A stretch of DNA of 62,743 nt, the filler included, from Asterionella formosa (lineage: Eukaryota), in the NCBI GenBank assembly GCA_002256025.1. It is 15 parts of 15 records of this genome, joined end to end, with 100 filler letters (N's around TTAATTAATTAA, not from the genome) between each part and the next. Parts side by side here need not be neighbours in the genome. Positions count along the whole stretch, not along the records: positions 1 to 21,979 come from NKIB01002896.1; 14 more parts are not named here. One strand, written 5' to 3'. This document shows, one piece after another, positions 1 through 62,743 of this stretch. A program made the position numbers and the translations under genes. The notes below the pieces were generated by a model. That model had not been told where the DNA came from and did no database searches. It saw nothing but the letters and a program-made list of their open reading frames with translations. The first letter of the stretch is position 1. Each line of letters opens with the position of its first letter.

Positions 1-243
1 TAACACTCGTACGTAGACGAAATTTCGAAAAGTCAAATGAATTATTTGAAACATCAACTAATTCAGTCTCGCGTTCAAAATTCATTGTGAAAACTTCACA
101 TGAAACAGTTAAAACTTCACATGAAACCGTTAAAAGTAATCTTTTTTACGTGAAGAGTGGCATTAATGCATGTGAAGTACCACATAATTAACACTCATAC
201 GTAGACGAAATTTCGAAAAGTGGCGTATTTCGCGGCTTAGATG

Positions 244-1630
244 TGCCTCAAGTTTGCTTAGCGTGTGTGTAGTACGTGCACTGTTGACTTGTGTACATTA
301 CAGCAGTGACTTAGCTACTAAAGTGCGTTTATAATATCATACTCTGTAGTACGATGCGGAATACAGTTCCCAATCAACATTGAATGATTGATAAGATGAT
401 AATGTGATATCACGATAGGGTTACTTCGATGCATACATCACCAAAATATGATAGGTAATATTGAATGATGTTTATCACATAGCTATGATATATTGATCAT
501 GAAACCATGATGATTTAATAAAATGTTTATGATATAATTTTCATCAAAATATGATTATGCTAAAAGAATACAACGATAATGAAATACGATAAAATATGTA
601 CGCAAGTGTTATCAATATATCATAGAAAATAAAACAATCAATCATAAAGTATGTTAATTAAAATTTACATTTAACTTTTAAATGTATACAGTAAAAGCAA
701 AAAATTTGATATGATAGTATTATATAGTGAATAGGATCTATGTATATGGATGTGTTGATATCTACATCACCATAATATGATTTGTGATATGGGTTGTTGA
801 TGCATATCACATACCGGTATCCTCCACAACCAGCCTGCACGTTCATCGTCGTGTTGTTTTTCCTTGTTATATATGTATTGTGTAAACATTACGCTGGCGC
901 AACATGCATATTACACTGTACTCTGTTCAACAATTACTACACTCGGTTGCCATCACACCAGTTGCACCTCCACAAGCGCCGCAAAAGCTCCGCGTTTCCC
1001 ATCCACTGTTTTACATCATTCATAGTCTTCTTGCCCTTTGACAACTTTCCAAATGGCATTTCATGGATTTCATGGAAAGGATCCTCAGTCAAACAAGAAA
1101 CAACATGACTTACTTCCGTCGGTTACACTACAAGACTTTATGTTTTCGGAAACAAAGATGAAGAAACTTATGAAATCAATCGAAGATTCATTTGAATACA
1201 TTCAAAGATCAGATGAATTTGAACAGATTCATAATACTCCAGAAAAAATAATGAAGTATGCCGATTCAATAGTTGCAGAGATTGAAAAGAAGGAAAGATT
1301 GCTTTCGAAGAGAAAACCCAAACAGTTGTTCTTCGCAGATGAAGACTCTATTCCTACAGAGTCACAGTTCCATTCAGTGTCGTATTTTGCTTGTTCTCCT
1401 GAAATCGCTGATAATGAAGAAGAATTCATTGATTCTCATTCATTTGATGAACAAAATCATGCGATGAATGAAAATATCGGCGGAAATGTGGCAGACATCA
1501 CTTCGGAAGTACAAATGGTTGAAAAGTTGCAAAACCAAGAAATATATATAACTATTCGTCCAGAACATCAAGATGAACATCATGAAAGCAGAGAAAATAT
1601 TGAATTTCTAAAAGAAAAGATATTCAAGAA
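244..1630 (+). mobile_element. Internal fragment of DNA transposon family B, including 5' part of its ORF (1038/1053..1649)
   Basis: Colinear with 19140..20518; ORF MAFHGFHGKD... also found at 19918 (+) and 52153..52668 (-); similarity ends near 1630. Confidence 0.8.
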
Positions 1631-2600
1631 AAACTCATTTTTAAATTGAAACATATTTGATGAGAATATAATCACCGACTCAAAGCATCATGCTTTCGGA
1701 GCATCGCCCTGCAAGAACTTACCTAAGATTCCTTTAAATTGATTATTCAATACATTCTGACATTCTCTCAACTTTTTAGTGCACGTGCCACCAAATGTTG
1801 ATTTGAGATTGAAGGTTGGATGGCATGTATTTCCTCCTGTTACTTGTACCAACATGAAGTTGATTTGAGCTTTTGTCAAGAAGGAGCGAGATTTTGGCAT
1901 TAACAACATATCAACGCATTTGTGCACAACAAAGTTTTCTTGAGTAAGTAGTTGTGATCATAAAGCTGGTGACATCTAATGTTGAAGACAATGCAATGAT
2001 ACAAAACAAAGGTGGTAGTTTCACCAACATGTTTTTCTTATAGACAGGTCTGTTGTCTCTAAATAGGTTTTTAAAAAGTTACTGCCAAGCTCATTTGAGA
2101 GTCACTACTAGCTTTGTTGTGTTAATTGATTTTAAGGGTATCAAATCAATGTTGACTGATGATTACTATGTACTCTGGTCTTAAAAAGTACTACAGGTTT
2201 TACATTGACAAGGCAGCCTCATCAAAAATCTCGGGGAAACTAGCAAAACAACAAGTTTTAGCTTCAATAGTGAACCCGGACAACTGAAATTTTTTGAGTT
2301 ATACCGGTTCGGGCATTGTTGTATGTGATGCATATACCAGTGTTTCGTCATGCTCCTGAAGAACTCTGTCTGTTGTTTTTTATTGCGAGGAGGGTTGTCT
2401 TTTCGAAGGGGCTAATTAATTCAAACCAGGATATGTGCGGCATTCCTTTTTGTCGGTTGTACTTTTTACAGTGACCACAATATGCAATGATTATTGTTAT
2501 ATGGAATATCGGTACAAGATTCAGTTGCGGATGACTTGCCTTGTCCTCTACCCTCTGAGAATAAGAGAAAGAATAGCCATTCCATTTACCATTTGTCAAC

Positions 2601-4915
2601 ATGTCAAATCAGGAATATGAGCAGGTAAGCGACATGAGCCATGAACTGCAGAAGTCATTGACATAAAATGTATTTCACAAACCGTCACTCACTCCTGACT
2701 GCTAGATCCGCGCCGTCATAGACATGCACCAGGCGCCTCGCTTCGGCCACTCATCAAGTATTGCCTTGCTGATATCGCCTTACCGAGATGATCAACATGA
2801 CTACATCAACGGGGTAAGTCGAAGTATAAGGTGTGTACTTCTATTGAAGCAATTGACGTGACATTCTTATTCACCCACAAATTCCAGATTTTGTCATTTG
2901 CCTTTTTTCTATTCATGATACTCTTTATGTGGGGTGTTCTGCTGCTTGGCTTCAAGTGTTTGGGACATGAAAGAGTAGGATGTGCTGCTGGAGGCAGCAT
3001 TTTGGACGTAGAAGAGATGGGTCACGATCCGATTTTGAAACCACGATTGAGAGCGATCATTCAACGAAGCTGGCGGATTCAAGTAGCATTCTTCTTGACA
3101 GCATTTTTGATTCCGATAGCGTCAGGATTTTTTCTAGTGAAAGGACTGCAGACTGTAAATAAGGCACTTCTTGAAATTCAAAATATCAATGGGGTACGTA
3201 CCGATACCTGCACTGCAAAGATTTCCTCTCGTACATCTGGTTGGTTTTCTCACACCAAACCTGCACACCTGCAGGACATTGAATCCGTTGTCTTCCGAGC
3301 AATAGATGTCACAAACTCTTTGATTAAAGCACGAAGTAATATAGCGAGAACAGATATTCATGCAATCGCGAATATTGAAGGGTTTTGTACCGGCAATTCC
3401 ACTATCTTTGCGAACGCATCGATCCCTAGCAACCTAGGACCGAACGACACCGGCAACGATGTTAAGCTCGCTTTCAAGGATTTGGACGTATTTTTAGATG
3501 TTGACTTATCTGGAGCAACGAGGGCACTAAACAACATTGTTTCAGTAACGCAGTCAGTTGACGATTCTGTCAGTTTTGTTTTCAAAAACGATTGGTTGCT
3601 CAAGATGTTTATCCTCTGTCTCAACGTCATTGTCGGATTCTTTTTTGTTGCCATCTGTTTATCCAAATCTAACTTCGTTCATTATCCATTCCATGCCATG
3701 TTAGCATATATGTTGGTTCCGGTTTTTTGCATTCAGGTGGTATTGGCGTCTCTGTCCACAATTAGTTTTGGAATTGCAACAGTTGCGAACGCAGATTTTT
3801 GCGCTGGAGGTGACTTCCCAGGAAGCCCTAGAGGGACCATGCAGGATGTGGTTCGACTTCACAATATGAGCAAGCACGATCCTATTTTCGATTCTTTCCA
3901 GTATTATGTTGGGGTAAGAGGCGGTGACGACGTTACTGTTCATCTATTCGTTTAGCTCTAACCTTGTGTTGTCCTTGAACAGGATTGCATGACTGAAAAT
4001 CCATTGCATTTCATTCAACCCTACCAAGCTCAGCTGCAATCCATTGTTGGTGTTGCCACCACCTTTCTGAAAACTGTCGATGACTTTGGGGTGGACTCTG
4101 TCAGCAAAGAATGCGGAACCAACGTTAAGCCGGTGGTCACCGCAGTCCAATATTTACTTGAAAATCTAGATATTATTCAAGGTAATGTGGCATCTGCTTT
4201 GACATTGTCGGATTGCTCCACAATTGCTCCCATTTTGAGGAGAATTTTAATCGGGGATTCTTGCGCCAACGCTACCACTGGGCTAACTTGGATGTTTTCA
4301 AGTTTGCTCGCTGTTTCGCTATTGGGAATGACTTTGCTTTCACTACGAGCGGCATTGTACAATGCCACGATTCAGGTACCAACGAAGGAGCGAACAGACA
4401 AATGGGAATGGCAAGAGTACAAGGAGTACATGGCCAGTTTCTACAATGACGCACTGCAGTGGAAGTTTTATGCATCCCCCCACAAACAAGGTGATCTGGC
4501 TAATGCACAATCATTTGAGACATGTATCACCACGAGACCATCACTTGACACAGAAGACTATGAAGACGAACCTGAATATAGTAATGACGATCATGGTCGA
4601 TGGGTTCTTCAGGATGAGGCTTTGATGCTCAACAATGACGGAAGTTTTTCAGAAGCTTCAACCTACACAACCCCTGTCAAATTTGCGCAACGGCCGACAA
4701 CAGCGCTCGAGGAGATAGAGGCTGCAATTAGGACACGAGGATTTTATGCGGATGTCATCGACACTGAGATCCAACCATTGGAGCCTATGATGGTTCTAAA
4801 CGTTCGCGGCAAAACACCCCAGGCACCCAGGAAGCTGCTTAAGTCCATTCAACGAACTAGCCTTGGCCTCCTAGCCGACTCAAAAATAGTCAACCGGAAA
4901 CATAACTTGGTTTGA
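2601..4915 (+). CDS. Tweety-like multi-pass membrane protein (multi-exon)
   Basis: ATG 2601, donor GTAAGC 2625, acceptor near 2705, donor GTAAGT near 2814; ORFs 2831..3955 and 3989..4915 with about 5 TM segments and GCAAG, ADFC, DCSTIAP Cys motifs as in Tweety-like proteins; exon boundaries approximate. Confidence 0.6.
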
Positions 4916-4999
4916 TGCTCATGAGCTCAGAAATTAAAATAAGCACTGTTAACAGTTCATGCATTTATTTTATATCTATAGGAACTCGCTCTAATATCT

Positions 5000-5948
5000 G
5001 TACTATGAAGGGTCCAGAGTTGAGTTTGGTATTCCCACTGAGTTTGGCCTTCTTTCCAAACTAACAGAGCTATCGCTTCAAAGTGATTCCCAGGAGTTTG
5101 ATGCATTCCCATCTGCACTAGGCATGTTGACTGACCTCGAAACACTACGCTTTGTTGGTTCCAAAAGTGGGAGGTTCTCCAAACTGAAGTTGGAATATTG
5201 TCAAATCTTCAAGTTCTGGACTTGTCCTTAAATAATTTTGAGGGTTCATCAATTCCGTCTGAGATTGGAAATCTCAGCAAACTTGCATACTTGGATTTGT
5301 CCTACTGCACCTTAATTGGTGATTTGCCAAGCAATGTGCTCGAGCTTCCTAATCTCATGGTTCTTAAATTTAAGGTAAACAGACCAGAAAAATTGCCTTC
5401 TGGGATCTTCAACAATAAGTCAAAAATCGAGCACTTGGACACCATGTCAGCAAACAGTCTGTCAGACATTGGGTTTTATGAAGACTTTTCCAATGGTACA
5501 GTTGTCTGGAAAAGTGAATTGGCCAACCTGGAAAAGATTGGACTTTTAAGTGCCCTTACGTATCTTGATTTGAGCAACAACAATTTCACTGATTTGGAAA
5601 TATCTACTGAAATTGGCAACTTGACCAACCTTCAACATTTGGACTTTTATAATGCCAAAGTTGTGGTCACAATCCCAAAGGAAATTTTCCTGCTAACGAT
5701 CCTCTCATACCTTGACATGAGCTCAAATAATTTAATTGGAGCAGTCCCGCCCCTCAGATCTGTCAGGGCTGACGTCCCTCCTGTACACGTTGATGTTGGT
5801 CTCTAACTATTTGAGCGGAACCATCGATTGCAGTCTCTATCCAGTTCTTCAAATATCTGCTGACTGTTTGGACAAAGTCAATTGCACTGGTGGTTGTTGT
5901 TTTATTAATTTTTATACTGAAGGCAATTTCGCTACGGTTTATTGTTAG
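5000..5948 (+). pseudogene. Leucine-rich repeat protein fragment (plant-type IPxEIGxL LRRs), frameshifted and 5'-truncated
   Basis: Repeats IPTEFGLLSKL, IPSEIGNLSKLAYLDLS, ISTEIGNLTNLQHLD; frame change near 5750 into a Cys cap ISADC...CTGGCC typical of diatom LRR proteins. Confidence 0.7.
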
Positions 5949-6111
5949 GTTTGCGATTGGCACACTGCTATAGAGCACTATAAATGAATTTTATAGAGTG
6001 TAATGTTCCTGTCTATGAAACCCTATGCATATTGATTCATTGGGGTGATGTTTATGGTCAGGTCATGTGATGGATTATTGTTGTGAAGGATCACTTCACT
6101 GGCTTGTGCTA

Positions 6112-6858
6112 TTTAATGATGAGAGCAGCTTTTCCCTCTATTGATGGAAACAAAGATGCTGGCAAGTTCAACAGTGAATACAAGAAAACATCCCAAATGC
6201 GGAAATGAGCGATGTGAAAAAATTTCGTAATCAGAATCATTCTATAACAATGTGGAAAGTCTCTTACATTTTCATATCTCCTTCTATGCTGAATCTCAAT
6301 TGTAGATGCAGTATGTGAGGCTTAAAAATGTCAAGGGGAACAAGTAGATTGTGTTTGTTTATGATTTGATTGGCTAGATTGTAATGCTGGTCAACACAAC
6401 AGATCATGTACTATGTGCTCTGTGTGCTGAGCCATTCTGATTTCATGTGATTTCTTCTCCATAAACTCTTAATTGAGTGATTATTAATGTAAGGTGCCCT
6501 GCACATGATGATTACTCAAAGATATAGTGATCACTTGACCAACAAGCAATTGAAGATGTTATTGCAGACAATCATTCCACTCATCATCACTAGTATTTGG
6601 TCGTTATTGCAAAAATCGAAGTTAGGACTCCTGATGAAGATGATGATGAGCCAAAGTACATTACTTGAGCTGGTACATTATTCTACCAAGAAATTTAAAT
6701 ACGGGAACCTAATAGAAATAATACATATAGTAATTAACTATACGTAGTCAAAAGGGTTACTATTTAATTTACGATGGCATTTATCAGAATTAATAGATGA
6801 TATCAAAAAATTATGATCAGATGATCATAGGAATATGATGATTTTTATTTGCAGACAA
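6112..6858 (-). mobile_element. Terminal fragment of DNA transposon family B
   Basis: Reverse complement matches 18030..18830; terminus reads TA|TTGTCTGCAAATAAAAA (CCG decayed to TTG). Confidence 0.8.
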
Positions 6859-6860
6859 TA

Positions 6861-7464
6861 GCAGCGCCAATCTTGTGCCACACTTGTGCATTTTGGATTT
6901 GTCGGCTCACTAGCATGGCGGCATAACATGGTGGTAAGTAGATGATCTTTTGTACAGTAGTGAGGTCGGTGTATTGACCGTAAAGGAGGTTCCCAGCAGC
7001 ATTGGCTATTGGGCCCATGAACTCCCCATTATCGTCAGAGTGCTTCTCCCAATTTACTAGGGCTTCATCTATGGTTGGGAGTGTAGGAGCGTACACCAAA
7101 CCGGCCACAGCAAATAACTCAGGATCGATGTGTACCAAAGGTATCTGGTTGGCGGTGATGTCTCCATTGATTCGGGGTAGCGGAAAATACAGTGCACACA
7201 AGTGATGTTTACCAGGTCATTTACGCGAAGCGGGACAGCGAAAGCTTGATGCATGGTTTCGCTGCCACTGACTACCTTGCTTGCCAATTGTTTGATGGTG
7301 AGTGCCTCCGGAACCAGCGCGGTAGTGATCTCATAGATGCGCCGGTAATTGCCATCAAGAAAATCGAAATCGTGGTCTTGGAAGCGCTTGGCGCAATCGC
7401 CAGTGATTGTCATTTCAAGCTTTGGTAAATAGTAAAACAGAAGACCGTGTCTGGATTGTGACAT
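6861..7464 (-). mobile_element. Degenerate ORF remnant, probably retroelement ORF1/gag-like, interrupted by family B
   Basis: Broken ORFs 7069..7464 and 6845..7201 with protein-like composition; cut exactly at the family B terminus; family identity is only an impression. Confidence 0.3.
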
Positions 7465-7754
7465 GTCACGATAGTTTGAACCATTGTAAATGATTGTAAA
7501 AGTCGACTGTGAAGGAGAAGTGCAGTGGCGCAGAATTGAAGCAATCGAGAGGGGTAAGTAAAGCTTTTTCGGACCCCCTGTTTTGGTGTATTAATGCAAT
7601 GTTATCCTTCCATAGGCTCCTGAGCTTGCTTTGGTACTCAGCACTGCTAGAGTCAATCTTCCGTTTTAACAAGGTTGCTTTCGGAGTCAGCGGTTTTGAT
7701 GAAATAATGATTTTTTTATACTTTTCAACTGCTGGAGCAAGGTTGGGGTGTTTT

Positions 7755-8024
7755 GTGATAGGGATTGCTGAAGGCAATCCCAGGGCTGGAAAACCGAGGG
7801 GCAATTGGCGTCTGTTGTCTTGCCAAAATGCGAACATATGAAATACACAAAATATTTTTAATGATGGGCAATATCGGACCTTTGGCAATTTTCGAGGTGA
7901 AGATAGGAAATATACAAAATATATTTTATATGATGGGCAATAGTAGGCTAAAATTGACATTTATGCTAAATTTGTGGGCAGTAGGTAAGCGAATGACTCG
8001 ACGATAGCTAGAGCGGGAATTGCC
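7755..8024 (-). mobile_element. End of TIR element family C (GGCAATT termini)
   Basis: About 250 bp inverted copy of 8144..8395; ends CGATAGCTAGAGCGGGAATTGCC. Confidence 0.7.
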
Positions 8025-8143
8025 TCAACAATACCCTTCTAGCGCCGGGGGCGCCACTCGTACGGTCAACCTACTCGCGCCACCCAGCCTCGAACACATG
8101 TATACTCGTAGGCAAGAGACCACCTCGGGCGTGTATTGCCTGC

Positions 8144-10065
8144 AGCAATTCACAAACTAGCTATTGTCGCGCCATTTGCTTACCTTCTTCCCACTCATGG
8201 AGTGTAAATGTCAATTTTAGCTCGCTATAGCCCATCATGTAAAATATATTTCGTACATTTCCTATCTTTACATCGAAATTTGCAATGGGTCCGATATTGC
8301 CCATCATTAAAATATATTTTGTATATTTCCTATATTCGCATTTTGGCATTACAATTTGTTGCAATTGCCCCTCGGTTATCCAGCCCTGTGATTGCCGAAA
8401 TTGGCAAGGGGTCTACTTAAGGAAACAATTTTATAGACTCTACAGATTTTAATATTTTATATCTAGAACTCACCTCGTTTTTGTTCGTCTCCTGAAAAGT
8501 GGACTCCGCCAATTCACCTTTCACCATGCCGATTGTCGTCCATCACGACCGGTTTGAAGCGAAATCAGTTCACTGATGACGCCAGTAGCAATTCATTGTC
8601 TAACGGATGCGGTTGGTTGTTGTATTGCTTGTCTTCTCGAGGGATTCATGTTGTCGCATCGTCCATATTTCGTCGGATGAACGATGATATCGATACGTCT
8701 GGTGTTGGTGGCAAGTTTTTGCTCCGGTCATGTATGTAATGATGCTGGATACTCGACCGGTAGTCACCTAGTCTACATACGTAGTACGTGGTACTAAAAA
8801 AACCATGCATGGTCTAACCTAAACTTTAAGACTTACTTTGAACACGTTATAATATTATCTCTGTAGACTCGGTATTGTTTTTACGAGACCAGAATGTTAA
8901 ATTTGATCGTTCACATATTGATTGATTTTACGTACCGTATGCCCGATTTCGTCCTCACAATTATAATTCTCACTCTATCCTGCCTGCCGTTGCTCAATTC
9001 GGGCTTGCAACAGGAACTTTCGACTTTCTCATGAGCCCATTGTCTGCTGTGTGTTACGCTTGTTAGAGCGGATATGTGAGTACAATAGTGAAACACTGAA
9101 TGTGATCGTAGATACTAATTGTCGAAGTTCCGATTTGATTTCTTCCATGGTCCATTTTGATCGCTTCGATCGTTGTTTGTCGTTCCACCCTGTTGTTTTG
9201 TTTCGATAGTATATATCTATATAAGAACAAGTGTTTTTCCCGATGACTACTCTTTGACGACATATTGTTGTTGATCGTATTTGTTGATTTGTATAGTCGT
9301 TTAGCTACCATGATGTCAATATTGCCGCCAAGCAATGCTTTTCTTGTTCTAACTCACTTTGCTACATTTCTACTACGATTTCGTTTCACAAGCTACATAA
9401 ATACTCATCTAGAGAGAGTCAATAGTGCTGGAGCAGCATGGCGATCACGCTTGCTCAGAATGGAATGATCAGGGTTGCTTGTTTGGTGCTGGGCGGAGGA
9501 ATGACTGTGGCGGAAATACTGCTATGGTGTCAGGCTACTACAGCGATGCGCATGGTTGCAGAAACCAGGCCATTTACGCTACATAATGATGCAGGTCTAA
9601 ATTGGGTTCAGCTTTTTTTCTTCTTCTTTCGGTCTTTGATTGTGTGGTGATGGAAAGTCAAGCAATGTTGCCTATGTAAGTACTAGTACAATGATTCACA
9701 ATGCATGCGTCTCCATTGAAACTCCTATTTTTCACTTCATTTCTAACCCAAAACATTTTTTCTATTTCTTATTTGATGCAACTTATTACATCGCATTTCA
9801 TACTTTGGTTGCTCCAAACATTATGTTCAATTTTCATTGATGTTGCATGTTGTTACAATCGTTCTCGTGTGTTTTATGCTTGTTGTACCATCCGATGCAT
9901 ATTACCATTATTCTGACTGTCATGCTTAAAATCGGCAATTTTTATGCCAAAAAATTCGATGTGCCACATATTGCCCTTACATAAAAATTACTTAAGAAAT
10001 TACTTACAGCTAAAATAACTTAGAAGTACCCAAATGACAAGACGATAGCTGGAGCGGGAATTGCT
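8144..10065 (+). mobile_element. Non-autonomous TIR element family C, about 1.9 kb
   Basis: Left AGCAATTCACAAACTAGCTATTGTC and right GACGATAGCTGGAGCGGGAATTGCT form imperfect TIRs; ends shared with 25139..27393 and 57450..57613; no clear TSD. Confidence 0.7.
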
Positions 10066-11208
10066 GCCGTAGTTGCGACGTCACTCACAGTAAATTGTAT
10101 CAGTACCCCAGATACCAGGTGAGCGATCTCGCTCAACTAGCAGACACACCTATAGAGTTCGGTCTACATAGATATATCAGAACTCTATCAGGAGAGAACT
10201 CGACTAAAACCTATTTGAATACTTTAGTGTCAACCAAGGAGATTGGTTCACACACAAGGATTAACAAATAAGCTCATATATTCAACAAATACTACTACTT
10301 CTAGTTAGATACTTCACTTTGAATTCAAAAAGAGTCAAATTAGAATTAACAATATTGATGTATTCTCAAGTCCCAGTCGTGGTTCCATTGACCCAGGGTT
10401 TCAACCTACTAAACATCATGAATAGCACCTTTCATACATTCATACCAGTTCGACATCTTGAGTCTTTCAAGCAAGCAAGATGAGATTGATGGAAGCTCCG
10501 CAGAAGCTTTGTTGAGTGCAGTGAGTTAATTCCATGACATTGCTTGCCTAACCTCCAGCAAGAAATACCTTTTTCCTACTCCAACGGTGCCTTTACAGAA
10601 ATCGCCTTGTACAACTTCTAGTTACCGGTAGGTACTTCACCAGGTACCTAGTACCTGGTACTGTTTGCATAATTAATAGCGACCGGTAATATTTTGCTGT
10701 TGCTCCGCCAACTGTCTACGTGGTACTTCTGATACAGTATCTTATTATGTTGGTGCCAGATATCTAGAAACTACGGGAACAAATACATACATACCTGTAC
10801 CGGGGTACCTGGTACTGGTACCAGTTGCATCCTACTGCTTGCATCGAACATAGTACCTGGTAATTAATAAGCAGTAAGTACATGTGCACATTTGCTTTTC
10901 TGTTCGCCTGACGACTCGAAGAAAGCCGTTGATTTTAATTTTTCTTGATTTCCTGTTTACCGTATAGTAGCTATTCATAGAGTATAATCCGTACCTTGTA
11001 CTACAAGGTACCAGTACGCTGATATCTATGACGCTCTTGTGTGTACATTATGCATTTATTTTATATGTGGAAGCCGCAGTCAACAATAACTTCATGCATA
11101 GAGTGAGCAAAATCCCGGCTCACAAAGAAAGTCCGCATCCACAATCTCACTATTGATCCATCAACCTTTTCCTGTCATCTCTCCGTCCTTCTCCCATCCA
11201 AGGTCAAC

Positions 11209-12315
11209 ATGTCAGAAATGTCAACATTCACTCTCCCTCCTGGAGAAGGCAAGAAGGTCTGTGTCGGTGGAGGAGCTGGGTTCATCGGTTCTCATATCGC
11301 CAAGCGCCTCAAGGCTAGCGGCTACTTGGTCACTGTTGTTGACTGGAAGACAAATGAGTTCATGGAGAACGATGAGTTCTGCGATGAATTCATCCTCGGA
11401 GATCTTCGAAAACTCGAAGTTGCGTGCAATGCTTGCGTAGGATGTGTTCAGGTCTACAATCTTGCTGCCGATATGGGTGGTATGGGATTCATCGTTTCAA
11501 ACGAGTCTGTTCTTGCGTTCAACAACACAGCTATCTCCATGAACATGCTCGAGGCTGCTCGTCGTGCCGGTGTCAAGGACTTCTTCTATGCGTCTTCTGC
11601 ATGTGTTTACAACGAGGCAAAGCAAGAAGATCCTGCCAACCCCGGTCTCATCGAGTCTGATGCCTGGCCAGCTCGTCCTCAAGACATGTATGGCCTTGAG
11701 AAACTCTACGCTGAAGAGATGGCTCTTGCTTATGGACGTGATTTTGACCTCAATATCCGTATTGCTCGCTTCCACAATATCTATGGACCTCGCGGGACCT
11801 GGAAAGGAGGACGCGAGAAGGCCCCTGCAGCCTTTTGCCGTAAGGCTATTACCGCAACTGAGCATTTCGAGATGTGGGGCGATGGTTTGCAGACCCGTTC
11901 CTTTACTTTCATCGACGACTGTGTTGAGGGCGTTCTTCGACTCATGTTCTCTCAGTGTGACGTGCCGATCAACCTTGGATCTACTGAGATGGTTGATATG
12001 ATCGAGTTTGCGAACATCGCTCTCTCATTCGAGGACAAGAAGCTTCCCATTAAGCACATTGATGGCCCTATGGGAGTGAGAGGGCGCAACTCCAACAACG
12101 TCCTCATCATGGAGAAGCTTGGTTGGGAGCCTACTATCAAGATCAGTGAAGGTTTGAGAAAGACTTACATGTGGATCAAGGAAGAAATCGAGAGGGAAAA
12201 CGCCGCTGGCAAGGACACTGCCAGCTATGGTGTCTCTGAGATTGTTCAACAGGTGGATGATACGCTCATGCAACTTGGACAGGGCACTTCCACTGCCGTT
12301 GATGATGCCAAATAA
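11209..12315 (+). CDS. GME: GDP-mannose 3',5'-epimerase
   Basis: Intact 368-aa ORF; GGAGFIGSH, NLAADMGGMGFI, FYASSACVY, AWPARPQDMYGLEKL, RFHNIYGP.GTWKGGREKAPAAFCRK, GVRGRNS are GME signature motifs. Confidence 0.95.
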   Translation: MSEMSTFTLPPGEGKKVCVGGGAGFIGSHIAKRLKASGYLVTVVDWKTNEFMENDEFCDEFILGDLRKLEVACNACVGCVQVYNLAADMGGMGFIVSNESVLAFNNTAISMNMLEAARRAGVKDFFYASSACVYNEAKQEDPANPGLIESDAWPARPQDMYGLEKLYAEEMALAYGRDFDLNIRIARFHNIYGPRGTWKGGREKAPAAFCRKAITATEHFEMWGDGLQTRSFTFIDDCVEGVLRLMFSQCDVPINLGSTEMVDMIEFANIALSFEDKKLPIKHIDGPMGVRGRNSNNVLIMEKLGWEPTIKISEGLRKTYMWIKEEIERENAAGKDTASYGVSEIVQQVDDTLMQLGQGTSTAVDDAK

Positions 12316-12506
12316 ATCGTCGTGGTCCCATGATTTTGGGTGTGATAAATAAGCTCAGTAGGCATAAGGTTAGCTTGAATGCCCATTCTGTCCATTCGAG
12401 GTAGTGCGCTAGAGGCGGATGCTAATTCGAGCGCATGTATAGTGTGATTATCGTCTAAAGACTGCTAGATTGTATGGGGACACACAAGAAATGCTACGTC
12501 GTAGTC

Positions 12507-14432
12507 TTAAACTGTCGTAAGAAGCATATTGCGCTCCAAGCGCAATTGGTTGGTAACGACAGCAAGTACAACATGCAGAGCCAAATCTGAATCTTTCGCA
12601 ACAGTCATTTTCATTTTGTGAACTTGCATGGTGTTATCCCAAATCCAATATCCCACAAGTGGTTCCAAGGGTGAATCTTTCAAAGCAGCAGATGACGAGC
12701 TGCTCCGCAAATAATTGGTTGAATTATCACATGCCGGAGACACTTCATCATTCAGGAGCACTGCATTGCCGCCTTTGGATTCTTCCATTCCAGGCTCATA
12801 TACAGTTGATGGCGTGGGAAATTCACCACATAACTCCGAAGACAGGACATTCGATTCCACTAAATTCATTTCCGAAGTTGGTTCGTCAACCACACTCAGG
12901 ATCTCATTCGGTGAAGGACCTTCTACATTAACACCAAACTGGTGGTTCATGGATACCTTCTTTTCATCTCCGCTGTCGTCAGCCAAGCCCTTATCATCAT
13001 CGTTTAAAGATTTCCGAAGTATTTCAGGGTGGTCGTTGTTTCGGATAACACCCTCTCCATAAACATTGGCAGCGGCCGACGAAGATGAATGGGTGTTTGG
13101 AGTTACTGCAATCTGAGCTTCCAATACTTTAATTGACTTCGTTCTGATCCAATTGCTAAATTGTTTCATACGTGGAAAAGACGAGATCTCCGCTTGGGCT
13201 TTTGGGGAGAGCACTCTCTTGCCCTGTTTTTGCGAATCAATGGAAACAGTCGTTTGAGTTGCCCTATCGGTTGGAGGAGTTTCTTTTCTGGCAGCGGCGA
13301 GGTCTGCTGCTTCCAACTGCTTGGCTTCCTCCGAGCTGATTAACATGGTTTGATGTTGTCCCATAAAACTATTGACTTCCTCGCACTTGAGAATAGGATC
13401 GTGAAGCATAAGGTATCCCTCTAGCGGATTTGGAGCTGGCTGGTCCATACCTGCAGACTTCTTCGCCCATTCCTTCCATTGTTTCATCACAAGAATGTGC
13501 GATTGCAGGGCCGCTTCCGTCAACGAATTTTCTGTCTCTGATTTTTCTTCGAAGGATACAAGATGATAGGAGCGATTCTTTTGGTATTGTTTGTCATCTT
13601 TCGTTTCGGGAGAAAACAATGCTTCATTACTGGCCGGTAAGGAATAGTCGTGCTCGCGTAGAGTTTCGCCTTCCTGCGCCGCTGGGGAAATTTCCAACCC
13701 TTTGAAGGAATTTTCCTGCTCAGTGAAGTGCTCGTTTCTAAATCCAGAATTACTTTCCTGTTTGTCTTCGCTATCATTGTCGCATTGAATATTCATAGAT
13801 TGTTGCATGAACGGCTGTGTGGCATTGTCAATACTGCTTGTTCCGATGGAAGTTCGCTCCATTTCAGCTTGGAAAGCTTTAATTTTTCCATATTCTATAC
13901 CGGTAAGACTCTGGGACGAACTGGAACCAATCAAAATATTGCTGTGTCCAGCGTCTTCCTTGACAATGGGCGGTGGTCCATATCGATTTACAATTGCATA
14001 GTAGCGTGACCATGATACAGTAATGCAAGCCTGTTTATACAAGCAGGGGGCGCTTTCACCTCGAAGATCCCTCAACTTCATGGTTGCGTACATATCCGGA
14101 AACTGGCCAGAATAGGCCGGCTGACCGTAACGATAAATTATCCAGTATCTCCTAGAAAGGTCAACTTGAACGCGAAGCAGATAATTACCCATGCCTTTAC
14201 CAAGTACATCAAACCAAGCCAATGTTCCTTCGATGCATTGAGTCGTATACACAAGATTACACTCTTCATCGATAACGTCGAAGTCTCTCTGGTTGATGCC
14301 TTGTTTAATGACAGTGTAGAGGCCGTGCTTCGAAGTGGGAGGGCTTCCATCCACCGTTTCTTCTGCAGAGAGTACCTTTCCTGTCGCTGTCGTCCAATCT
14401 GTTTCCTCGTAACGAGACGAACCTCCTCCCAT
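12507..14432 (-). CDS. Uncharacterised protein, possible Tubby-C/LURP-one-like fold split by low-complexity insertions
   Basis: Long ORF, first ATG at 14432 (MGGGSS); beta-rich N-terminal part and C-terminal MTVAKDSDLALHVVLAVV resembling the LURP/Tubby C-terminal helix. Confidence 0.55.
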   Translation of the reverse strand: MGGGSSRYEETDWTTATGKVLSAEETVDGSPPTSKHGLYTVIKQGINQRDFDVIDEECNLVYTTQCIEGTLAWFDVLGKGMGNYLLRVQVDLSRRYWIIYRYGQPAYSGQFPDMYATMKLRDLRGESAPCLYKQACITVSWSRYYAIVNRYGPPPIVKEDAGHSNILIGSSSSQSLTGIEYGKIKAFQAEMERTSIGTSSIDNATQPFMQQSMNIQCDNDSEDKQESNSGFRNEHFTEQENSFKGLEISPAAQEGETLREHDYSLPASNEALFSPETKDDKQYQKNRSYHLVSFEEKSETENSLTEAALQSHILVMKQWKEWAKKSAGMDQPAPNPLEGYLMLHDPILKCEEVNSFMGQHQTMLISSEEAKQLEAADLAAARKETPPTDRATQTTVSIDSQKQGKRVLSPKAQAEISSFPRMKQFSNWIRTKSIKVLEAQIAVTPNTHSSSSAAANVYGEGVIRNNDHPEILRKSLNDDDKGLADDSGDEKKVSMNHQFGVNVEGPSPNEILSVVDEPTSEMNLVESNVLSSELCGEFPTPSTVYEPGMEESKGGNAVLLNDEVSPACDNSTNYLRSSSSSAALKDSPLEPLVGYWIWDNTMQVHKMKMTVAKDSDLALHVVLAVVTNQLRLERNMLLTTV

Positions 14433-14901
14433 CTTGATCGATTGATATAACCGTCTGACGCTTGGGGTGGAATTTGGATTTTCGGGTCGTGTGGTGAGCA
14501 ATGCTGATCAATGCTGAGGATCCGTTTCATCGAGATTTGTTCTGTCATCAGTGAGTGGTTTCGTTTACTTAATACAAGGTGATAGGCATACAGGTACTGT
14601 ACGTTGCTCGTACTCCGGCACCAGAGAACGACCACCGGACACTGTGATATGTTAATGCCGGTAGTGTTTTAAATACAAAAAAACTCGTATTTTATGTAAG
14701 CAAATTGCTGACAATGTACTCGGTACGGAATGCCAGGTACCTGGCACCAGGAACCTCGGGTACCTGCAAGTTGCGGTAATTTTGCTGAAATTAAAGATTT
14801 AGCTATCTTTATCCCAGATTGACCGCAACTTGCTGGTACCCGCCGCCCTGTCCATAAATCGTCCAGCAAAAGGTACATATGGGCTGATCTATGCATCGTT
14901 G

Positions 14902-15149
14902 TGTCAAGAATATAGCATCAATGGCTATAATGAGTCACAGGGAATGTGGACTCGACTAAAGTCCAATGAGTCAAATGGTGCGTTCCCATGTCAAGAAGCT
15001 TGCTAAGGAGATTGATGTCTTAGATCAATCAGAAGAAGGTTTACATCAACGAAAAGGGAACACGAAGAACAGGTTCTCTGAGTGTGATGAATGGGATTGA
15101 AACTTAGTTTTAGTTTAAGCTTATAATTAAGAAACAGTGAGAATTGACA
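14902..15149 (+). repeat. Possible 5' LTR of the downstream copia element
   Basis: TGTCAA...TTGACA inverted ends just upstream of gag; no second LTR and no clear PBS seen. Confidence 0.3.
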
Positions 15150-15327
15150 GAGTAAGGTCAACAGCGAAAACTAGCACAAAGGCTAGCAGCAGAAAGAAGA
15201 TAACAACACTACCGGTAGTGATATAACAGGTAAGTCCAATGTAAGAGGAACGCGTCAGATGGGAAGGAGTACAAGACCTTTTAACATGCTTTAAAGCGTA
15301 CCTTTGAAGGCCACAGGCTATTCAGGA

Positions 15328-16233
15328 ATGATGGGAAGTGACGAAGACACGTCAGTGAGGTTGCTGACATTCGATGGGCAAGATGCTAAATGGCACATGT
15401 GGAAAGCGAAGTTTCTCGAATACGCGTGCTACAAGAACTTTCAAGGAATACTTAACGGTGACAAACTACCAAGAGGAGAGAAAGACCTAAAGGGCAATAC
15501 GATCGTGTTGTCGGATGCTGATGAGAGACGCATCCGAAGGAGCAACACAGTTGCTTACGCAAGTCTGATAATGGCATTCCAGAGTGGGCCATTTGGACAC
15601 GTAAATATTGCAAGAAGTTCCGAGTTTCCTAACGGCAATGCTAAAGAAGCATGGGACAAGCTCATTTCTACGTATGAGTCAGGCAACATGATGGCGAATG
15701 TCATTGCCTTGTCCCACCAATGGACGGAGTGCACTCTAGTGGAAAACGAGAACCCCGACAGCTGGTATGTGGAGTTGGATCGTATCCGGGAATAATTGGG
15801 CAATACAAACTCCGCCGTTTCGGATGGTGCCTATGTGGCACACATGATCAACAACCTACCTGAAAGCTACAAGAGTTTGGTAGAAGGAAGATTCGGCCTT
15901 GCGCGCAACACGCTATCGGTCGAAGAGATAAAGACAGACATCCGGGACTACTACGATCTATATGTCCGGGATGACGTCAAAACGAATAACAAGAACAAGA
16001 GTGAACAGGCCTTCTACACGAAAGGGAAGTTCAAAGGTGACTGTCATAAGTGTGGCAAGTATGGCCACAAGGCAAGGGCAATAGTGCCGACAAGAAGGAG
16101 CTCACTCCTGAACAGAAAGAAAAGAGGAAAACGATCAAGTGTTTCAAATGCCAACGAATGGGACACTACGCAAGTGAGTGCACTAGTAACAGTGCATCTA
16201 AAAATAATAAATGCGAAGAGAACAACACGAGTA
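15328..16233 (+). mobile_element. Ty1/copia gag pseudogene, truncated by family A insertion
   Basis: FDGQDAKWHMWK gag start, NPDSWY, NNLPESY; in-frame TAA 15793; knuckles CHKCGKYGHK and (after frameshift) CFKCQRMGHYASEC; ends at TA|CCG junction. Confidence 0.85.
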
Positions 16234-18029
16234 CCGCCTGTAAATAAAAACCATCATGAACATAGGATCCAGGGTATCGTACGCTAAGTGGCACAGGATT
16301 TTTGCATATATGATACTTTTTCGATCAAAAATATGATCAATGTATAATATAATTATGATCATGCAGTAAACTTTTACCGAGCTTGAAGTATGATGATACT
16401 ATCATAGTTATAATACCATTGCATCATATAATTAGTCAAACATGGTCATATGATGTGTATACTTTTGTCATGCATCTATCTTAGCATGATTGTAATTCTC
16501 ATCAATATCATTGTCTAAAATAGGATAAAATGGATCGAAAATTAGAACTATATTTAAGAATGGTTCTATGTTTTTATATCTTGAGAGGCTACAGAATGTT
16601 CTACAATGCTCTCTTCGCAATGATTGGTGCTTCAGCTGCTCTCACTTCCACATTCCCCCCAATCCAATTCTGAAGGTTGTTGTAGTAGTGCTGGTTGCCT
16701 TGCCGTTGTTCCCCTGCTTGCTTTGTTCCATTTACTCCTGAGGGTTCTGAGTTTGCATTCACGCACTATTGAATCCGTTTCGTTGTTCCAATCAGCCATA
16801 ATAACAAAGAGAAGCAATTCATTGTTAGCTGTTCATGTTTTGCTTACACAACAGCATGCATTTCGCTTCTATCTGCCTTCGCTTACCACAAATTGAGGAA
16901 TTAACTGATGCATATTTCTGTAAAAAAATTTGTTATTTGAAGATTGAACGAGAAGCAAAGTATCGATCAATAAATGGGCTCCAACACTGCTGTTTGTTTC
17001 AACTTACAAATACTGTTTGTCTACCATTATGCTGAAAGAAGCAACACATATGTGTCAGTTTTTCTAACAGTTGTGCATTGATCCAAAGATGGCTGATAGG
17101 CAGCACTTACCAATTTCTTTTGTCCACATTGATGGTTGGCCAGCCACCAAATCGAAAAGGATCTATTGAATCACTGAAAGGGGACGAGTCATTCTTCCGT
17201 GCATGCATTTCGCTTCTATCTGCCTTCACTTACCACAAATTGAGGAAGTAACTGATACATATTTCTGTAAAAGAATTTGTTATTTGAAGATTGAACGAGA
17301 AGCAAATTATCGATCAATAAATGGGCTCCAACACTGCTGTTTGTTTCAACTTACAAATTCTGTTTGTCTACCATTATCCTGAAAGAAGCAACACATATGT
17401 GTCAGTTTTTCTAACAGTTGTAGATTGATCCAAAGATGGCTGATAGCACTTACCGATTTCTTTTGTCCACATTGATGGTTGGCCAGCCACCAAATCGAAA
17501 AGGATCTATTGAATCACTGAAAGGGGACGAGTCATTCCGTATTTGTAATCCCAGCAACTGATCATCTTGGCATTTGCTCTTGACAAACCGTGATGCTATG
17601 CACAGCTTGTTGATTCCGCCCTTCTCCATCATATTCACTCATTCGTAGCCGCATGGTGTATCATCGTGCTGTATTGCTGTCACTTCAGTTATTCGCATCA
17701 TGTGTTGCTTGAGATCCATCATTTCAGGAAGTGGATGCAGCATGACAAGCAAGGAACATGAAAGGCATTTGCTCTTGACTTCTTACCATCAATTGATTCC
17801 GCCCTTCTCTTCTAAGCCGCAAGTATCATTGTGCTGTATTATCAATTTTGTTTTCCGCGTCATCATGTGTGATGATCCTTCATTTCAGGAGCAAATTGTA
17901 TGCATGACAAGGAACAGGAAAACATGATTTCAAATGTTTCAGCCATGAATAGATATACATAAAGATTTGTAAGAAGTTTTAATGTATATATAGTTGAACA
18001 TTTGCACATCTTTAAATACATTCATTATA
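16234..18029 (+). mobile_element. DNA transposon family A (left part), nested in copia gag
   Basis: Begins TA|CCGCCTGTAAATAAAAA; 16760..18029 matches reverse complement of 58991..59866. Confidence 0.8.
16854..17540 (+). repeat. Tandem duplication of about 345 bp inside family A
   Basis: Units start GCATGCATTTCGCTTCTATC at 16854 and 17201; single unit in the 59-kb copy. Confidence 0.9.
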
Positions 18030-19932
18030 CCGTCTGCAAATAAAAACTATCATATTTCCATGATGCATCATAGGATTGTGATCATCTGATCATACCTTTT
18101 CATTATATCATCTAATAATTTTGATAAATGCCTTTGTAATTTAAATAGTAACCCTTTTGACTACATGTATTTAATTATTATATGTATTGTTTCTATTTGA
18201 TTCCTGTATTCGAATTTCTTGGTAGGATAATGTACCAGCTCAAGTAATGTAATTTTGCTCGTGATTTCCATCCGTCATCACTCCGATTTTTGCAACAACA
18301 ACGAAATACTAGCGATGACAAGCGGAATGAAGGTTTGCGATAACGTCTTCAATTTGTTGGTCAAGTGATCTTTATATCTTTGAGTAATCGTCATGTGCAG
18401 TGAACCTTTGTTCATAATCATTCAATTAAGAGTTTACAGGAGAGAAGAAACCATTCGAACTCGTAATGTTTCCGCACACAGCGCACAGAGTATATCCGTT
18501 TCGTCCACTTCGCTCAGCATGACAATCTCGCCAATCAACCCGTAAACAAACACATTCTACCGGTACTTGTTCTCGTTGACATTTTCAATTCTCACATGAT
18601 ACTGCATCTACTATTGAGATTCAGCATAGAAGGAGATACGAAAATGTGCGTAACAGACTACTGTCCACATAGCTATAGTTACTGAATGATTCTGATTAGA
18701 ACGCATTTCATTTTCATATCGCTCGCTCGTTTCTGCATTTGGTATACTGTACTTGAATTAATTATTGAACTTGTCCGCATCTTTGATACCATCAAGAGAG
18801 CTAAAGCAAGTGGCTCCTTTCATTGTTGTTTTCTTGTAGGAAAAATTTGATATCTGATATCTGCATCATCATTTGCTTGTTGGAATTGTCCGTTGCCTCA
18901 AACTTGCTTGGCGTGTGCGTGCACACACTGTCGACTTGTTTTCAATGGTATGTTGTTCTTGTATTCACTGTTGAACTTGTCCGCATCATTGTTACCATCA
19001 ATAGAGCGACACGTGGCTCTCTTCATTGTCGTTTGCTCCTGGAAAAGTCGGTGTCCGTGTCATCCTCATCAATAGAGAGACAAGTTCTTTCGTTGGAAAA
19101 ATCGGTACCGTTTCATCATTTGCTCGTTCGAACCACTGTCCGTTGCCTCAAACCTGATTAGCGTTTGAGTACCGGTATGTGCACTGTCGACTTTAGTACA
19201 TTACAGGCGGAGTGACTTCTTCGCTACTAAATTCTGTAGCACGATGCAGAATACAGTTGCTTCCCAATCATCTCATCATGATTGATCAGATGATACTGTG
19301 ATATCAAGATAAGGTTACATCGATGCATACATCACTAAAGTATGATACGTAATATTGAATAAAGTACATCACATAGCTATGATACATTGATCATAAAACT
19401 ATGATGATTTTACAAAATGTCTATGATATAATTTTGATCAAAATATGATTATGTTAAAATAATACAATGATAATAAAATACGATAAAATATGTACACAAG
19501 TGTTACCAAGACATCATAGAAAATAAATCAAGCAATCATAAAGTATGTTAATTAATATATATGTTTGTTGTTTAATGTATACAGTTAAAGTCAACAGTTA
19601 ATATGATAGTATTATACAGTGGATAGGATCTAAGTATACGGATGCGTTGATATGTACATTACTAAAATATGATTTGTGATATGGATTGATGCATATCACA
19701 TACCGGTAGCTATCCTCAACAACCAGCCATCACGTTCATTGTCGTGTCGTCTTTCCTTGTTTTAGCTATATACCGGTATATGCCAGCATGTGTATTGTGT
19801 AAACACTACGCTGGCGGAACATGCATATTACACTGTGCTCTGTTCAACAATTACTACACTCGGTACCATCACACCAGTTCCACCTCCACAGGCGCCGCAA
19901 CATAGTCTTCTGGCCCTTTGACAACTTTCCAA

Positions 19933-21509
19933 ATGGCATTTCACGGATTTCATGGAAAGGATCAGTCAAACAAGAAACGAGACTTACTTCCATTGTTTAC
20001 ACTACACGACTTTATGTTTTCGGAAAAGAAGATGAAGAAAGTTATGAAATCAATCGAAGATTCCCTTGAATACACTCAAAGATCAAATGAATTTGAACAG
20101 ATTCATAATACTCCAGAAAAAATAATGAGGTATGCATGCCGATACAATAGTGGCTGAGATTGAAAAGAAGGAAAGATTGCTTTCGAAGAGCCGAGGAAAC
20201 CCAAACAGTTGGTCTTCGTGGATGAAGACTCTATTTGTACAGAGTCACAGTTCCACCATCCATTATCGTATTTTGCTTATTCACCCAAAATCGCTGATAA
20301 TGAAGAAGAAATCAGTGATTCTCATTCATTTGATGAACAAATTCATGCGATGAATGAAAATATCGGCGGAAATGTGGCAGACAACACTTAAGAAGTAGAA
20401 ATGGTTGAAAAGTTGCAAATCAAGAAGCATATCTCACTATCCGTCCAGAACATCAACATGAACATCATAAAAACAGAGAAATTATTGCTTTTCTAAAAGA
20501 ACCGATATTCAAGAAAAAATCTGAGCTAGATCAAGACCTCGAATTCAAGAAGATCAATGCAGACAGAGATGTGATGCTGGCTAAGGCAGTTAATGCTCTG
20601 AATAGGGAACGAAGTCAGAAACACAAAATTGAATCTTTTTCCAAATCATACATGGAAGAAAAAGAATTTCTTTGTAAAATCATTGAAAACAATCCAGAAG
20701 GCAGCTACTTTTGTGAAAAGTCGGCATGTGAAATGTGTAGAGTTATTATGCCAAAGCAAACGGCATTTTCCTTGAGTTTGCCGAAATCGCATGGACAACT
20801 AAAATTGTGGAAAGAGTTGTACACTCGTACTCCGCAAGATATATGCAATTACGCCTCTGTTTTTTATGGAGTCAAAGGTATCAAAAAATCATGTTCAGAT
20901 TTTAAAGATCTTGCATATTGGGACCTTGAACTAATCACCTCTATGATCCATTATATAATTCATGAACTTCATCCAAGTGATGTAAAGTTTATATTTGATC
21001 TTGATGAGAACCCAGAAAAGGGTAATAACAATCCATATATATACCAAGGTGATTGTCTTCCACTTCATCACGAAAGTAACTATGTGCAAATTGTGTATTG
21101 CAAAAAATCAGATGAGGAGGAAAACAATCATTTTGTGCATTATCTTTTTGCTATAAATGATGGATTATGTCAAGTCCGTGATCCAGGAAAAGATGCAAGT
21201 TTGGATGAACATTACGATCAAGTATTTCACCTTGCCCGTAAGTACTGCATCATCCCCGGATGCAGAAAAGAATTGGAATTGTTATGCACCGACACAGGAT
21301 ATCTTCCACAAGAATTCCATATACCTGAAGAAATTGGTTTCTCGGAATCTTTCTATACTGGCACCAAAGCACCATTGCAGATCAGTATGGCCACTGAACA
21401 TGATTGCACTAATAGTAATAGTAGTATAGAGCAGAATCAATGTTTTCCTATCATCTATGATATGGCTTGCATTTGTAGAAGTCTCACACTAACTATAATT
21501 ATTATGTAA
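19933..21509 (+). pseudogene. Family B ORF: acidic N-terminus plus putative Ulp1/SENP-like cysteine protease domain; frameshifts and stops in 5' half
   Basis: Fragments 19918..20157, 20209..20391, 20571..21509 align to intact 1038..1649 in the 5' part; W-DLELITSMI, NNHFVHY, QVRDP, EQNQC order resembles the C48 His-Asp-Gln-Cys core. Confidence 0.45.
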
Positions 21510-21533
21510 CTACTAAGTATGCATTAGATTCCA

Positions 21534-21979
21534 TTAGATCCATTCAAGATCAACATCGTCATCAATGTCCCGTTGATTAATGAGGTCATTATAATCAATA
21601 TTCTTTTCAGGAACATTTGGTTGAAGTGATTCAACAAATTCATGCATATCCTCTTTACTTAGTACGTTGGGAAATGAGAAGTATGAGTTCGGGTAGATGA
21701 TATTTGTGGTGGGAGTAGCAATTCCTCTAGGATTCCTTCCATATTCAGATCGATTCTTTTGTGAAAGTCCAGTGTAGATTTCCATATAATAAACGAGTAA
21801 ATCATCAGTCCATTGATCAGTAAGACCATTTGAAACAGAACTTTCTTCCCTCACACTTTTTTTAATAAGTGGTTTCCCACCAATGTCGACAAAATCGGTA
21901 GAATGACGAATTTCGTTCTCTGAAATTTCATGGGTATCTGGATTGAAACCCAAATATTTTTGTTGTAATCGGAATTTTC
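21534..21979 (-). CDS. C-terminal part of an unknown ORF convergent with the family B ORF (truncated by contig end)
   Basis: Open frame of at least 139 aa running toward the gap; acidic tail; no recognisable motif. Confidence 0.45.
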
Positions 21980-22079
21980 NNNNNNNNNNNNNNNNNNNNN
22001 NNNNNNNNNNNNNNNNNNNNNNNTTAATTAATTAANNNNNNNNNNNNNNNNNNNNNNNNNNNNNNNNNNNNNNNNNNNN
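21980..22079. other. Artificial contig linker N-TTAATTAATTAA-N (100 bp); 13 more start at 44022, 45464, 46905, 48346, 49787, 51228, 52669, 54110, 55550, 56989, 58428, 59867, 61306
   Basis: Identical spacer with stops in all six frames; contigs decrease in length (21979, 21942, then 1342 down to 1338 bp). Confidence 0.98.
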
Positions 22080-22983
22080 GTTGATTTCCCGCTATGTGTA
22101 TTGCTAATATGCACATATCTGGTACCAGGTACCCTGGTACCTGATGCCGGTTGACTTCAAAGTATCATCGCAGTGGTGTGTACTAGGTGAGCTACCAGTA
22201 CCAGGTACCTGGTACCTGGTCCTGGTACGGAGTACCCCCTGGTACCTGGGAAGGACTGGTAAAACACTTACCTATCTATCTACTTAGGAAAAGTTTGAGT
22301 TAGCAAATTTCTCGATTGCTTGATTACGGACCTTCACCATTTGGAACTGTCCCTCCAAAGCCATGGTTTCTACGTAGCTTTATGACGGTAGTTAATGCAA
22401 TCAGACATTCTTTTCTTACTCAGGGAAGTCATTCACTTTGTTACCTCATCCTCAGTCCTCAACTGAATTCGTTTTAGGATCCTCTGCAATCATGTAGCGA
22501 CAGCAGAAAATACAAAGCGCTCGCAAATCGCTTCTTCTACAAATGATGAAATCTAGTAAAAGATAACTTACCGGTACCTGAACATCGTCATAAATCCAGA
22601 AACTATTATTGTTTCTACTGAGTATTGTAACTAAATTTTAATCGAACACTGAAGAACTCCAAGTTCAATGATCATAATTGTACAAATGACGTCCAGCTCA
22701 ATTAAGATGTTTGTCGCATGCAATACAACTATACAGAACACGGTATCTGGTACTCATTGCCAAGGGCCACAACCACTTGACAACTTGGTAGTGCAATCGC
22801 TTGTTTATGCGGTGATGTCAAGAACGTGGCCACAAGGCCGATGCAAACATCGAATTCGTTGCATTTAATGCGAAATGATTACTTTTATATTTGAACTATT
22901 AGCACATTTTAATGCGCAGTATACCGAGATTGACTTTTGTACCGGAGAATTTTGCAACTATCATGCTCAAGCCAATGCCTGTG

Positions 22984-24042
22984 TTATTTGGCTTCTCCGT
23001 GCTTTGCTTCCCAATCTGCCTTCGCCTGTTCCAAACGCTCCACCATCCCAAAGTAATCAAACTTGAGAGAGCCTTGCCCTCGGTTTGGACACTTGCTTTC
23101 TTCGGGGAAAAGAGCATCATGGTTGCAAGTTCCTCCAAAGAAATTAGGGATATCATCTGCGCCATTCTCCATCAATGCTGACAACTTGATCTTCATTGAT
23201 TCGATATCCAACAGGACAACCTTAGAAGCAAGTCGGCCGGGCATCAAGGGCAAAAGCAAATTCATGACGAATTGGACAATTGAGGAGACAGGAGCAGAAC
23301 AAAGTAGAGCAAGACGGTCGGGGTAGCCCCTGACCAAGGCCTTGAGCATCTTGATCATAAAATTCGGATTTGGTGGGGGTGGAGAGCTCGAGTCGGCGAT
23401 CACAACGAAGTCGGTGATACCTTTGGGCATACAGCGGATTCCGGCATCTGAAAGGAGAATGAGAGCATTGACGTCAGCGTCGACATCAGGGTACCAAGGC
23501 TTGCGATTGGTTCTAATCCACATGACAGGCTTTCCATCTTTAGTCATTCCATGGAAGTAAATAGATCCAGTGTTGAGAGAAGCAGCTAGAGCTTTCGCTG
23601 CGACCAAGCGTTCGGGGTTCTCGACCGCTTCTGCAGAAGTCTCGGGGCCATTGGCAAGTGCGACGAGATCAGGGATTTCCACGGCACCTTCTGACTCTCG
23701 CCAGGCCATGACCTCATTGAGTTTTTTCTGAGAATACTCAAGAGGTCTGCGAACAGTAGGGTCTTTCGAATAAGGCTTGGATGCGACAGAAAGGATGTAT
23801 CCATCGCTCAAGTAGTTGTAGTCATCTGGAAATTCCGACGCAAGCTCAGCACGGATGATGGAAAGTTCCTCTTTGCTGACACTAAAAATGTCGCCGCCTT
23901 CGACTTCTTCGTCTTCTTTGGCGTCTTCAAACTCATCGACAGCGGCAGCAGCTTCAGCTTCAGCCTTTTCGGCTTCTTCCTTGGACAGAGTCGCGATCAT
24001 ATTTGATGCTTTTGACTTGATGGACGGCTTGTTTGATTCCAC
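22984..24042 (-). CDS. CRAL-TRIO (Sec14-like) lipid-binding protein
   Basis: 352-aa ORF with FHGMTKDGKPVMW, RGYPDRLALL.SAP, IPNFFGG motifs; true start uncertain (first ATG at 24000). Confidence 0.85.
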   Translation of the reverse strand: MESNKPSIKSKASNMIATLSKEEAEKAEAEAAAAVDEFEDAKEDEEVEGGDIFSVSKEELSIIRAELASEFPDDYNYLSDGYILSVASKPYSKDPTVRRPLEYSQKKLNEVMAWRESEGAVEIPDLVALANGPETSAEAVENPERLVAAKALAASLNTGSIYFHGMTKDGKPVMWIRTNRKPWYPDVDADVNALILLSDAGIRCMPKGITDFVVIADSSSPPPPNPNFMIKMLKALVRGYPDRLALLCSAPVSSIVQFVMNLLLPLMPGRLASKVVLLDIESMKIKLSALMENGADDIPNFFGGTCNHDALFPEESKCPNRGQGSLKFDYFGMVERLEQAKADWEAKHGEAK

Positions 24043-25138
24043 AGAAGCACTGGTGGGTTGATCTGGGAACGATGCAGTACAAGGAAGGTATCAAGGTAGC
24101 TACAATACAGAGTTGTACATACCTAGGTAGTATGGTCACTCTTTTCAGTGTCATTGCTCCTTCTATGAATACCGATATATACGGTGCATAATATAGATTC
24201 CATGCCACACATGCACCGTGTCCAACCTGCAGATTCCAACAATTTTGCCGTTGCATGTTGTTCTTGTATAACGTGCATATAACAGTCAAAATAGAAAGGT
24301 ATCAAATGTTGCTTTATGCGTTGATAGTAGAATTTGTACCGGGATACAGATCTAATTGACTGTAAAATTGTACTACAAGCTGAGAATTGACTGACCTGGC
24401 TGATTGATGGTTGCATTTCTTTCATGCCCCTGTATTCCTGGACCCCCCTGGGAATGTCCGGTAATCGAGATAGTTTGCTTAATCTTTTCCATAGAGGAAA
24501 AACCGGGTTTTACCGGACCTTCCTTTGAGGTCGTTGTTGGACCCGAGGAGTCCGGCAGTTGCGGTCATTTTGCCGAAATAGATGACGTGACGCAGGACAG
24601 GCGTTTATTTACATAGAAGACGTCGTATATGCATTGTGATCACCAATTAGTGACATAAAAGGTTTTTTATGTTGATTTTATTCGTCAAAACAGGGAAACG
24701 TCAAGAAAACAAAACAATGACCAGGGCAATAGAGGGGCGACCAAAGCAAAGTAAGCAATAGTATGCAAGTCTTGCTTATGTTGCTTTGATCTCTCCAAAC
24801 TCAAAATCATTCTCCTTTTTCGGCTGAAGTTATGAAAGCAACCTATCTTAGGGCCATTCTCATCAATTTTCAAGATATCGCGAAATTTGAAATTTTTTGA
24901 AAATGTATTAGCAACGCCAACTCGATTTCAACTGAATTTCATTCATTCCAAACTAGACACTGTATCACTAATTTGTATCACAGTGTATCATGGAGTAACA
25001 AGGATTGTTAGCAGTGACAGGCCAGCTACAAACATCTAAATATGTCTGAGCAGTAAAGGAGGTCAACCTGCGAGGGCGTCCCAAGCAAGTACACAAGATT
25101 ACAAGTAGGTAGACTCCTCCCGAGTAGGGTATTACCTA

Positions 25139-27393
25139 GGCAATTCACAAACTAACTATTGGCGCGCTTTTTGCCACTACATTGCCCTTTCAGTTTACAT
25201 TGAAAACCTATTTTAGATAGTTTGTATGTTGGATACAAACTAGCCAATTGCCCATCAAATAAAACATATTTTGTATATTTCATATGTACAGTTTTTGGAT
25301 AACTCAATCCTGCAATTGGCTGCCCATCATATAAAACATATTTTGTAAATTTCATATGCTCCGTTTTTCGACTGCCAAACTACCTTCAATATATTCAACA
25401 GCCCCTAGATTTTAATGCCGAAATCGACTGCCGTTTATTTAAGGGAATTTGATTACTGATATCTATAGCCCCTCAATTGCCTGCCGTTTACTTAAGGAAA
25501 ATCGGCTGCCGAAATTGGACGAGAGTAGGAGGAGCTACATGAAAGGCATGAAATGATGGTTTTCTTTTAAGTGTCGACGTCAATTCCACTATTTACATCC
25601 CTGCTATCTTCCAGCATGCTCCAATGTATACAAAATCTGGTCATTGATGTCTCAAGTACTGACTCTTCATCAAATTGATCTGGCTGGTTGTTGGATAATT
25701 CGATTTCTTATGGTATTCATATAATTGCATCGTGCTTGCTTCGTCACAGTGGCGCCAAAATTTCGGTTCCCCTTTCTGTTGATTTCCGATAGCCTTTCCG
25801 GTCAACTCCTTCGCTATATTTGATATGTAGTGATAGATAAATTAATGATTGTTCAAAAGCGACATCAATCAGTAGTTGAGTATCAAAACTCAAAACGTAA
25901 TGGTAGGTCAAAGTTAGGCTTCCATCTCGCCATTGAACCGGTATTTTCGTCAGATATGATCAGCCATTAAATTTTAACTATATTTTTGTAGAATGTTTTC
26001 TACGTGTTCTACATTATCTCAAATCAGATCTCGGCAGCAAGTTTTAGTGCTCACGTGTTGGCTTTTTTCCGCTGCCCTACAAAAGCATGTTTCATTGCTT
26101 TCTAATCACAATATTACTTATGTTACTTCTGCATAATCTTCTACAATGACAAACGAAAAGTCGTCAATCTCAATGAGCTATCGCAAACTCCGCAAAGCAG
26201 CTGGAACATGATGGAGCTGGTGTTCTGCATTAACTCGTATTCAACAAGGAAGAGAGGACAGGTATGTGTTTGTTGATTGTTGTTGTCATATTTGAGTTCC
26301 CGCCATGGTCGAGTATACTAATTATGACACATATTTCTTCCTCTTCAGAACGTTGATAAAGGCTATTGTCATGTTACTCCTCCACTTCCTGATGATGCAA
26401 CAAATCAGTATCCACTGGTCAAACCAGCCTGTCCAATGAGGTGAAATATGTTGCCAGTTGATTGTTGTTTTCACGAGGTATAATGATGAACACACACTAA
26501 CATTATTCTTTTCCTGTTTCCCAAAGCTAGCAAGCCACTTTTATCGAAACTCGCACGAAGATTGCAAAGTCTTCAGGACGCAAACAATGTGGGCAACATA
26601 TTTCGCCAGCACCAACAACATATCACTCCATTGCTCCCTATCAACCTAATCAAAACTGTCCTCCTCAATTTTCTAATTCACAAACGTCTACATCAGCCAG
26701 TAAATTTTCGACGCATCCTGCTCCTCCTGCCGGATACTGCCAGAATTCTGCACCGCCAGCACCAAGAAACCTCCGCTTTCAAGCTGTTGCTCCTCCAACA
26801 CCTCCGCAACCACAAGTCCAAATCAATTTATAAACCAGCATTGCCTCTTAATCCATTCAGGCATCGGTTTCTGCTCCGCCAGGCCCGATCTGAAAATTTT
26901 TGAAATTTCGTTGCAACGACAAAAAAGTGTGAGTTGACAATTGTTAATGAAAATGCGTTGACAAATTTTCACACGATTTTTCCGCTGACCCATTTTCTTT
27001 CTCACTTTTTATTCTACTCCCTGCTTGTCATTTTCACGTGTTACCTTTCGATTTCCGTTTCATACTTTGGTTGCTTAACAACATCGTGTCGAATTTTCGA
27101 TGCTTGTTACAATCATTCTTGTGTGACTATTTTTCATGCTTATACCGGTACCGGTACACCGGTATTCGGTGGTCCATGCATTTTTGATTTGTCTAAATAA
27201 ACTTTTTCCCATGAAAATTCTACTCCTGACGTTGCTCGATGGTCCCTGCTGCTCAAACCTAAAATTGATTGCCGAAAAATCCAATGTGCCCCATATTGCC
27301 CCTAAATAAAAAACTATTTAAAGAAACCAAAAATTACTTAGACACCCACAGTTCTCATCGAAAAGCAAGACGATAGCTAGGGTGGGGATTGCC
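25139..27393 (+). mobile_element. TIR element family C, divergent copy, about 2.25 kb
   Basis: GGCAATTCACAAACTAACTATTGGC ... GACGATAGCTAGGGTGGGGATTGCC; subterminal blocks (TTGCCCATCA, ATGTGCCCCATATTGCCC) shared with 8144..10065. Confidence 0.7.
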
Positions 27394-27583
27394 AAAGCAA
27401 GGAAATTGTGTGATCACTGGACGTTTCCACATGACTGGGGGCGCCCGGCATAACAGAAGATCAATCGTGGGGAGCCGTGCAAAAAGTATTAATCGTCCTG
27501 GGTACCAGCAGTATATTATGAGATTGTGACAACGATAAAGGTATGGAGCGAAGGATTAAGAGGTAGCACTACGAAGCGATCAA

Positions 27584-30500
27584 ATGAAGAATCCAGAACA
27601 AATTGAGTCTGTGCAAGGCAAACTTGCGTTTCGCCGTTTGGATCCAACCTTGTACCTCCTGCTTTTGTCAATACGCAGCTATAAGAAGGCTCAGATATCG
27701 ACTTCCGAAGCAGGATATGATTTTGCTCGAACTGGGGCTGAATGGTCGATTGGGTGGGCTGGGTCAAAAAGTGAGACTGGAGAACTCTCAATTAGATTTC
27801 TCAAGGCACAAGTTCAGCTGATGGCCACTTTGCAAGTACAGATATTGGACTTGAATTCAAAATTCAATGAGCTTGAATGGATTATAATATCTGATTCCAT
27901 TGCTTTCCCGCTGTTGGATATCTTGTCGTCCTATAGGGGGAACGAAGTATCAAATGCAGCGCACCATAGCGCAAGGCTTCAGGCTATCGAAACCGCAGCA
28001 AAGGCGCTCTCTGCATTTGTTTCGATTCTTGACACACCACTTTTGTCAAAGAAAACCTATGATTACATTGTTGTATGCACTTCGTCTATACCGAACGGTG
28101 TAGCTACTGACGGATCGTTCGAACGGGGTATCGATTGTGAGAAAGCCCTATTACAGTTGATTCGTACACTTCTTGCTAACTCAACAATGAATGGACCAAT
28201 GAATGTCGAGCTGACGATGATTTTGAATGAAAGCCAGTTAGTGGGGCAGATTGCTGCGAGTTGCGTTGCTGCCATTACAGTCGATGATCATGAGCGACAT
28301 AAGGATATTGCTCTTCAAAATGAAGCACTGCTTACCATAAATGCACTCCTTGTTTCGGTATCATTGAAGGAAATGTGGCAGAAACTCTTTCCAGGTTGCT
28401 TTGTGGTGAGTAGAACCTTGCCATCATTGAGTATGCCATGCTCCGATTCTTGTCTAACTCTCTTTTCAGGGATTGTGTCGACTCGCTTTTTCTCACATGA
28501 GGTGGAAGAATTCTAGTGCAGAAGTTGTATCGCAAGGTTTGTTTACAATGTCAAAACTTTTTGACGTAACTCTCCGATCTGATACGCTACAGATCAAGAA
28601 TGATCGATCAGCAACAAGTGTGATTCAGACAATCAATACATTAGCAAACAATACATCAGAGCAAGGAACAAATTCAGCCGAATGCGTCTGTTTTGTTGAC
28701 GAGATAGATTCACGCTTGCCATCTGTATTGCCAATATTATTGAATTCACTTCATTCATCTTCGTCTCCTAAACTGAGGTTTGCGGCGACAGAGTTGTGCC
28801 AGCGTTTGCTTACTTGTGTTTGTGTTGTACTGAAGGAGGAAAATCAATTGGCTATGGAAAGGTGTGCTTTTGAATCTTGCATGATTCTGACGAGGGACAA
28901 TGACGAAAAAGTGGCCAATTCCGCTTTGGCTGTTTTGCAAGAGTACAAGAACTTGATAGGGGACACTTCCTGGAGAGTGTACTATAGCCAGGATATATCA
29001 TCACGGATTGTTGAAATGACAGTCAAGGCGTCCACCCTGGCAAAAAGTGAGCGAGAGGCCGAGTTTACAGCTACTCTAAAACTCATTGCTGCGAATCTTG
29101 AGAGCCTTTCGGCGTTGGGACAATATTCATGGGGTACACAATCAATGAACGCGATACAGCGGGAGCTTCGTGGTATGTTAATGTATGAAAGTTTTGACAT
29201 TGCTCTTCCTTTCAATGCTTTTGTTCTAACGACCTTTCAAAAGATATCTTTGATATCGATTTCGACCTTGCGCATCTTTCGTCAATTGTTAACTCAAGCA
29301 CGACTCTGGAGCAATCTTTTATTGTGTATAACAGCAATGCTGTAGAATTTCGATTTCGTTATATAGGAGGAACTTCCTTGGCACAAGCAAAAGGGCTCAT
29401 ACGCGCTTTCACTCTCGCCTTTGGGACGAAGCGCTCACACCAATTTGTAGATGCTGCGATCGCCGACCTGTTTGAATCATGTTCTCGTCGATCAAAGGAA
29501 AGCTCATCGTCACTTTTCGGTACTTCGCAGGTTTTGTGGTTGCGAGAATGGATTGGTACTGCGTTTGTGGTAAATGAGGTAGGCTTGCAATTGCCAAGTT
29601 CGGCGATGTTACTAATTCGATTTTACTAACTCCCTATTTTATGCAGATGCTCGAATGTTTAACCACTGTTCACCCTCAATCAGAGCAAAGCGCTCGCAAA
29701 CGACTTCGAGCCTTATCATCAGCAATAGTCCCCATCCTTACAACCGCTCCTCTCTGGACACTTCCAACAAAAGTTGAGTCTTGTCACAGCTCGAATGCAC
29801 CTAGTAAAGTTTCAGCGTTAGCCCTGAAAGGAAACGCCGTGCTTGTATGCCTTCTTGCCAGGATCGTTGGTACCTTAATTAGGAAAATAGGGAATGATTC
29901 AAGATCATTGCTTTCTGTCGCGTTGTTCCCTTTGATTGAGAAAACAAGCTCCTCCAACCACTGGCTAGTAAAACACGAAGTTTTGCGAATTCTGAATGAA
30001 ACTGCCTCAGTATTTTGTGTCTCCCTAACACTGTTGGTCGACGAAAACTTTGACTACATTTTCGCTGCATTACTTGCAGAACTGCGGCCTCTCGCAGGAA
30101 ATGTTCACAAGGAAGAAAATGTAAGAGCATTTTGTGACTTGTCAGATCTAATCATTGCAAACCTTCATATTCTGTACATGAAACCCAACAACAAAAACAT
30201 TGTTCACGACAGTCTGCCCTCGGAGGGACGAACAATAGGAAAGAAGACACACGTATCAAATCTGATCGAGGTTGTTCGATTGCTCACTTTTCGCTTTGAT
30301 CTTAGTACACGAATGAATTTGCCTGCTACTGATCGCCAGGTGATGCTTCTGGGTCTCCTTGGTGTGTATAGTGCATCAATTTCTTTTATCAAGTCCACGC
30401 TAAGTACTGAATTTCAATTCAGGCTCGCCAACCGAACGGAAACAGTATGTCACGCAGGCAGCGTTGACAAGTGGCTGGAAGTACTTGAGCCTTTTCGCAT

Positions 30501-31578
30501 AAAGACCATTGGATCAAGAATGTGTGGAAATGGTTCAAATTGCACCATGGGAACGGCAGAGCCACCAGCCAACAGTATTGATTTTTCCAAAGAAGAAGTG
30601 GATTTCCTCAGTTTGATTTTGGAACGTTGTGGTTTTTCCCTCTCAAGTCCAAACCTGAAAATCAAAGTAGCAAGTGTTGCTACGCAAGCAGAAGCATTTG
30701 GGCTACTTGGTCTGGTTTCCGCTCATCATAATGTAAGTGGCAGGAGTATGTTTTAATTTGCAAACATCATGTTTGAGTCTAACTACGTCATGTCATAGGA
30801 GAATACTGAGGACGACGGTGTCAACCAAAGCCCTCACAATGCGGTTTTCCGGCAAATCAATGATTCGTGGCCATCTGTGATAGCTGCACTAGCTGTGCAC
30901 AAGTTTGTCAGTGCCCCTTCTCGAGGAGTGCCTTCCATCAATTTGACCATGGAGCAAAGTAGCAATGTAATGACGCAGTCATCGCACTATTTTCTGCTAT
31001 CACTCATTTTTGATTTGATTACCAGCATGTGTGAAGCATCTGGTGATTTCATTGTTGGGCGACTGAAAGAAGATGTTTGGCCAACACTTCCAAAGCTTCT
31101 TGGAATGTTTCTTGGAAGAGAAGCAGAGGTTAAAAGCGTGCTTCCAAATGTTGAGTGCGATAGCAGCTCGCCTGTTGATCCCCTGGTTGAGATTAATTTG
31201 ACAGAGAAAGATAAATTACTGTTGGCAATCCTGAGATTTCTTTGCAAGTGCTTTCAATTGCCAAAGATTGGTCTTGGCCTTGCAGGAAGTATTGAATCTA
31301 CAGGTGCAATCATCTTGCCATTTTTAGGCCTCAGTAATCCAGTTGGTGCATACACCTTCGATGTGCTCAAAGCCATGCTCCAAGTAGATTCTGATGCACT
31401 GCGAAGGGCACTGTATTCAACTGCCAGGCAAGCATTCCCCAGATGTCCCATGAAGCTCTCAAGTGTGACAGTCTGCTCAAATTTGAAAACTGTTTTTTGT
31501 TCATCGTCAGGCCTTGAGGGAAAAGCGATTCAGTTAATTGAGTTTGCAGACAGTCTACTGGAGCAAAGACTCGGGTAG
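27584..31578 (+). CDS. TTI1: TELO2-interacting protein 1-like HEAT/ARM-repeat protein (multi-exon)
   Basis: Chain of helical ORFs joined by introns (28406..28469, near 29172, 29579, 30733); LFPG, ENFDYI, SWP, GDFIVGRLKEDVWP, VDSDAL motifs fit TTI1; start uncertain. Confidence 0.7.
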
Positions 31579-33299
31579 GTTGCCATGCCATGGATACAAA
31601 AACAAGATGCTGTCCCAGCAATATCTGGAAGCCAGAAATACAAAATCTGCTTTTGTTGTATGAATCCTCACTCCTACTAGCTTTGCTAAACTTAGGTTTT
31701 CTCAGTTTTATATGTAATTCTCTATCATCTCATTTTGTGATTCTGAATCCGCAGATAATTCATTCATTCATTTGGTGTATTGGTCAGTACCTTCAAGGTG
31801 CTGCTATTTTGGTGAAACTGATCACTGGACATGCATTCATGTATAGAGTGGTATGACCAAGCTTAACATCGTTTCAGAAAAAATGTCTATGAATTGTTGG
31901 GGTCAATTCCACATTCCTTGCTATATCTCACATGGTCTTGAGCGGTTTGCACAAAAAAGGGAGTTGGATCTCCCCCCTTCGATGTAGGAGGGATACCATG
32001 GTCAGCACCCTACAATCTCAGTTCATGCTTGACTTCATGAAATTTCTACCAGAATTCATTGAGATTCCTCCTAGAGTCAGCATTCTGGACTTTCACCTGA
32101 ACAAATGATTCATTTACAAACCCATCACTGCCATGATTGACATCATTGCATCGAAGCCTTCGAAAGACATTGTAACGACTTGGGCAGACTTTTCATTCAT
32201 ACTGCAGAATGAAAACCAAGGCGAATCTTCACTGATTTCCCTATCATCACCTTGCCGAATTTCTACTAACCAAGACCACCTAGACCAGTGTCCATCAATG
32301 CACTTAATCTCCAAACCTACTACGCCCTACCAATCATTCATTCCATGTACATTTGATGTGATGATGAGAGTATGGTGTCCAGAGAAGTATAATTTAAGCT
32401 CACATTTGTGGAATATTCATTTAAATTCTTTGTGTCTGGCATGGTGGCATATGTTTCATCATGATAGATACTACAAGCTTTGTTTGTTAAGGTTCTTGAT
32501 TCAGAGTAACAATCAAATCCACGCTTGCCTTTCATGAGTAAAATCAAGATGTATATTGCTACTTGGAGCTTTCACAATTGGACACCCTTTCTGTATCCTT
32601 AGATACAGTCATTGGTCAAAGTTGGTGAATAGGTCAACTCTTTATAACGTCAGGGTATAGGTTCTGGTGAGGAATTGCAGTAAGGATCTTCCTTTGTCAT
32701 TTTAACTGTGCTAAAATAGGCTAGAAAATTTGGGGGAAACCGGTTTTTTGGCATATTAAAAAACCAAAGTACTTTCAGCAGTTTCTTGCCAGAAGTTAGT
32801 AGCGTCTGGCGCTCTTTGAAGGTGCCCTATGTAATATTTAATTTTCCTTTAAACCCCGCCAATGTTGAGAAATCATTGTCCAAAAAGTTGACAAAATCAT
32901 ACCTGCCCATTTCAAAAAATTTAAATAATTCAAACAGAATCATTGTTATCCAAGAATAGCTCCTATAAATTCTCAATTCCAATGAAATTTTTGGCAGCCC
33001 TAGCAATATTTTATTTTTCGCCTAGGGTCTCTAATACAGCAACAATTACCTTAGCTAATAACATACAATAAAATTTACTCATAATTAATATATAGGTATC
33101 ATAATAGTACCAGCAGTACATAGCAGTGTATATATCATATTCTCCCTCTGTTCATGTATACTGGTAGTTGCAAGCAATCTTTGTCATGGACTCTCATGAT
33201 GCGCAAGCTCTGGTAATGCTCCGACTAGTCACAGCCCCTCCTCATGTCAAAACTATTCTGAATTGATCCAATTTCCTGACATTTCGAAGATATCCCCAC

Positions 33300-33920
33300 T
33301 CAAGAGGAGCATTGGGCATTGCATCAGCCAACTCCAAATCAGTCAGAAATTCAAAACCATTAGCAAGCTCCTTCTTTTTATCATAATCGACGATGAGCTA
33401 ATAAAAATCTGTTTAAAAGGCACAAGCAGAAAGAATACCAACTGATTTCTTCAGGCTGAAGGACTGCTAGGATGTCCTCAGGATCCTCCATGTATTGCTG
33501 AGCATTCCAAACTTCATCTCAATTCCAATGTGTTGTTGTGAAAGGAAATAGGTGTATGCTTCTTTGTTTGTTGATTCACTTTGACTTCCATCAAAGGAAC
33601 AGAGGACTTGATCAGTCAGTGTGTAAGCAGTATCACCTACTATGTATCGTCCTGGACAAAGGCTGGATACAATCTGAAAAAGCTATGTTCTTTCAAATTT
33701 CTTCTGATCTAAACATGTTCCTAATGGTGCCACAACAAGAATGTATAGGAAACAACAATTGCTGTCGCAAACTGCTTTAACATTCATTCCATACGACATA
33801 AAATGCCCAGAACAATTCTATGCTTGAGGGAAGCCGTCACAATCCTTTTTTCTTGGTTTAGCAATAGGCTGTAAATACCCATCGATAGCACCAATACATC
33901 CACGAAATAGGTGCTGAAGG
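33300..33920 (-). mobile_element. PIF/Harbinger DDE transposase (DDE_Tnp_4-like) pseudogene
   Basis: Minus-strand translation gives LFRGCIGAIDG, VKAVCD, PGRYIVGDTAY, IEMKFGMLSNTWRIL with stops and frameshifts. Confidence 0.8.
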
Positions 33921-35824
33921 ATTTGGCAGAATCAGCAAAACAGATTGAACTCAATATTTTAGGATAAATCAGATCAAAGCTAAAAATTTATTGGAACAAC
34001 AAGCCGGTTGGGTTGGTTTTTTAAATGGATATCAAGAAGAGACACATGTATCAATTCTTTTTACCACCAAAATTATTTGCCCTTTTAGTCGCATCTAGTT
34101 TGAAGCACAACATGTTGCATGTGATATGCTCATGATACATTCTGGAGCTTAAGAAATAGAAAATGAATAATTTTTTAAACAATATTTTTTTATTTTATAC
34201 CGTCAGTATTGAACCTGACATAAAGAAACTGATGGTTTATAATCCCCAATGTCTTGCACTTGGGCACTCAAGCTAGATGACTAGAAAGGTTCACAATGAC
34301 ATACAGGGCTCACACCATCACCTTTCCAAGTCCAGCTCAACCGAACGATCGAATATAGAATAAATAATCCTTAGCTCACTCGTTTTAATCATTTTACTCT
34401 GATTGTAAACTCTGAACTTGTTTAGGATTGATTGCTTAGATAGTATAGGGCAGATGTTTTCACTTTCTTGAGTTGCTGTTGCATTTGTTGCAGCAAAAGC
34501 AAATTTAGGAAAATTGCCTCTGAGCACGGTATCTGCCATCATTCATGCAGTATCATCCCAGGAGCATCCATTTCAACTTGTATTTGTTCACGAGAACTTA
34601 CAGATTCTGTTTTGCCTATTAACCATCGTTCGTTCAATTGTCAGCACTCATGATTTTCCTACGCATCATCTTGCAGAATTGTCTAGGCCTTTCTTTAGAA
34701 TTTGTTGGATTGTCAGTTCTTAGCGGGAAAGCCCACGGATTTTCGGGTTAGTGCATTGGTCATAAACTTTTTCTCAAGATAAATGGCCAAGGAAAGGAGA
34801 ACACAACTCCCTTTTGACGGGGATGCAAACAATTTGAACCTAGTTTGGCGCATCCCTCTCTTCCAACGCATTTTTGTTCAACACAGACGCAGCTTGGCCA
34901 TCAGAGTGACAAGGAATCGAAAATTTGCGGTTAGTTTTTTGATTATTGGAAGCAACTGGCAATTTGGCTGACACAACACAGCACACAGGCAGGCAGCTGA
35001 TACCATTGATGAATCAGCAAAAGATGATCATCATTATTGAAATCTAGCTAAATGTGAGACTCTAGTGGTTGCCTTACTTGTAAGGTTTCCCTTATCATGT
35101 CTGCCGACTTCTTCCTTTTTATGGCCTTTTTGATGACGAGGTCATTGACAGGCACAAACCTTGTTGGATTTCCACCAAGTGAAAAGACAATTCGGCATAA
35201 AATACTACAAAACTTCTTGTAGTAATAAATTATGTAAGAATACTGGCCATGTGTTTGGTTATCATCTTTGTTTTCCCCAGGCTCCTCTACACTAAACTCA
35301 TAGCTTTTAGTATAGGCTATATGCCATCATCTCTGTACAACATCATAGAAAAAAGTACATTTTTGTAAGCATGGGAGTGTGTCAGTTCATTTACTCTCCT
35401 GGTCAACATTGTTGCTATGTTGATGTTTAAGTTTAATTTGATTAATGATGTTTTACCAGTAGTAGCTAGTATAATCCCTCAACACACATCAGTACACCAA
35501 AAGTACACTGGTAAAGGTCGTGCCAGTCGTACTCATCTTGACTCACCAGGTATACCTGCCTGGTAGTGTACCCTGGTACCTGGTAGAATTTCTTTGACAA
35601 TACCATCGTATACTGCAGGTTTCTATTGCTCCGCCCATCGGTAGAATATTGTTATACCAAAATGTGGCAAAACACCCACACGTGCTACAAGTTAAGCAGG
35701 ATGGAAACAGTGGACAATACCCGGGGAGTTCAAAGAAAAGGGCAACATACAATTACTTATGCATCACGCTAGCAGAGACTGAACAGAATGGAGGTACCAG
35801 GTTCCACACCACGGGGTGTATGTG

Positions 35825-36249
35825 TGTTAAAGTATTACCTTTTTGATAGATCTATATCATTAGACAAAGAAGACTATAGATAGAGACGTTTGTTTCTCTT
35901 TCCGTTTCTATATTCTTATTGTGAGTTTACTAATCTAGTTTAGGTTGTTCTGTTTGAACAAACAAACAAACTATTCTCCAAATGCTGTTTGCATTTCTAG
36001 AAACATACAATCATAGATAGACCCAGCCATGTCTATCTCACACTTACTGATCATAAGTTTTTAACCATGATCATTCATTTTCAAACTATCGGTCTTCCGA
36101 AATAGCTTATATCTTCCGGCTCAGTAAAGGCGGAGTAACAACGTAAAATGTGTGGTTGATGAGAGCATGGTACATCAAAGTTGACTCATTCGAATCATTT
36201 GTCTTGTTTGACTCCGAGTCATAACTACGTAGATGAGCTCACTTTAACA
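35825..36249. repeat. Solo-LTR-like element (425 bp)
   Basis: TGTTAAAGT...ACTTTAACA inverted ends; near-identical to 47615..48035. Confidence 0.8.
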
Positions 36250-37482
36250 TACTATGTGCCACCAAAATTCTCCGTTTTTCTGAAGAGCGGTTTGGACTGG
36301 TGCTATTGATTGTTGATCCTTGTCCAGAGCAGTTGTTGGAGCAGCAATTGATCAGGCTGATTACTGATGGTTGGCAATGGAGCAGAGAAGAAAAATTGAC
36401 TTGCCTAGCATGTCGAATCCTTTTGGGAACATCGTTTTCGATGAGGCCATTCCCACTGCTGCTTTAGCTGGCACTGATTCCTCTGCAAGTAATACGACCC
36501 CTTCGCTCAGCTAGCGTTCGCTCCTTGCGGACGTCACAAGGGGGTTGGTTGATGACCCAGGTAAGAAACTTATCCGATGGAATTTGTTGATGTCACACTG
36601 ATTTGTCAGGGAGTTGTAGTGGTTGCAGGTGGTAGGGACAGTAGCTCTCAACGATTTGAACCATTGGGAGTGCTAACTGTAAAGTGGCGGGACATAAATT
36701 TAAAAAAATTTGGTCTTAGGACATACTGTCTACTTGAGGGCTACTACAATGTTAGCATATGTCGAGCCTTGTTATCTGAATATTGAAGAAGCTCAGATGT
36801 TGGAAGACGAGTTAACATCGGTCCTTGGGTTGGCATTGACGCCACATGAATGGTCATATGTTTTTCGGCCTTAAGAAAATGAAACGTCAGCAATGAACTG
36901 AGGTTGTTTGGCATTCGATTAAACGAAGAAGAAGAGGGATATGGTAGAATTTCACCAATAATGTACTGGTAAAAATTTTAGAACAGTACGGTGTTTGTAA
37001 TATAGAATGACAGAATATACTGGTATACTGATACTGCGTCTGGAGCAGTATCAGTACTGTATCCAATGCTTCAGTATACTGCGTTCCAGTAGACTTTTGC
37101 CGACCTCGTATATAGCATTAACAAATAGCTGGAATACAATAATACGCGGTTATTTTTTCTGAAGACATCAAAACTACCGGTATTTGGGAGTGTTGCGCCA
37201 GATGTACAAAGGGAGGTTCTTTTATGGTACCAGGTACCAGGTCCCAGTTTAGCCGGTACCGCTACCGGTACCTGGTAACCTGTAGGTAGCTAAGGACCAG
37301 TCTGATATCGTACGTACATTCTGGTAAATATGACAGGTTTAGCTACAATGCTGCTATATTATGTATGTTCACAGCAATTTTTATGTTTGCTACCGGTACT
37401 TGTTTGTTCAATGGAACTCGACTTTAGAATAACAAACCATACCTAATAAGGTTGTTGATATTGGGTACGGTTTGGTGACAGC

Positions 37483-38347
37483 ATGTCAGAGGAACAACAA
37501 CAACAGCAGCAGCATGATCCTATGGAAAGTCTTCTCGGGAGCAGCCTTCTTATAAAGGCAAACTCACCAAACGAGAAGACGACAACGGCTTTGAAGGGCA
37601 AGGATCTTGTACTGCTCTACTTTTCTGCAAGCTGTAAGTTTCGCTTCACTGTTTGTTGGCACTTTATGGTCTTCTTGGGTTTTTTTCGAATTAACGCCTA
37701 TAATCCACAAACAGGGTGTCCACCTTGCAGGGCCTTCACTCCATTGCTTGTGAGTTTTTACAACAATTGTGCAAAAGACGGAAAGGTCGAGATTGTTTTC
37801 GTTTCGTCTGATAACAGTGTTCAGTCCTTCAATGACTACTACGGTAAGATGCCATGGTTGTCAATTCCTGTTGATCCCGGAACAGCCCATATTAAGAGTA
37901 AATTGGCACAAGCTTTGAAAGTCAGCGGTATACCTGCATTGATTGTATTGGACGCTAAAACTGGGCACTTAGTGAAAAGCAATGCGAGAGACGAAGTGAC
38001 CAGCGTTGGGGGCGATAAGAGCAAGGGATTGGATCTCATTTCTTCTTGGAAAAAGAAGGAGACTGTGCCTTTGGAATCTCTAGTCCAAGATATTCCAGAT
38101 ATTACAATCCGAGGAGCGCTTTGGAGTCTACTTATGATTTTGTAAGCATTATCCAATCTGCTTCTTCGAACTGACGGTGATCCTTTAAGATCTTTGTTAC
38201 TCACATAATTTCTATTTCTCCTTCCGCACCGATAGTGTTAAGAATCCAACCTATATTTTTGGTTTGATTTATTTTTATTCAATCGCCGTGCGTTACTTAA
38301 AGAAACATGGTTTCATCGGAAGCAATATAGCTGGTGAGGACTTGTAG
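37483..38347 (+). CDS. Nucleoredoxin/tryparedoxin-like thioredoxin with C-terminal TM anchor (3 exons)
   Basis: Splicing 37634..37714 yields LYFSASWCPPCRAFTP; EIVFVSSD, MPWLSIP, GIPALIV; intron 38142..38235 gives hydrophobic tail ending GEDL*. Confidence 0.88.
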
Positions 38348-38613
38348 AACTTTTAAACTCGAATGTTGTGTCAACATTTCAGACGTCACGATGAAGAAAT
38401 GTTCTTGCCTGGAGAACTCTATAATTTCCATAGGAATGTAAAAGTCAATTTTTACTAAAACTGAATGCAAATGCATGAAGTACATTAATCGACATCTTTC
38501 GAGATACGCCTTTTCAGGCATTCATTTGATATGAACATGCTCCTTAGGTGCCGCCTTGTCGTTATAGCGAAAACAGCCTCCAATTGCGGGGCAGTGCGTT
38601 GTGAATAGAATGT

Positions 38614-40071
38614 TCAGTAGTAACGAGGAGGTGCGATTACAGAACGGCCGGAATAGGGATGGTTGTGATGGATTCCTGTCGAGAACGGAGATGAACGCTG
38701 CTGGTGATACGTTGTTGATTGCGAATGTTGAGGAGGATGTGACATTATAGGCTGTTCATTCAGCATTTGCCGGGTGAAATTCAAAGCCGAATCAATTGCA
38801 GGGAACTGCTGCTGCTGATATTGACGACGAGAATGCTCATATCGTGGATGCATACCATATTCAGCAGAATAATAATCAGAATTCATGGGGGAATGTTGCT
38901 GTGGATAAGGGTCGCAAAGGATTTGCGAAGGTACATTTTTAAATTGAGTAGGTTGAGGAAAAAGATCAGTTGCGTTCATAATTGGCTCAGCATCTTGTCC
39001 CTGTGGTATGTATTGGTAGTCTGTCTTGACTAGTTTGTCCTCCATCTCATGGCTTCCTTCTGAGCCAAAAAAGTTATGAAACAACTGTTTCGTGTCATCA
39101 TCGACTGGAACGTTTTCCAAGACGACATGAGATGCACTTGTGATAGCCCCCAGGGTCCCGAGATGGAAGACCAATACATCAGCCTCACCAGCGGGGAGTT
39201 CATAAATCTCGGCCCATTTGAGGAATTCATGCTTGACATGTTTCGAGGCCGCATCAAGGCTAGGCGGAATATTTGTATCGTGGTGAGGAATGAAATACTT
39301 AGTTTTCATCTGCTCAAAGTACTGGTCCTTTAATGCTCGCTTTTCTGGCTTTAGATTGACAGAAAGCTGCACTAACGTCTCGATAATGGATGAAGCATCC
39401 GGAACTAAAAAAGTTCTTCCAAATATCTTAGGGGAGGGGGATAGAAAAAATTATTAAAAATTCTGTGCCAGCTCAACAACAACAAACCTTACTTAATTCT
39501 TACATTGGATTTGGTTGTGTTGCTTCGGCTCCACCCATTCATAATGATTTGGGCTTGATGAAGAAACGATCCTGCATGGTCAATATTTTCAGCCGTGGAT
39601 TGAAATGAAGGAAGGACGAAGAATACAAAGGGGAACTGAAAGCTATCACGGAATCCAGCAAGGTTCTCAGGATCTTCTCCCAGCTGCGGGCCATCGTGAT
39701 TCCATGCAGCGAACTTTGCCTTCCAATCCACTGCTTTATTCAACTTTTGCAAATCAGAAGGGTAGTATGTTCTCACAGCTATTGAGCTTTCAGAGGGAAG
39801 TAGTAGATGAGCTCCACCAGAGAGTTTCTCGACGACTCGAATTCTCTTACTGAGCTTTCTCATTTGAAGTTCCAGTTCTGATTTCGAAAAATCAAGGTGG
39901 ACAGAGCAGCGAAGGAGGTAAAGTGAAAGCATTGTGAGACGAATATTCGATGGTTTTTCTATTTTTTCATTAGAATACCCCACCTTTGAACTCACCTGAG
40001 GGATTGGTGTGTGGCATTCTTGCCACCAAGACTGTGGAAAATAGCGCACTCGCTCCGGTTGGATCGGACAT
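38614..40071 (-). CDS. Uncharacterised multi-exon protein, possibly ERCC1-like (SPO16/PTD-type) with Q/H/P-rich tail
   Basis: ATG 40071; introns near 39910-39995 and 39410-39492; FVFFVLP...FLVPDASSIIETL followed by HhH-like LGTLGAITSAS; homology is an impression. Confidence 0.5.
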
Positions 40072-40391
40072 GAAGAATCTTTTTGACGCGGATACTTGAG
40101 CTTGGAACACGAGAAGAAGCAATGGAGTCGAATGGAACGGAATGGAGTAGCAGAGTAGAATGCAGCGCACTGGATATCCTAGCAGAGGCGATTATTGTGA
40201 TGCAGTATTGAGCGACAATGACAAGGAAAATCTATGATATAGAAGAGATGAAACATTATGATTGTTTTGTTATTGACACTGTCAAAATATGACTCTCTGC
40301 CTGTGTACATGGAAAAAATAAGAGATACGCACAGTTGTGCATTCCGACATCTAAATATTTTTTAGGCTCAATATAATAACGGTACTTGGTA

Positions 40392-41130
40392 CTCCCTCCG
40401 TCCGACAATAAACAGTTGCATCGATAATCCAAATTTCTCCGGGGCCATCTTGACTCCTACGATTTTCTCCGGCTAAATTGCCCTTTTGAGTGGCTCGCTC
40501 TAAGCTACAACATGTTGCGGTCATTTTGCTTTAATATACAATTTAATAGCGGATAAAGATAGCTAAATATTTAGCTGGAGGACAATGACGACAACTTACA
40601 GATCAATGTACCGGTACGGTATTATATTTATATGTATCCATAAAGAGACTTACAGAGAGAGTAAGGACAAGTACTGGTACCGGTATGCCGGTAGTTTGTG
40701 TAGAAGGGCATAACATTTTAGGTGGCTTTTACCATTTAATTAGGATTTCTAACGTGTTACATACTGTACCACAGGGCACATTTTCCCATAAAACGCCATT
40801 CTCACAGCAGCAACATTCCTTGGTCTTGCAACAGCACTTAAAAAATGACTTGTTAATACTGGACTTGGCTATTGTGATAAATATTTCTTCTGGAGATATC
40901 TTGTCCTGAGCTAGATTTATTATTGTCTGTGAAAGCCTTTGAAACAAAAAGCATGTCTCATTGATGTGGACATCATGATAGAAGTATCACAGAAACCAAA
41001 CTGAATAGGGCCAAAATACTCATGATTTTTTGCCATGTCAGGATTCAACTGCAAATGATTGATAGCATAAGGCACATAATCTAAAACGGTGTTTCTTGGC
41101 GTCAGAGATGGCTTCATCATCCCTTCTATC
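40392..41130 (-). mobile_element. Degenerate plant-type mariner (DD39D-like) element with Stowaway-like terminus
   Basis: TA|CTCCCTCCGTCC at 40390; minus strand KPSLTPRN and DVHINETCF resemble KPxLTxxN and VHIDEKWF of Soymar-type transposases; far boundary unknown. Confidence 0.55.
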
Positions 41131-42215
41131 TCATTTGAATTGGAATAACTGAAAAGTATACTAACAAGGAGTCCAAGCTACTTGTTCTCCAATGTATGAT
41201 AAGTTTGGTGCTGCTGGTAGGGTATTAACTTGACAGGTACTAGAATATCATCAGGTGAGGTTTTATTCCTCTCCCAATGCTTTTATTTCCTGGACAACAC
41301 CTAGCAGGATTCACTTCCTGCAGTCTAGTAACAAAATCTTGTGACATCAAATATTTTAGCCAAGCTAAAGTGAACACCTGAACTTATACTAGCAGGAGCC
41401 ATCCATACCTTTTGCTGTTGCCATCAGCATACCTTTTGAGGTTTTGAAGGGAGCAATCAAGGATGTATTGATGTTGTCCTGTTAGTGTCAAATCCTTCTT
41501 CTTGTGCCTATTGGTTGTCAAAGGGTCAGGGGCAATTTTTCCAGAGGGGATGGATTCTACGAAACCACGCACAGAGCTAAAAGCAAAAGAAGTCAAGCTC
41601 GACTGGCACTATCTAGAAATGACTGAAAACATACATATACTGGTATTATTTACGCTAGGAATAATAATTAAAACATAGGAGTTATCATCGGAACTTTCAC
41701 TGCATGAACGAGCATACCAGAAAGTTTCCATGCAACTACCGGTATGCAGCAAGTGAGGGATTATGCAATAGCATCTAGTTTGTAATATACAAGTTATCAA
41801 AACGAGTAGTCTACTGGGTAAACGTACCCAGATTCTTCATTGGTGTTTTGTCCTCAATAAGAATTGGTGAAAAGAAGATATATAAATAGACAATAGGAAT
41901 ATTAGTATAAGTTGTGATGATCCTGAAGGTGGTTTGACTGGCTGATCGGCAAGCAGCAAGCCAGGTCGTACGAATACGGAACTTATCAAGCTGTTGTTGG
42001 AGGAAGAATTTGCTGGACTACATACTGGCATGTACTTCCTATATGCTTGAGTGCCACATGACTCATTTGCCGAAATGTTTCAAGAATATAGATTCGTTGC
42101 AAATGCCACCCTAATTATTGGAACGAACTAAACTCTAATAAAACAATTTTCTAAGTTTCTTAATGAATAAATCGCCACCTGCCAAGCCAGTCAAATACGA
42201 AGTTGTGTTCTTTGA

Positions 42216-43976
42216 TCAATGATAGTACGGTGGTTGTTGATGTTGCAAATACGGGTTGGTGGTACTCCCATGATGCATCATTTGCTGTGTCTGAATGATT
42301 GGCGGCATGCCCAAATTAGGAGGATACCCAGTCGCAGGTATTCCACTGCCAAGATGTGGATACATCATCATATTGGAATGCTCCCCGTAAATTGGATAAT
42401 TTGGTGGTGGTGGCATCATGGTAGTGTGGTGTGGAATAGGTGATCGTGGAGGAGATCGGTTTAGCATGTCTCGTTTGAGTCGTTCTGCTTGACTTTTCAG
42501 CATTGTCATGTGTCCAGATACTCCTACCTTGGCTCGAATGTAAAAGGCTGAATGTAGGAAGGAACAAACTCGTGACTGTAAATCTAGGGTCTGAGCATCT
42601 GGGTTCGGCCCTTCAAATGCAGGTACTTTTAGTTGCGTCAAAATGTTTTGCTGAATACAAAGAAGTTTTCGAAACTCCCAAGCAAGGTAACTGAGCAGTT
42701 GTTGGCGACGAAGAACACATGCTTGTTGAAAGGCTGTTCGTTCTCCCTCATTCATTTGCTCAATTGCAGTAGCTGCTGCACCCGCCACTGACAATCTAGC
42801 CTCCAAGTTTGCTTCCAGTTGCCCCATATCCATGTTCAATTCCTTGTCGAGCTTGTCGATTGCCGTTGTCGCCTCCTTTTCTTTCAAGGCTGTCAACATC
42901 CAAAGGCCTCTGCAGGTCTCCAACATGACGGACCCGGATGATTCAAGTAAACGTTCAATGACAGCCAAAGCAAGCTCGCTTCCCAATAGATCCCGGCCCG
43001 TCGGATCTGATAATTTCGGCGGAGATGGCGAAAATAGAGGTGGCTCTGGTGGCACTGCTGGAGCGTCTCCATCGCGTGCAATCCAAGCCGCTAACATTTC
43101 CGGTGGAAGCTCTGTGGTCAACCCCAAGAGTCCCGCCGTCTCAGCTTCCACAGCTTCCTTGGTGACAGCATACGTATTGTTCAGTAGATGCTGTTGCGGT
43201 GACTCCAATCTCAGTTTCTTTTCCGGTCGTCCTTCGTCCCCGTGGCTTGTGACAGGTTCTGGTGCTGCGTGTAGAATCGCCAAATGTTCTTGCTCTACGG
43301 CATTTCTCAATTCGTTCATTGTCAAGGATGGGTTTTGATTGGACGTCCGCATCAAGGCAAGGAATTCTTCCCATAGCAATGTGGCATCTTGTTCGTCAGT
43401 GACGGCAGGCGGAGGCCCAACCAACGCCCGTAGATAAACGTTTTGAGCTGTGCGCGGCTTGTCCCGTTCCTCCGCGAAGCGAGCGTACTCCAACCACACT
43501 CGGCCGACTGAGGATGCGACTGGATCGGAAACGGCTTTTTCGTATGTTTCCATGCATGTCCTGAACTATGTTTTGGTAGGGACGCGAAATAAAATACAAG
43601 AGTGCATGTGGAAATGAGGAACTGGAAAGACAGGAGCAAAGGGAACGAGAACAATCAATCCAGTACCAATGTGCAGAACAGGAGGGTCTCTCACCATTTT
43701 ACTTGTTTTGTGAAAGTCTGCGTATCCCAACCAGAGCGTCGCAATCGCTTCTTTCATTTGATCAGGATCAATGGAGCCCTCTCTTGCATCGTCCGCCCAA
43801 TCCAACAAGGCTGATTCGAACATCATGTGCGCTCCGTGCAAGTCCTGCTGTTCCCGTTTTGCTTCTGCTGCCAGCATGATGGCGTTGGGGTCGTATTTGG
43901 ATGGATCCATGATGGTTACCTGGGATTGTTGTTGTTGATGATGTTGATGTTGATGTGGGTGTATATTTTGAGACAA
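42216..43976 (-). CDS. HAT/TPR-repeat protein with coiled-coil and Pro/His/Gln-rich C-terminus (2 or more exons)
   Basis: TLWLGYADF, VWLEYARFAEE, NVYLRAL, LLWEEFL HAT motifs; intron near 43575..43694; start uncertain. Confidence 0.7.
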
Positions 43977-45690
43977 GATAAATTATGAATTGTGATTGGG
44001 TTTTTTAATCTGGTGCGGCCTNNNNNNNNNNNNNNNNNNNNNNNNNNNNNNNNNNNNNNNNNNNNTTAATTAATTAANNNNNNNNNNNNNNNNNNNNNNN
44101 NNNNNNNNNNNNNNNNNNNNNATCAAGCCCTTCTTCTAATTCATTACAAATAGGCAATGCCTGCGCTAACAATTCCGAACAAAAACGAAGGAGAATAGGA
44201 GAGGAGATCTGCCCACAACAAGCAACAGCAAACAATATCAGCAGAAGGCAAGAAAACATTGCACTTGCTTACCATGTATACAGTTGTCCCCTATGCACCA
44301 GAGGAATCCTTTCAACAATGTAAATAACAAATGATTGATAGCCTGCCTGACACAGGATAGCCATCCTGACACAGGCAGAGCACGACGCATTTCATTATTC
44401 CCAAGGTTCAACCCTGCCCTGCCAAAAACAGATTGATTGTCTGTAGAAAAAGAAAAAGGTTCGCAGAGTATGTTCATGACTGACCACTTTTCCAATTCCA
44501 AACGGCACAAGTAAGAGGAAGAACGAAATGGAGGTAAGGGAAATACAACAGCAATCAAACATATTTCCAAACACAAGACGAAGAAAACGAGCGACGGTGC
44601 AGAGCAACAACAAAAAGAACAACAGCAATGTGACAAAAGACCTGTTTCCATTTCCCAAAATATTAACTGCTTACCATAATTTCTCGAACTTTCAGATGCA
44701 TCCTTTCTGTGATGACACCAAGCAAGGAGAAACAAAAAATGCCTGCCTGTTTCTTCCAGAGGAACCGGCCCACAACAGAGTCCTTCTTGTTATCTGGAAG
44801 CGAAGAACAAGATTCACAGAGTCAGATGATGGCTGGTTTTTAACAAACAAGACCTTTTTACATTTCATATCAAACAATGCATGTTCAAGTTCAAACGCAG
44901 GGCGAGGAACACCAAGGAAGAGAAGGTTTTACAGCCACAGTAACCATAACGAAAGAACAATAGAATAAGAACAGGAAAAATGAAAGCAGAAACAGCAGGG
45001 ACAGCGGTAACGACAACGAGAACACAACCATGATAGCAGAAAAGACGACAAAAACGACAACAATAACAATAACAATGACAATAATTTCATTTTACCATGA
45101 ATGTGATATTTTGTTCCTTTCATTCCAGCAGCTGCTTTTCGTTAAGAAAACTGGCGCGGACGGTCCTCCTCGCCAACATTCATTTTGTACTAAATTTTTG
45201 TACATTGTACTTCAGAAAAAGCTGGCGCAGTCTATGCTTAGTCAGTATTGATCAAATTCGTCATCAGGATGCGTAAAATTTTCGGTGCTTGCTGTGGACT
45301 GATGACCAGTGCTGTAGCAACCTAAATTCCAATTCATTTCTTTCTCAACCAATTTGATGCCGATTTCTATCTAATATATTATTTGATGTACCCGAAATCA
45401 AAGGCTTCTTGTCGAATGTCGATATGCTCAGAACGAACGTATATTGTCCAAAGGAGGCATCAGNNNNNNNNNNNNNNNNNNNNNNNNNNNNNNNNNNNNN
45501 NNNNNNNTTAATTAATTAANNNNNNNNNNNNNNNNNNNNNNNNNNNNNNNNNNNNNNNNNNNNAATCCTACCATTCTAAATTTAGAACTTGCTGACATTT
45601 ACTAAATTGCTGACTATGACAACTAGAACTTGCTGACTATGACTACTAGAACTTGCAAATGAGAATAGATCTTCTTCTGAATGACCCTTA

Positions 45691-45870
45691 GGCCGTTGCT
45701 AACCGTTGACCCAAACCAAAACCCAAAAACTTTTTTTTGGATTGGTTTTGGTTTTGGTCAACTGACGAAAAAACGATGCTATCGGTTTTTGGGAAATCCT
45801 AAATGCTGTCAACCACCCATCTACTGTGACGTAGGATGACAAAACCATTATAAAAAAAGTAAAATATTTC
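45691..45870 (+). mobile_element. PIF/Harbinger-like terminus (family D)
   Basis: TTA|GGCCGTTGCTAAC; same terminus TAA|GGCCGTTGCTAAC at 57617; TWA target fits PIF/Harbinger; inner boundary approximate. Confidence 0.65.
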
Positions 45871-46100
45871 TATTAGACTAGTTATATAAATGAAATATTA
45901 TGATTCCCATTTGGGAATTAGTTAGTTTTTCCCGCAATTTGAGCGATGTTGCTGTCTTGTCATTGAACGACCTGGTACCTGGTACCGGTACAATGGTAGT
46001 ACACACCGGTAAATGTACCAACAATCCTTTGCTGGCCTCATCCTGTGGTGCGATCCACAAAAAATCTTTTCCTTGACACGAAATATACATGTATGGCATC

Positions 46101-46904
46101 ATGAGAATCACTACTGTGTCTGCCTTCACATTGAAGGAACCAAGAAAGAAGTTACCAATCAAAAGAAGGAAGATATTGATCGTTTCGGACCTGCAAAGTG
46201 GGACAAATATGCTGACTTTGGAGATGAATTCGATGGAGGTGATGGCCAAATGGGTGTGGCTGGAGATGGTAAGAAAGGTCTCGAGAAGTTTGGAAGTGAC
46301 GTGTCCCCTTCCTTCGCGAAGTCCAAGACGATGAGTGCCAAGAACGCATGGGGTACCTCGACGGGATACGCTTCTAACTTGATTGAAAAAGGAGTAGAAG
46401 TAGTTCGGGCGCAGCAAATGTAGAACTGGATGAACCAGCAGGAACTCCGCCGAAAGAAGAATGCGCACAGGGAACTGACTGAAAGTTTTGACTCCGTGTC
46501 CACCGAAGAAGACTGGCGGGCTCTTGCCAAGTTTGGAGTTCAGAGGAATCAGGTATGGTCATTAAAGATTGACTTAGAATTATTTAATTTTTGATCAGTT
46601 GTTATGCAATATCTAACTCGAGGTCTCTCGCAAAACTACAGGATTTCGATTTTGAGAAAGCATTTGGTGCTGTTGTCCCGGATAGCAAACTATTGAGCTC
46701 GTCTCCCGCATTGGTCAGATCCGAATTCACGAATTCAATCTAAAGAATGAGTTCATGGGATACGCTGATTTTCGGGCGGCCTTACTTCGGAAACTCCAGG
46801 TGATTTCACTGTTGTTCCTTCGGAAGGATCATTGAGCAGCAAGGAAGGAATTGACTTCGTGGTCAAGTTCAAGCCCACTAATCCTGGGGCAGTGGACGGC
46901 TATC
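46101..46904 (+). pseudogene. Disrupted copy of a probably plastid-targeted protein gene
   Basis: MRITTVSAFTL (SAF motif), frameshift, FDGGDGQMGVAGDG, in-frame TAG 46421, intron 46553..46641, further frameshifts. Confidence 0.6.
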
Positions 46905-47614
46905 NNNNNNNNNNNNNNNNNNNNNNNNNNNNNNNNNNNNNNNNNNNNTTAATTAATTAANNNNNNNNNNNNNNNNNNNNNNNNNNNNNNNNNNNNNNNN
47001 NNNNCAGCGATTGACCCCTCATTTCGCTTCAGTCGATCGGCATCATGAAAACAAAATTTATTTAGCTAAGAAAGCATAAGACTAATTAGGATTCCTTTTA
47101 CGATGACTTTCAATTGCCCATTTTATCAATGAACGTTTGAAGCGCAGAAGGTGGCATGTGTCTGCATGAATGTTCAACAATATGCCAAAGAAAACTTGGA
47201 TACCCTTTCCATCAAGATGCTTTCTGAATATATACATGACAAGGCCCCACCAGCACTGGTCCATTCAAAATTCAATGGACCTGTTGAGGAGCAGAGTGTT
47301 AGTGTTGCACTTGATTTGGAATCTGAGGAGTACAAGTCAAAATTGAAATAAATTCTAATCACACATGGAGCAAAGCGTAAGAAGAAAGAAACACAATATG
47401 AGACACAAGAACACAACTTACCAATTGAAGAGATTAATAAAGCAAAAAGTAATTGAAGGATACTAGGAAAATGAACCAAAGTGTAGTAAGGCCTATGTGT
47501 CCTACTCTATTTATCTTCATGTTGCAACAAGCTATATCATAGCACTAGTTGAACACAGCAGAGGGAGTACCAGTAGCATTAGATATTTATACCGGTGTAT
47601 AGTATGTACAACTA

Positions 47615-48035
47615 TGTTAAAGTATTACCTTTTGTATAGATCTATATCGTTAGACAAAGAAGACTATAGATAGAGACGTTCGTTTCTCTTTCCGTTTCTA
47701 TATTCTTATTGTGAGTTTACTAATCTAGTTTAGGTTGTTCTGTTTGAACAAAACAAACGAACTATTCTCCAAATGCTGTTTGCATTTCTAGGAACATACA
47801 ATCATAGATAGACCCATGTCTATCTCACACTTACTGATCATAGGTATTTAACCATGATCATTCATTTCAAACTATCGGTCTTCCGAAATAGCTTATATTG
47901 TCCGGCTCATTATAGTCGGAGTAACAAAGTATAATGTGTGGTTGATGAGAGCTTGGTACATCAAAGTTGACTCATTCGAATCGTTTGACTCGTTTGACTC
48001 CGAGTCCTAACTACGTAGATGAGCTCACTTTAACA
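47615..48035. repeat. Solo-LTR-like element (421 bp) with CAACTA target duplication
   Basis: CAACTA|TGTTAAAGT...ACTTTAACA|CAACTA; paralog at 35825. Confidence 0.85.
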
Positions 48036-48445
48036 CAACTACCATTGGCTGATGGTCGAAACGAGTCTAAGGGCATAATATAATACGTACGTAAAACAAG
48101 AAATACATACCAGCAACGGCTTGTAAGAAACATACTTGGTATGCCGGTGTGTGACATACCGTAATATTGTTTACATTTATCACACATATGCATATCTATG
48201 AAATATTAAAATAATAATAAATAATAATCATATTAATAATTTATACTACAATACTCCATACAAACTTCTTGCACGAGTACAACAAACATGCTTTGAAAAT
48301 TGATTCGTTCCGTCGTCAGTTGAGCTCACATTTTCGTTGAAAAGGNNNNNNNNNNNNNNNNNNNNNNNNNNNNNNNNNNNNNNNNNNNNTTAATTAATTA
48401 ANNNNNNNNNNNNNNNNNNNNNNNNNNNNNNNNNNNNNNNNNNNN

Positions 48446-49219
48446 TTTCCCAGTAGCAATGCGCATCACATGAATTAAAATATCCTCTAGACTATTTTTA
48501 TCCTTGTGTAACAAGGAACAAAGATCACTAAGTTCGCACTTAAAGAGTGATTCGCCTCTTAAGATCCCATTTGTTGTCATCAAAAGACAATATCGATCAC
48601 GTAAAGATGCCACTGAATAAATGGATGATAACGAATTTTTTTTAAAGAAAAAATCTTCAAGTCTTGGTATATCTTGAGCAGCAGTGTATGGCGTGAATTC
48701 ACTTGTCAATTTTTCATCGAAATTGCTTTTCGCAATTTGTGTCTTTCTCATTTTTACTGTCTTCAGCAATCTTTTGACACGGCCAGACATTAGTACTTCC
48801 TTGGTTATGTTGTTGCATCCTCCATCCCGTTGTTGTGCATGCAAATCTAGGATGGCTGATCGATATTGATTGAGTACACTATATCCAATTGGCTTGTCTG
48901 AAATCCAATCAGTGTTGGAAATTACAGATTCATAATCATCCTTTGAAAATTGTTCTTTCACAGGTTTACATTGACCTGGTCGTCCTCTGGGTCGCTGATG
49001 ACGTCTTGATTGATACTATAAAAAGCCAAAGAACTTTTCTTCTGTCACTGTTGTAGATTGGATGCCATCCACCTCAGATGGAAAGGCATAACGGGAAAAA
49101 TCAAGGAATTCTGCCATTTTTCTTCTATAGGCAAGAATGGTGTTTTCCGGACGACCAGCCTTATCGTCTGCTGCAACCTGTTTTGCTTGAGCTGCGAATT
49201 TTCCACTTGTGTATGACAT
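48446..49219 (-). mobile_element. Crypton-like tyrosine recombinase / Ndc10-like domain, 5' part, one nonsense codon
   Basis: ORFs 49016..49219 and 48446..48961 share one frame with a single TAG; RPENTILAYRRK, VTEEK, YRSAILDL, LRDRYCLLMTTNGILRGESLFKCELSDL. Confidence 0.75.
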
Positions 49220-50213
49220 GCTTAAATTGGAATAAATGATGTTGGTAATTTGGGAGGAGGTTGTATAGATTATGTGGTAACGAATTCAATTCAAATGAAG
49301 AAGGGATGAGACAGGCAAAGAAGAACGAGATGATGATAACAGCGAAATTACAAACATTCATGATCACTGCCTGTGTAAACGGTGCTACTTGATTGCTAGT
49401 GCACTAGCTGTCACTACGGGTATAATTTTCTGTCCAACAACAAAATATGCCGGTACTACCTGGTACCCATGTACCAGGTATACTCCAAATATGTACATAA
49501 CATACCGAAAATAATGTGTCGTAACTGTACATGATATAAAAGAGAGGTGAGGGTTGGTTATTTTAACACGTCCAGACTTGCCACTCAAAATGAAGTCTGA
49601 CGCGTGGTTTGGATAAAATAATAACCTCTAGTTATTTTTGAACGAGCTAGCTACCCCTCGTGCAGAAAAATTACGCAGCCTGATCAACATTGTGGTACAT
49701 GCACGAGTTATGAAGAATGAAGAAAATCGGATGTATTCTAATGCTATTGCTGCTACTACAAGTTATCAAGATTCAACAAAGGAAAANNNNNNNNNNNNNN
49801 NNNNNNNNNNNNNNNNNNNNNNNNNNNNNNTTAATTAATTAANNNNNNNNNNNNNNNNNNNNNNNNNNNNNNNNNNNNNNNNNNNNGTACTTCCGGCAGG
49901 AAATTTGATGAGAAGCGATCAAACAAAAAAAGGATTTAATCTTGTTTGTTTTCTCGATTTTCACCACCAACAAATCAACCGATTGAATGCAATTGCATCC
50001 CAGCATAAAGAATATGAAGGGCGATTGATTCCTGATTGAAGTCACGACTGGATCATTCTATTAAAAATTCTTACATAGCTGTATCATTGTATACCTATTT
50101 ATACCGGTATGTGATTGGATTCATGTTGCTCAGGGAACCAGGTAATAGGTACCAGGTACCGTCAGAGGTAGTCCGCCTATGTAGGCTTTTGTATCAAATT
50201 ATTTAGCTGAAAT

Positions 50214-50875
50214 GTGTTAAGACCAGCGTACATTGTCCCTCCTGATCACCCTGGCACTCAGCCCCTTCATCAAGTCACTGCAACGCAGGCACAGATAACT
50301 GCAGCCGACCGCCAATATGACACAGCACTTGAGGTTTTTCGCTGTTATTCCCAGGTCCTCGAGGCCATTCGTCAGCAGATCCTTGCTGCAATTGATCCCA
50401 CATACTACAATGTTCTCGAAGACAATACGTTTGGTTATGCGGGTGTTACTATCATAGCATTTTTAAAGCATCTAGATACTACTTATGGTGCTACACTAAC
50501 TGCTGATGATATAGAGCTAAATCGTGCAGAAGCATGGACTCCTGATGTAACCTTGGAAAATTTGTGGGTACACATCAAACATCATTGTCTCCGTGCAATT
50601 GCTACTGCTGGGGGTGAACCCTTGTCTGACAGTACAGTTATGCACTTTATATTGTTGGCTCTTGAACTTGCTGGGGTTTACACCCGTTGCATTTGCACTT
50701 GGCATGATTGGGGTGATTCTGACTGTAATTGGACAAATTTTCGCCCCCATTTTGTCCATGGCGACAACAAGGAATGTCTGTGTCTCCTCGTGGCCACTAC
50801 TGCTGGATACCATGGTGCCCATGCCACTATTTATTCCCTTCCTGGTGACACTGGTGTTGTGGCCGCCACTTGGTT
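50214..50875 (+). mobile_element. CoDi-type copia gag remnant, interrupted by family B
   Basis: QILAAIDPTYYNVLEDNTFGYAGVTIIAFLKHLDTTYG and W..FRPHF typical of diatom copia gag. Confidence 0.7.
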
Positions 50876-51227
50876 GCATCTGCAAATAAAAACTATCAGA
50901 TTTCCATGATGCATCATAGGACTGTGATCATCTGATCATAATTTTTCGTTATATCATCTAATAATCTTGATAAATGCCCTTGTAATTTAAATAGTAACCC
51001 TTTTGACTACATATATTTAATTTTATATCTATTGTTTCTATTAGATTCCTGTATTCGAATTTCTTGGTAGGATAATGTACCAGCTGAAGTAATGTAATTT
51101 GGCTCATCATTTCCATCCATCATCACTCTGATTTTTGCAACAACAACAAAATTCTAGCGATGACAAGTGGAATGATTGTTTGCGATAACGTCTTCAATTT
51201 TTTTGGTCAAGTGATCATTATATCTTC
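50876..51227 (+). mobile_element. Terminal fragment of family B
   Basis: TCTGCAAATAAAAACTATCA... colinear with 18033..18380. Confidence 0.85.
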
Positions 51228-51327
51228 NNNNNNNNNNNNNNNNNNNNNNNNNNNNNNNNNNNNNNNNNNNNTTAATTAATTAANNNNNNNNNNNNNNNNN
51301 NNNNNNNNNNNNNNNNNNNNNNNNNNN

Positions 51328-52093
51328 ACTTGCAGGAAGAAGAATGCATTCCTGACGAGGAATACTGTGTCGTCGATCCGGAAAGTGGGGAACTCATTCG
51401 TCTCACAGTAGCCGAAAAGGAGCGTATCTTTCTGGACGCGCTTCAGTCCTACTACCGGTATGCCACTGGAAGGCAAATGCTCAAGGATGACGAGTTTGAC
51501 CTATTGAAGGAAGATTTGCAATGGAACGGATCTGACATGGTTGTCATGAACCGAAAGGAAGCCACATATCTCGCCGCCATGCAGGCATAATTGAAAGGTG
51601 AACCGATGATGCCAGATGCTGAGTTTGACGCATTGAAGACGGAGCTCAAAGAAACTGGATCGAAGTTTGCAGTCTCAACATCTCCAAAATGCTACATCGA
51701 CACTGGAATTTGCACTGTTACATTGAAAGAAGACCAATTCAGATCAAATCTTCTCTACCTTCCCGCCATTATTGTTCTCACAAGTGTTTGGCTTGGTATT
51801 GGTTTCGAACTCTTGTCGACTGTGTTGAGAATCAACCCGTTGTTCTTCCTCCTTATTGGCACTCCGTTCCTCTACACCGGATCTAAATTTATTACAGAGG
51901 AGATTCTCTTCCCTGGTAAATTCATTGCTTTCGGGCCTTGCCCCAGCTGTGAAGTTGAGAACCGCGTCTACTTTGGAAAGATCTTGGGTGTGGAGGGTTT
52001 CACTGACATTGCTAAGTCAAGTGTCCTAGCTGCAAAACTGAATTCAGTGTCCAACGTAAGTCATTGCGTGCTTCGACCATTCCGAAAGCATAA
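51328..52093 (+). pseudogene. PGRL1: PGR5-like protein 1 pseudogene (5' end missing at contig edge)
   Basis: EKERIFLDALQSYY, EFDLLKEDLQWNGS, MPDAEFDALK, two TMs, GPCPSCEVENRVYFG; TAA at 51588; 1-bp frameshift near 52017 before KCPSCKTEF. Confidence 0.9.
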
Positions 52094-52152
52094 AAACTCG
52101 CACACAATGAACTCTAGCCACAAGGAGAATATAAACCGAGATAGGCATGGAA

Positions 52153-52668
52153 GTATGTTTCTTGGTTTTGCAACTTTTCAACCATTTCTACTTCTGAAGT
52201 GTTGTCAGCCACGTTTCCGCCGATAATTTCATTCATCGCATGCATTTGTTCATCAAATGAATGAGAATCACTGAGTTCTTCTTGATTATCAGCGATTTCG
52301 GGAGAATGAGGAGCAAAATACGACACTGGATGGTGGAACTATGACTCTGTACGAATAGAGTCTTCATCCACAAAGACCAACAGTTTGGGTTTCCTCTTCG
52401 AAAGCAAGCCAATCTTTCCTTCTCTTCAATCTCAGCCACTATTGTATCGGTATACTTGCTTCATTATTATTTTTTCTGGAGTATTATGAATCTGTTCAAA
52501 TTCATTTGATCTTTGAGTGCATTCAAAGGAATCTTCGATTGATTTCATAAGTTTCTTCATCTTCTCTTCCGAAAAACATAAAGTCGTGTAGTGTAAACAA
52601 TGGAAGTAAGTCTCGTTTCTTGTTTGACTGATCCTTTCCATGAAATCCGTGAAATGCCATTTGGAAAG
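52153..52668 (-). mobile_element. Family B internal fragment
   Basis: Reverse complement colinear with 19924..20430 and 1044..1545. Confidence 0.85.
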
Positions 52669-52768
52669 NNNNNNNNNNNNNNNNNNNNNNNNNNNNNNNN
52701 NNNNNNNNNNNNTTAATTAATTAANNNNNNNNNNNNNNNNNNNNNNNNNNNNNNNNNNNNNNNNNNNN

Positions 52769-53285
52769 CCTTTCCTTCTATTTCTATATTGTACTTGCTC
52801 GACTTATTGCTGTAGACTATTTGTAGCTGCTCCGAAACGGAGAAGGCCATTGCGGCACATCTCAATTTTGACTCACTACGGCGACATGCAAGGTTAAAAT
52901 ATGCAACAGCTGTTTCTGAACGAAATAACGGATTCAATTCCTTATTGTCAGCTACTCAGCATCCTTTCCTTCTTTTTCTATATTGTACTTGCTAGAGTTA
53001 TCGCTGTAGACTATTTGTAGCTGCTCCGAAACGGAGAAGGCCATTGCGGCACATCTCAATTTTGACTCACTACGGCGACATCCAAGGTTGAAATATGCAA
53101 CAGCTGTTTCTTAACGAAATAACGGATTCAATTCCTTATTGTGAGCTACTCAGCATCCTTTCCTTCTTTTCCTATATTGTACTTGCTCGACTTATTGCTG
53201 CAGACTATTTGTAGCTGCTCCGAGACGGAGAAGGCCATTGCGGCGCATCTCAATTTTGACTCACTAGCTACGGCGACATGCAATG
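52769..53285. repeat. Tandem repeat, about 194-bp unit, about 2.7 copies (degenerate coding-like, possibly ankyrin)
   Basis: Units start CCTTTCCTTCT near 52769, 52963 and 53157; minus strand LHVAV motif. Confidence 0.8.
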
Positions 53286-53700
53286 CTAAACGATGCTCAA
53301 CGAGGACCAACAGTGCTTTATTTCCAATCTGGCAGGCTATTGTAATCTCTACAATCAACAATGACTTAATTATGTGTCTACAACATCAACTACTACTACT
53401 ACGTGTGCTGAATTCTACAGTGTGAATCTTCCTCTTGCATGTGTTATTCTTTGCCAGTTCAGATCAAAGTGATATGTCGGAGCGGAAAAAATAATAAGTG
53501 TATCGGAATTGGCGACTCTTTCGTTCATTATATGGTGAAAGCAGCATAATATTGCGGCAGAGCAGCATAATTTCGCTTTTAAACTGTTGCGATGGCTAGT
53601 TGGTCAACATATATTGTCACGAACACACATAATTATTGGTGTGATCACATAATTATTCGATAAGTGAAATAAATTTTTGTTTAACCCGAATAAATTAGGG

Positions 53701-53776
53701 AAAAAGTAGCATAATATTTCAAAAAAGTAACATAATATTTTAGAAAAGTAACATAATATTTTAAAAAAGTAGCATA
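53701..53776. repeat. Minisatellite AAAAGTA(G/A)CATAATATTT, 20-21 bp, about 4 copies
   Basis: Directly visible; related GCAGCATAAT at 53541 and near 53560. Confidence 0.85.
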
Positions 53777-54209
53777 AATACGTCACTTTACACATAAATT
53801 CGAAAAAGTGCCGTAAACGGCGTCTTAGATGTACTTTCAGTTGATGCAGTAGTAGTGCTGGCAGGAGGCGAACTAGAACTTGTAGACATAATCATAGTAT
53901 TAATGGAAGAATGATAATGAATTTTTCTGCTATAGCTGTAATTTTCTACACCTTCCATTGTCAGCATAGATATTTCGCTTTTTTGTGATTCTTCATGCAC
54001 ATCCTCCTCAGCAGGCTGTTTGTCCATGCTGGTAGCTACTGGTGCCACCAGATAACCTCAATTTCCTTAGAAAGTATTTCACTTTCTGTGTAGTCACCCA
54101 TGGGACAAGNNNNNNNNNNNNNNNNNNNNNNNNNNNNNNNNNNNNNNNNNNNNTTAATTAATTAANNNNNNNNNNNNNNNNNNNNNNNNNNNNNNNNNNN
54201 NNNNNNNNN

Positions 54210-55549
54210 GAACCAAATCGAAACCGAGCCTGCTTTTGATTGGTGGGTTCCAATGGTTTTAAGACGCAAGAAACGAATCATCAGGGCAACACAGAGTAGA
54301 CACCACCGAGCTGGTTTTAAATTTGGGGTTCAAATGCCAAGTAGCATTCCCGATGCAGCAAGGTTGGACCATGAAAATGGTAATACACTTTGGATGGATG
54401 CTCTCCGCAAGGAGATGTCTGCAGTGATGATAGCTTTTGAAGTTCAGCCAGAAAAGGCAACCCACGTTCCTGGGTACAAAAAGATTCCGGGACATATAGT
54501 CTGGGATGTCAAGATGGACTTCACGCGCAAGGCTAGGTATGTGGCAGGAGGTCATAGGACTGACCCCCCAAAGGCAATCACATATTCAAGTGTCGTTTCT
54601 AGGGAGACAATTCGCATTGCCTTGTTGGTTGCCGGTCTAAATGGATTAAATCTACGGCTGACAGACATTGGGAATGCTTATTTAACAGCGCCTGTGACAG
54701 AGCGTTATTATGTTGTGGCAGGGGACGAATTTGGCCCGCTGAAAGGTCGTGTGCTGAAGATCGTTCGTGCTCTTTATGGTCTGAAGTCTGCTGGTGCCAC
54801 CTTTCGGGCACATCTGGCTTCTGTGTTACGTGATCACTTGCATTTCTATGCTTGTGAGGCTGATCCAGATCTGTGGTTGAGGAAAGCAACAAAACTGGAT
54901 GGCTCAGCATACTATGAATATGCATTGGTCTACGTCGATGATGTTATGCTCATTTCAGCGGCAGCTGATGAGTTAGTCAAAGAATTAGCTTGTTATTTTA
55001 CACTTAAGGTTGTTGAAGATCCAGGGAACGCACCTTGCCGCTATCTAGGCGCAATGGTTGGTCAGTATCAATTTGGTGATGGGTCATTGGCATGGTCAAT
55101 GTCAGCAGAGGATTATCTCACCAAGGCTATTCCGACTATTGAGGAAGCTTGGGATGAAAAGTTATGCCGTAAGGCGTCCTCACCCCTACCAGCTGGATAC
55201 CATCCTGAGATTGATGTCAGCCCCCTTTTGAGTGAGGATGATGTATCCTTGTACGCTAGTTATATTGGAATCCTACAATGGGCGACTGAGTTAGCGCGAA
55301 TTGATTTGATGCATTCGGTGGCGCTCATGTCGAGATTTAGGAATGCTCCGCGTGAGGGACACATGGAGGCAGTGCTCCGCATATTTGGTTATGTGAAAGG
55401 GCATCTGCGGTCACGGCTTGTCTTTGATCCAGCATATAGGGATTGGACTACAGTCGATTGGTATGACGGTGCTGATTGGAAAGAATTCTACCCTGATGCT
55501 GTTGAGTTGATTCCACCAGGTGCACCAGAGGCTCTTGGAAATGAGGTAC
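54210..55549 (+). mobile_element. Ty1/copia (CoDi-like) reverse transcriptase, open across the contig
   Basis: KFGVQMP, RKARYVAGGH, TYSSVVSRETIR, DIGNAYL, ALYGLKSAG, YVDD, RIDL motifs. Confidence 0.95.
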
Positions 55550-56362
55550 NNNNNNNNNNNNNNNNNNNNNNNNNNNNNNNNNNNNNNNNNNNNTTAATTA
55601 ATTAANNNNNNNNNNNNNNNNNNNNNNNNNNNNNNNNNNNNNNNNNNNNATATTGCTTAACCGGATCAATACATTGATAGACATTGAGCATATGGAAGAA
55701 GAAGAGCTGAATAGGAGAGTAGTTCCCAAGAAATTCATTTCGAAGAATCAAGTAGCACAAAAGATAGACGTCATAAGTGCGTGATTAACAACAGATTTGA
55801 TGGCAGACTCCAAGCCAAGTTAATTACTTTAGGATTTTAGGAGGCTGAACAGACAAGATGATCAAATCTGTGGATCCAAATGATATAGTTTTCGATTGCA
55901 GTGCGAACAACGCTATGATAGGGAAACGAATTTATATGTTCTTGATAATTTGCATATTGTGACGGCACCTGAAAAATGCAAGGTACCAACTCCCACTACA
56001 GAATATTCTTTTAAACCTTATATCGCATGGAGTAATTGGTAATTACGAGTAGCTATGGATTACTCAGAATGGTAGCAAGGACTCGAATTCTTCTACTGGT
56101 GACTTCAGAGCGAAAGTGCCATAGGAAAACCGGTATTGCTAAGAATGGGTTCCATAGCAATAGAACGTACTCTCATGCGTTTGATGACCTTGGGAAATGT
56201 AAGAGTTTCGATACAATGGGATCAGCAGCACATTTGATCAATCGACTGAAGTGTCATAGCCTGGTTGATGTAAAGCAAAGATATATCTACATACTAACGA
56301 CAACGCTAGAAACATGAATCAGACTTATTTGCTCATGGTTGGTACAAGGAGAAATGCCAACC

Positions 56363-56988
56363 CTAATTGATAATATATTTCCCGTTACCCATCATGACGT
56401 CGTCACTATCAATCGTACTCGCATCGTACGATCTGTGCCGCTGAAACGATAAGCCAGCGAAACCTCCACTACTTGCCAATGCATCCTGGAATAAGACTTG
56501 ATTCTTGGTGAACAAGTCCAAAGCTTGCGAGAGTGCATTGACTTTGCTTTCCAATCGAGCGATGGCTATTGCTTGTTGCGAATCATTGGACAAGTCCAAA
56601 TGGGCCTCTGGAATCGGTGCCAAAAGTTTCTTTTCTATTGATTCATCATTGAGATTCATGAGGGCTTCTACGACAACGGCAATAAGGAGACTCATCAAAA
56701 CAACGGTTGTCGCAATGAATGACGAGAAAATAATCCACACCCAGCCCTTCTCTGCCATGCTCTCATTTGCAATATCCGACCATCCATCCAAAGTCATAAT
56801 TTGAATGAGCGTCCAGGAAGTTATATCCAATCTTCTAAACTCTTGCTGAGTCTCCTTGAACAGGTCCGTAAAAACAATAGAATAAATATACAGCGAGAAA
56901 ATCAACAGGAGGAAGATGGCTCCGATTCTTTTCATGGCTCGCCCAACGGAAAGCACGATATCTCGTAAAGGCTTCAGCTTGGTAGCTA
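56363..56988 (-). CDS. Single-domain voltage-gated cation channel (EukCatA/BacNav-like), 3' part
   Basis: S5, pore TLIQIMTLDGWSDI, S6 LLIAVVVEAL, C-terminal coiled coil IARLESKVNALSQAL. Confidence 0.75.
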
Positions 56989-57088
56989 NNNNNNNNNNNN
57001 NNNNNNNNNNNNNNNNNNNNNNNNNNNNNNNNTTAATTAATTAANNNNNNNNNNNNNNNNNNNNNNNNNNNNNNNNNNNNNNNNNNNN

Positions 57089-57353
57089 ACCAATAGTGGA
57101 TATTACGGCCGTGCTCGTTATCGACAGTGAGGTATCCAGAGAACTGTTTGAATCCAGGGTCGTATGAGAGACCGGGTAGGTTGGTAATGAGGTCGTGTTT
57201 GGCTTCGTCTGTGTAGTTTGCTGAGCGGATATCGTGTACCGCATGCGAAATTTCGGCGGTGCTTCTAAAATCTTGAGCTGATCTATAGCTGAAATGGCTT
57301 AGGGTGGCACTAATCGTGGCGCCGATGCCTATTGCGGAAATAGTTGATGTCAT
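57089..57353 (-). CDS. Serine carboxypeptidase (S10), 5' part
   Basis: DLITNLPGLSYDPGFKQFSGYLTVD...RNIHYW. Confidence 0.9.
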
Positions 57354-57449
57354 GGTCTATTTCTGTTCTATTTTGTGACACTATGATTTTCGCTGTTTTC
57401 ATTCTGACGTTTTTGATGTATTTTACCAGTATGCCAATGAATTGCTGAA

Positions 57450-57613
57450 GGCAATTCCCGCTCCAGCTACCGTCTTCCCATTCGGGTACTTCTTAAGTAA
57501 TTTTTAGGCTCTAAGTAATTTCTTAAGTAATTTTTTTTTAAAGGGCAATATGGGGCACATCGAATTTTTCGGCAATAAAATTGCCGATTTTAGCATGACA
57601 ACCAGAATAACGG
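57450..57613 (-). mobile_element. Right end of family C, interrupted at TAA by family D
   Basis: Reverse complement matches 9905..10065. Confidence 0.85.
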
Positions 57614-57616
57614 TAA

Positions 57617-57815
57617 GGCCGTTGCTAACGGTGGACCAAAACCCAAACCAAACAGTGTTTTGGTTTCGGTAACCCTAAAAAACGATGCTAACGGGAGTGA
57701 AAAACCCAACGCAAACGCATTACGTTTAGGGGATTCCGTGCCCATATCCCAATAAGTTACCCAAACGCATTACGTTTAGGTTTTTTTTTCCCAAAGTTAC
57801 CTAAACGTAGGATTC
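57617..57815 (+). mobile_element. Family D Harbinger-like terminus with AACGCATTACGTTTAGG subterminal repeats
   Basis: TAA|GGCCGTTGCTAAC; repeats near 57714 and 57764; inner boundary approximate. Confidence 0.65.
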
Positions 57816-58527
57816 CATATTGACTACTTTGAATGTAGTCACTAGAAACCCAATTATTATCATCGTAGAATCAGTAGATATAGGACGCATCATTTACCAG
57901 TATATCATACATAGATAGCTAGACGGTACTCTGGTATCTGGTACCAGGGGACCACACTGTCAAGAACAACAACAACAAATCATCTCGGATTTCACCACAA
58001 TCAACATGTCATCATCAAACCCACATTTCACCAACATGGCACACATATGTACCATATCAACGATATTGTGGAACTTGTCCAACCAACTCGCCAAGATCAT
58101 CTACTCCAAGGCAAGTGCCCTATGTTCCATGGTTTTACTCCATCTGCCTGGCGTACCAAGGTTTGATATTCAATTGCTACTTTTTATATAGAAACTTCCT
58201 TTATTTAAACTCCTTCAATTTGCAATTCGTACTTGTAACTGTATCGGGCGTCATCACTTATCAAAAAGCCAACTCGATCCACCAGATAATCAATTTGCTT
58301 GTCATCACAGTCCGCAGGTCCAGTCCAGCCGCTTGTACCTGTCGTCGCTCGCTTCTTGGAATGCAACAGCTCCACGTCATATGACTCAATCCAGACTTCA
58401 AACACATTATCTTCCTCTCTTGCATGANNNNNNNNNNNNNNNNNNNNNNNNNNNNNNNNNNNNNNNNNNNNTTAATTAATTAANNNNNNNNNNNNNNNNN
58501 NNNNNNNNNNNNNNNNNNNNNNNNNNN

Positions 58528-59866
58528 TATACCTTTGATCATAACATATTGATCATATGATAAACGGTGTCGTTGATGAGAAAATGAACAATCAAAATTT
58601 ATTTTCAAGAATCAGGATTAATTGATCTTAAAAATATGATCAAATGATCCTAAACACATGAGCATATTCAGTTTTCCACTGCACTATTGTGGTATTTCCA
58701 TGATGGAATTAATTACCAGCAATTATACAGTACTACCGGTAGGCCATATAAATTTTGGTCAATATGTCTATATTCATAAATGTATGATTTCGACCATTTG
58801 AAAAATTGGTGATGACTCCCGTTTATTAAGGGGCTAAATTAAATCAGCCACTGACTTGTAGGTACAAGAATTGACACACAAAAAATTGAAAAAACTCAAC
58901 AGGTCGTGGAAAACTATGAACTCATCATGAATTGTATATATTTGAACTATGTATAATCAAAATTGATATTAGTATACACAGGTTGTGCCGTATAATGAGC
59001 ATGTTTAAAACTATGCAAATGTTCAACTATGTATACATTTAAACTTCTTACAAATCTTTATATATATGTATTCATGGCTGAAACATTTGAAATTATGTTT
59101 TCATGTTCCTTGTCATGCATACACTTTGCCTCCTGAATTGAAGGATTAGCACAGATGATGACGCGGAAAACGAAAGTGATAATAAAGCACAATGATACTT
59201 GCGGCTTAGAAGAGAAGGGCGGAATCAATTGATGGTAAGTCAAGAGCAAATGCCTTTCATGTTCCTTGTCATGCTGCATCCACTTCCTCAAATGAAGGAT
59301 CTCAAGCAACACATGACGCGAAAAACTGAAGTGACAATACAGCACGATAAGAATGAGTGAATATGATGGAAAAGGGCGGAATCAGTTTTGTCAAGAGCAA
59401 ATGCCAAGATGATCAATTGCTGGGATTACAAATACGGAATGACTCGTCCCCTTTCAGTGATTCAAAAGCTCCTTTTCGATTTGGTGGCTGGCCAACCATC
59501 AATGTGGACAAAAGAAATCGGTAAGTTCTGCCTATCAGCCATCTTTGGATCAATCTACAACTGTTAGAATAACTGACACATATGTGTTGCTTCTTTCAGG
59601 ATAATGGTAGACAAACAGTATTTGTAAGTTACAAAGAGCAGCGTTGGAGCCCATTTATTGATCGATACCTTGTTTCTCATTCAATCTTCGACTGACACAT
59701 TCTTCTACAGAAATATGCATCAGTTACTTCCTTAATTTGTGGTAAGTGAAGCAAGATAGAAGCGAAATGAATGTTGTTGTGTAAGCAAAACATGAACAGC
59801 TAACAATGAATTGCTTCTCTTTGTTAGTATGGCTGATTGGAACAACAAAACGGATTCAATAGTGCG
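58528..59866 (-). mobile_element. Family A internal segment (uninterrupted copy)
   Basis: 58991..59866 matches 16760..18029; continues past the TA where family B is inserted in the other copy. Confidence 0.8.
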
Positions 59867-59966
59867 NNNNNNNNNNNNNNNNNNNNNNNNNNNNNNNNNN
59901 NNNNNNNNNNTTAATTAATTAANNNNNNNNNNNNNNNNNNNNNNNNNNNNNNNNNNNNNNNNNNNN

Positions 59967-61305
59967 GAGGCCTTGAGGGTCGTGACTTTAGGTACCGCTT
60001 TGGCCTTTGCCTTAGCTAGTGCGCAGCCTTCACACGACTGAATCTTGCCCGTAGGTTCAATACCGAGGGACTTTAGCGTTGCGCGAAGGGATGCCTCGCT
60101 GATGTGGCCATATTTGTCGTGGGCCTCGTTGATGTCAATTTGCGTTGGTTTCTTCGTAGATTTTGCCGTAGGAAGTTGCGTCACTGTCTTGGTATTTGTT
60201 GGAGTAGGATCAGGTGCACGGTTTGTTGTCGAGTCGTGGATAGACAGGACCGTTTCGGATTGTAGGGTACGTTTTCCCTTGAAGTAGTAAAGGACGCCTT
60301 GATCCTCACAAGAAAAGGTTAGTTCGTTGTCGTACCCTTCCTTATGTAGACTCAACTCAGACCCCTTCATGCGTGCCTCGCACCCTCCGTTCTTGACAAA
60401 TTGCCCGATGCTGACGATATTCTTGTGGAAGTGTGGAGTGTAGAGTACCTTGCGTAGTAACATGGAGCACGTCTTGTTGGTAATCAGAATATCACCTCGT
60501 TTCGTGCATACCACCTCTTTACCGTCACCGACAATGACCGAGACGTTGACATTTTCGACGTTTGTCATGTATTCGTCAGTCATAGTGATGTGTGTGGTAG
60601 CCCCAGTGTCCGCGAGCCAGCGCTCCGTTCCGTTGCTTGATGCGCAGTATTGGTCTTCGTACCACTCGTCTTCCATTGTAGGGACGAAACACACGCGTAA
60701 GAGTTCTTCAGTAGGAGTCTCGGTAGCTTTCTGCGTCACGTCCATGGTACCGGGGATATCTTCCGTCGCCTCCATATCAGTAATCTCCTCGCACATTCCC
60801 ACGTACATTCCGGTTTCTTTTTTCTTCTCGCCGCGTGGTGCGCGTTTTGGTTCCGGGCAGTCTCTTGCAATATGCCCGACATATTTATTGCAATTGTAGC
60901 ACTTTATCTCATTTTTTTCGTTCGTACCGTTTGCATTCGTTCCGCTTGTGTTCGTTTTTGATCGGCACACGTCGGCCTTGTGCCCTTGTTTGCCGCAGTT
61001 CTTGCAGATACCTCTGTATTTCTGCGTGAATAGGGCGATCTCCTTTGTGCTCTTCGTGCCCTTTAGCTTTCGTTTGTAGAATGCTCGGATCTTTCCTTTC
61101 AATTCGTTGAGGCTGATTGTTGTCATGCCCTCGACGACTGTAACAACCTCGCTGTACTCCACTGGAAGCTTGTCGATTACGTTCGCAATCACTTCCATTT
61201 CTTTCTTCTCAAATGACGGGTCGATCGCCATCATCTTGCTTTGTATTAGATCGAGCTCAATGAACCATTCGTCTGGATCAGAGGAGCTATCGTTCAGCTT
61301 GCATT
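59967..61305 (-). mobile_element. Ty1/copia gag-pol segment (gag, two CCHC knuckles, protease, pre-integrase)
   Basis: DKLPVEY, CKNCGKQGHKADVC, CYNCNKYVGHIARDC, WLADTGATTHIT, HDKYGH...CEGCALAK; open frame. Confidence 0.95.
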
Positions 61306-61405
61306 NNNNNNNNNNNNNNNNNNNNNNNNNNNNNNNNNNNNNNNNNNNNTTAATTAATTAANNNNNNNNNNNNNNNNNNNNNNNNNNNNNNNNNNNNNNN
61401 NNNNN

Positions 61406-62430
61406 TCGTCTGGATAGCTGATAATCAGGCGTTTGTGACACCTCAGAGTTTAAATGGTTCGCTGCGACAGTAAAGGTAATACCGGTTTTATTGAGCTGGT
61501 ATCTGAGTTGAGCGACTGCGGCAGATAAGCCGGAGCTCTGCACTTTGGACAATAGCTTGTCTACTTTCGCTCTCTTGGACAAAGGCTCGTTCTCTTCTTC
61601 GAAGATCGTGAACATACGTTGTAGTGAATCCAAGAACTTGTTAAAAGGTAATGAACGCTTGGTCTTGTAGTGGAGGGACGATTGAATCTTCTTGGCGTCG
61701 GCAATCCTACGCGTGGAATTTCCTTCGCCAGCGTAGTGCCGCCTCAATGCGACCATGTCCCTACAACCATCCTGATAACAAGAGATAGAACAAATCCAAT
61801 TTTCTGTCTGTTCGCCCTGTAGAAAACCAAGTAACAATGTATGCACACGTCTCGCATCCGCGATGTAATACTGACCGTTAAGGGGGGCACAATTGATCAT
61901 GCGCTCGTTGAATGAGCCATAATCGGCCTCAGCTTTGGGATCCTCCGCTTCTCTTACCACGTAAGACAACGGTATGCCGCTAACGCCAGGAATGACAGCC
62001 AAGTAGTTGATAAAGGCCTTTTCCCACTCAGGCCACTTCCTCTCATCTTTAAATTTTCCCGGATTGGCAGCCTTGGAATTAGTAGCCACAAGATCCATGT
62101 CGGACTTCCTGATCTGCGCAAGGCTCAACAATTGATACAGAATCTCAACATTGAAATCATTCTGTTCCGGAACGTTGTTAACTCGATGGCAATCCTGGAC
62201 CGCATAACACCTGTCAATTTCTTTGTGCATCCAAGTCCAAAAACAAACTTACCGTTTGCCACGCTAAGCTTCCCAAATTCGTCCACCATGTCACGAATGT
62301 CCTTTTCTACTAGATAACGGAAATCCTCAAACTCGCTAATACCTGCTGCCATGATGTTCGTATGTTCGACAGCAACCTCAAAACCGATTGCCAACAGAAT
62401 GTGGGCGACTCCGACCAAGTTGTTCGCCAT
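61406..62430 (-). mobile_element. CoDi-type copia gag, frameshifted
   Basis: PGKFKDERKWPEWEKAFINYL..IPGVSGIPLSYVVR, LRRHYAGEG; frame switch near 62200. Confidence 0.8.
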
Positions 62431-62743
62431 GATAATGAGTAGATTTGCTGGGAAAAGAGAATGGTAGTAATTCGCAAACGGAAACGCATGTCGTCAGTGG
62501 ATTCCCGCTGAAACGAATAGTCTTTGTGTGCAGGCAGCACAGTTACGCCAATGCCGTCGTTGAGTGATCAGTTCAACTCCGGCCACAATCGCTATCGCTC
62601 ACTGGTCGTCTGCAGATACCCGTCGGTACGACTCGAGTGCACACGGTCACCGAAGCCTGCGAATGATTGTCATCATCCAAATTCGGTATGCACACGTGAC
62701 ACTACATACTGAATATGAAAAATTTGTTACGAACACGTGACAC

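Follow-up and report, generated by a model that had tools for sequence, protein, structure and literature searches.

Positions 16232 to 21979 of the window (the whole 62,743-nucleotide stretch of DNA from the freshwater alga Asterionella formosa analysed here) hold several repeated sequences lying one inside another, and they raise the question of which kind of mobile element is involved, whether it forms one family or two, and which target it inserts into. A first-pass annotation had proposed two related families of TA-targeting DNA transposon, called A and B below. We examined the window, which consists of separate contigs (counted as 16 and joined by linkers of the form N44-TTAATTAATTAA-N44), together with homologous metagenome contigs.

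Nested repeats in the window

The outermost layer is a copia-like gag fragment (15295..16234, plus strand), assigned by Pfam, BLASTP and translation and followed by an A-type arm from 16235. Its Pfam match to Retrotran_gag_2 over 15295-16233 is weak and below the cut-off (E 0.0055), and in BLASTP the same segment matches the gag-pol of the other copia element in the window (59967-61303) at E 6e-11; it carries two CCHC knuckles and a frameshift, and it ends at the start of A. The A-type arm (16235..18030, plus strand) corresponds to the left part of an L045-type non-autonomous element, an assignment based on its identity to, and its shared start with, the metagenome elements L045 and L055. It opens with a 23-nt terminal inverted repeat (TIR) at 16235-16257 (CGCCTGTAAATAAAAACCATCAT) and shows identities of 92% and 88% to L045 positions 114-1540 and of 91% to L055; its start coincides with those of L045, L055, and L039, the flanks being different in every case. 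Inside this arm, BLAST shows a 347-bp duplication (16854-17194 and 17201-17537, 96% identical), although Tandem Repeats Finder reported no tandem repeats in 16000-21979.

Within A lies a B-type element (18031..21404, plus strand), which comprises a TIR at 18031-18053, a non-coding arm extending to ~20148, and a decayed open reading frame (ORF) at ~20149-21404. The order of nesting is A inside the copia-like gag (16234/16235) and B inside A (18030/18031), with a third disruption at 21404/21405, where more repeated DNA interrupts the B ORF. The cuts had previously been placed at 16234 and 18030; the gag does stop where A starts and B does lie inside A, but each boundary falls one base further in, at 16235 and 18031. 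From 21405 to 21979, the latter being the end of the contig and not of the element, an unrelated high-copy sequence (no strand assigned, summed depth 1.75 million) takes the place of the remainder of the B ORF, and relatives of this ORF run on past 21404 with residues that are missing in the window. The segment represents a rearrangement or an insertion at a third level of nesting. On its minus strand lies an ORF (P0003, 21537-21977), still open where the contig stops, for which neither a Pfam family nor a longer relative was found.

A second A-type copy (58528..59866, minus strand) is uninterrupted and 93.6% identical to L045 643-2002; its positions 59866-58990 align with A 16762-18030, on the opposite strand, at 86-93% identity. 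Between 58991 and 58990, this copy preserves the empty site of the B insertion, as had been pointed out for an A copy near 58991, and it reads CATTATAC followed directly by GGCACAACC, vs CATTATAC followed by CGTCTGC at the filled site. At a second possible empty site (L050 compared with window 10261-10317), the homology ends 43 nt short of the insertion.

The five occurrences of B listed by the first-pass annotation were all recovered, as fragments. Besides the copy in A, they are (i) a B-type terminus (CATCTGCAAATAAAAA...) running up to a contig end (50877..51227, plus strand), of which 50879-51226 is 93% identical to 18033-18380; (ii) an inverted B-type arm (6115..6857, minus strand), of which 6115-6840 is 78% identical to 18066-18824, with its terminus at 6857 (TGTCTGCAAATAAAAA, minus strand); (iii) an internal fragment (244..1636, plus strand) equivalent to 19144-20521 (82% identity), which is truncated in the ORF and followed by single-copy DNA; and (iv) an internal fragment (52154..52668, minus strand) equivalent to 19925-20431 (91% identity). 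The inverted arm has single-copy DNA on both sides, and a contig of single-copy depth spans 6826-7470. Subterminal motifs of the TGATCA type form small clusters only at 6751-7000 and 58451-58700.

Common termini and complete elements

At the element ends, 14 termini were compared, 4 from the window and 10 from 8 homologous metagenome contigs; at least 8 of the 118 metagenome loci fetched were true relatives. A and B have in common a 23-nt terminus, CGTCTG(C/T)AAATAAAAA(N)(Y)ATCAT, and the alignment of their arms covers these first 23 nt only. Eight of the 14 ends start with CGT and the others with CGC, CAT, TGT, TGT, AGT, and CTT or CAA, mostly one CpG-type change away from CGT, while the base preceding the terminus is C or G in three cases each and T or A in four each. 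Because the conserved part of all these termini begins at CG (16235 and 18031), the C at 16234 and at 18030 belongs to the flank. Position 18031 is also the commonest loose end of metagenome contigs on the window (105 contigs with heterogeneous flanks, agreement 0.37). A 17-nt start motif, allowing at most two mismatches, has four sites in the window (16234, 18030, 50876, and 6842-6858 on the minus strand), against 0.05 expected from shuffles, none of 100 shuffles containing four or more.

L045 and L055 are non-coding metagenome elements of 4.26 kb, bounded on one side by an A-type arm and on the opposite side by a B-type arm in inverted orientation. They are 97.1% identical over 4292 nt (L045 121-4373 vs L055 36-4297), and their flanks differ on both sides. 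The arms of L045 (120-140 and 4353-4373) are 86% complementary, the terminus pattern occurs in this contig at 118-133 and 4360-4375 only, and the longest ORF of the element (118-4377) encodes 104 aa. A third left end (L039) and a third right end (L019) have different flanks again. One internal-deletion derivative, L053, joins 18163 to 19374; two further joints (18094 to 20003 and 18094 to 21852) have sides of just 25 nt, and they were not taken as evidence that the sequence from 21852 onward is part of B. The right flank of L045 is copia pol and the left flank is not; L045 is either no simple insertion or a chimeric metagenome contig, and contigs of thousand-copy repeats are often chimeric.

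The elements thus have the general make-up of class II TIR transposons, with TIRs of 21-23 nt and different flanks in L045 and L055. Because these two carry both arms, A and B, which had been annotated as separate families, are read here as arm types of one: probably, this freshwater alga has one class II TIR transposon family with two types of subterminal arm.

The description of these sequences as mobile repeats that are abundant, several kb long, bounded by inverted termini, and nested mutually and in copia, was borne out. The summed contig depth of the family, which is not equal to copy number, is ~10^3 times the single-copy depth: bins in run X1 have depths of ~750-950 for single-copy DNA, 1.05-1.54 million for A, and 3.3-3.9 million for B, and the ratios in runs X2 and X3 are similar. 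DNA of the alga is present in freshwater metagenomes from 12 studies. If the depth ratios equalled copy number, the family would amount to many megabases of the alga genome and would shape its size; it clearly hampers assembly of that genome.

Insertion target

The insertion target is not TA. The cut had been described as TA followed by CCG and attributed to two separate TA-targeting cut-and-paste families (Tc1/mariner-like, or of the CMC type with a 2-bp duplication), and both insertions in 16232..21979 indeed read TA and then CCG(C/T)CTG, with ends that are inverted repeats. However, the conserved end begins at CG, one base inside; CCG occurs at just 2 of the 14 ends; TA stands at the annotated offset only in those two window copies and adjoins the conserved CG in 2 of 14 termini; and the loose end is at 18031, not 18030. 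An inverted right end followed by TA had also been predicted: the inverted end is present in L045, L055, L019, and at window position 6857, but TA follows none of them, the right sides of L045 and L055 being free of it. Tc1/mariner elements have a TA target-site duplication flanking their inverted repeats and a DD(E/D) transposase. The present family resembles them in its short inverted termini and a possibly palindromic 2-bp target, and it departs from them in the rarity of adjoining TA and in elements of several kb with long non-coding arms; no DD(E/D) transposase was found among the 53 window ORFs scanned, the autonomous part of the element lying outside the contig. With A-type and B-type arms located on one element as well, two TA-targeting families are scarcely credible.

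No target-site duplication is visible at the two complete copies, L045 and L055, which may be chimeric. L045 is flanked by ..TTAGTA on the left and CAGTCAAACG on the right, and L055 by ..AACAGA and ATGTAGTG, while the one empty site comes without a matching right junction. An alternative is that the terminal CG is itself a duplicated CpG target, a 2-bp palindrome with the part that TA has in Tc1/mariner, so that the element proper begins with TCTG. The CG is found symmetrically at either kind of end, and among the six non-CG ends TG and CA, the products of CpG decay, occur twice each; moreover, a CpG lies precisely where the insertion falls in the empty site (CATTATA-CG-GCAC), and the flanks of L055, CA to the left and CG to the right, fit this reading. 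Against it, the filled site CATTATAC-CG-TCTG has one C more than predicted, L045 requires a further change (AG for CG), and telling a palindromic dinucleotide apart from a base pair of the TIR takes paired empty and filled sites, whereas a single empty site is available. We consider a duplicated CpG target unlikely, and the more far-reaching proposal of an undescribed superfamily of eukaryotic DNA transposons that integrates at CpG with a 2-bp CG duplication, carries a very divergent stand-alone CE-clan protease, and reaches thousands of copies in a widespread freshwater alga, distinctly unlikely.

The absence of a duplication at the two complete copies and the fragmentary assembly, in which 14 of the 16 window contigs are ~1.34 kb long, would also suit a Helitron-like or recombinase-borne element, or ends that are artefacts of short-read assembly. 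Helitrons have a 5'-TC end, a 3'-CTRR end and a 3' hairpin, lack inverted termini, and insert between A and T. Here, each end repeats the other in inverted orientation, neither 5'-TC nor 3'-CTRR with its hairpin is present, the flanking bases are other than A and T, Rfam found no family in the window, and across the window and the 8 homologous metagenome contigs the same 23-nt end adjoins 14 different flanks, which makes an explanation without a TIR transposon highly improbable.

The protease-like reading frame and known transposons

The ORF of the B-type element extends over roughly 600 or more residues in larger B-armed copies. In the window it is decayed, its start codon replaced by GTG and its frame broken by a TAA and by frameshifts; the proteins P0004-P0008 map to 20164-21404 by tblastn. 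It has five relatives (E 1e-79 to 3e-23), and a profile search with the family returned 119 matches, 73 of them at E <= 1e-10. The relatives have no Pfam match, and the long ones, P0094 and P0091, have none even at E <= 5; against the PDB, the family profile gave no match at E <= 10 and phmmer with P0091 gave none; and no longer relatives of P0006 were found. Searches of viral contigs returned no matches to the terminus pattern or to P0006, and those of genome contigs returned none to the terminus and 23 pattern matches to P0006, of which none was confirmed.

A first structure model, from 6 sequences, was unusable (pLDDT 35.9), and an AlphaFold2 model from 46 sequences reached a mean pLDDT of 57.5, with core blocks at 70-89. 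VIA-align matched the latter to NEDP1 (Z 8.6, 152-159 residues aligned) and to SENP2/Ulp1 (Z about 8), with alignments of 150-180 residues; the best 50 matches listed are all CE-clan proteases or Legionella Lpg1148, at Z 8.6-7.3, values near the stated background of Z 7-8. Foldseek ranks ChlaDUB2 first (E 0.012, probability 0.96), and Peptidase_C48 clusters in Atlas, at 0.87-0.88, are a lead only. The alignment of the family has a conserved series of a His, then Asp-Pro, and then Gln..Trp-Ser-Cys-Gly-Pro; the relative P0004 has Asn at the Asp position, and P0094 has Ser at the Cys position. On the basis of this medium-confidence model, the core of the ORF is predicted to fold like a Ulp1/SENP (CE-clan) cysteine protease. 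As the first-pass annotation had stated, there is no recognisable transposase in the visible part: Pfam found no transposase domain in the 53 window ORFs (12 + 19 + 34, 12 of them repeated) or in the relatives, and the autonomous part would lie outside the contig.

The transposase of Ginger1 has a Gypsy-integrase core (YPYY, H2C2, DDE, GPY/F). If the present family were Ginger1, it would combine such a transposase with 4-bp CCGG or CCGT duplications, termini of the form TGTNR, and a domain of the Ulp1 or OTU type; a Ulp1-like ORF is present, and the window copies read CCGT-C-TGCAA and CCGC-C-TGTAA. Bao, Kapitonov and Jurka (2010; PMC2836005) describe Ginger1 elements as 2.6-7 kb long, with TIRs of 40-270 bp that open with 5' TGTNR, 4-bp duplications of CCGG (75%) or CCGT/ACGG (24%), and a Ulp1 or OTU domain at the C-terminus. 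However, an extra C precedes TGY here, and the 4-mer before CTG is CCGT once and CCGC once among the 14 termini. Under a 4-bp duplication, NCGT and ACGN ends should also be equally frequent, against 10 NCGT (N not A) and 1 ACGN (N not T) observed, and because of this imbalance the terminal T is assigned to the repeat. Furthermore, the Ulp1-like protein P0007 starts with its own Met and lacks an integrase part, no ORF >118 aa occurs in the 2.1 kb upstream, and Pfam detected no rve or integrase domain in the ORFs scanned. Ginger1 is, accordingly, very unlikely. A Mutator-like or CACTA/KDZ-type element with a Ulp1-like accessory ORF is conceivable, if rather improbable. The separate Ulp1-like ORF, the long dissimilar subterminal arms, and the internal-deletion derivatives agree with it, and the same paper states that Mutator transposons encode Ulp1 domains in hydra, lancelet, Arabidopsis, maize, rice, and melon (PMC2836005). 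Against it, the two complete copies, which may be chimeric, have no 8-10-bp duplication and none of 2-3 bp, the termini read CGTCTG and not CACTA, and no MULE, Transposase_21/24, or KDZ domain occurs in the ORFs scanned.

Returning to a single TIR family with two arm types, we suggest that its members would move by cut and paste, by means of a transposase that would bind the shared 23-nt ends and whose gene would sit in a portion of the autonomous element outside the window. The non-coding 4.26-kb members might be mobilised in trans, and the protease-like ORF may be an accessory gene, as in Ulp1-carrying Mutator and Ginger1 elements. The elements look like an ordinary kind, and the family is possibly undescribed; a literature search turned up no such elements in algae. 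The present result is a corrected and fuller annotation of elements of this ordinary type. A Ulp1-like protease unseen by sequence profiles would represent a distant branch of the recurring link between SUMO/ubiquitin-like proteases and DNA transposons.

Ginger1 resembles the present family in consisting of multi-kb TIR elements with a Ulp1-type protease domain and a CG-centred sequence at the ends (CCGG/CCGT vs CG(T)). There, CCGG is the target duplication, the element starts with TGTNR, and the Ulp1 domain follows a Gypsy-type integrase in one fused protein; here, by the symmetry of the 14 ends, the repeat includes at least the T and may include the CG, and the Ulp1-like protein stands alone, with no integrase seen. 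By the medium-confidence model, the ORF product would share its fold with Ulp1, SENP, and NEDP1, and its conserved motifs follow their order His, Asp, Gln, Cys; in sequence, it matches neither Pfam PF02902 nor any PDB chain. From Mutator, the family is set apart by a TIR of just 23 nt; in addition, no MURA-type transposase match was found in the ORFs scanned and no 9-bp duplication was seen at the two complete copies, which may be chimeric. Ulp1-carrying MULEs are TIR elements with a separate Ulp1-like ORF, many non-autonomous derivatives, and variable internal regions, and all three of these features recur in the family described here.

Nested insertions and repeat abundance

The window comprises 16 contigs, two long ones (21,979 and 21,942 bases) followed by 14 at about 1,340 bases, which are separated by N44-TTAATTAATTAA-N44 linkers at 21980-22079 and 13 other positions up to 61405. 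Features that seem to cross a linker position are artefacts, and because the window is built of joined contigs, the right border that the first-pass annotation placed at 21979 is a contig end. The sequence is eukaryotic: its long ORFs encode an epimerase, CRAL/TRIO, TTI1, a thioredoxin-like protein, and an ion channel, and copia gag and RT are also present. The 22 metagenome runs matching 15000-21979 span 12 studies; 0.86 of the words sampled from this segment were present in a single run labelled algae metagenome, and 0.23-0.42 in the 21 others, many of them labelled freshwater metagenome.

We found that the nesting described by the first-pass annotation, namely copia cut by repeat A and A cut by repeat B, is real. 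The copia-like gag, which carries two zinc knuckles, stops at the start of A (16235 onward), and a second copy of A (59866-58990, other strand, 86-93% identical in the window self-comparison) is uninterrupted at the B insertion point, where CATTATAC runs directly into GGCACAACC, as against CGTCTGC in the filled copy. The 17-nt start motif matched four window positions with up to 2 mismatches, versus 0.05 expected. The five reported occurrences of B were likewise borne out by self-comparison, at 244-1636, 6115-6840 (6115-6857; inverted), 18031 onward, 50879-51226, and 52154-52668 (inverted), with identities of 78-93%. The initial observation was partly confirmed and its interpretation partly supported: the nesting stands, and the proposed boundary, targeting, and division into two families do not.

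Two of the B fragments, 244-1636 and 6115-6857, are parted by DNA at single-copy depth (2647-5314) and are therefore separate and truncated. Between them, within 2801-5803, lie single-copy ORFs of 384, 317, and 223 aa; the third encodes a leucine-rich-repeat protein, and neither of the others has a Pfam match. Upstream of gag, many contigs part from the window sequence at 14759/14766, with heterogeneous flanks, and at 14820; the copia LTR probably has its outer border in the segment 14759-14820.

In metagenome run X1, summed word depth was about 750-950 in single-copy bins of the same contig, 1.05-1.54 million in A bins, 3.3-3.9 million in B bins, and about 1.75 million across 20656-21979, with similar ratios in runs X2 and X3; summed contig depth is not copy number, and the ratios therefore indicate only an order of thousands.

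The window holds other repeats as well. The segment 7316-10650 is another very high-copy repeat (summed depth of 0.75-1.6 million versus about 800 for single copy); it includes a 624-nt imperfect palindrome (76%) at 7773-8396, has weaker relatives at 25061-25745, 27058-27392, and 57451-57616, and its ORFs gave no Pfam matches. A short contig carries, at 52769-53296, direct repeats that are each about 194 nt long and share 91-94% identity, with a relative at 627-958 of the metagenome locus L019, and a 425-nt repeat, 94% identical, is present at 35825-36249 in the second large contig and at 47615-48035 in a short contig.

Termini, arms, and target site

A terminus-core scan of metagenome contigs yielded at least 118 loci, and blastn identified 8 of the 118 listed as true relatives (L014, L019, L035, L039, L045, L050, L053, and L055). 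We compared 14 termini, from four window copies and from these relatives among the matches listed. The conserved terminus in this set reads CGTCTG(C/T)AAATAAAAA and then ..ATCAT. It opens with CGT in 8 of the 14, the other starts being CGC, CAT, TGT (twice), AGT, CTT, or CAA, which, judged from sequence, would mostly fit CpG decay. The preceding base is C in three, G in three, T in four, and A in four termini, and it therefore belongs to the flank. Moreover, the best-supported point in the region at which contigs part from the window is 18031 (105 run-X1 contigs; heterogeneous flanking letters, agreement 0.37). Given this breakpoint and the 14 termini, the cut drawn by the first-pass annotation lies one base too far left: the conserved part starts with CG, and the proposed boundary of TA followed by CCG is a coincidence of two window copies. 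Targeting of TA is contradicted too, as TA directly adjoins the element end in just 2 of the 14 termini among the matches listed.

The A-type and B-type arms align over their first 23 nt only. Nevertheless, rather than representing two separate families, as had been proposed, they sit together on two separate metagenome contigs, L045 (118-4377) and L055 (33-4301), which are 97.1% identical across 4,292 nt and diverge immediately outside. Both open with an A-type arm, matching window positions 16230-18030 and 59866-58528, and close with a B-type arm in reverse orientation, which corresponds to 18033-18394. The terminus pattern is confined in L045 to the two ends, in inverted orientation, in agreement with the inverted termini anticipated earlier. 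Among the matches listed, L039 supplies another A-type left end and L019 another B-type right end, the third of each kind, and the flanks differ again. No ORF longer than 104 aa was found within the L045-type unit, and L053 is an internal-deletion derivative in which 18163 is joined to 19374. This anatomy points to a terminal inverted repeat (TIR) family with many non-autonomous members. Taken together, the sequence comparisons argue that the elements are nested, very abundant TIR transposons of one family with two arm types, which start with CG and do not target TA.

A duplication outside the CG ends was sought at the two complete copies (L045 and L055), and none was found. L045 carries copia pol on its right flank only, so that it is either not a simple insertion or a contig joining flanks of different copies; its flanks are therefore weak evidence on duplication. 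The palindromic CG may form the repeat's own end, or it may instead be a duplicated CpG target, a reading favored by the CpG at the insertion point of the single empty site, but opposed by the filled site, which carries one C too many. A Ginger1-like direct 4-bp duplication adjoining CTG predicts ACGN-type and NCGT-type ends in equal numbers, whereas we observed 1 and 10, respectively, among the termini of the matches listed; this candidate was rejected, and the T thus lies inside the repeat.

The ORF of B and its predicted product

The B ORF (20409-21506) has no Pfam match. Its five relatives (E 1e-79 to 3e-23) map to 20164-21404 by tblastn, and a profile search with the family gave 119 matches, mostly fragments, including 73 at E ≤ 1e-10. 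The window ORF is decayed: GTG stands where the relatives have their start codon, a TAA interrupts the reading frame, and there are frameshifts. From 21405 it departs from all relatives, which carry on with a conserved ..QPEDDSGWSCGPF.. segment; the ORF is broken off there by a high-copy repeat starting TGCACTAATAG (21405-21979). This tract contains a minus-strand ORF of 147 aa, open at the contig end, for which a search for relatives found none. No transposase domain was detected in 53 window ORFs or in the long B-ORF relatives, which upholds the earlier statement that no transposase is recognisable.

AlphaFold2 (46 sequences) produced a medium model of the B ORF product, with a mean pLDDT of 57.5 and core blocks at 70-89. 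Its best Foldseek matches were mostly CE-clan cysteine proteases, all above E 0.001, and in VIA-align NEDP1 scored Z 8.6 and SENP2/Ulp1 about 8, with 150-180 residues aligned; all 50 matches listed were CE-clan enzymes or the uncharacterised Lpg1148. The alignment of the family conserves His, Asp-Pro, and Gln..Ser-Cys-Gly, in that sequence, which is the motif order expected of CE-clan proteases. Atlas returned Peptidase_C48 clusters (0.87-0.88), which is a lead only. With moderate confidence, we interpret the predicted product as a Ulp1-like protease that has diverged very far. Two distant relatives from other sources, P0094 (1513 aa) and P0091 (1016 aa), match through their C-terminal domain; the N-terminal region of each shows comparable His...Cys-Gly-Pro motifs and by eye looks like a second protease-like domain, and P0094 also contains a long Lys/Glu-rich repeat. 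No Pfam family matched either protein.

Comparison with known transposons

As described in PMC2836005, Ginger1 has in common with these elements a Ulp1 domain, a CG-centred end sequence, and a similar size, but the 4-bp duplication and TGTNR terminus that define it are absent here, and its integrase was not seen in the ORFs scanned. The same source names Ulp1-carrying Mutator elements, which share the accessory protease; however, the Mutator transposase was not seen in the ORFs scanned, nor the Mutator 9-bp duplication at the two complete copies. For each of Tc1/mariner, CACTA, and Helitron, a defining feature that could be tested is missing. We therefore assign the family no further than to the TIR DNA transposons.

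Follow-up and report, generated by a model that had tools for sequence, protein, structure and literature searches.

Excision of Tc1/mariner transposons leaves canonical footprints, known from nematode Tc1 and Tc3, Drosophila mariner, Sleeping Beauty and zebrafish ZB, in which a duplicated TA encloses tip bases of the departed element as a result of staggered cuts and end joining. A passage of PMC7913693 gives the length of such footprints as 2-4 bp, and the abstract of PMC4561436 describes how the excision of Stowaway MITEs and Mariner elements leaves a small duplication together with short end sequences. As far as the relevant section of PMC4423477 goes, the breaks made by DNA transposons bear short 3' overhangs from the element ends, and a clean duplicated target remained after only 8 of 94 excisions in rice, most of the excisions having given deletions or filler DNA.

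We analysed a window of 62,743 bases, which is not one locus but an artificial join of 15 contigs (1-21979, 22080-44021 and thirteen pieces of ~1.34 kb) connected by synthetic linkers of 44 N, TTAATTAATTAA and 44 N. The window consists of eukaryotic DNA with few long introns; its ORFs include a NAD-dependent sugar epimerase and LRR, CRAL/TRIO, thioredoxin-like and ion-channel proteins, and pieces of copia-type retroelements are present. Relatives of a 641-aa protein occur in a marine-protist transcriptome set; one of them is labelled 'Thala...', which suggests a diatom. The stretch itself was found in an 'algae metagenome' run and in many freshwater metagenomes. A preliminary description of this DNA had read micro-insertions of the forms TA+CCGG+TA and TA+GC+TA as footprints of TA-targeting elements, CCGG being ascribed to elements with CCG...CGG ends. 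The core of that proposal, footprints of a TA-targeting element, is supported by our analysis, but neither the CCG-tipped families nor a source of TA+GC+TA is supported. We think it probable that a Tc1/mariner-like system of TA-targeting MITEs left the micro-insertions as excision footprints, with end-to-end joining of the breaks, and that repeated hits stacked these footprints into GGTACC(W) arrays.

Like the known Tc1/mariner footprints, the scars consist of a duplicated TA around a few tip bases. Unlike these, which are known as individual events or from assays, they appear as a k-mer signal, with 46 of them in 61 kb, and are stacked into arrays; they also differ in having a five-base class, which exceeds the superfamily's 2-4 bp, in their diatom-like algal host, and in the lack of a transposase among the ORFs searched. 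The MITE that accompanies them resembles plant Stowaway-like MITEs and Mariner-like elements in being short and non-coding and in having inverted ends flanked by a duplicated TA; in sequence, its inverted ends are not known to be related to the Stowaway consensus of plants. Whereas the rice excisions in the section cited mostly gave deletions or filler (PMC4423477), the scars described here are stereotyped, dense and stacked. The mechanism itself is textbook knowledge, and what is of interest is its scale, the stacking and the host in which it occurs; the literature covered, that is, main texts outside subscription journals, gave no account of such footprints in diatoms, nor of this density or stacking.

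TA-anchored palindromes in the window

The word TACCGGTA (TA+CCGG+TA) occurs 21 times in the window, spread over 6 of the 15 contigs, against 0.30 expected; none of 100 dinucleotide shuffles reached 21, and the Markov expectations are 0.24 at first order and 1.13 at third order. TACCWGGTA was observed 13 times (0.21 expected) and TACCAGTA/TACTGGTA 12 times (1.08 expected), the enrichment being 86-fold for the CCGG class, 61-fold for CCWGG and 11-fold for CCAG/CTGG. Two occurrences each were found of TACCCTGGTA (0.04 expected) and of TACCTGTA/TACAGGTA (1.08 expected). The control palindromes of equal composition, TAGGCCTA, TACGCGTA and TAGCGCTA, are each absent from the window, as is TACCATGGTA, the product in which three bases from either tip would be retained. 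TACGTA was observed 16 times against 6.25 expected, and TAGCTA 28 times against 9.0-9.5, a count that includes paralogous sites and sites within the MITE itself. Thus, the enrichment that the preliminary description led us to look for is strong and specific for the TACCGGTA-type word TACCGGTA and for TACCWGGTA, and reaches only 3.1-fold for TAGCTA, but is lacking for TACWGTA (9 observed, 5.5 expected in the window). A possible association of TAGCTA with the CC-type scars, counted by eye (3 of 28 within 20 bases, ~1 expected), was too weak to be retained.

Altogether, there are 46 CC-type scars in 61,343 bases, or about one per 1.3 kb. The motifs stand either isolated in unrelated contexts or clustered, with TA between short C...G units, and the arrays mix CCGG, CCAGG, CCTGG, CCAG and CCCTGG units (Table 1), as in TACCAGTACCAGGTACCTGGTACCTGGTCCTGGTACGGAGTACCCCCTGGTACC at 22193. 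Only 3 of the 46 sites lie inside ORFs of at least 150 aa, although such ORFs make up 35.5% of the total length (p = 5e-6, a value that overstates independence because the sites are clustered). One of the words, at 13898 in the gene of the 641-aa protein, was considered as a footprint with a two-residue insertion and rejected, the homologues reading L-A-G-M, L-S-G-M or L-A-S-I at the same length; this is a background occurrence, of which the chance expectation of 0.2-1.1 permits one.

Table 1. Positions in the window of the scars, arrays and elements analysed
Position	Strand	Feature	Remark
10623..10660		Array of TACCGGTA, GGTACC and TACCTGGTA	
10804..10862		Array of two TACCTGGTA and one TACTGGTA	
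13898..13905	-	TACCGGTA inside the 641-aa gene	Codes L-T-G-I
14736..14764		Footprint-like array	Adjoins left end of MITE
14761..14838		MITE: TA, CCTGCAAGTTGCGGT ... ACCGCAACTTGCTGG, TA	74 bp between TAs; from scan for TA-flanked inverted repeats
18558..18565		TACCGGTA, 6-base insertion (CCGG + second TA)	Copy-specific; single TA in paralog at 6347
19170..19177		TACCGGTA	Paralog (~270-276) reads TAGTA; 3-base difference CCG
19701..19712		TACCGGTA followed by extra GCTA (TA+GC+TA)	TACCGGTA common with paralog 812-819; GCTA in this copy only
19763..19788		24-base compound insertion: TAGCTA, TACCGGTA, CCAGCA	From paralog comparison
22121..22246		Two stacked arrays, TA between units	CCAGG, CCTGG, CCAG and CCCTGG units mixed
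27143..27156		TACCGGTACCGGTA	Two CCGG footprints with common middle TA
35569..35585		TACCCTGGTACCTGGTA array	
37175..37398		Three TACCGGTA and two TACCWGGTA	Upstream of thioredoxin-like ORF
37226-37277		52-base array	Within the cluster 37175..37398
40507..40603		Decayed second copy of MITE family	3 mismatches to inverted-repeat pattern; 6 bases from TACCGGTA at 40609
40609..40685		TACCGGTA and TACTGGTACCGGTA	
45974..45990		GGTACCTGGTACCGGTA array	
49457..49480		Pair TACCTGGTA ... TACCAGGTA	
50102..50160		TACCGGTA and GGTACCAGGTACC	
53265..53270		TAGCTA	Single TA in two tandem paralogs (52876, 53070)

A MITE family with CC-type tips

The footprint reading presupposes an element that has CC...GG tips and duplicates TA, and such an element does exist, both in the window and among metagenome relatives. 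The inverted ends of the window MITE are 15 bases long (CCTGCAAGTTGCGGT / CCAGCAAGTTGCGGT, 14 of 15 matching; ~24 bases in family copies), its tips are CCT and CCA, and the TA is duplicated on both sides. In run X1, 56 contigs agree with this MITE over its left part and diverge at 14820 into a longer right half; therefore, the family is multi-copy and the window copy is internally deleted. The copies measure from 74 to ~120 bp (full copies ~96 bp), and are non-coding, with inverted ends; some are scarred internally. Among the 24 non-redundant ends from the window and the metagenome loci, 17 have a CCN tip (CCA 9, CCT 6, CCG 2). Nine of these 17 have TA immediately beyond the tip, compared with a TA frequency of ~6% in the window, and the other 8 are without TA. 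The flanking TA is preceded by GG in 7 of the 9 cases, which argues that the element sits at a TA belonging to a previous scar.

The 'families A and B' with CCG...CGG ends, to which CCGG had been attributed, were not found in the window, where the clean element has CCT/CCA tips; CCG tips are confined to the metagenome relatives (2 of the 17 CCN-tipped ends). Nor are they needed, as two bases from each CC...GG tip give CCGG. Beyond the element at 14761-14838, the window contains no further TA-flanked inverted-repeat element with CC tips, and no element that would give TA+GC+TA; a foldback at 7773-8396 was rejected as a CC-tipped element, its ends being different. No transposase was found among 169 window ORFs (26 + 143) or 41 ORFs of the metagenome loci, and the superfamily assignment is accordingly based on the TA duplication and the ends. 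With one intact and one decayed MITE against 46 scars in 61 kb, either many excisions are required or elements reside elsewhere in the genome.

By scanning a metagenome collection with the inverted-repeat core, we obtained 43 loci, namely 26 of the MITE family, which lie in eukaryote-like contigs, and 17 chance matches; a scan of viral contigs gave one chance match only, on the same contig as locus L032. The 26 MITE loci (47,055 bp) contain 28 TACCGGTA, 78 TACCWGGTA and 115 GGTACC, compared with 1, 0 and 4, respectively, in the 17 chance-match loci (71,680 bp). Since the 26 loci were picked through the MITE, and are not a random sample, several being copies of the same locus, these counts speak for co-occurrence and not for frequency.

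Insertions between copies and contigs

Both in the paralogs of the window, which we checked by gapped self-comparison, and in contigs of an rDNA spacer, a duplicated TA anchors the inserted bases. Three of the paralog differences reported earlier were confirmed as described: at 18558 against 6347 on the minus strand, exactly a single TA faces TA+CCGG+TA; at 19707 against 820, GCTA is extra after a TACCGGTA common to both copies; and at 53265, TA has become TAGCTA in one copy but not in those at 52876 and 53070. The other two turned out to be more complex. A single TA had been reported at 273 as the counterpart of 19170, but the paralog reads TAGTA, although the three-base difference (CCG) at TACCGGTA stands, and this position may have been scarred differently in the two repeats. 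At 19763 against 868 the TAGCTA is present, but within a compound insertion of 24 bases instead of a simple TA+GC+TA; its CCAGCA is identical to the six bases with which the MITE end starts, a match to the inverted repeat that we take as a hint only. We also considered the interval 19170-19708 as an element (TA + CCGGTATGTG ... CACATACCGG + TA) and rejected it, because its supposed ends amount to a pair of TACCGGTA scars with 4 further bases, and because the paralog has no left end. Simple TA-X-TA insertions make up 4 of the 68 non-redundant paralog indels in the window (X = GC twice, CCGG and A), with 2 more being complex (19170, 19763); the micro-insertions are thus pervasive, as they had been called, in the sense of k-mers but not as a share of paralog indels.

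Where polarity can be read, the longer form is the derived one: two of the three copies are empty at 53265, and at 18558 not only the paralog but also 64 contigs of run X1, which continue from 18560 into the post-scar sequence, show the empty form. As this stretch is a multi-copy repeat, with more than 100 contigs of run X1 over single positions, the 64 records represent other repeat copies, and the insertion is therefore specific to the window copy. The window may itself derive from the sample of run X1, and the comparison with runs was made on contigs, among the best-supported matches, all of which are in high-copy repeats.

Further differences come from the metagenome loci, of which L013, L040 and L025 are one rDNA spacer, ending at the start of the small-subunit rRNA, in different assemblies, and are near-identical apart from indels. 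They differ by TA versus TA+CCGG+TA+CCTGG+TA, by GAGAGTATCATC versus GAGAGTACCGGTATCATC (TA versus TACCGGTA), and by AAATAAATACCGGTATGC versus AAATACCGGTAAATATGC, where in L013 and L025 the scar stands at either of two adjacent TAs, indicating two separate events; since rDNA is multi-copy, these may be copy variants rather than alleles of strains. Over all near-identical locus pairs, 11 of the 36 non-redundant indels are of the TA-X-TA type, including all three six-base indels and three of the four seven-base indels. X is of the CC...G(G/C) type in 7 of the 11 (CCGG twice, CCGC, CCTGG twice, CCAGG and CCGGTACCTGG) and GC, T, CTC and GAG in the others, of which the T, CTC and GAG cases may be trivial. 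Sites occur empty and scarred, but no site was seen empty, element-filled and scarred together, and no pair of a filled site and a footprint was present among the window paralogs, the locus pairs or the best-supported run matches listed, these last all lying in repeats.

Proposed origin of the scars

The scars, then, are duplicated TAs around 4-5 bases that equal tip bases, are copy-specific or strain-specific, are concentrated outside long ORFs and co-occur with a MITE family. Judged by TA duplication, inverted ends and tip-base scars, they resemble and belong with the footprints of the Tc1/mariner/Stowaway type. Excision footprints would cover the forms TA+CCGG+TA, TA+CCWGG+TA and TA+CCAG+TA, with the MITE at 14761-14838 as one putative member of the family responsible; at the level of sequence the TA+GC+TA class behaves likewise, but it cannot be derived from CC...GG tips.

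Insertion would duplicate the TA, and a Tc1/mariner-type transposase would cut with a short 3' stagger, probably of three bases, so that one flank would keep TA-CCA and the other TGG-TA. End joining without resection would then yield CC+GG (2+2), or CCW+GG and CC+WGG, with CCWGG arising when the end bases overlap on joining, CCGG when both end bases are lost, and CCAG or CTGG when two bases are lost on one side. Because two end bases overlap, no more than five bases would remain in a scar, and the full 3+3 product, of which none was seen, would not form. The excess of CCAG/CTGG over CCTG/CAGG (12 versus 2) fits CCA as the commonest tip, and the rare CCG-tipped elements would give CCGG via two paired bases. 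Each scar would moreover create a second TA in a GG-TA-CC context, and if this new TA is hit again, scars would stack into GGTACC(W) arrays. Such re-use would account for the arrays as well as for the GG that precedes 7 of the 9 flanking TAs.

A TA-targeting system outside Tc1/mariner, be it another superfamily or a domesticated transposase, could have left the same footprints with the MITE as one substrate among others, and TA+GC+TA requires another source. The absence of a DDE/DDD transposase from the 169 window ORFs and the 41 locus ORFs would fit such a system, as would the five-base class, given the 2-4 bp in the passage of PMC7913693. We nevertheless consider it unlikely, because a two-base TA duplication, short inverted ends and tip-base scars are the Tc1/mariner/Stowaway signature in the abstract of PMC4561436 and the passage of PMC7913693, and because the window holds no other kind of TA-flanked inverted-repeat element with CC...GG tips. 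Somewhat less likely again is that replication slippage or unequal exchange in microsatellite-like GGTACC(W) tracts both makes and spreads the units, the link to a transposon being incidental. The arrays do resemble micro- and minisatellites in their short tandem units, which vary in number between alleles: locus L013 has up to four identical seven-base TACCTGG units in tandem, and some allelic differences amount to one unit gained or lost inside an array (seven-base indels). But unlike in such satellites, the units are heterogeneous, CCGG, CCAGG, CCTGG and CCAG being mixed within arrays, are bounded by TA and match the tips of the transposon exactly, and also stand singly in unique contexts (18558; GAGAGTATCATC versus GAGAGTACCGGTATCATC). 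Furthermore, scars occur at either of two adjacent TAs in different contigs, and MITE ends adjoin arrays, which slippage could not have seeded. Under the preferred reading of excision footprints, slippage probably adds to the change of length within arrays.

The palindromic form of TACCGGTA and TACCWGGTA, and their frequent position in non-coding DNA upstream of genes (for instance at 37175-37398, before the thioredoxin-like ORF), would also suit functional sites under selection, such as protein-binding sites. This we regard as very improbable, since selection does not explain an insertion polymorphism anchored on TA, and would leave unexplained the scars in repeats and in the MITE itself, the mixed, stacked arrays and the identity with the tips. 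An artefact of assembly or sequencing, for example remnants of linkers or adaptors, comes to mind in a window joined artificially through synthetic linkers, and is the least credible of these explanations: the motifs lie inside contigs, away from the linkers, and recur in many independent metagenome assemblies and in a contig of run X6 (at 19172).

If the micro-insertions are indeed excision footprints, they would attest to cut-and-paste transposition on a very large scale in the past, and probably still today, in a diatom-like alga that end-joined the breaks cleanly. A class of six- and seven-base indels, together with the GGTACC(W) arrays, would thereby be explained, and the scars would mark hot spots that were hit repeatedly. 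A more far-reaching proposal, which we put forward tentatively as possible but somewhat short of an even chance, is that the scars feed themselves, in that the element family prefers the new TA in its GG-TA-CC context; repeated insertion and excision would then build and remodel the arrays, constitute a leading source of short indel polymorphism in the non-coding DNA of this diatom lineage, rDNA spacers included, and leave a readable record of excision. The scars would provide a simple sequence signature with which to count excisions across the genome and from strain to strain, and an active pair of MITE and transposase would be implied, which might serve as a genetic tool for diatoms.

Window composition and the multi-copy repeats

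The window joins 15 contigs artificially through linkers, each made of 44 N, TTAATTAATTAA and another 44 N; any sequence comparison made across a linker involves unplaced contigs. The apparent enrichment of TTAATTAA in the window (30 vs 0.8) stems from the linkers.

Features located in the window
Feature	Positions	Basis
Linkers	14 sites: 21980-22079, 44022-44121 and 12 others, the last at 61306-61405	
Multi-copy repeats	1-2000, 6000-10670, 14675-20000	Contig depth
Foldback element, 624 bp, with long inverted arms	7773-8396	Self-comparison
Copia-type retroelement fragments	15295-16287, 54211-55549, 59969-61303	

Summed contig depth in the multi-copy repeats was about 1000-fold higher than in the adjoining single-copy stretches, and in run X1 single positions were covered by more than 100 contigs. 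The region in which scars, the putative excision footprints at TA, were compared between paralogs (18558-19780) lies entirely within these repeats. The repeats also contain a tandem duplication at 16854-17537 (unit of about 343-347 bp, 96-99% identity), with related pieces at 58990-59866. In the Pfam search of window ORFs, no significant family was found for 1026-1649 or 20409-21509, the former having a single match, to Cas_Csy1, below the cutoff.

Putative scar sites and other paralog indels

In one contig of another run, X6, TGAGTACCGGTAC precedes position 19172, which implies an additional scar unit there in another population or repeat copy. At 19779-19788, within a 24-base compound insertion, the stretch CCAGCA is identical to the first six bases of the end of the MITE, a short TA-flanked element; it may be a larger leftover of an element end. 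Four-base indels between paralogs also occur without a TA anchor, at 20136, 36026, 17098 and 17448 (ATGC, GCCA, AGGC and CAGA), and these may be ordinary small duplications or the product of another process.

Foldback and copia-type elements

The arms of the foldback element match over 168 nt at 83% and 45 nt at 87%, its termini differ from CC...GG, and its midpoint (8040/8041) is where 78 and 54 contigs of run X1 diverge. The second and third copia-type fragments matched RVT_2, Pol beta-barrel and zf-CCHC in Pfam, together with a weak GAG-pre-integrase match. ORFs of the first fragment had no Pfam match, and one of them (15796-16287) appears by eye to carry a zinc-knuckle-like motif of the CCHC type.

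The rDNA spacer of a MITE-bearing organism

Three metagenome loci (L013, L025 and L040), each taken whole, represent an rDNA intergenic spacer from a MITE-bearing organism. The spacer is dense with footprint arrays and, ahead of the point where the small-subunit rRNA begins, also carries a copy of the MITE. The units of these arrays are the main source of difference among the three spacer contigs.
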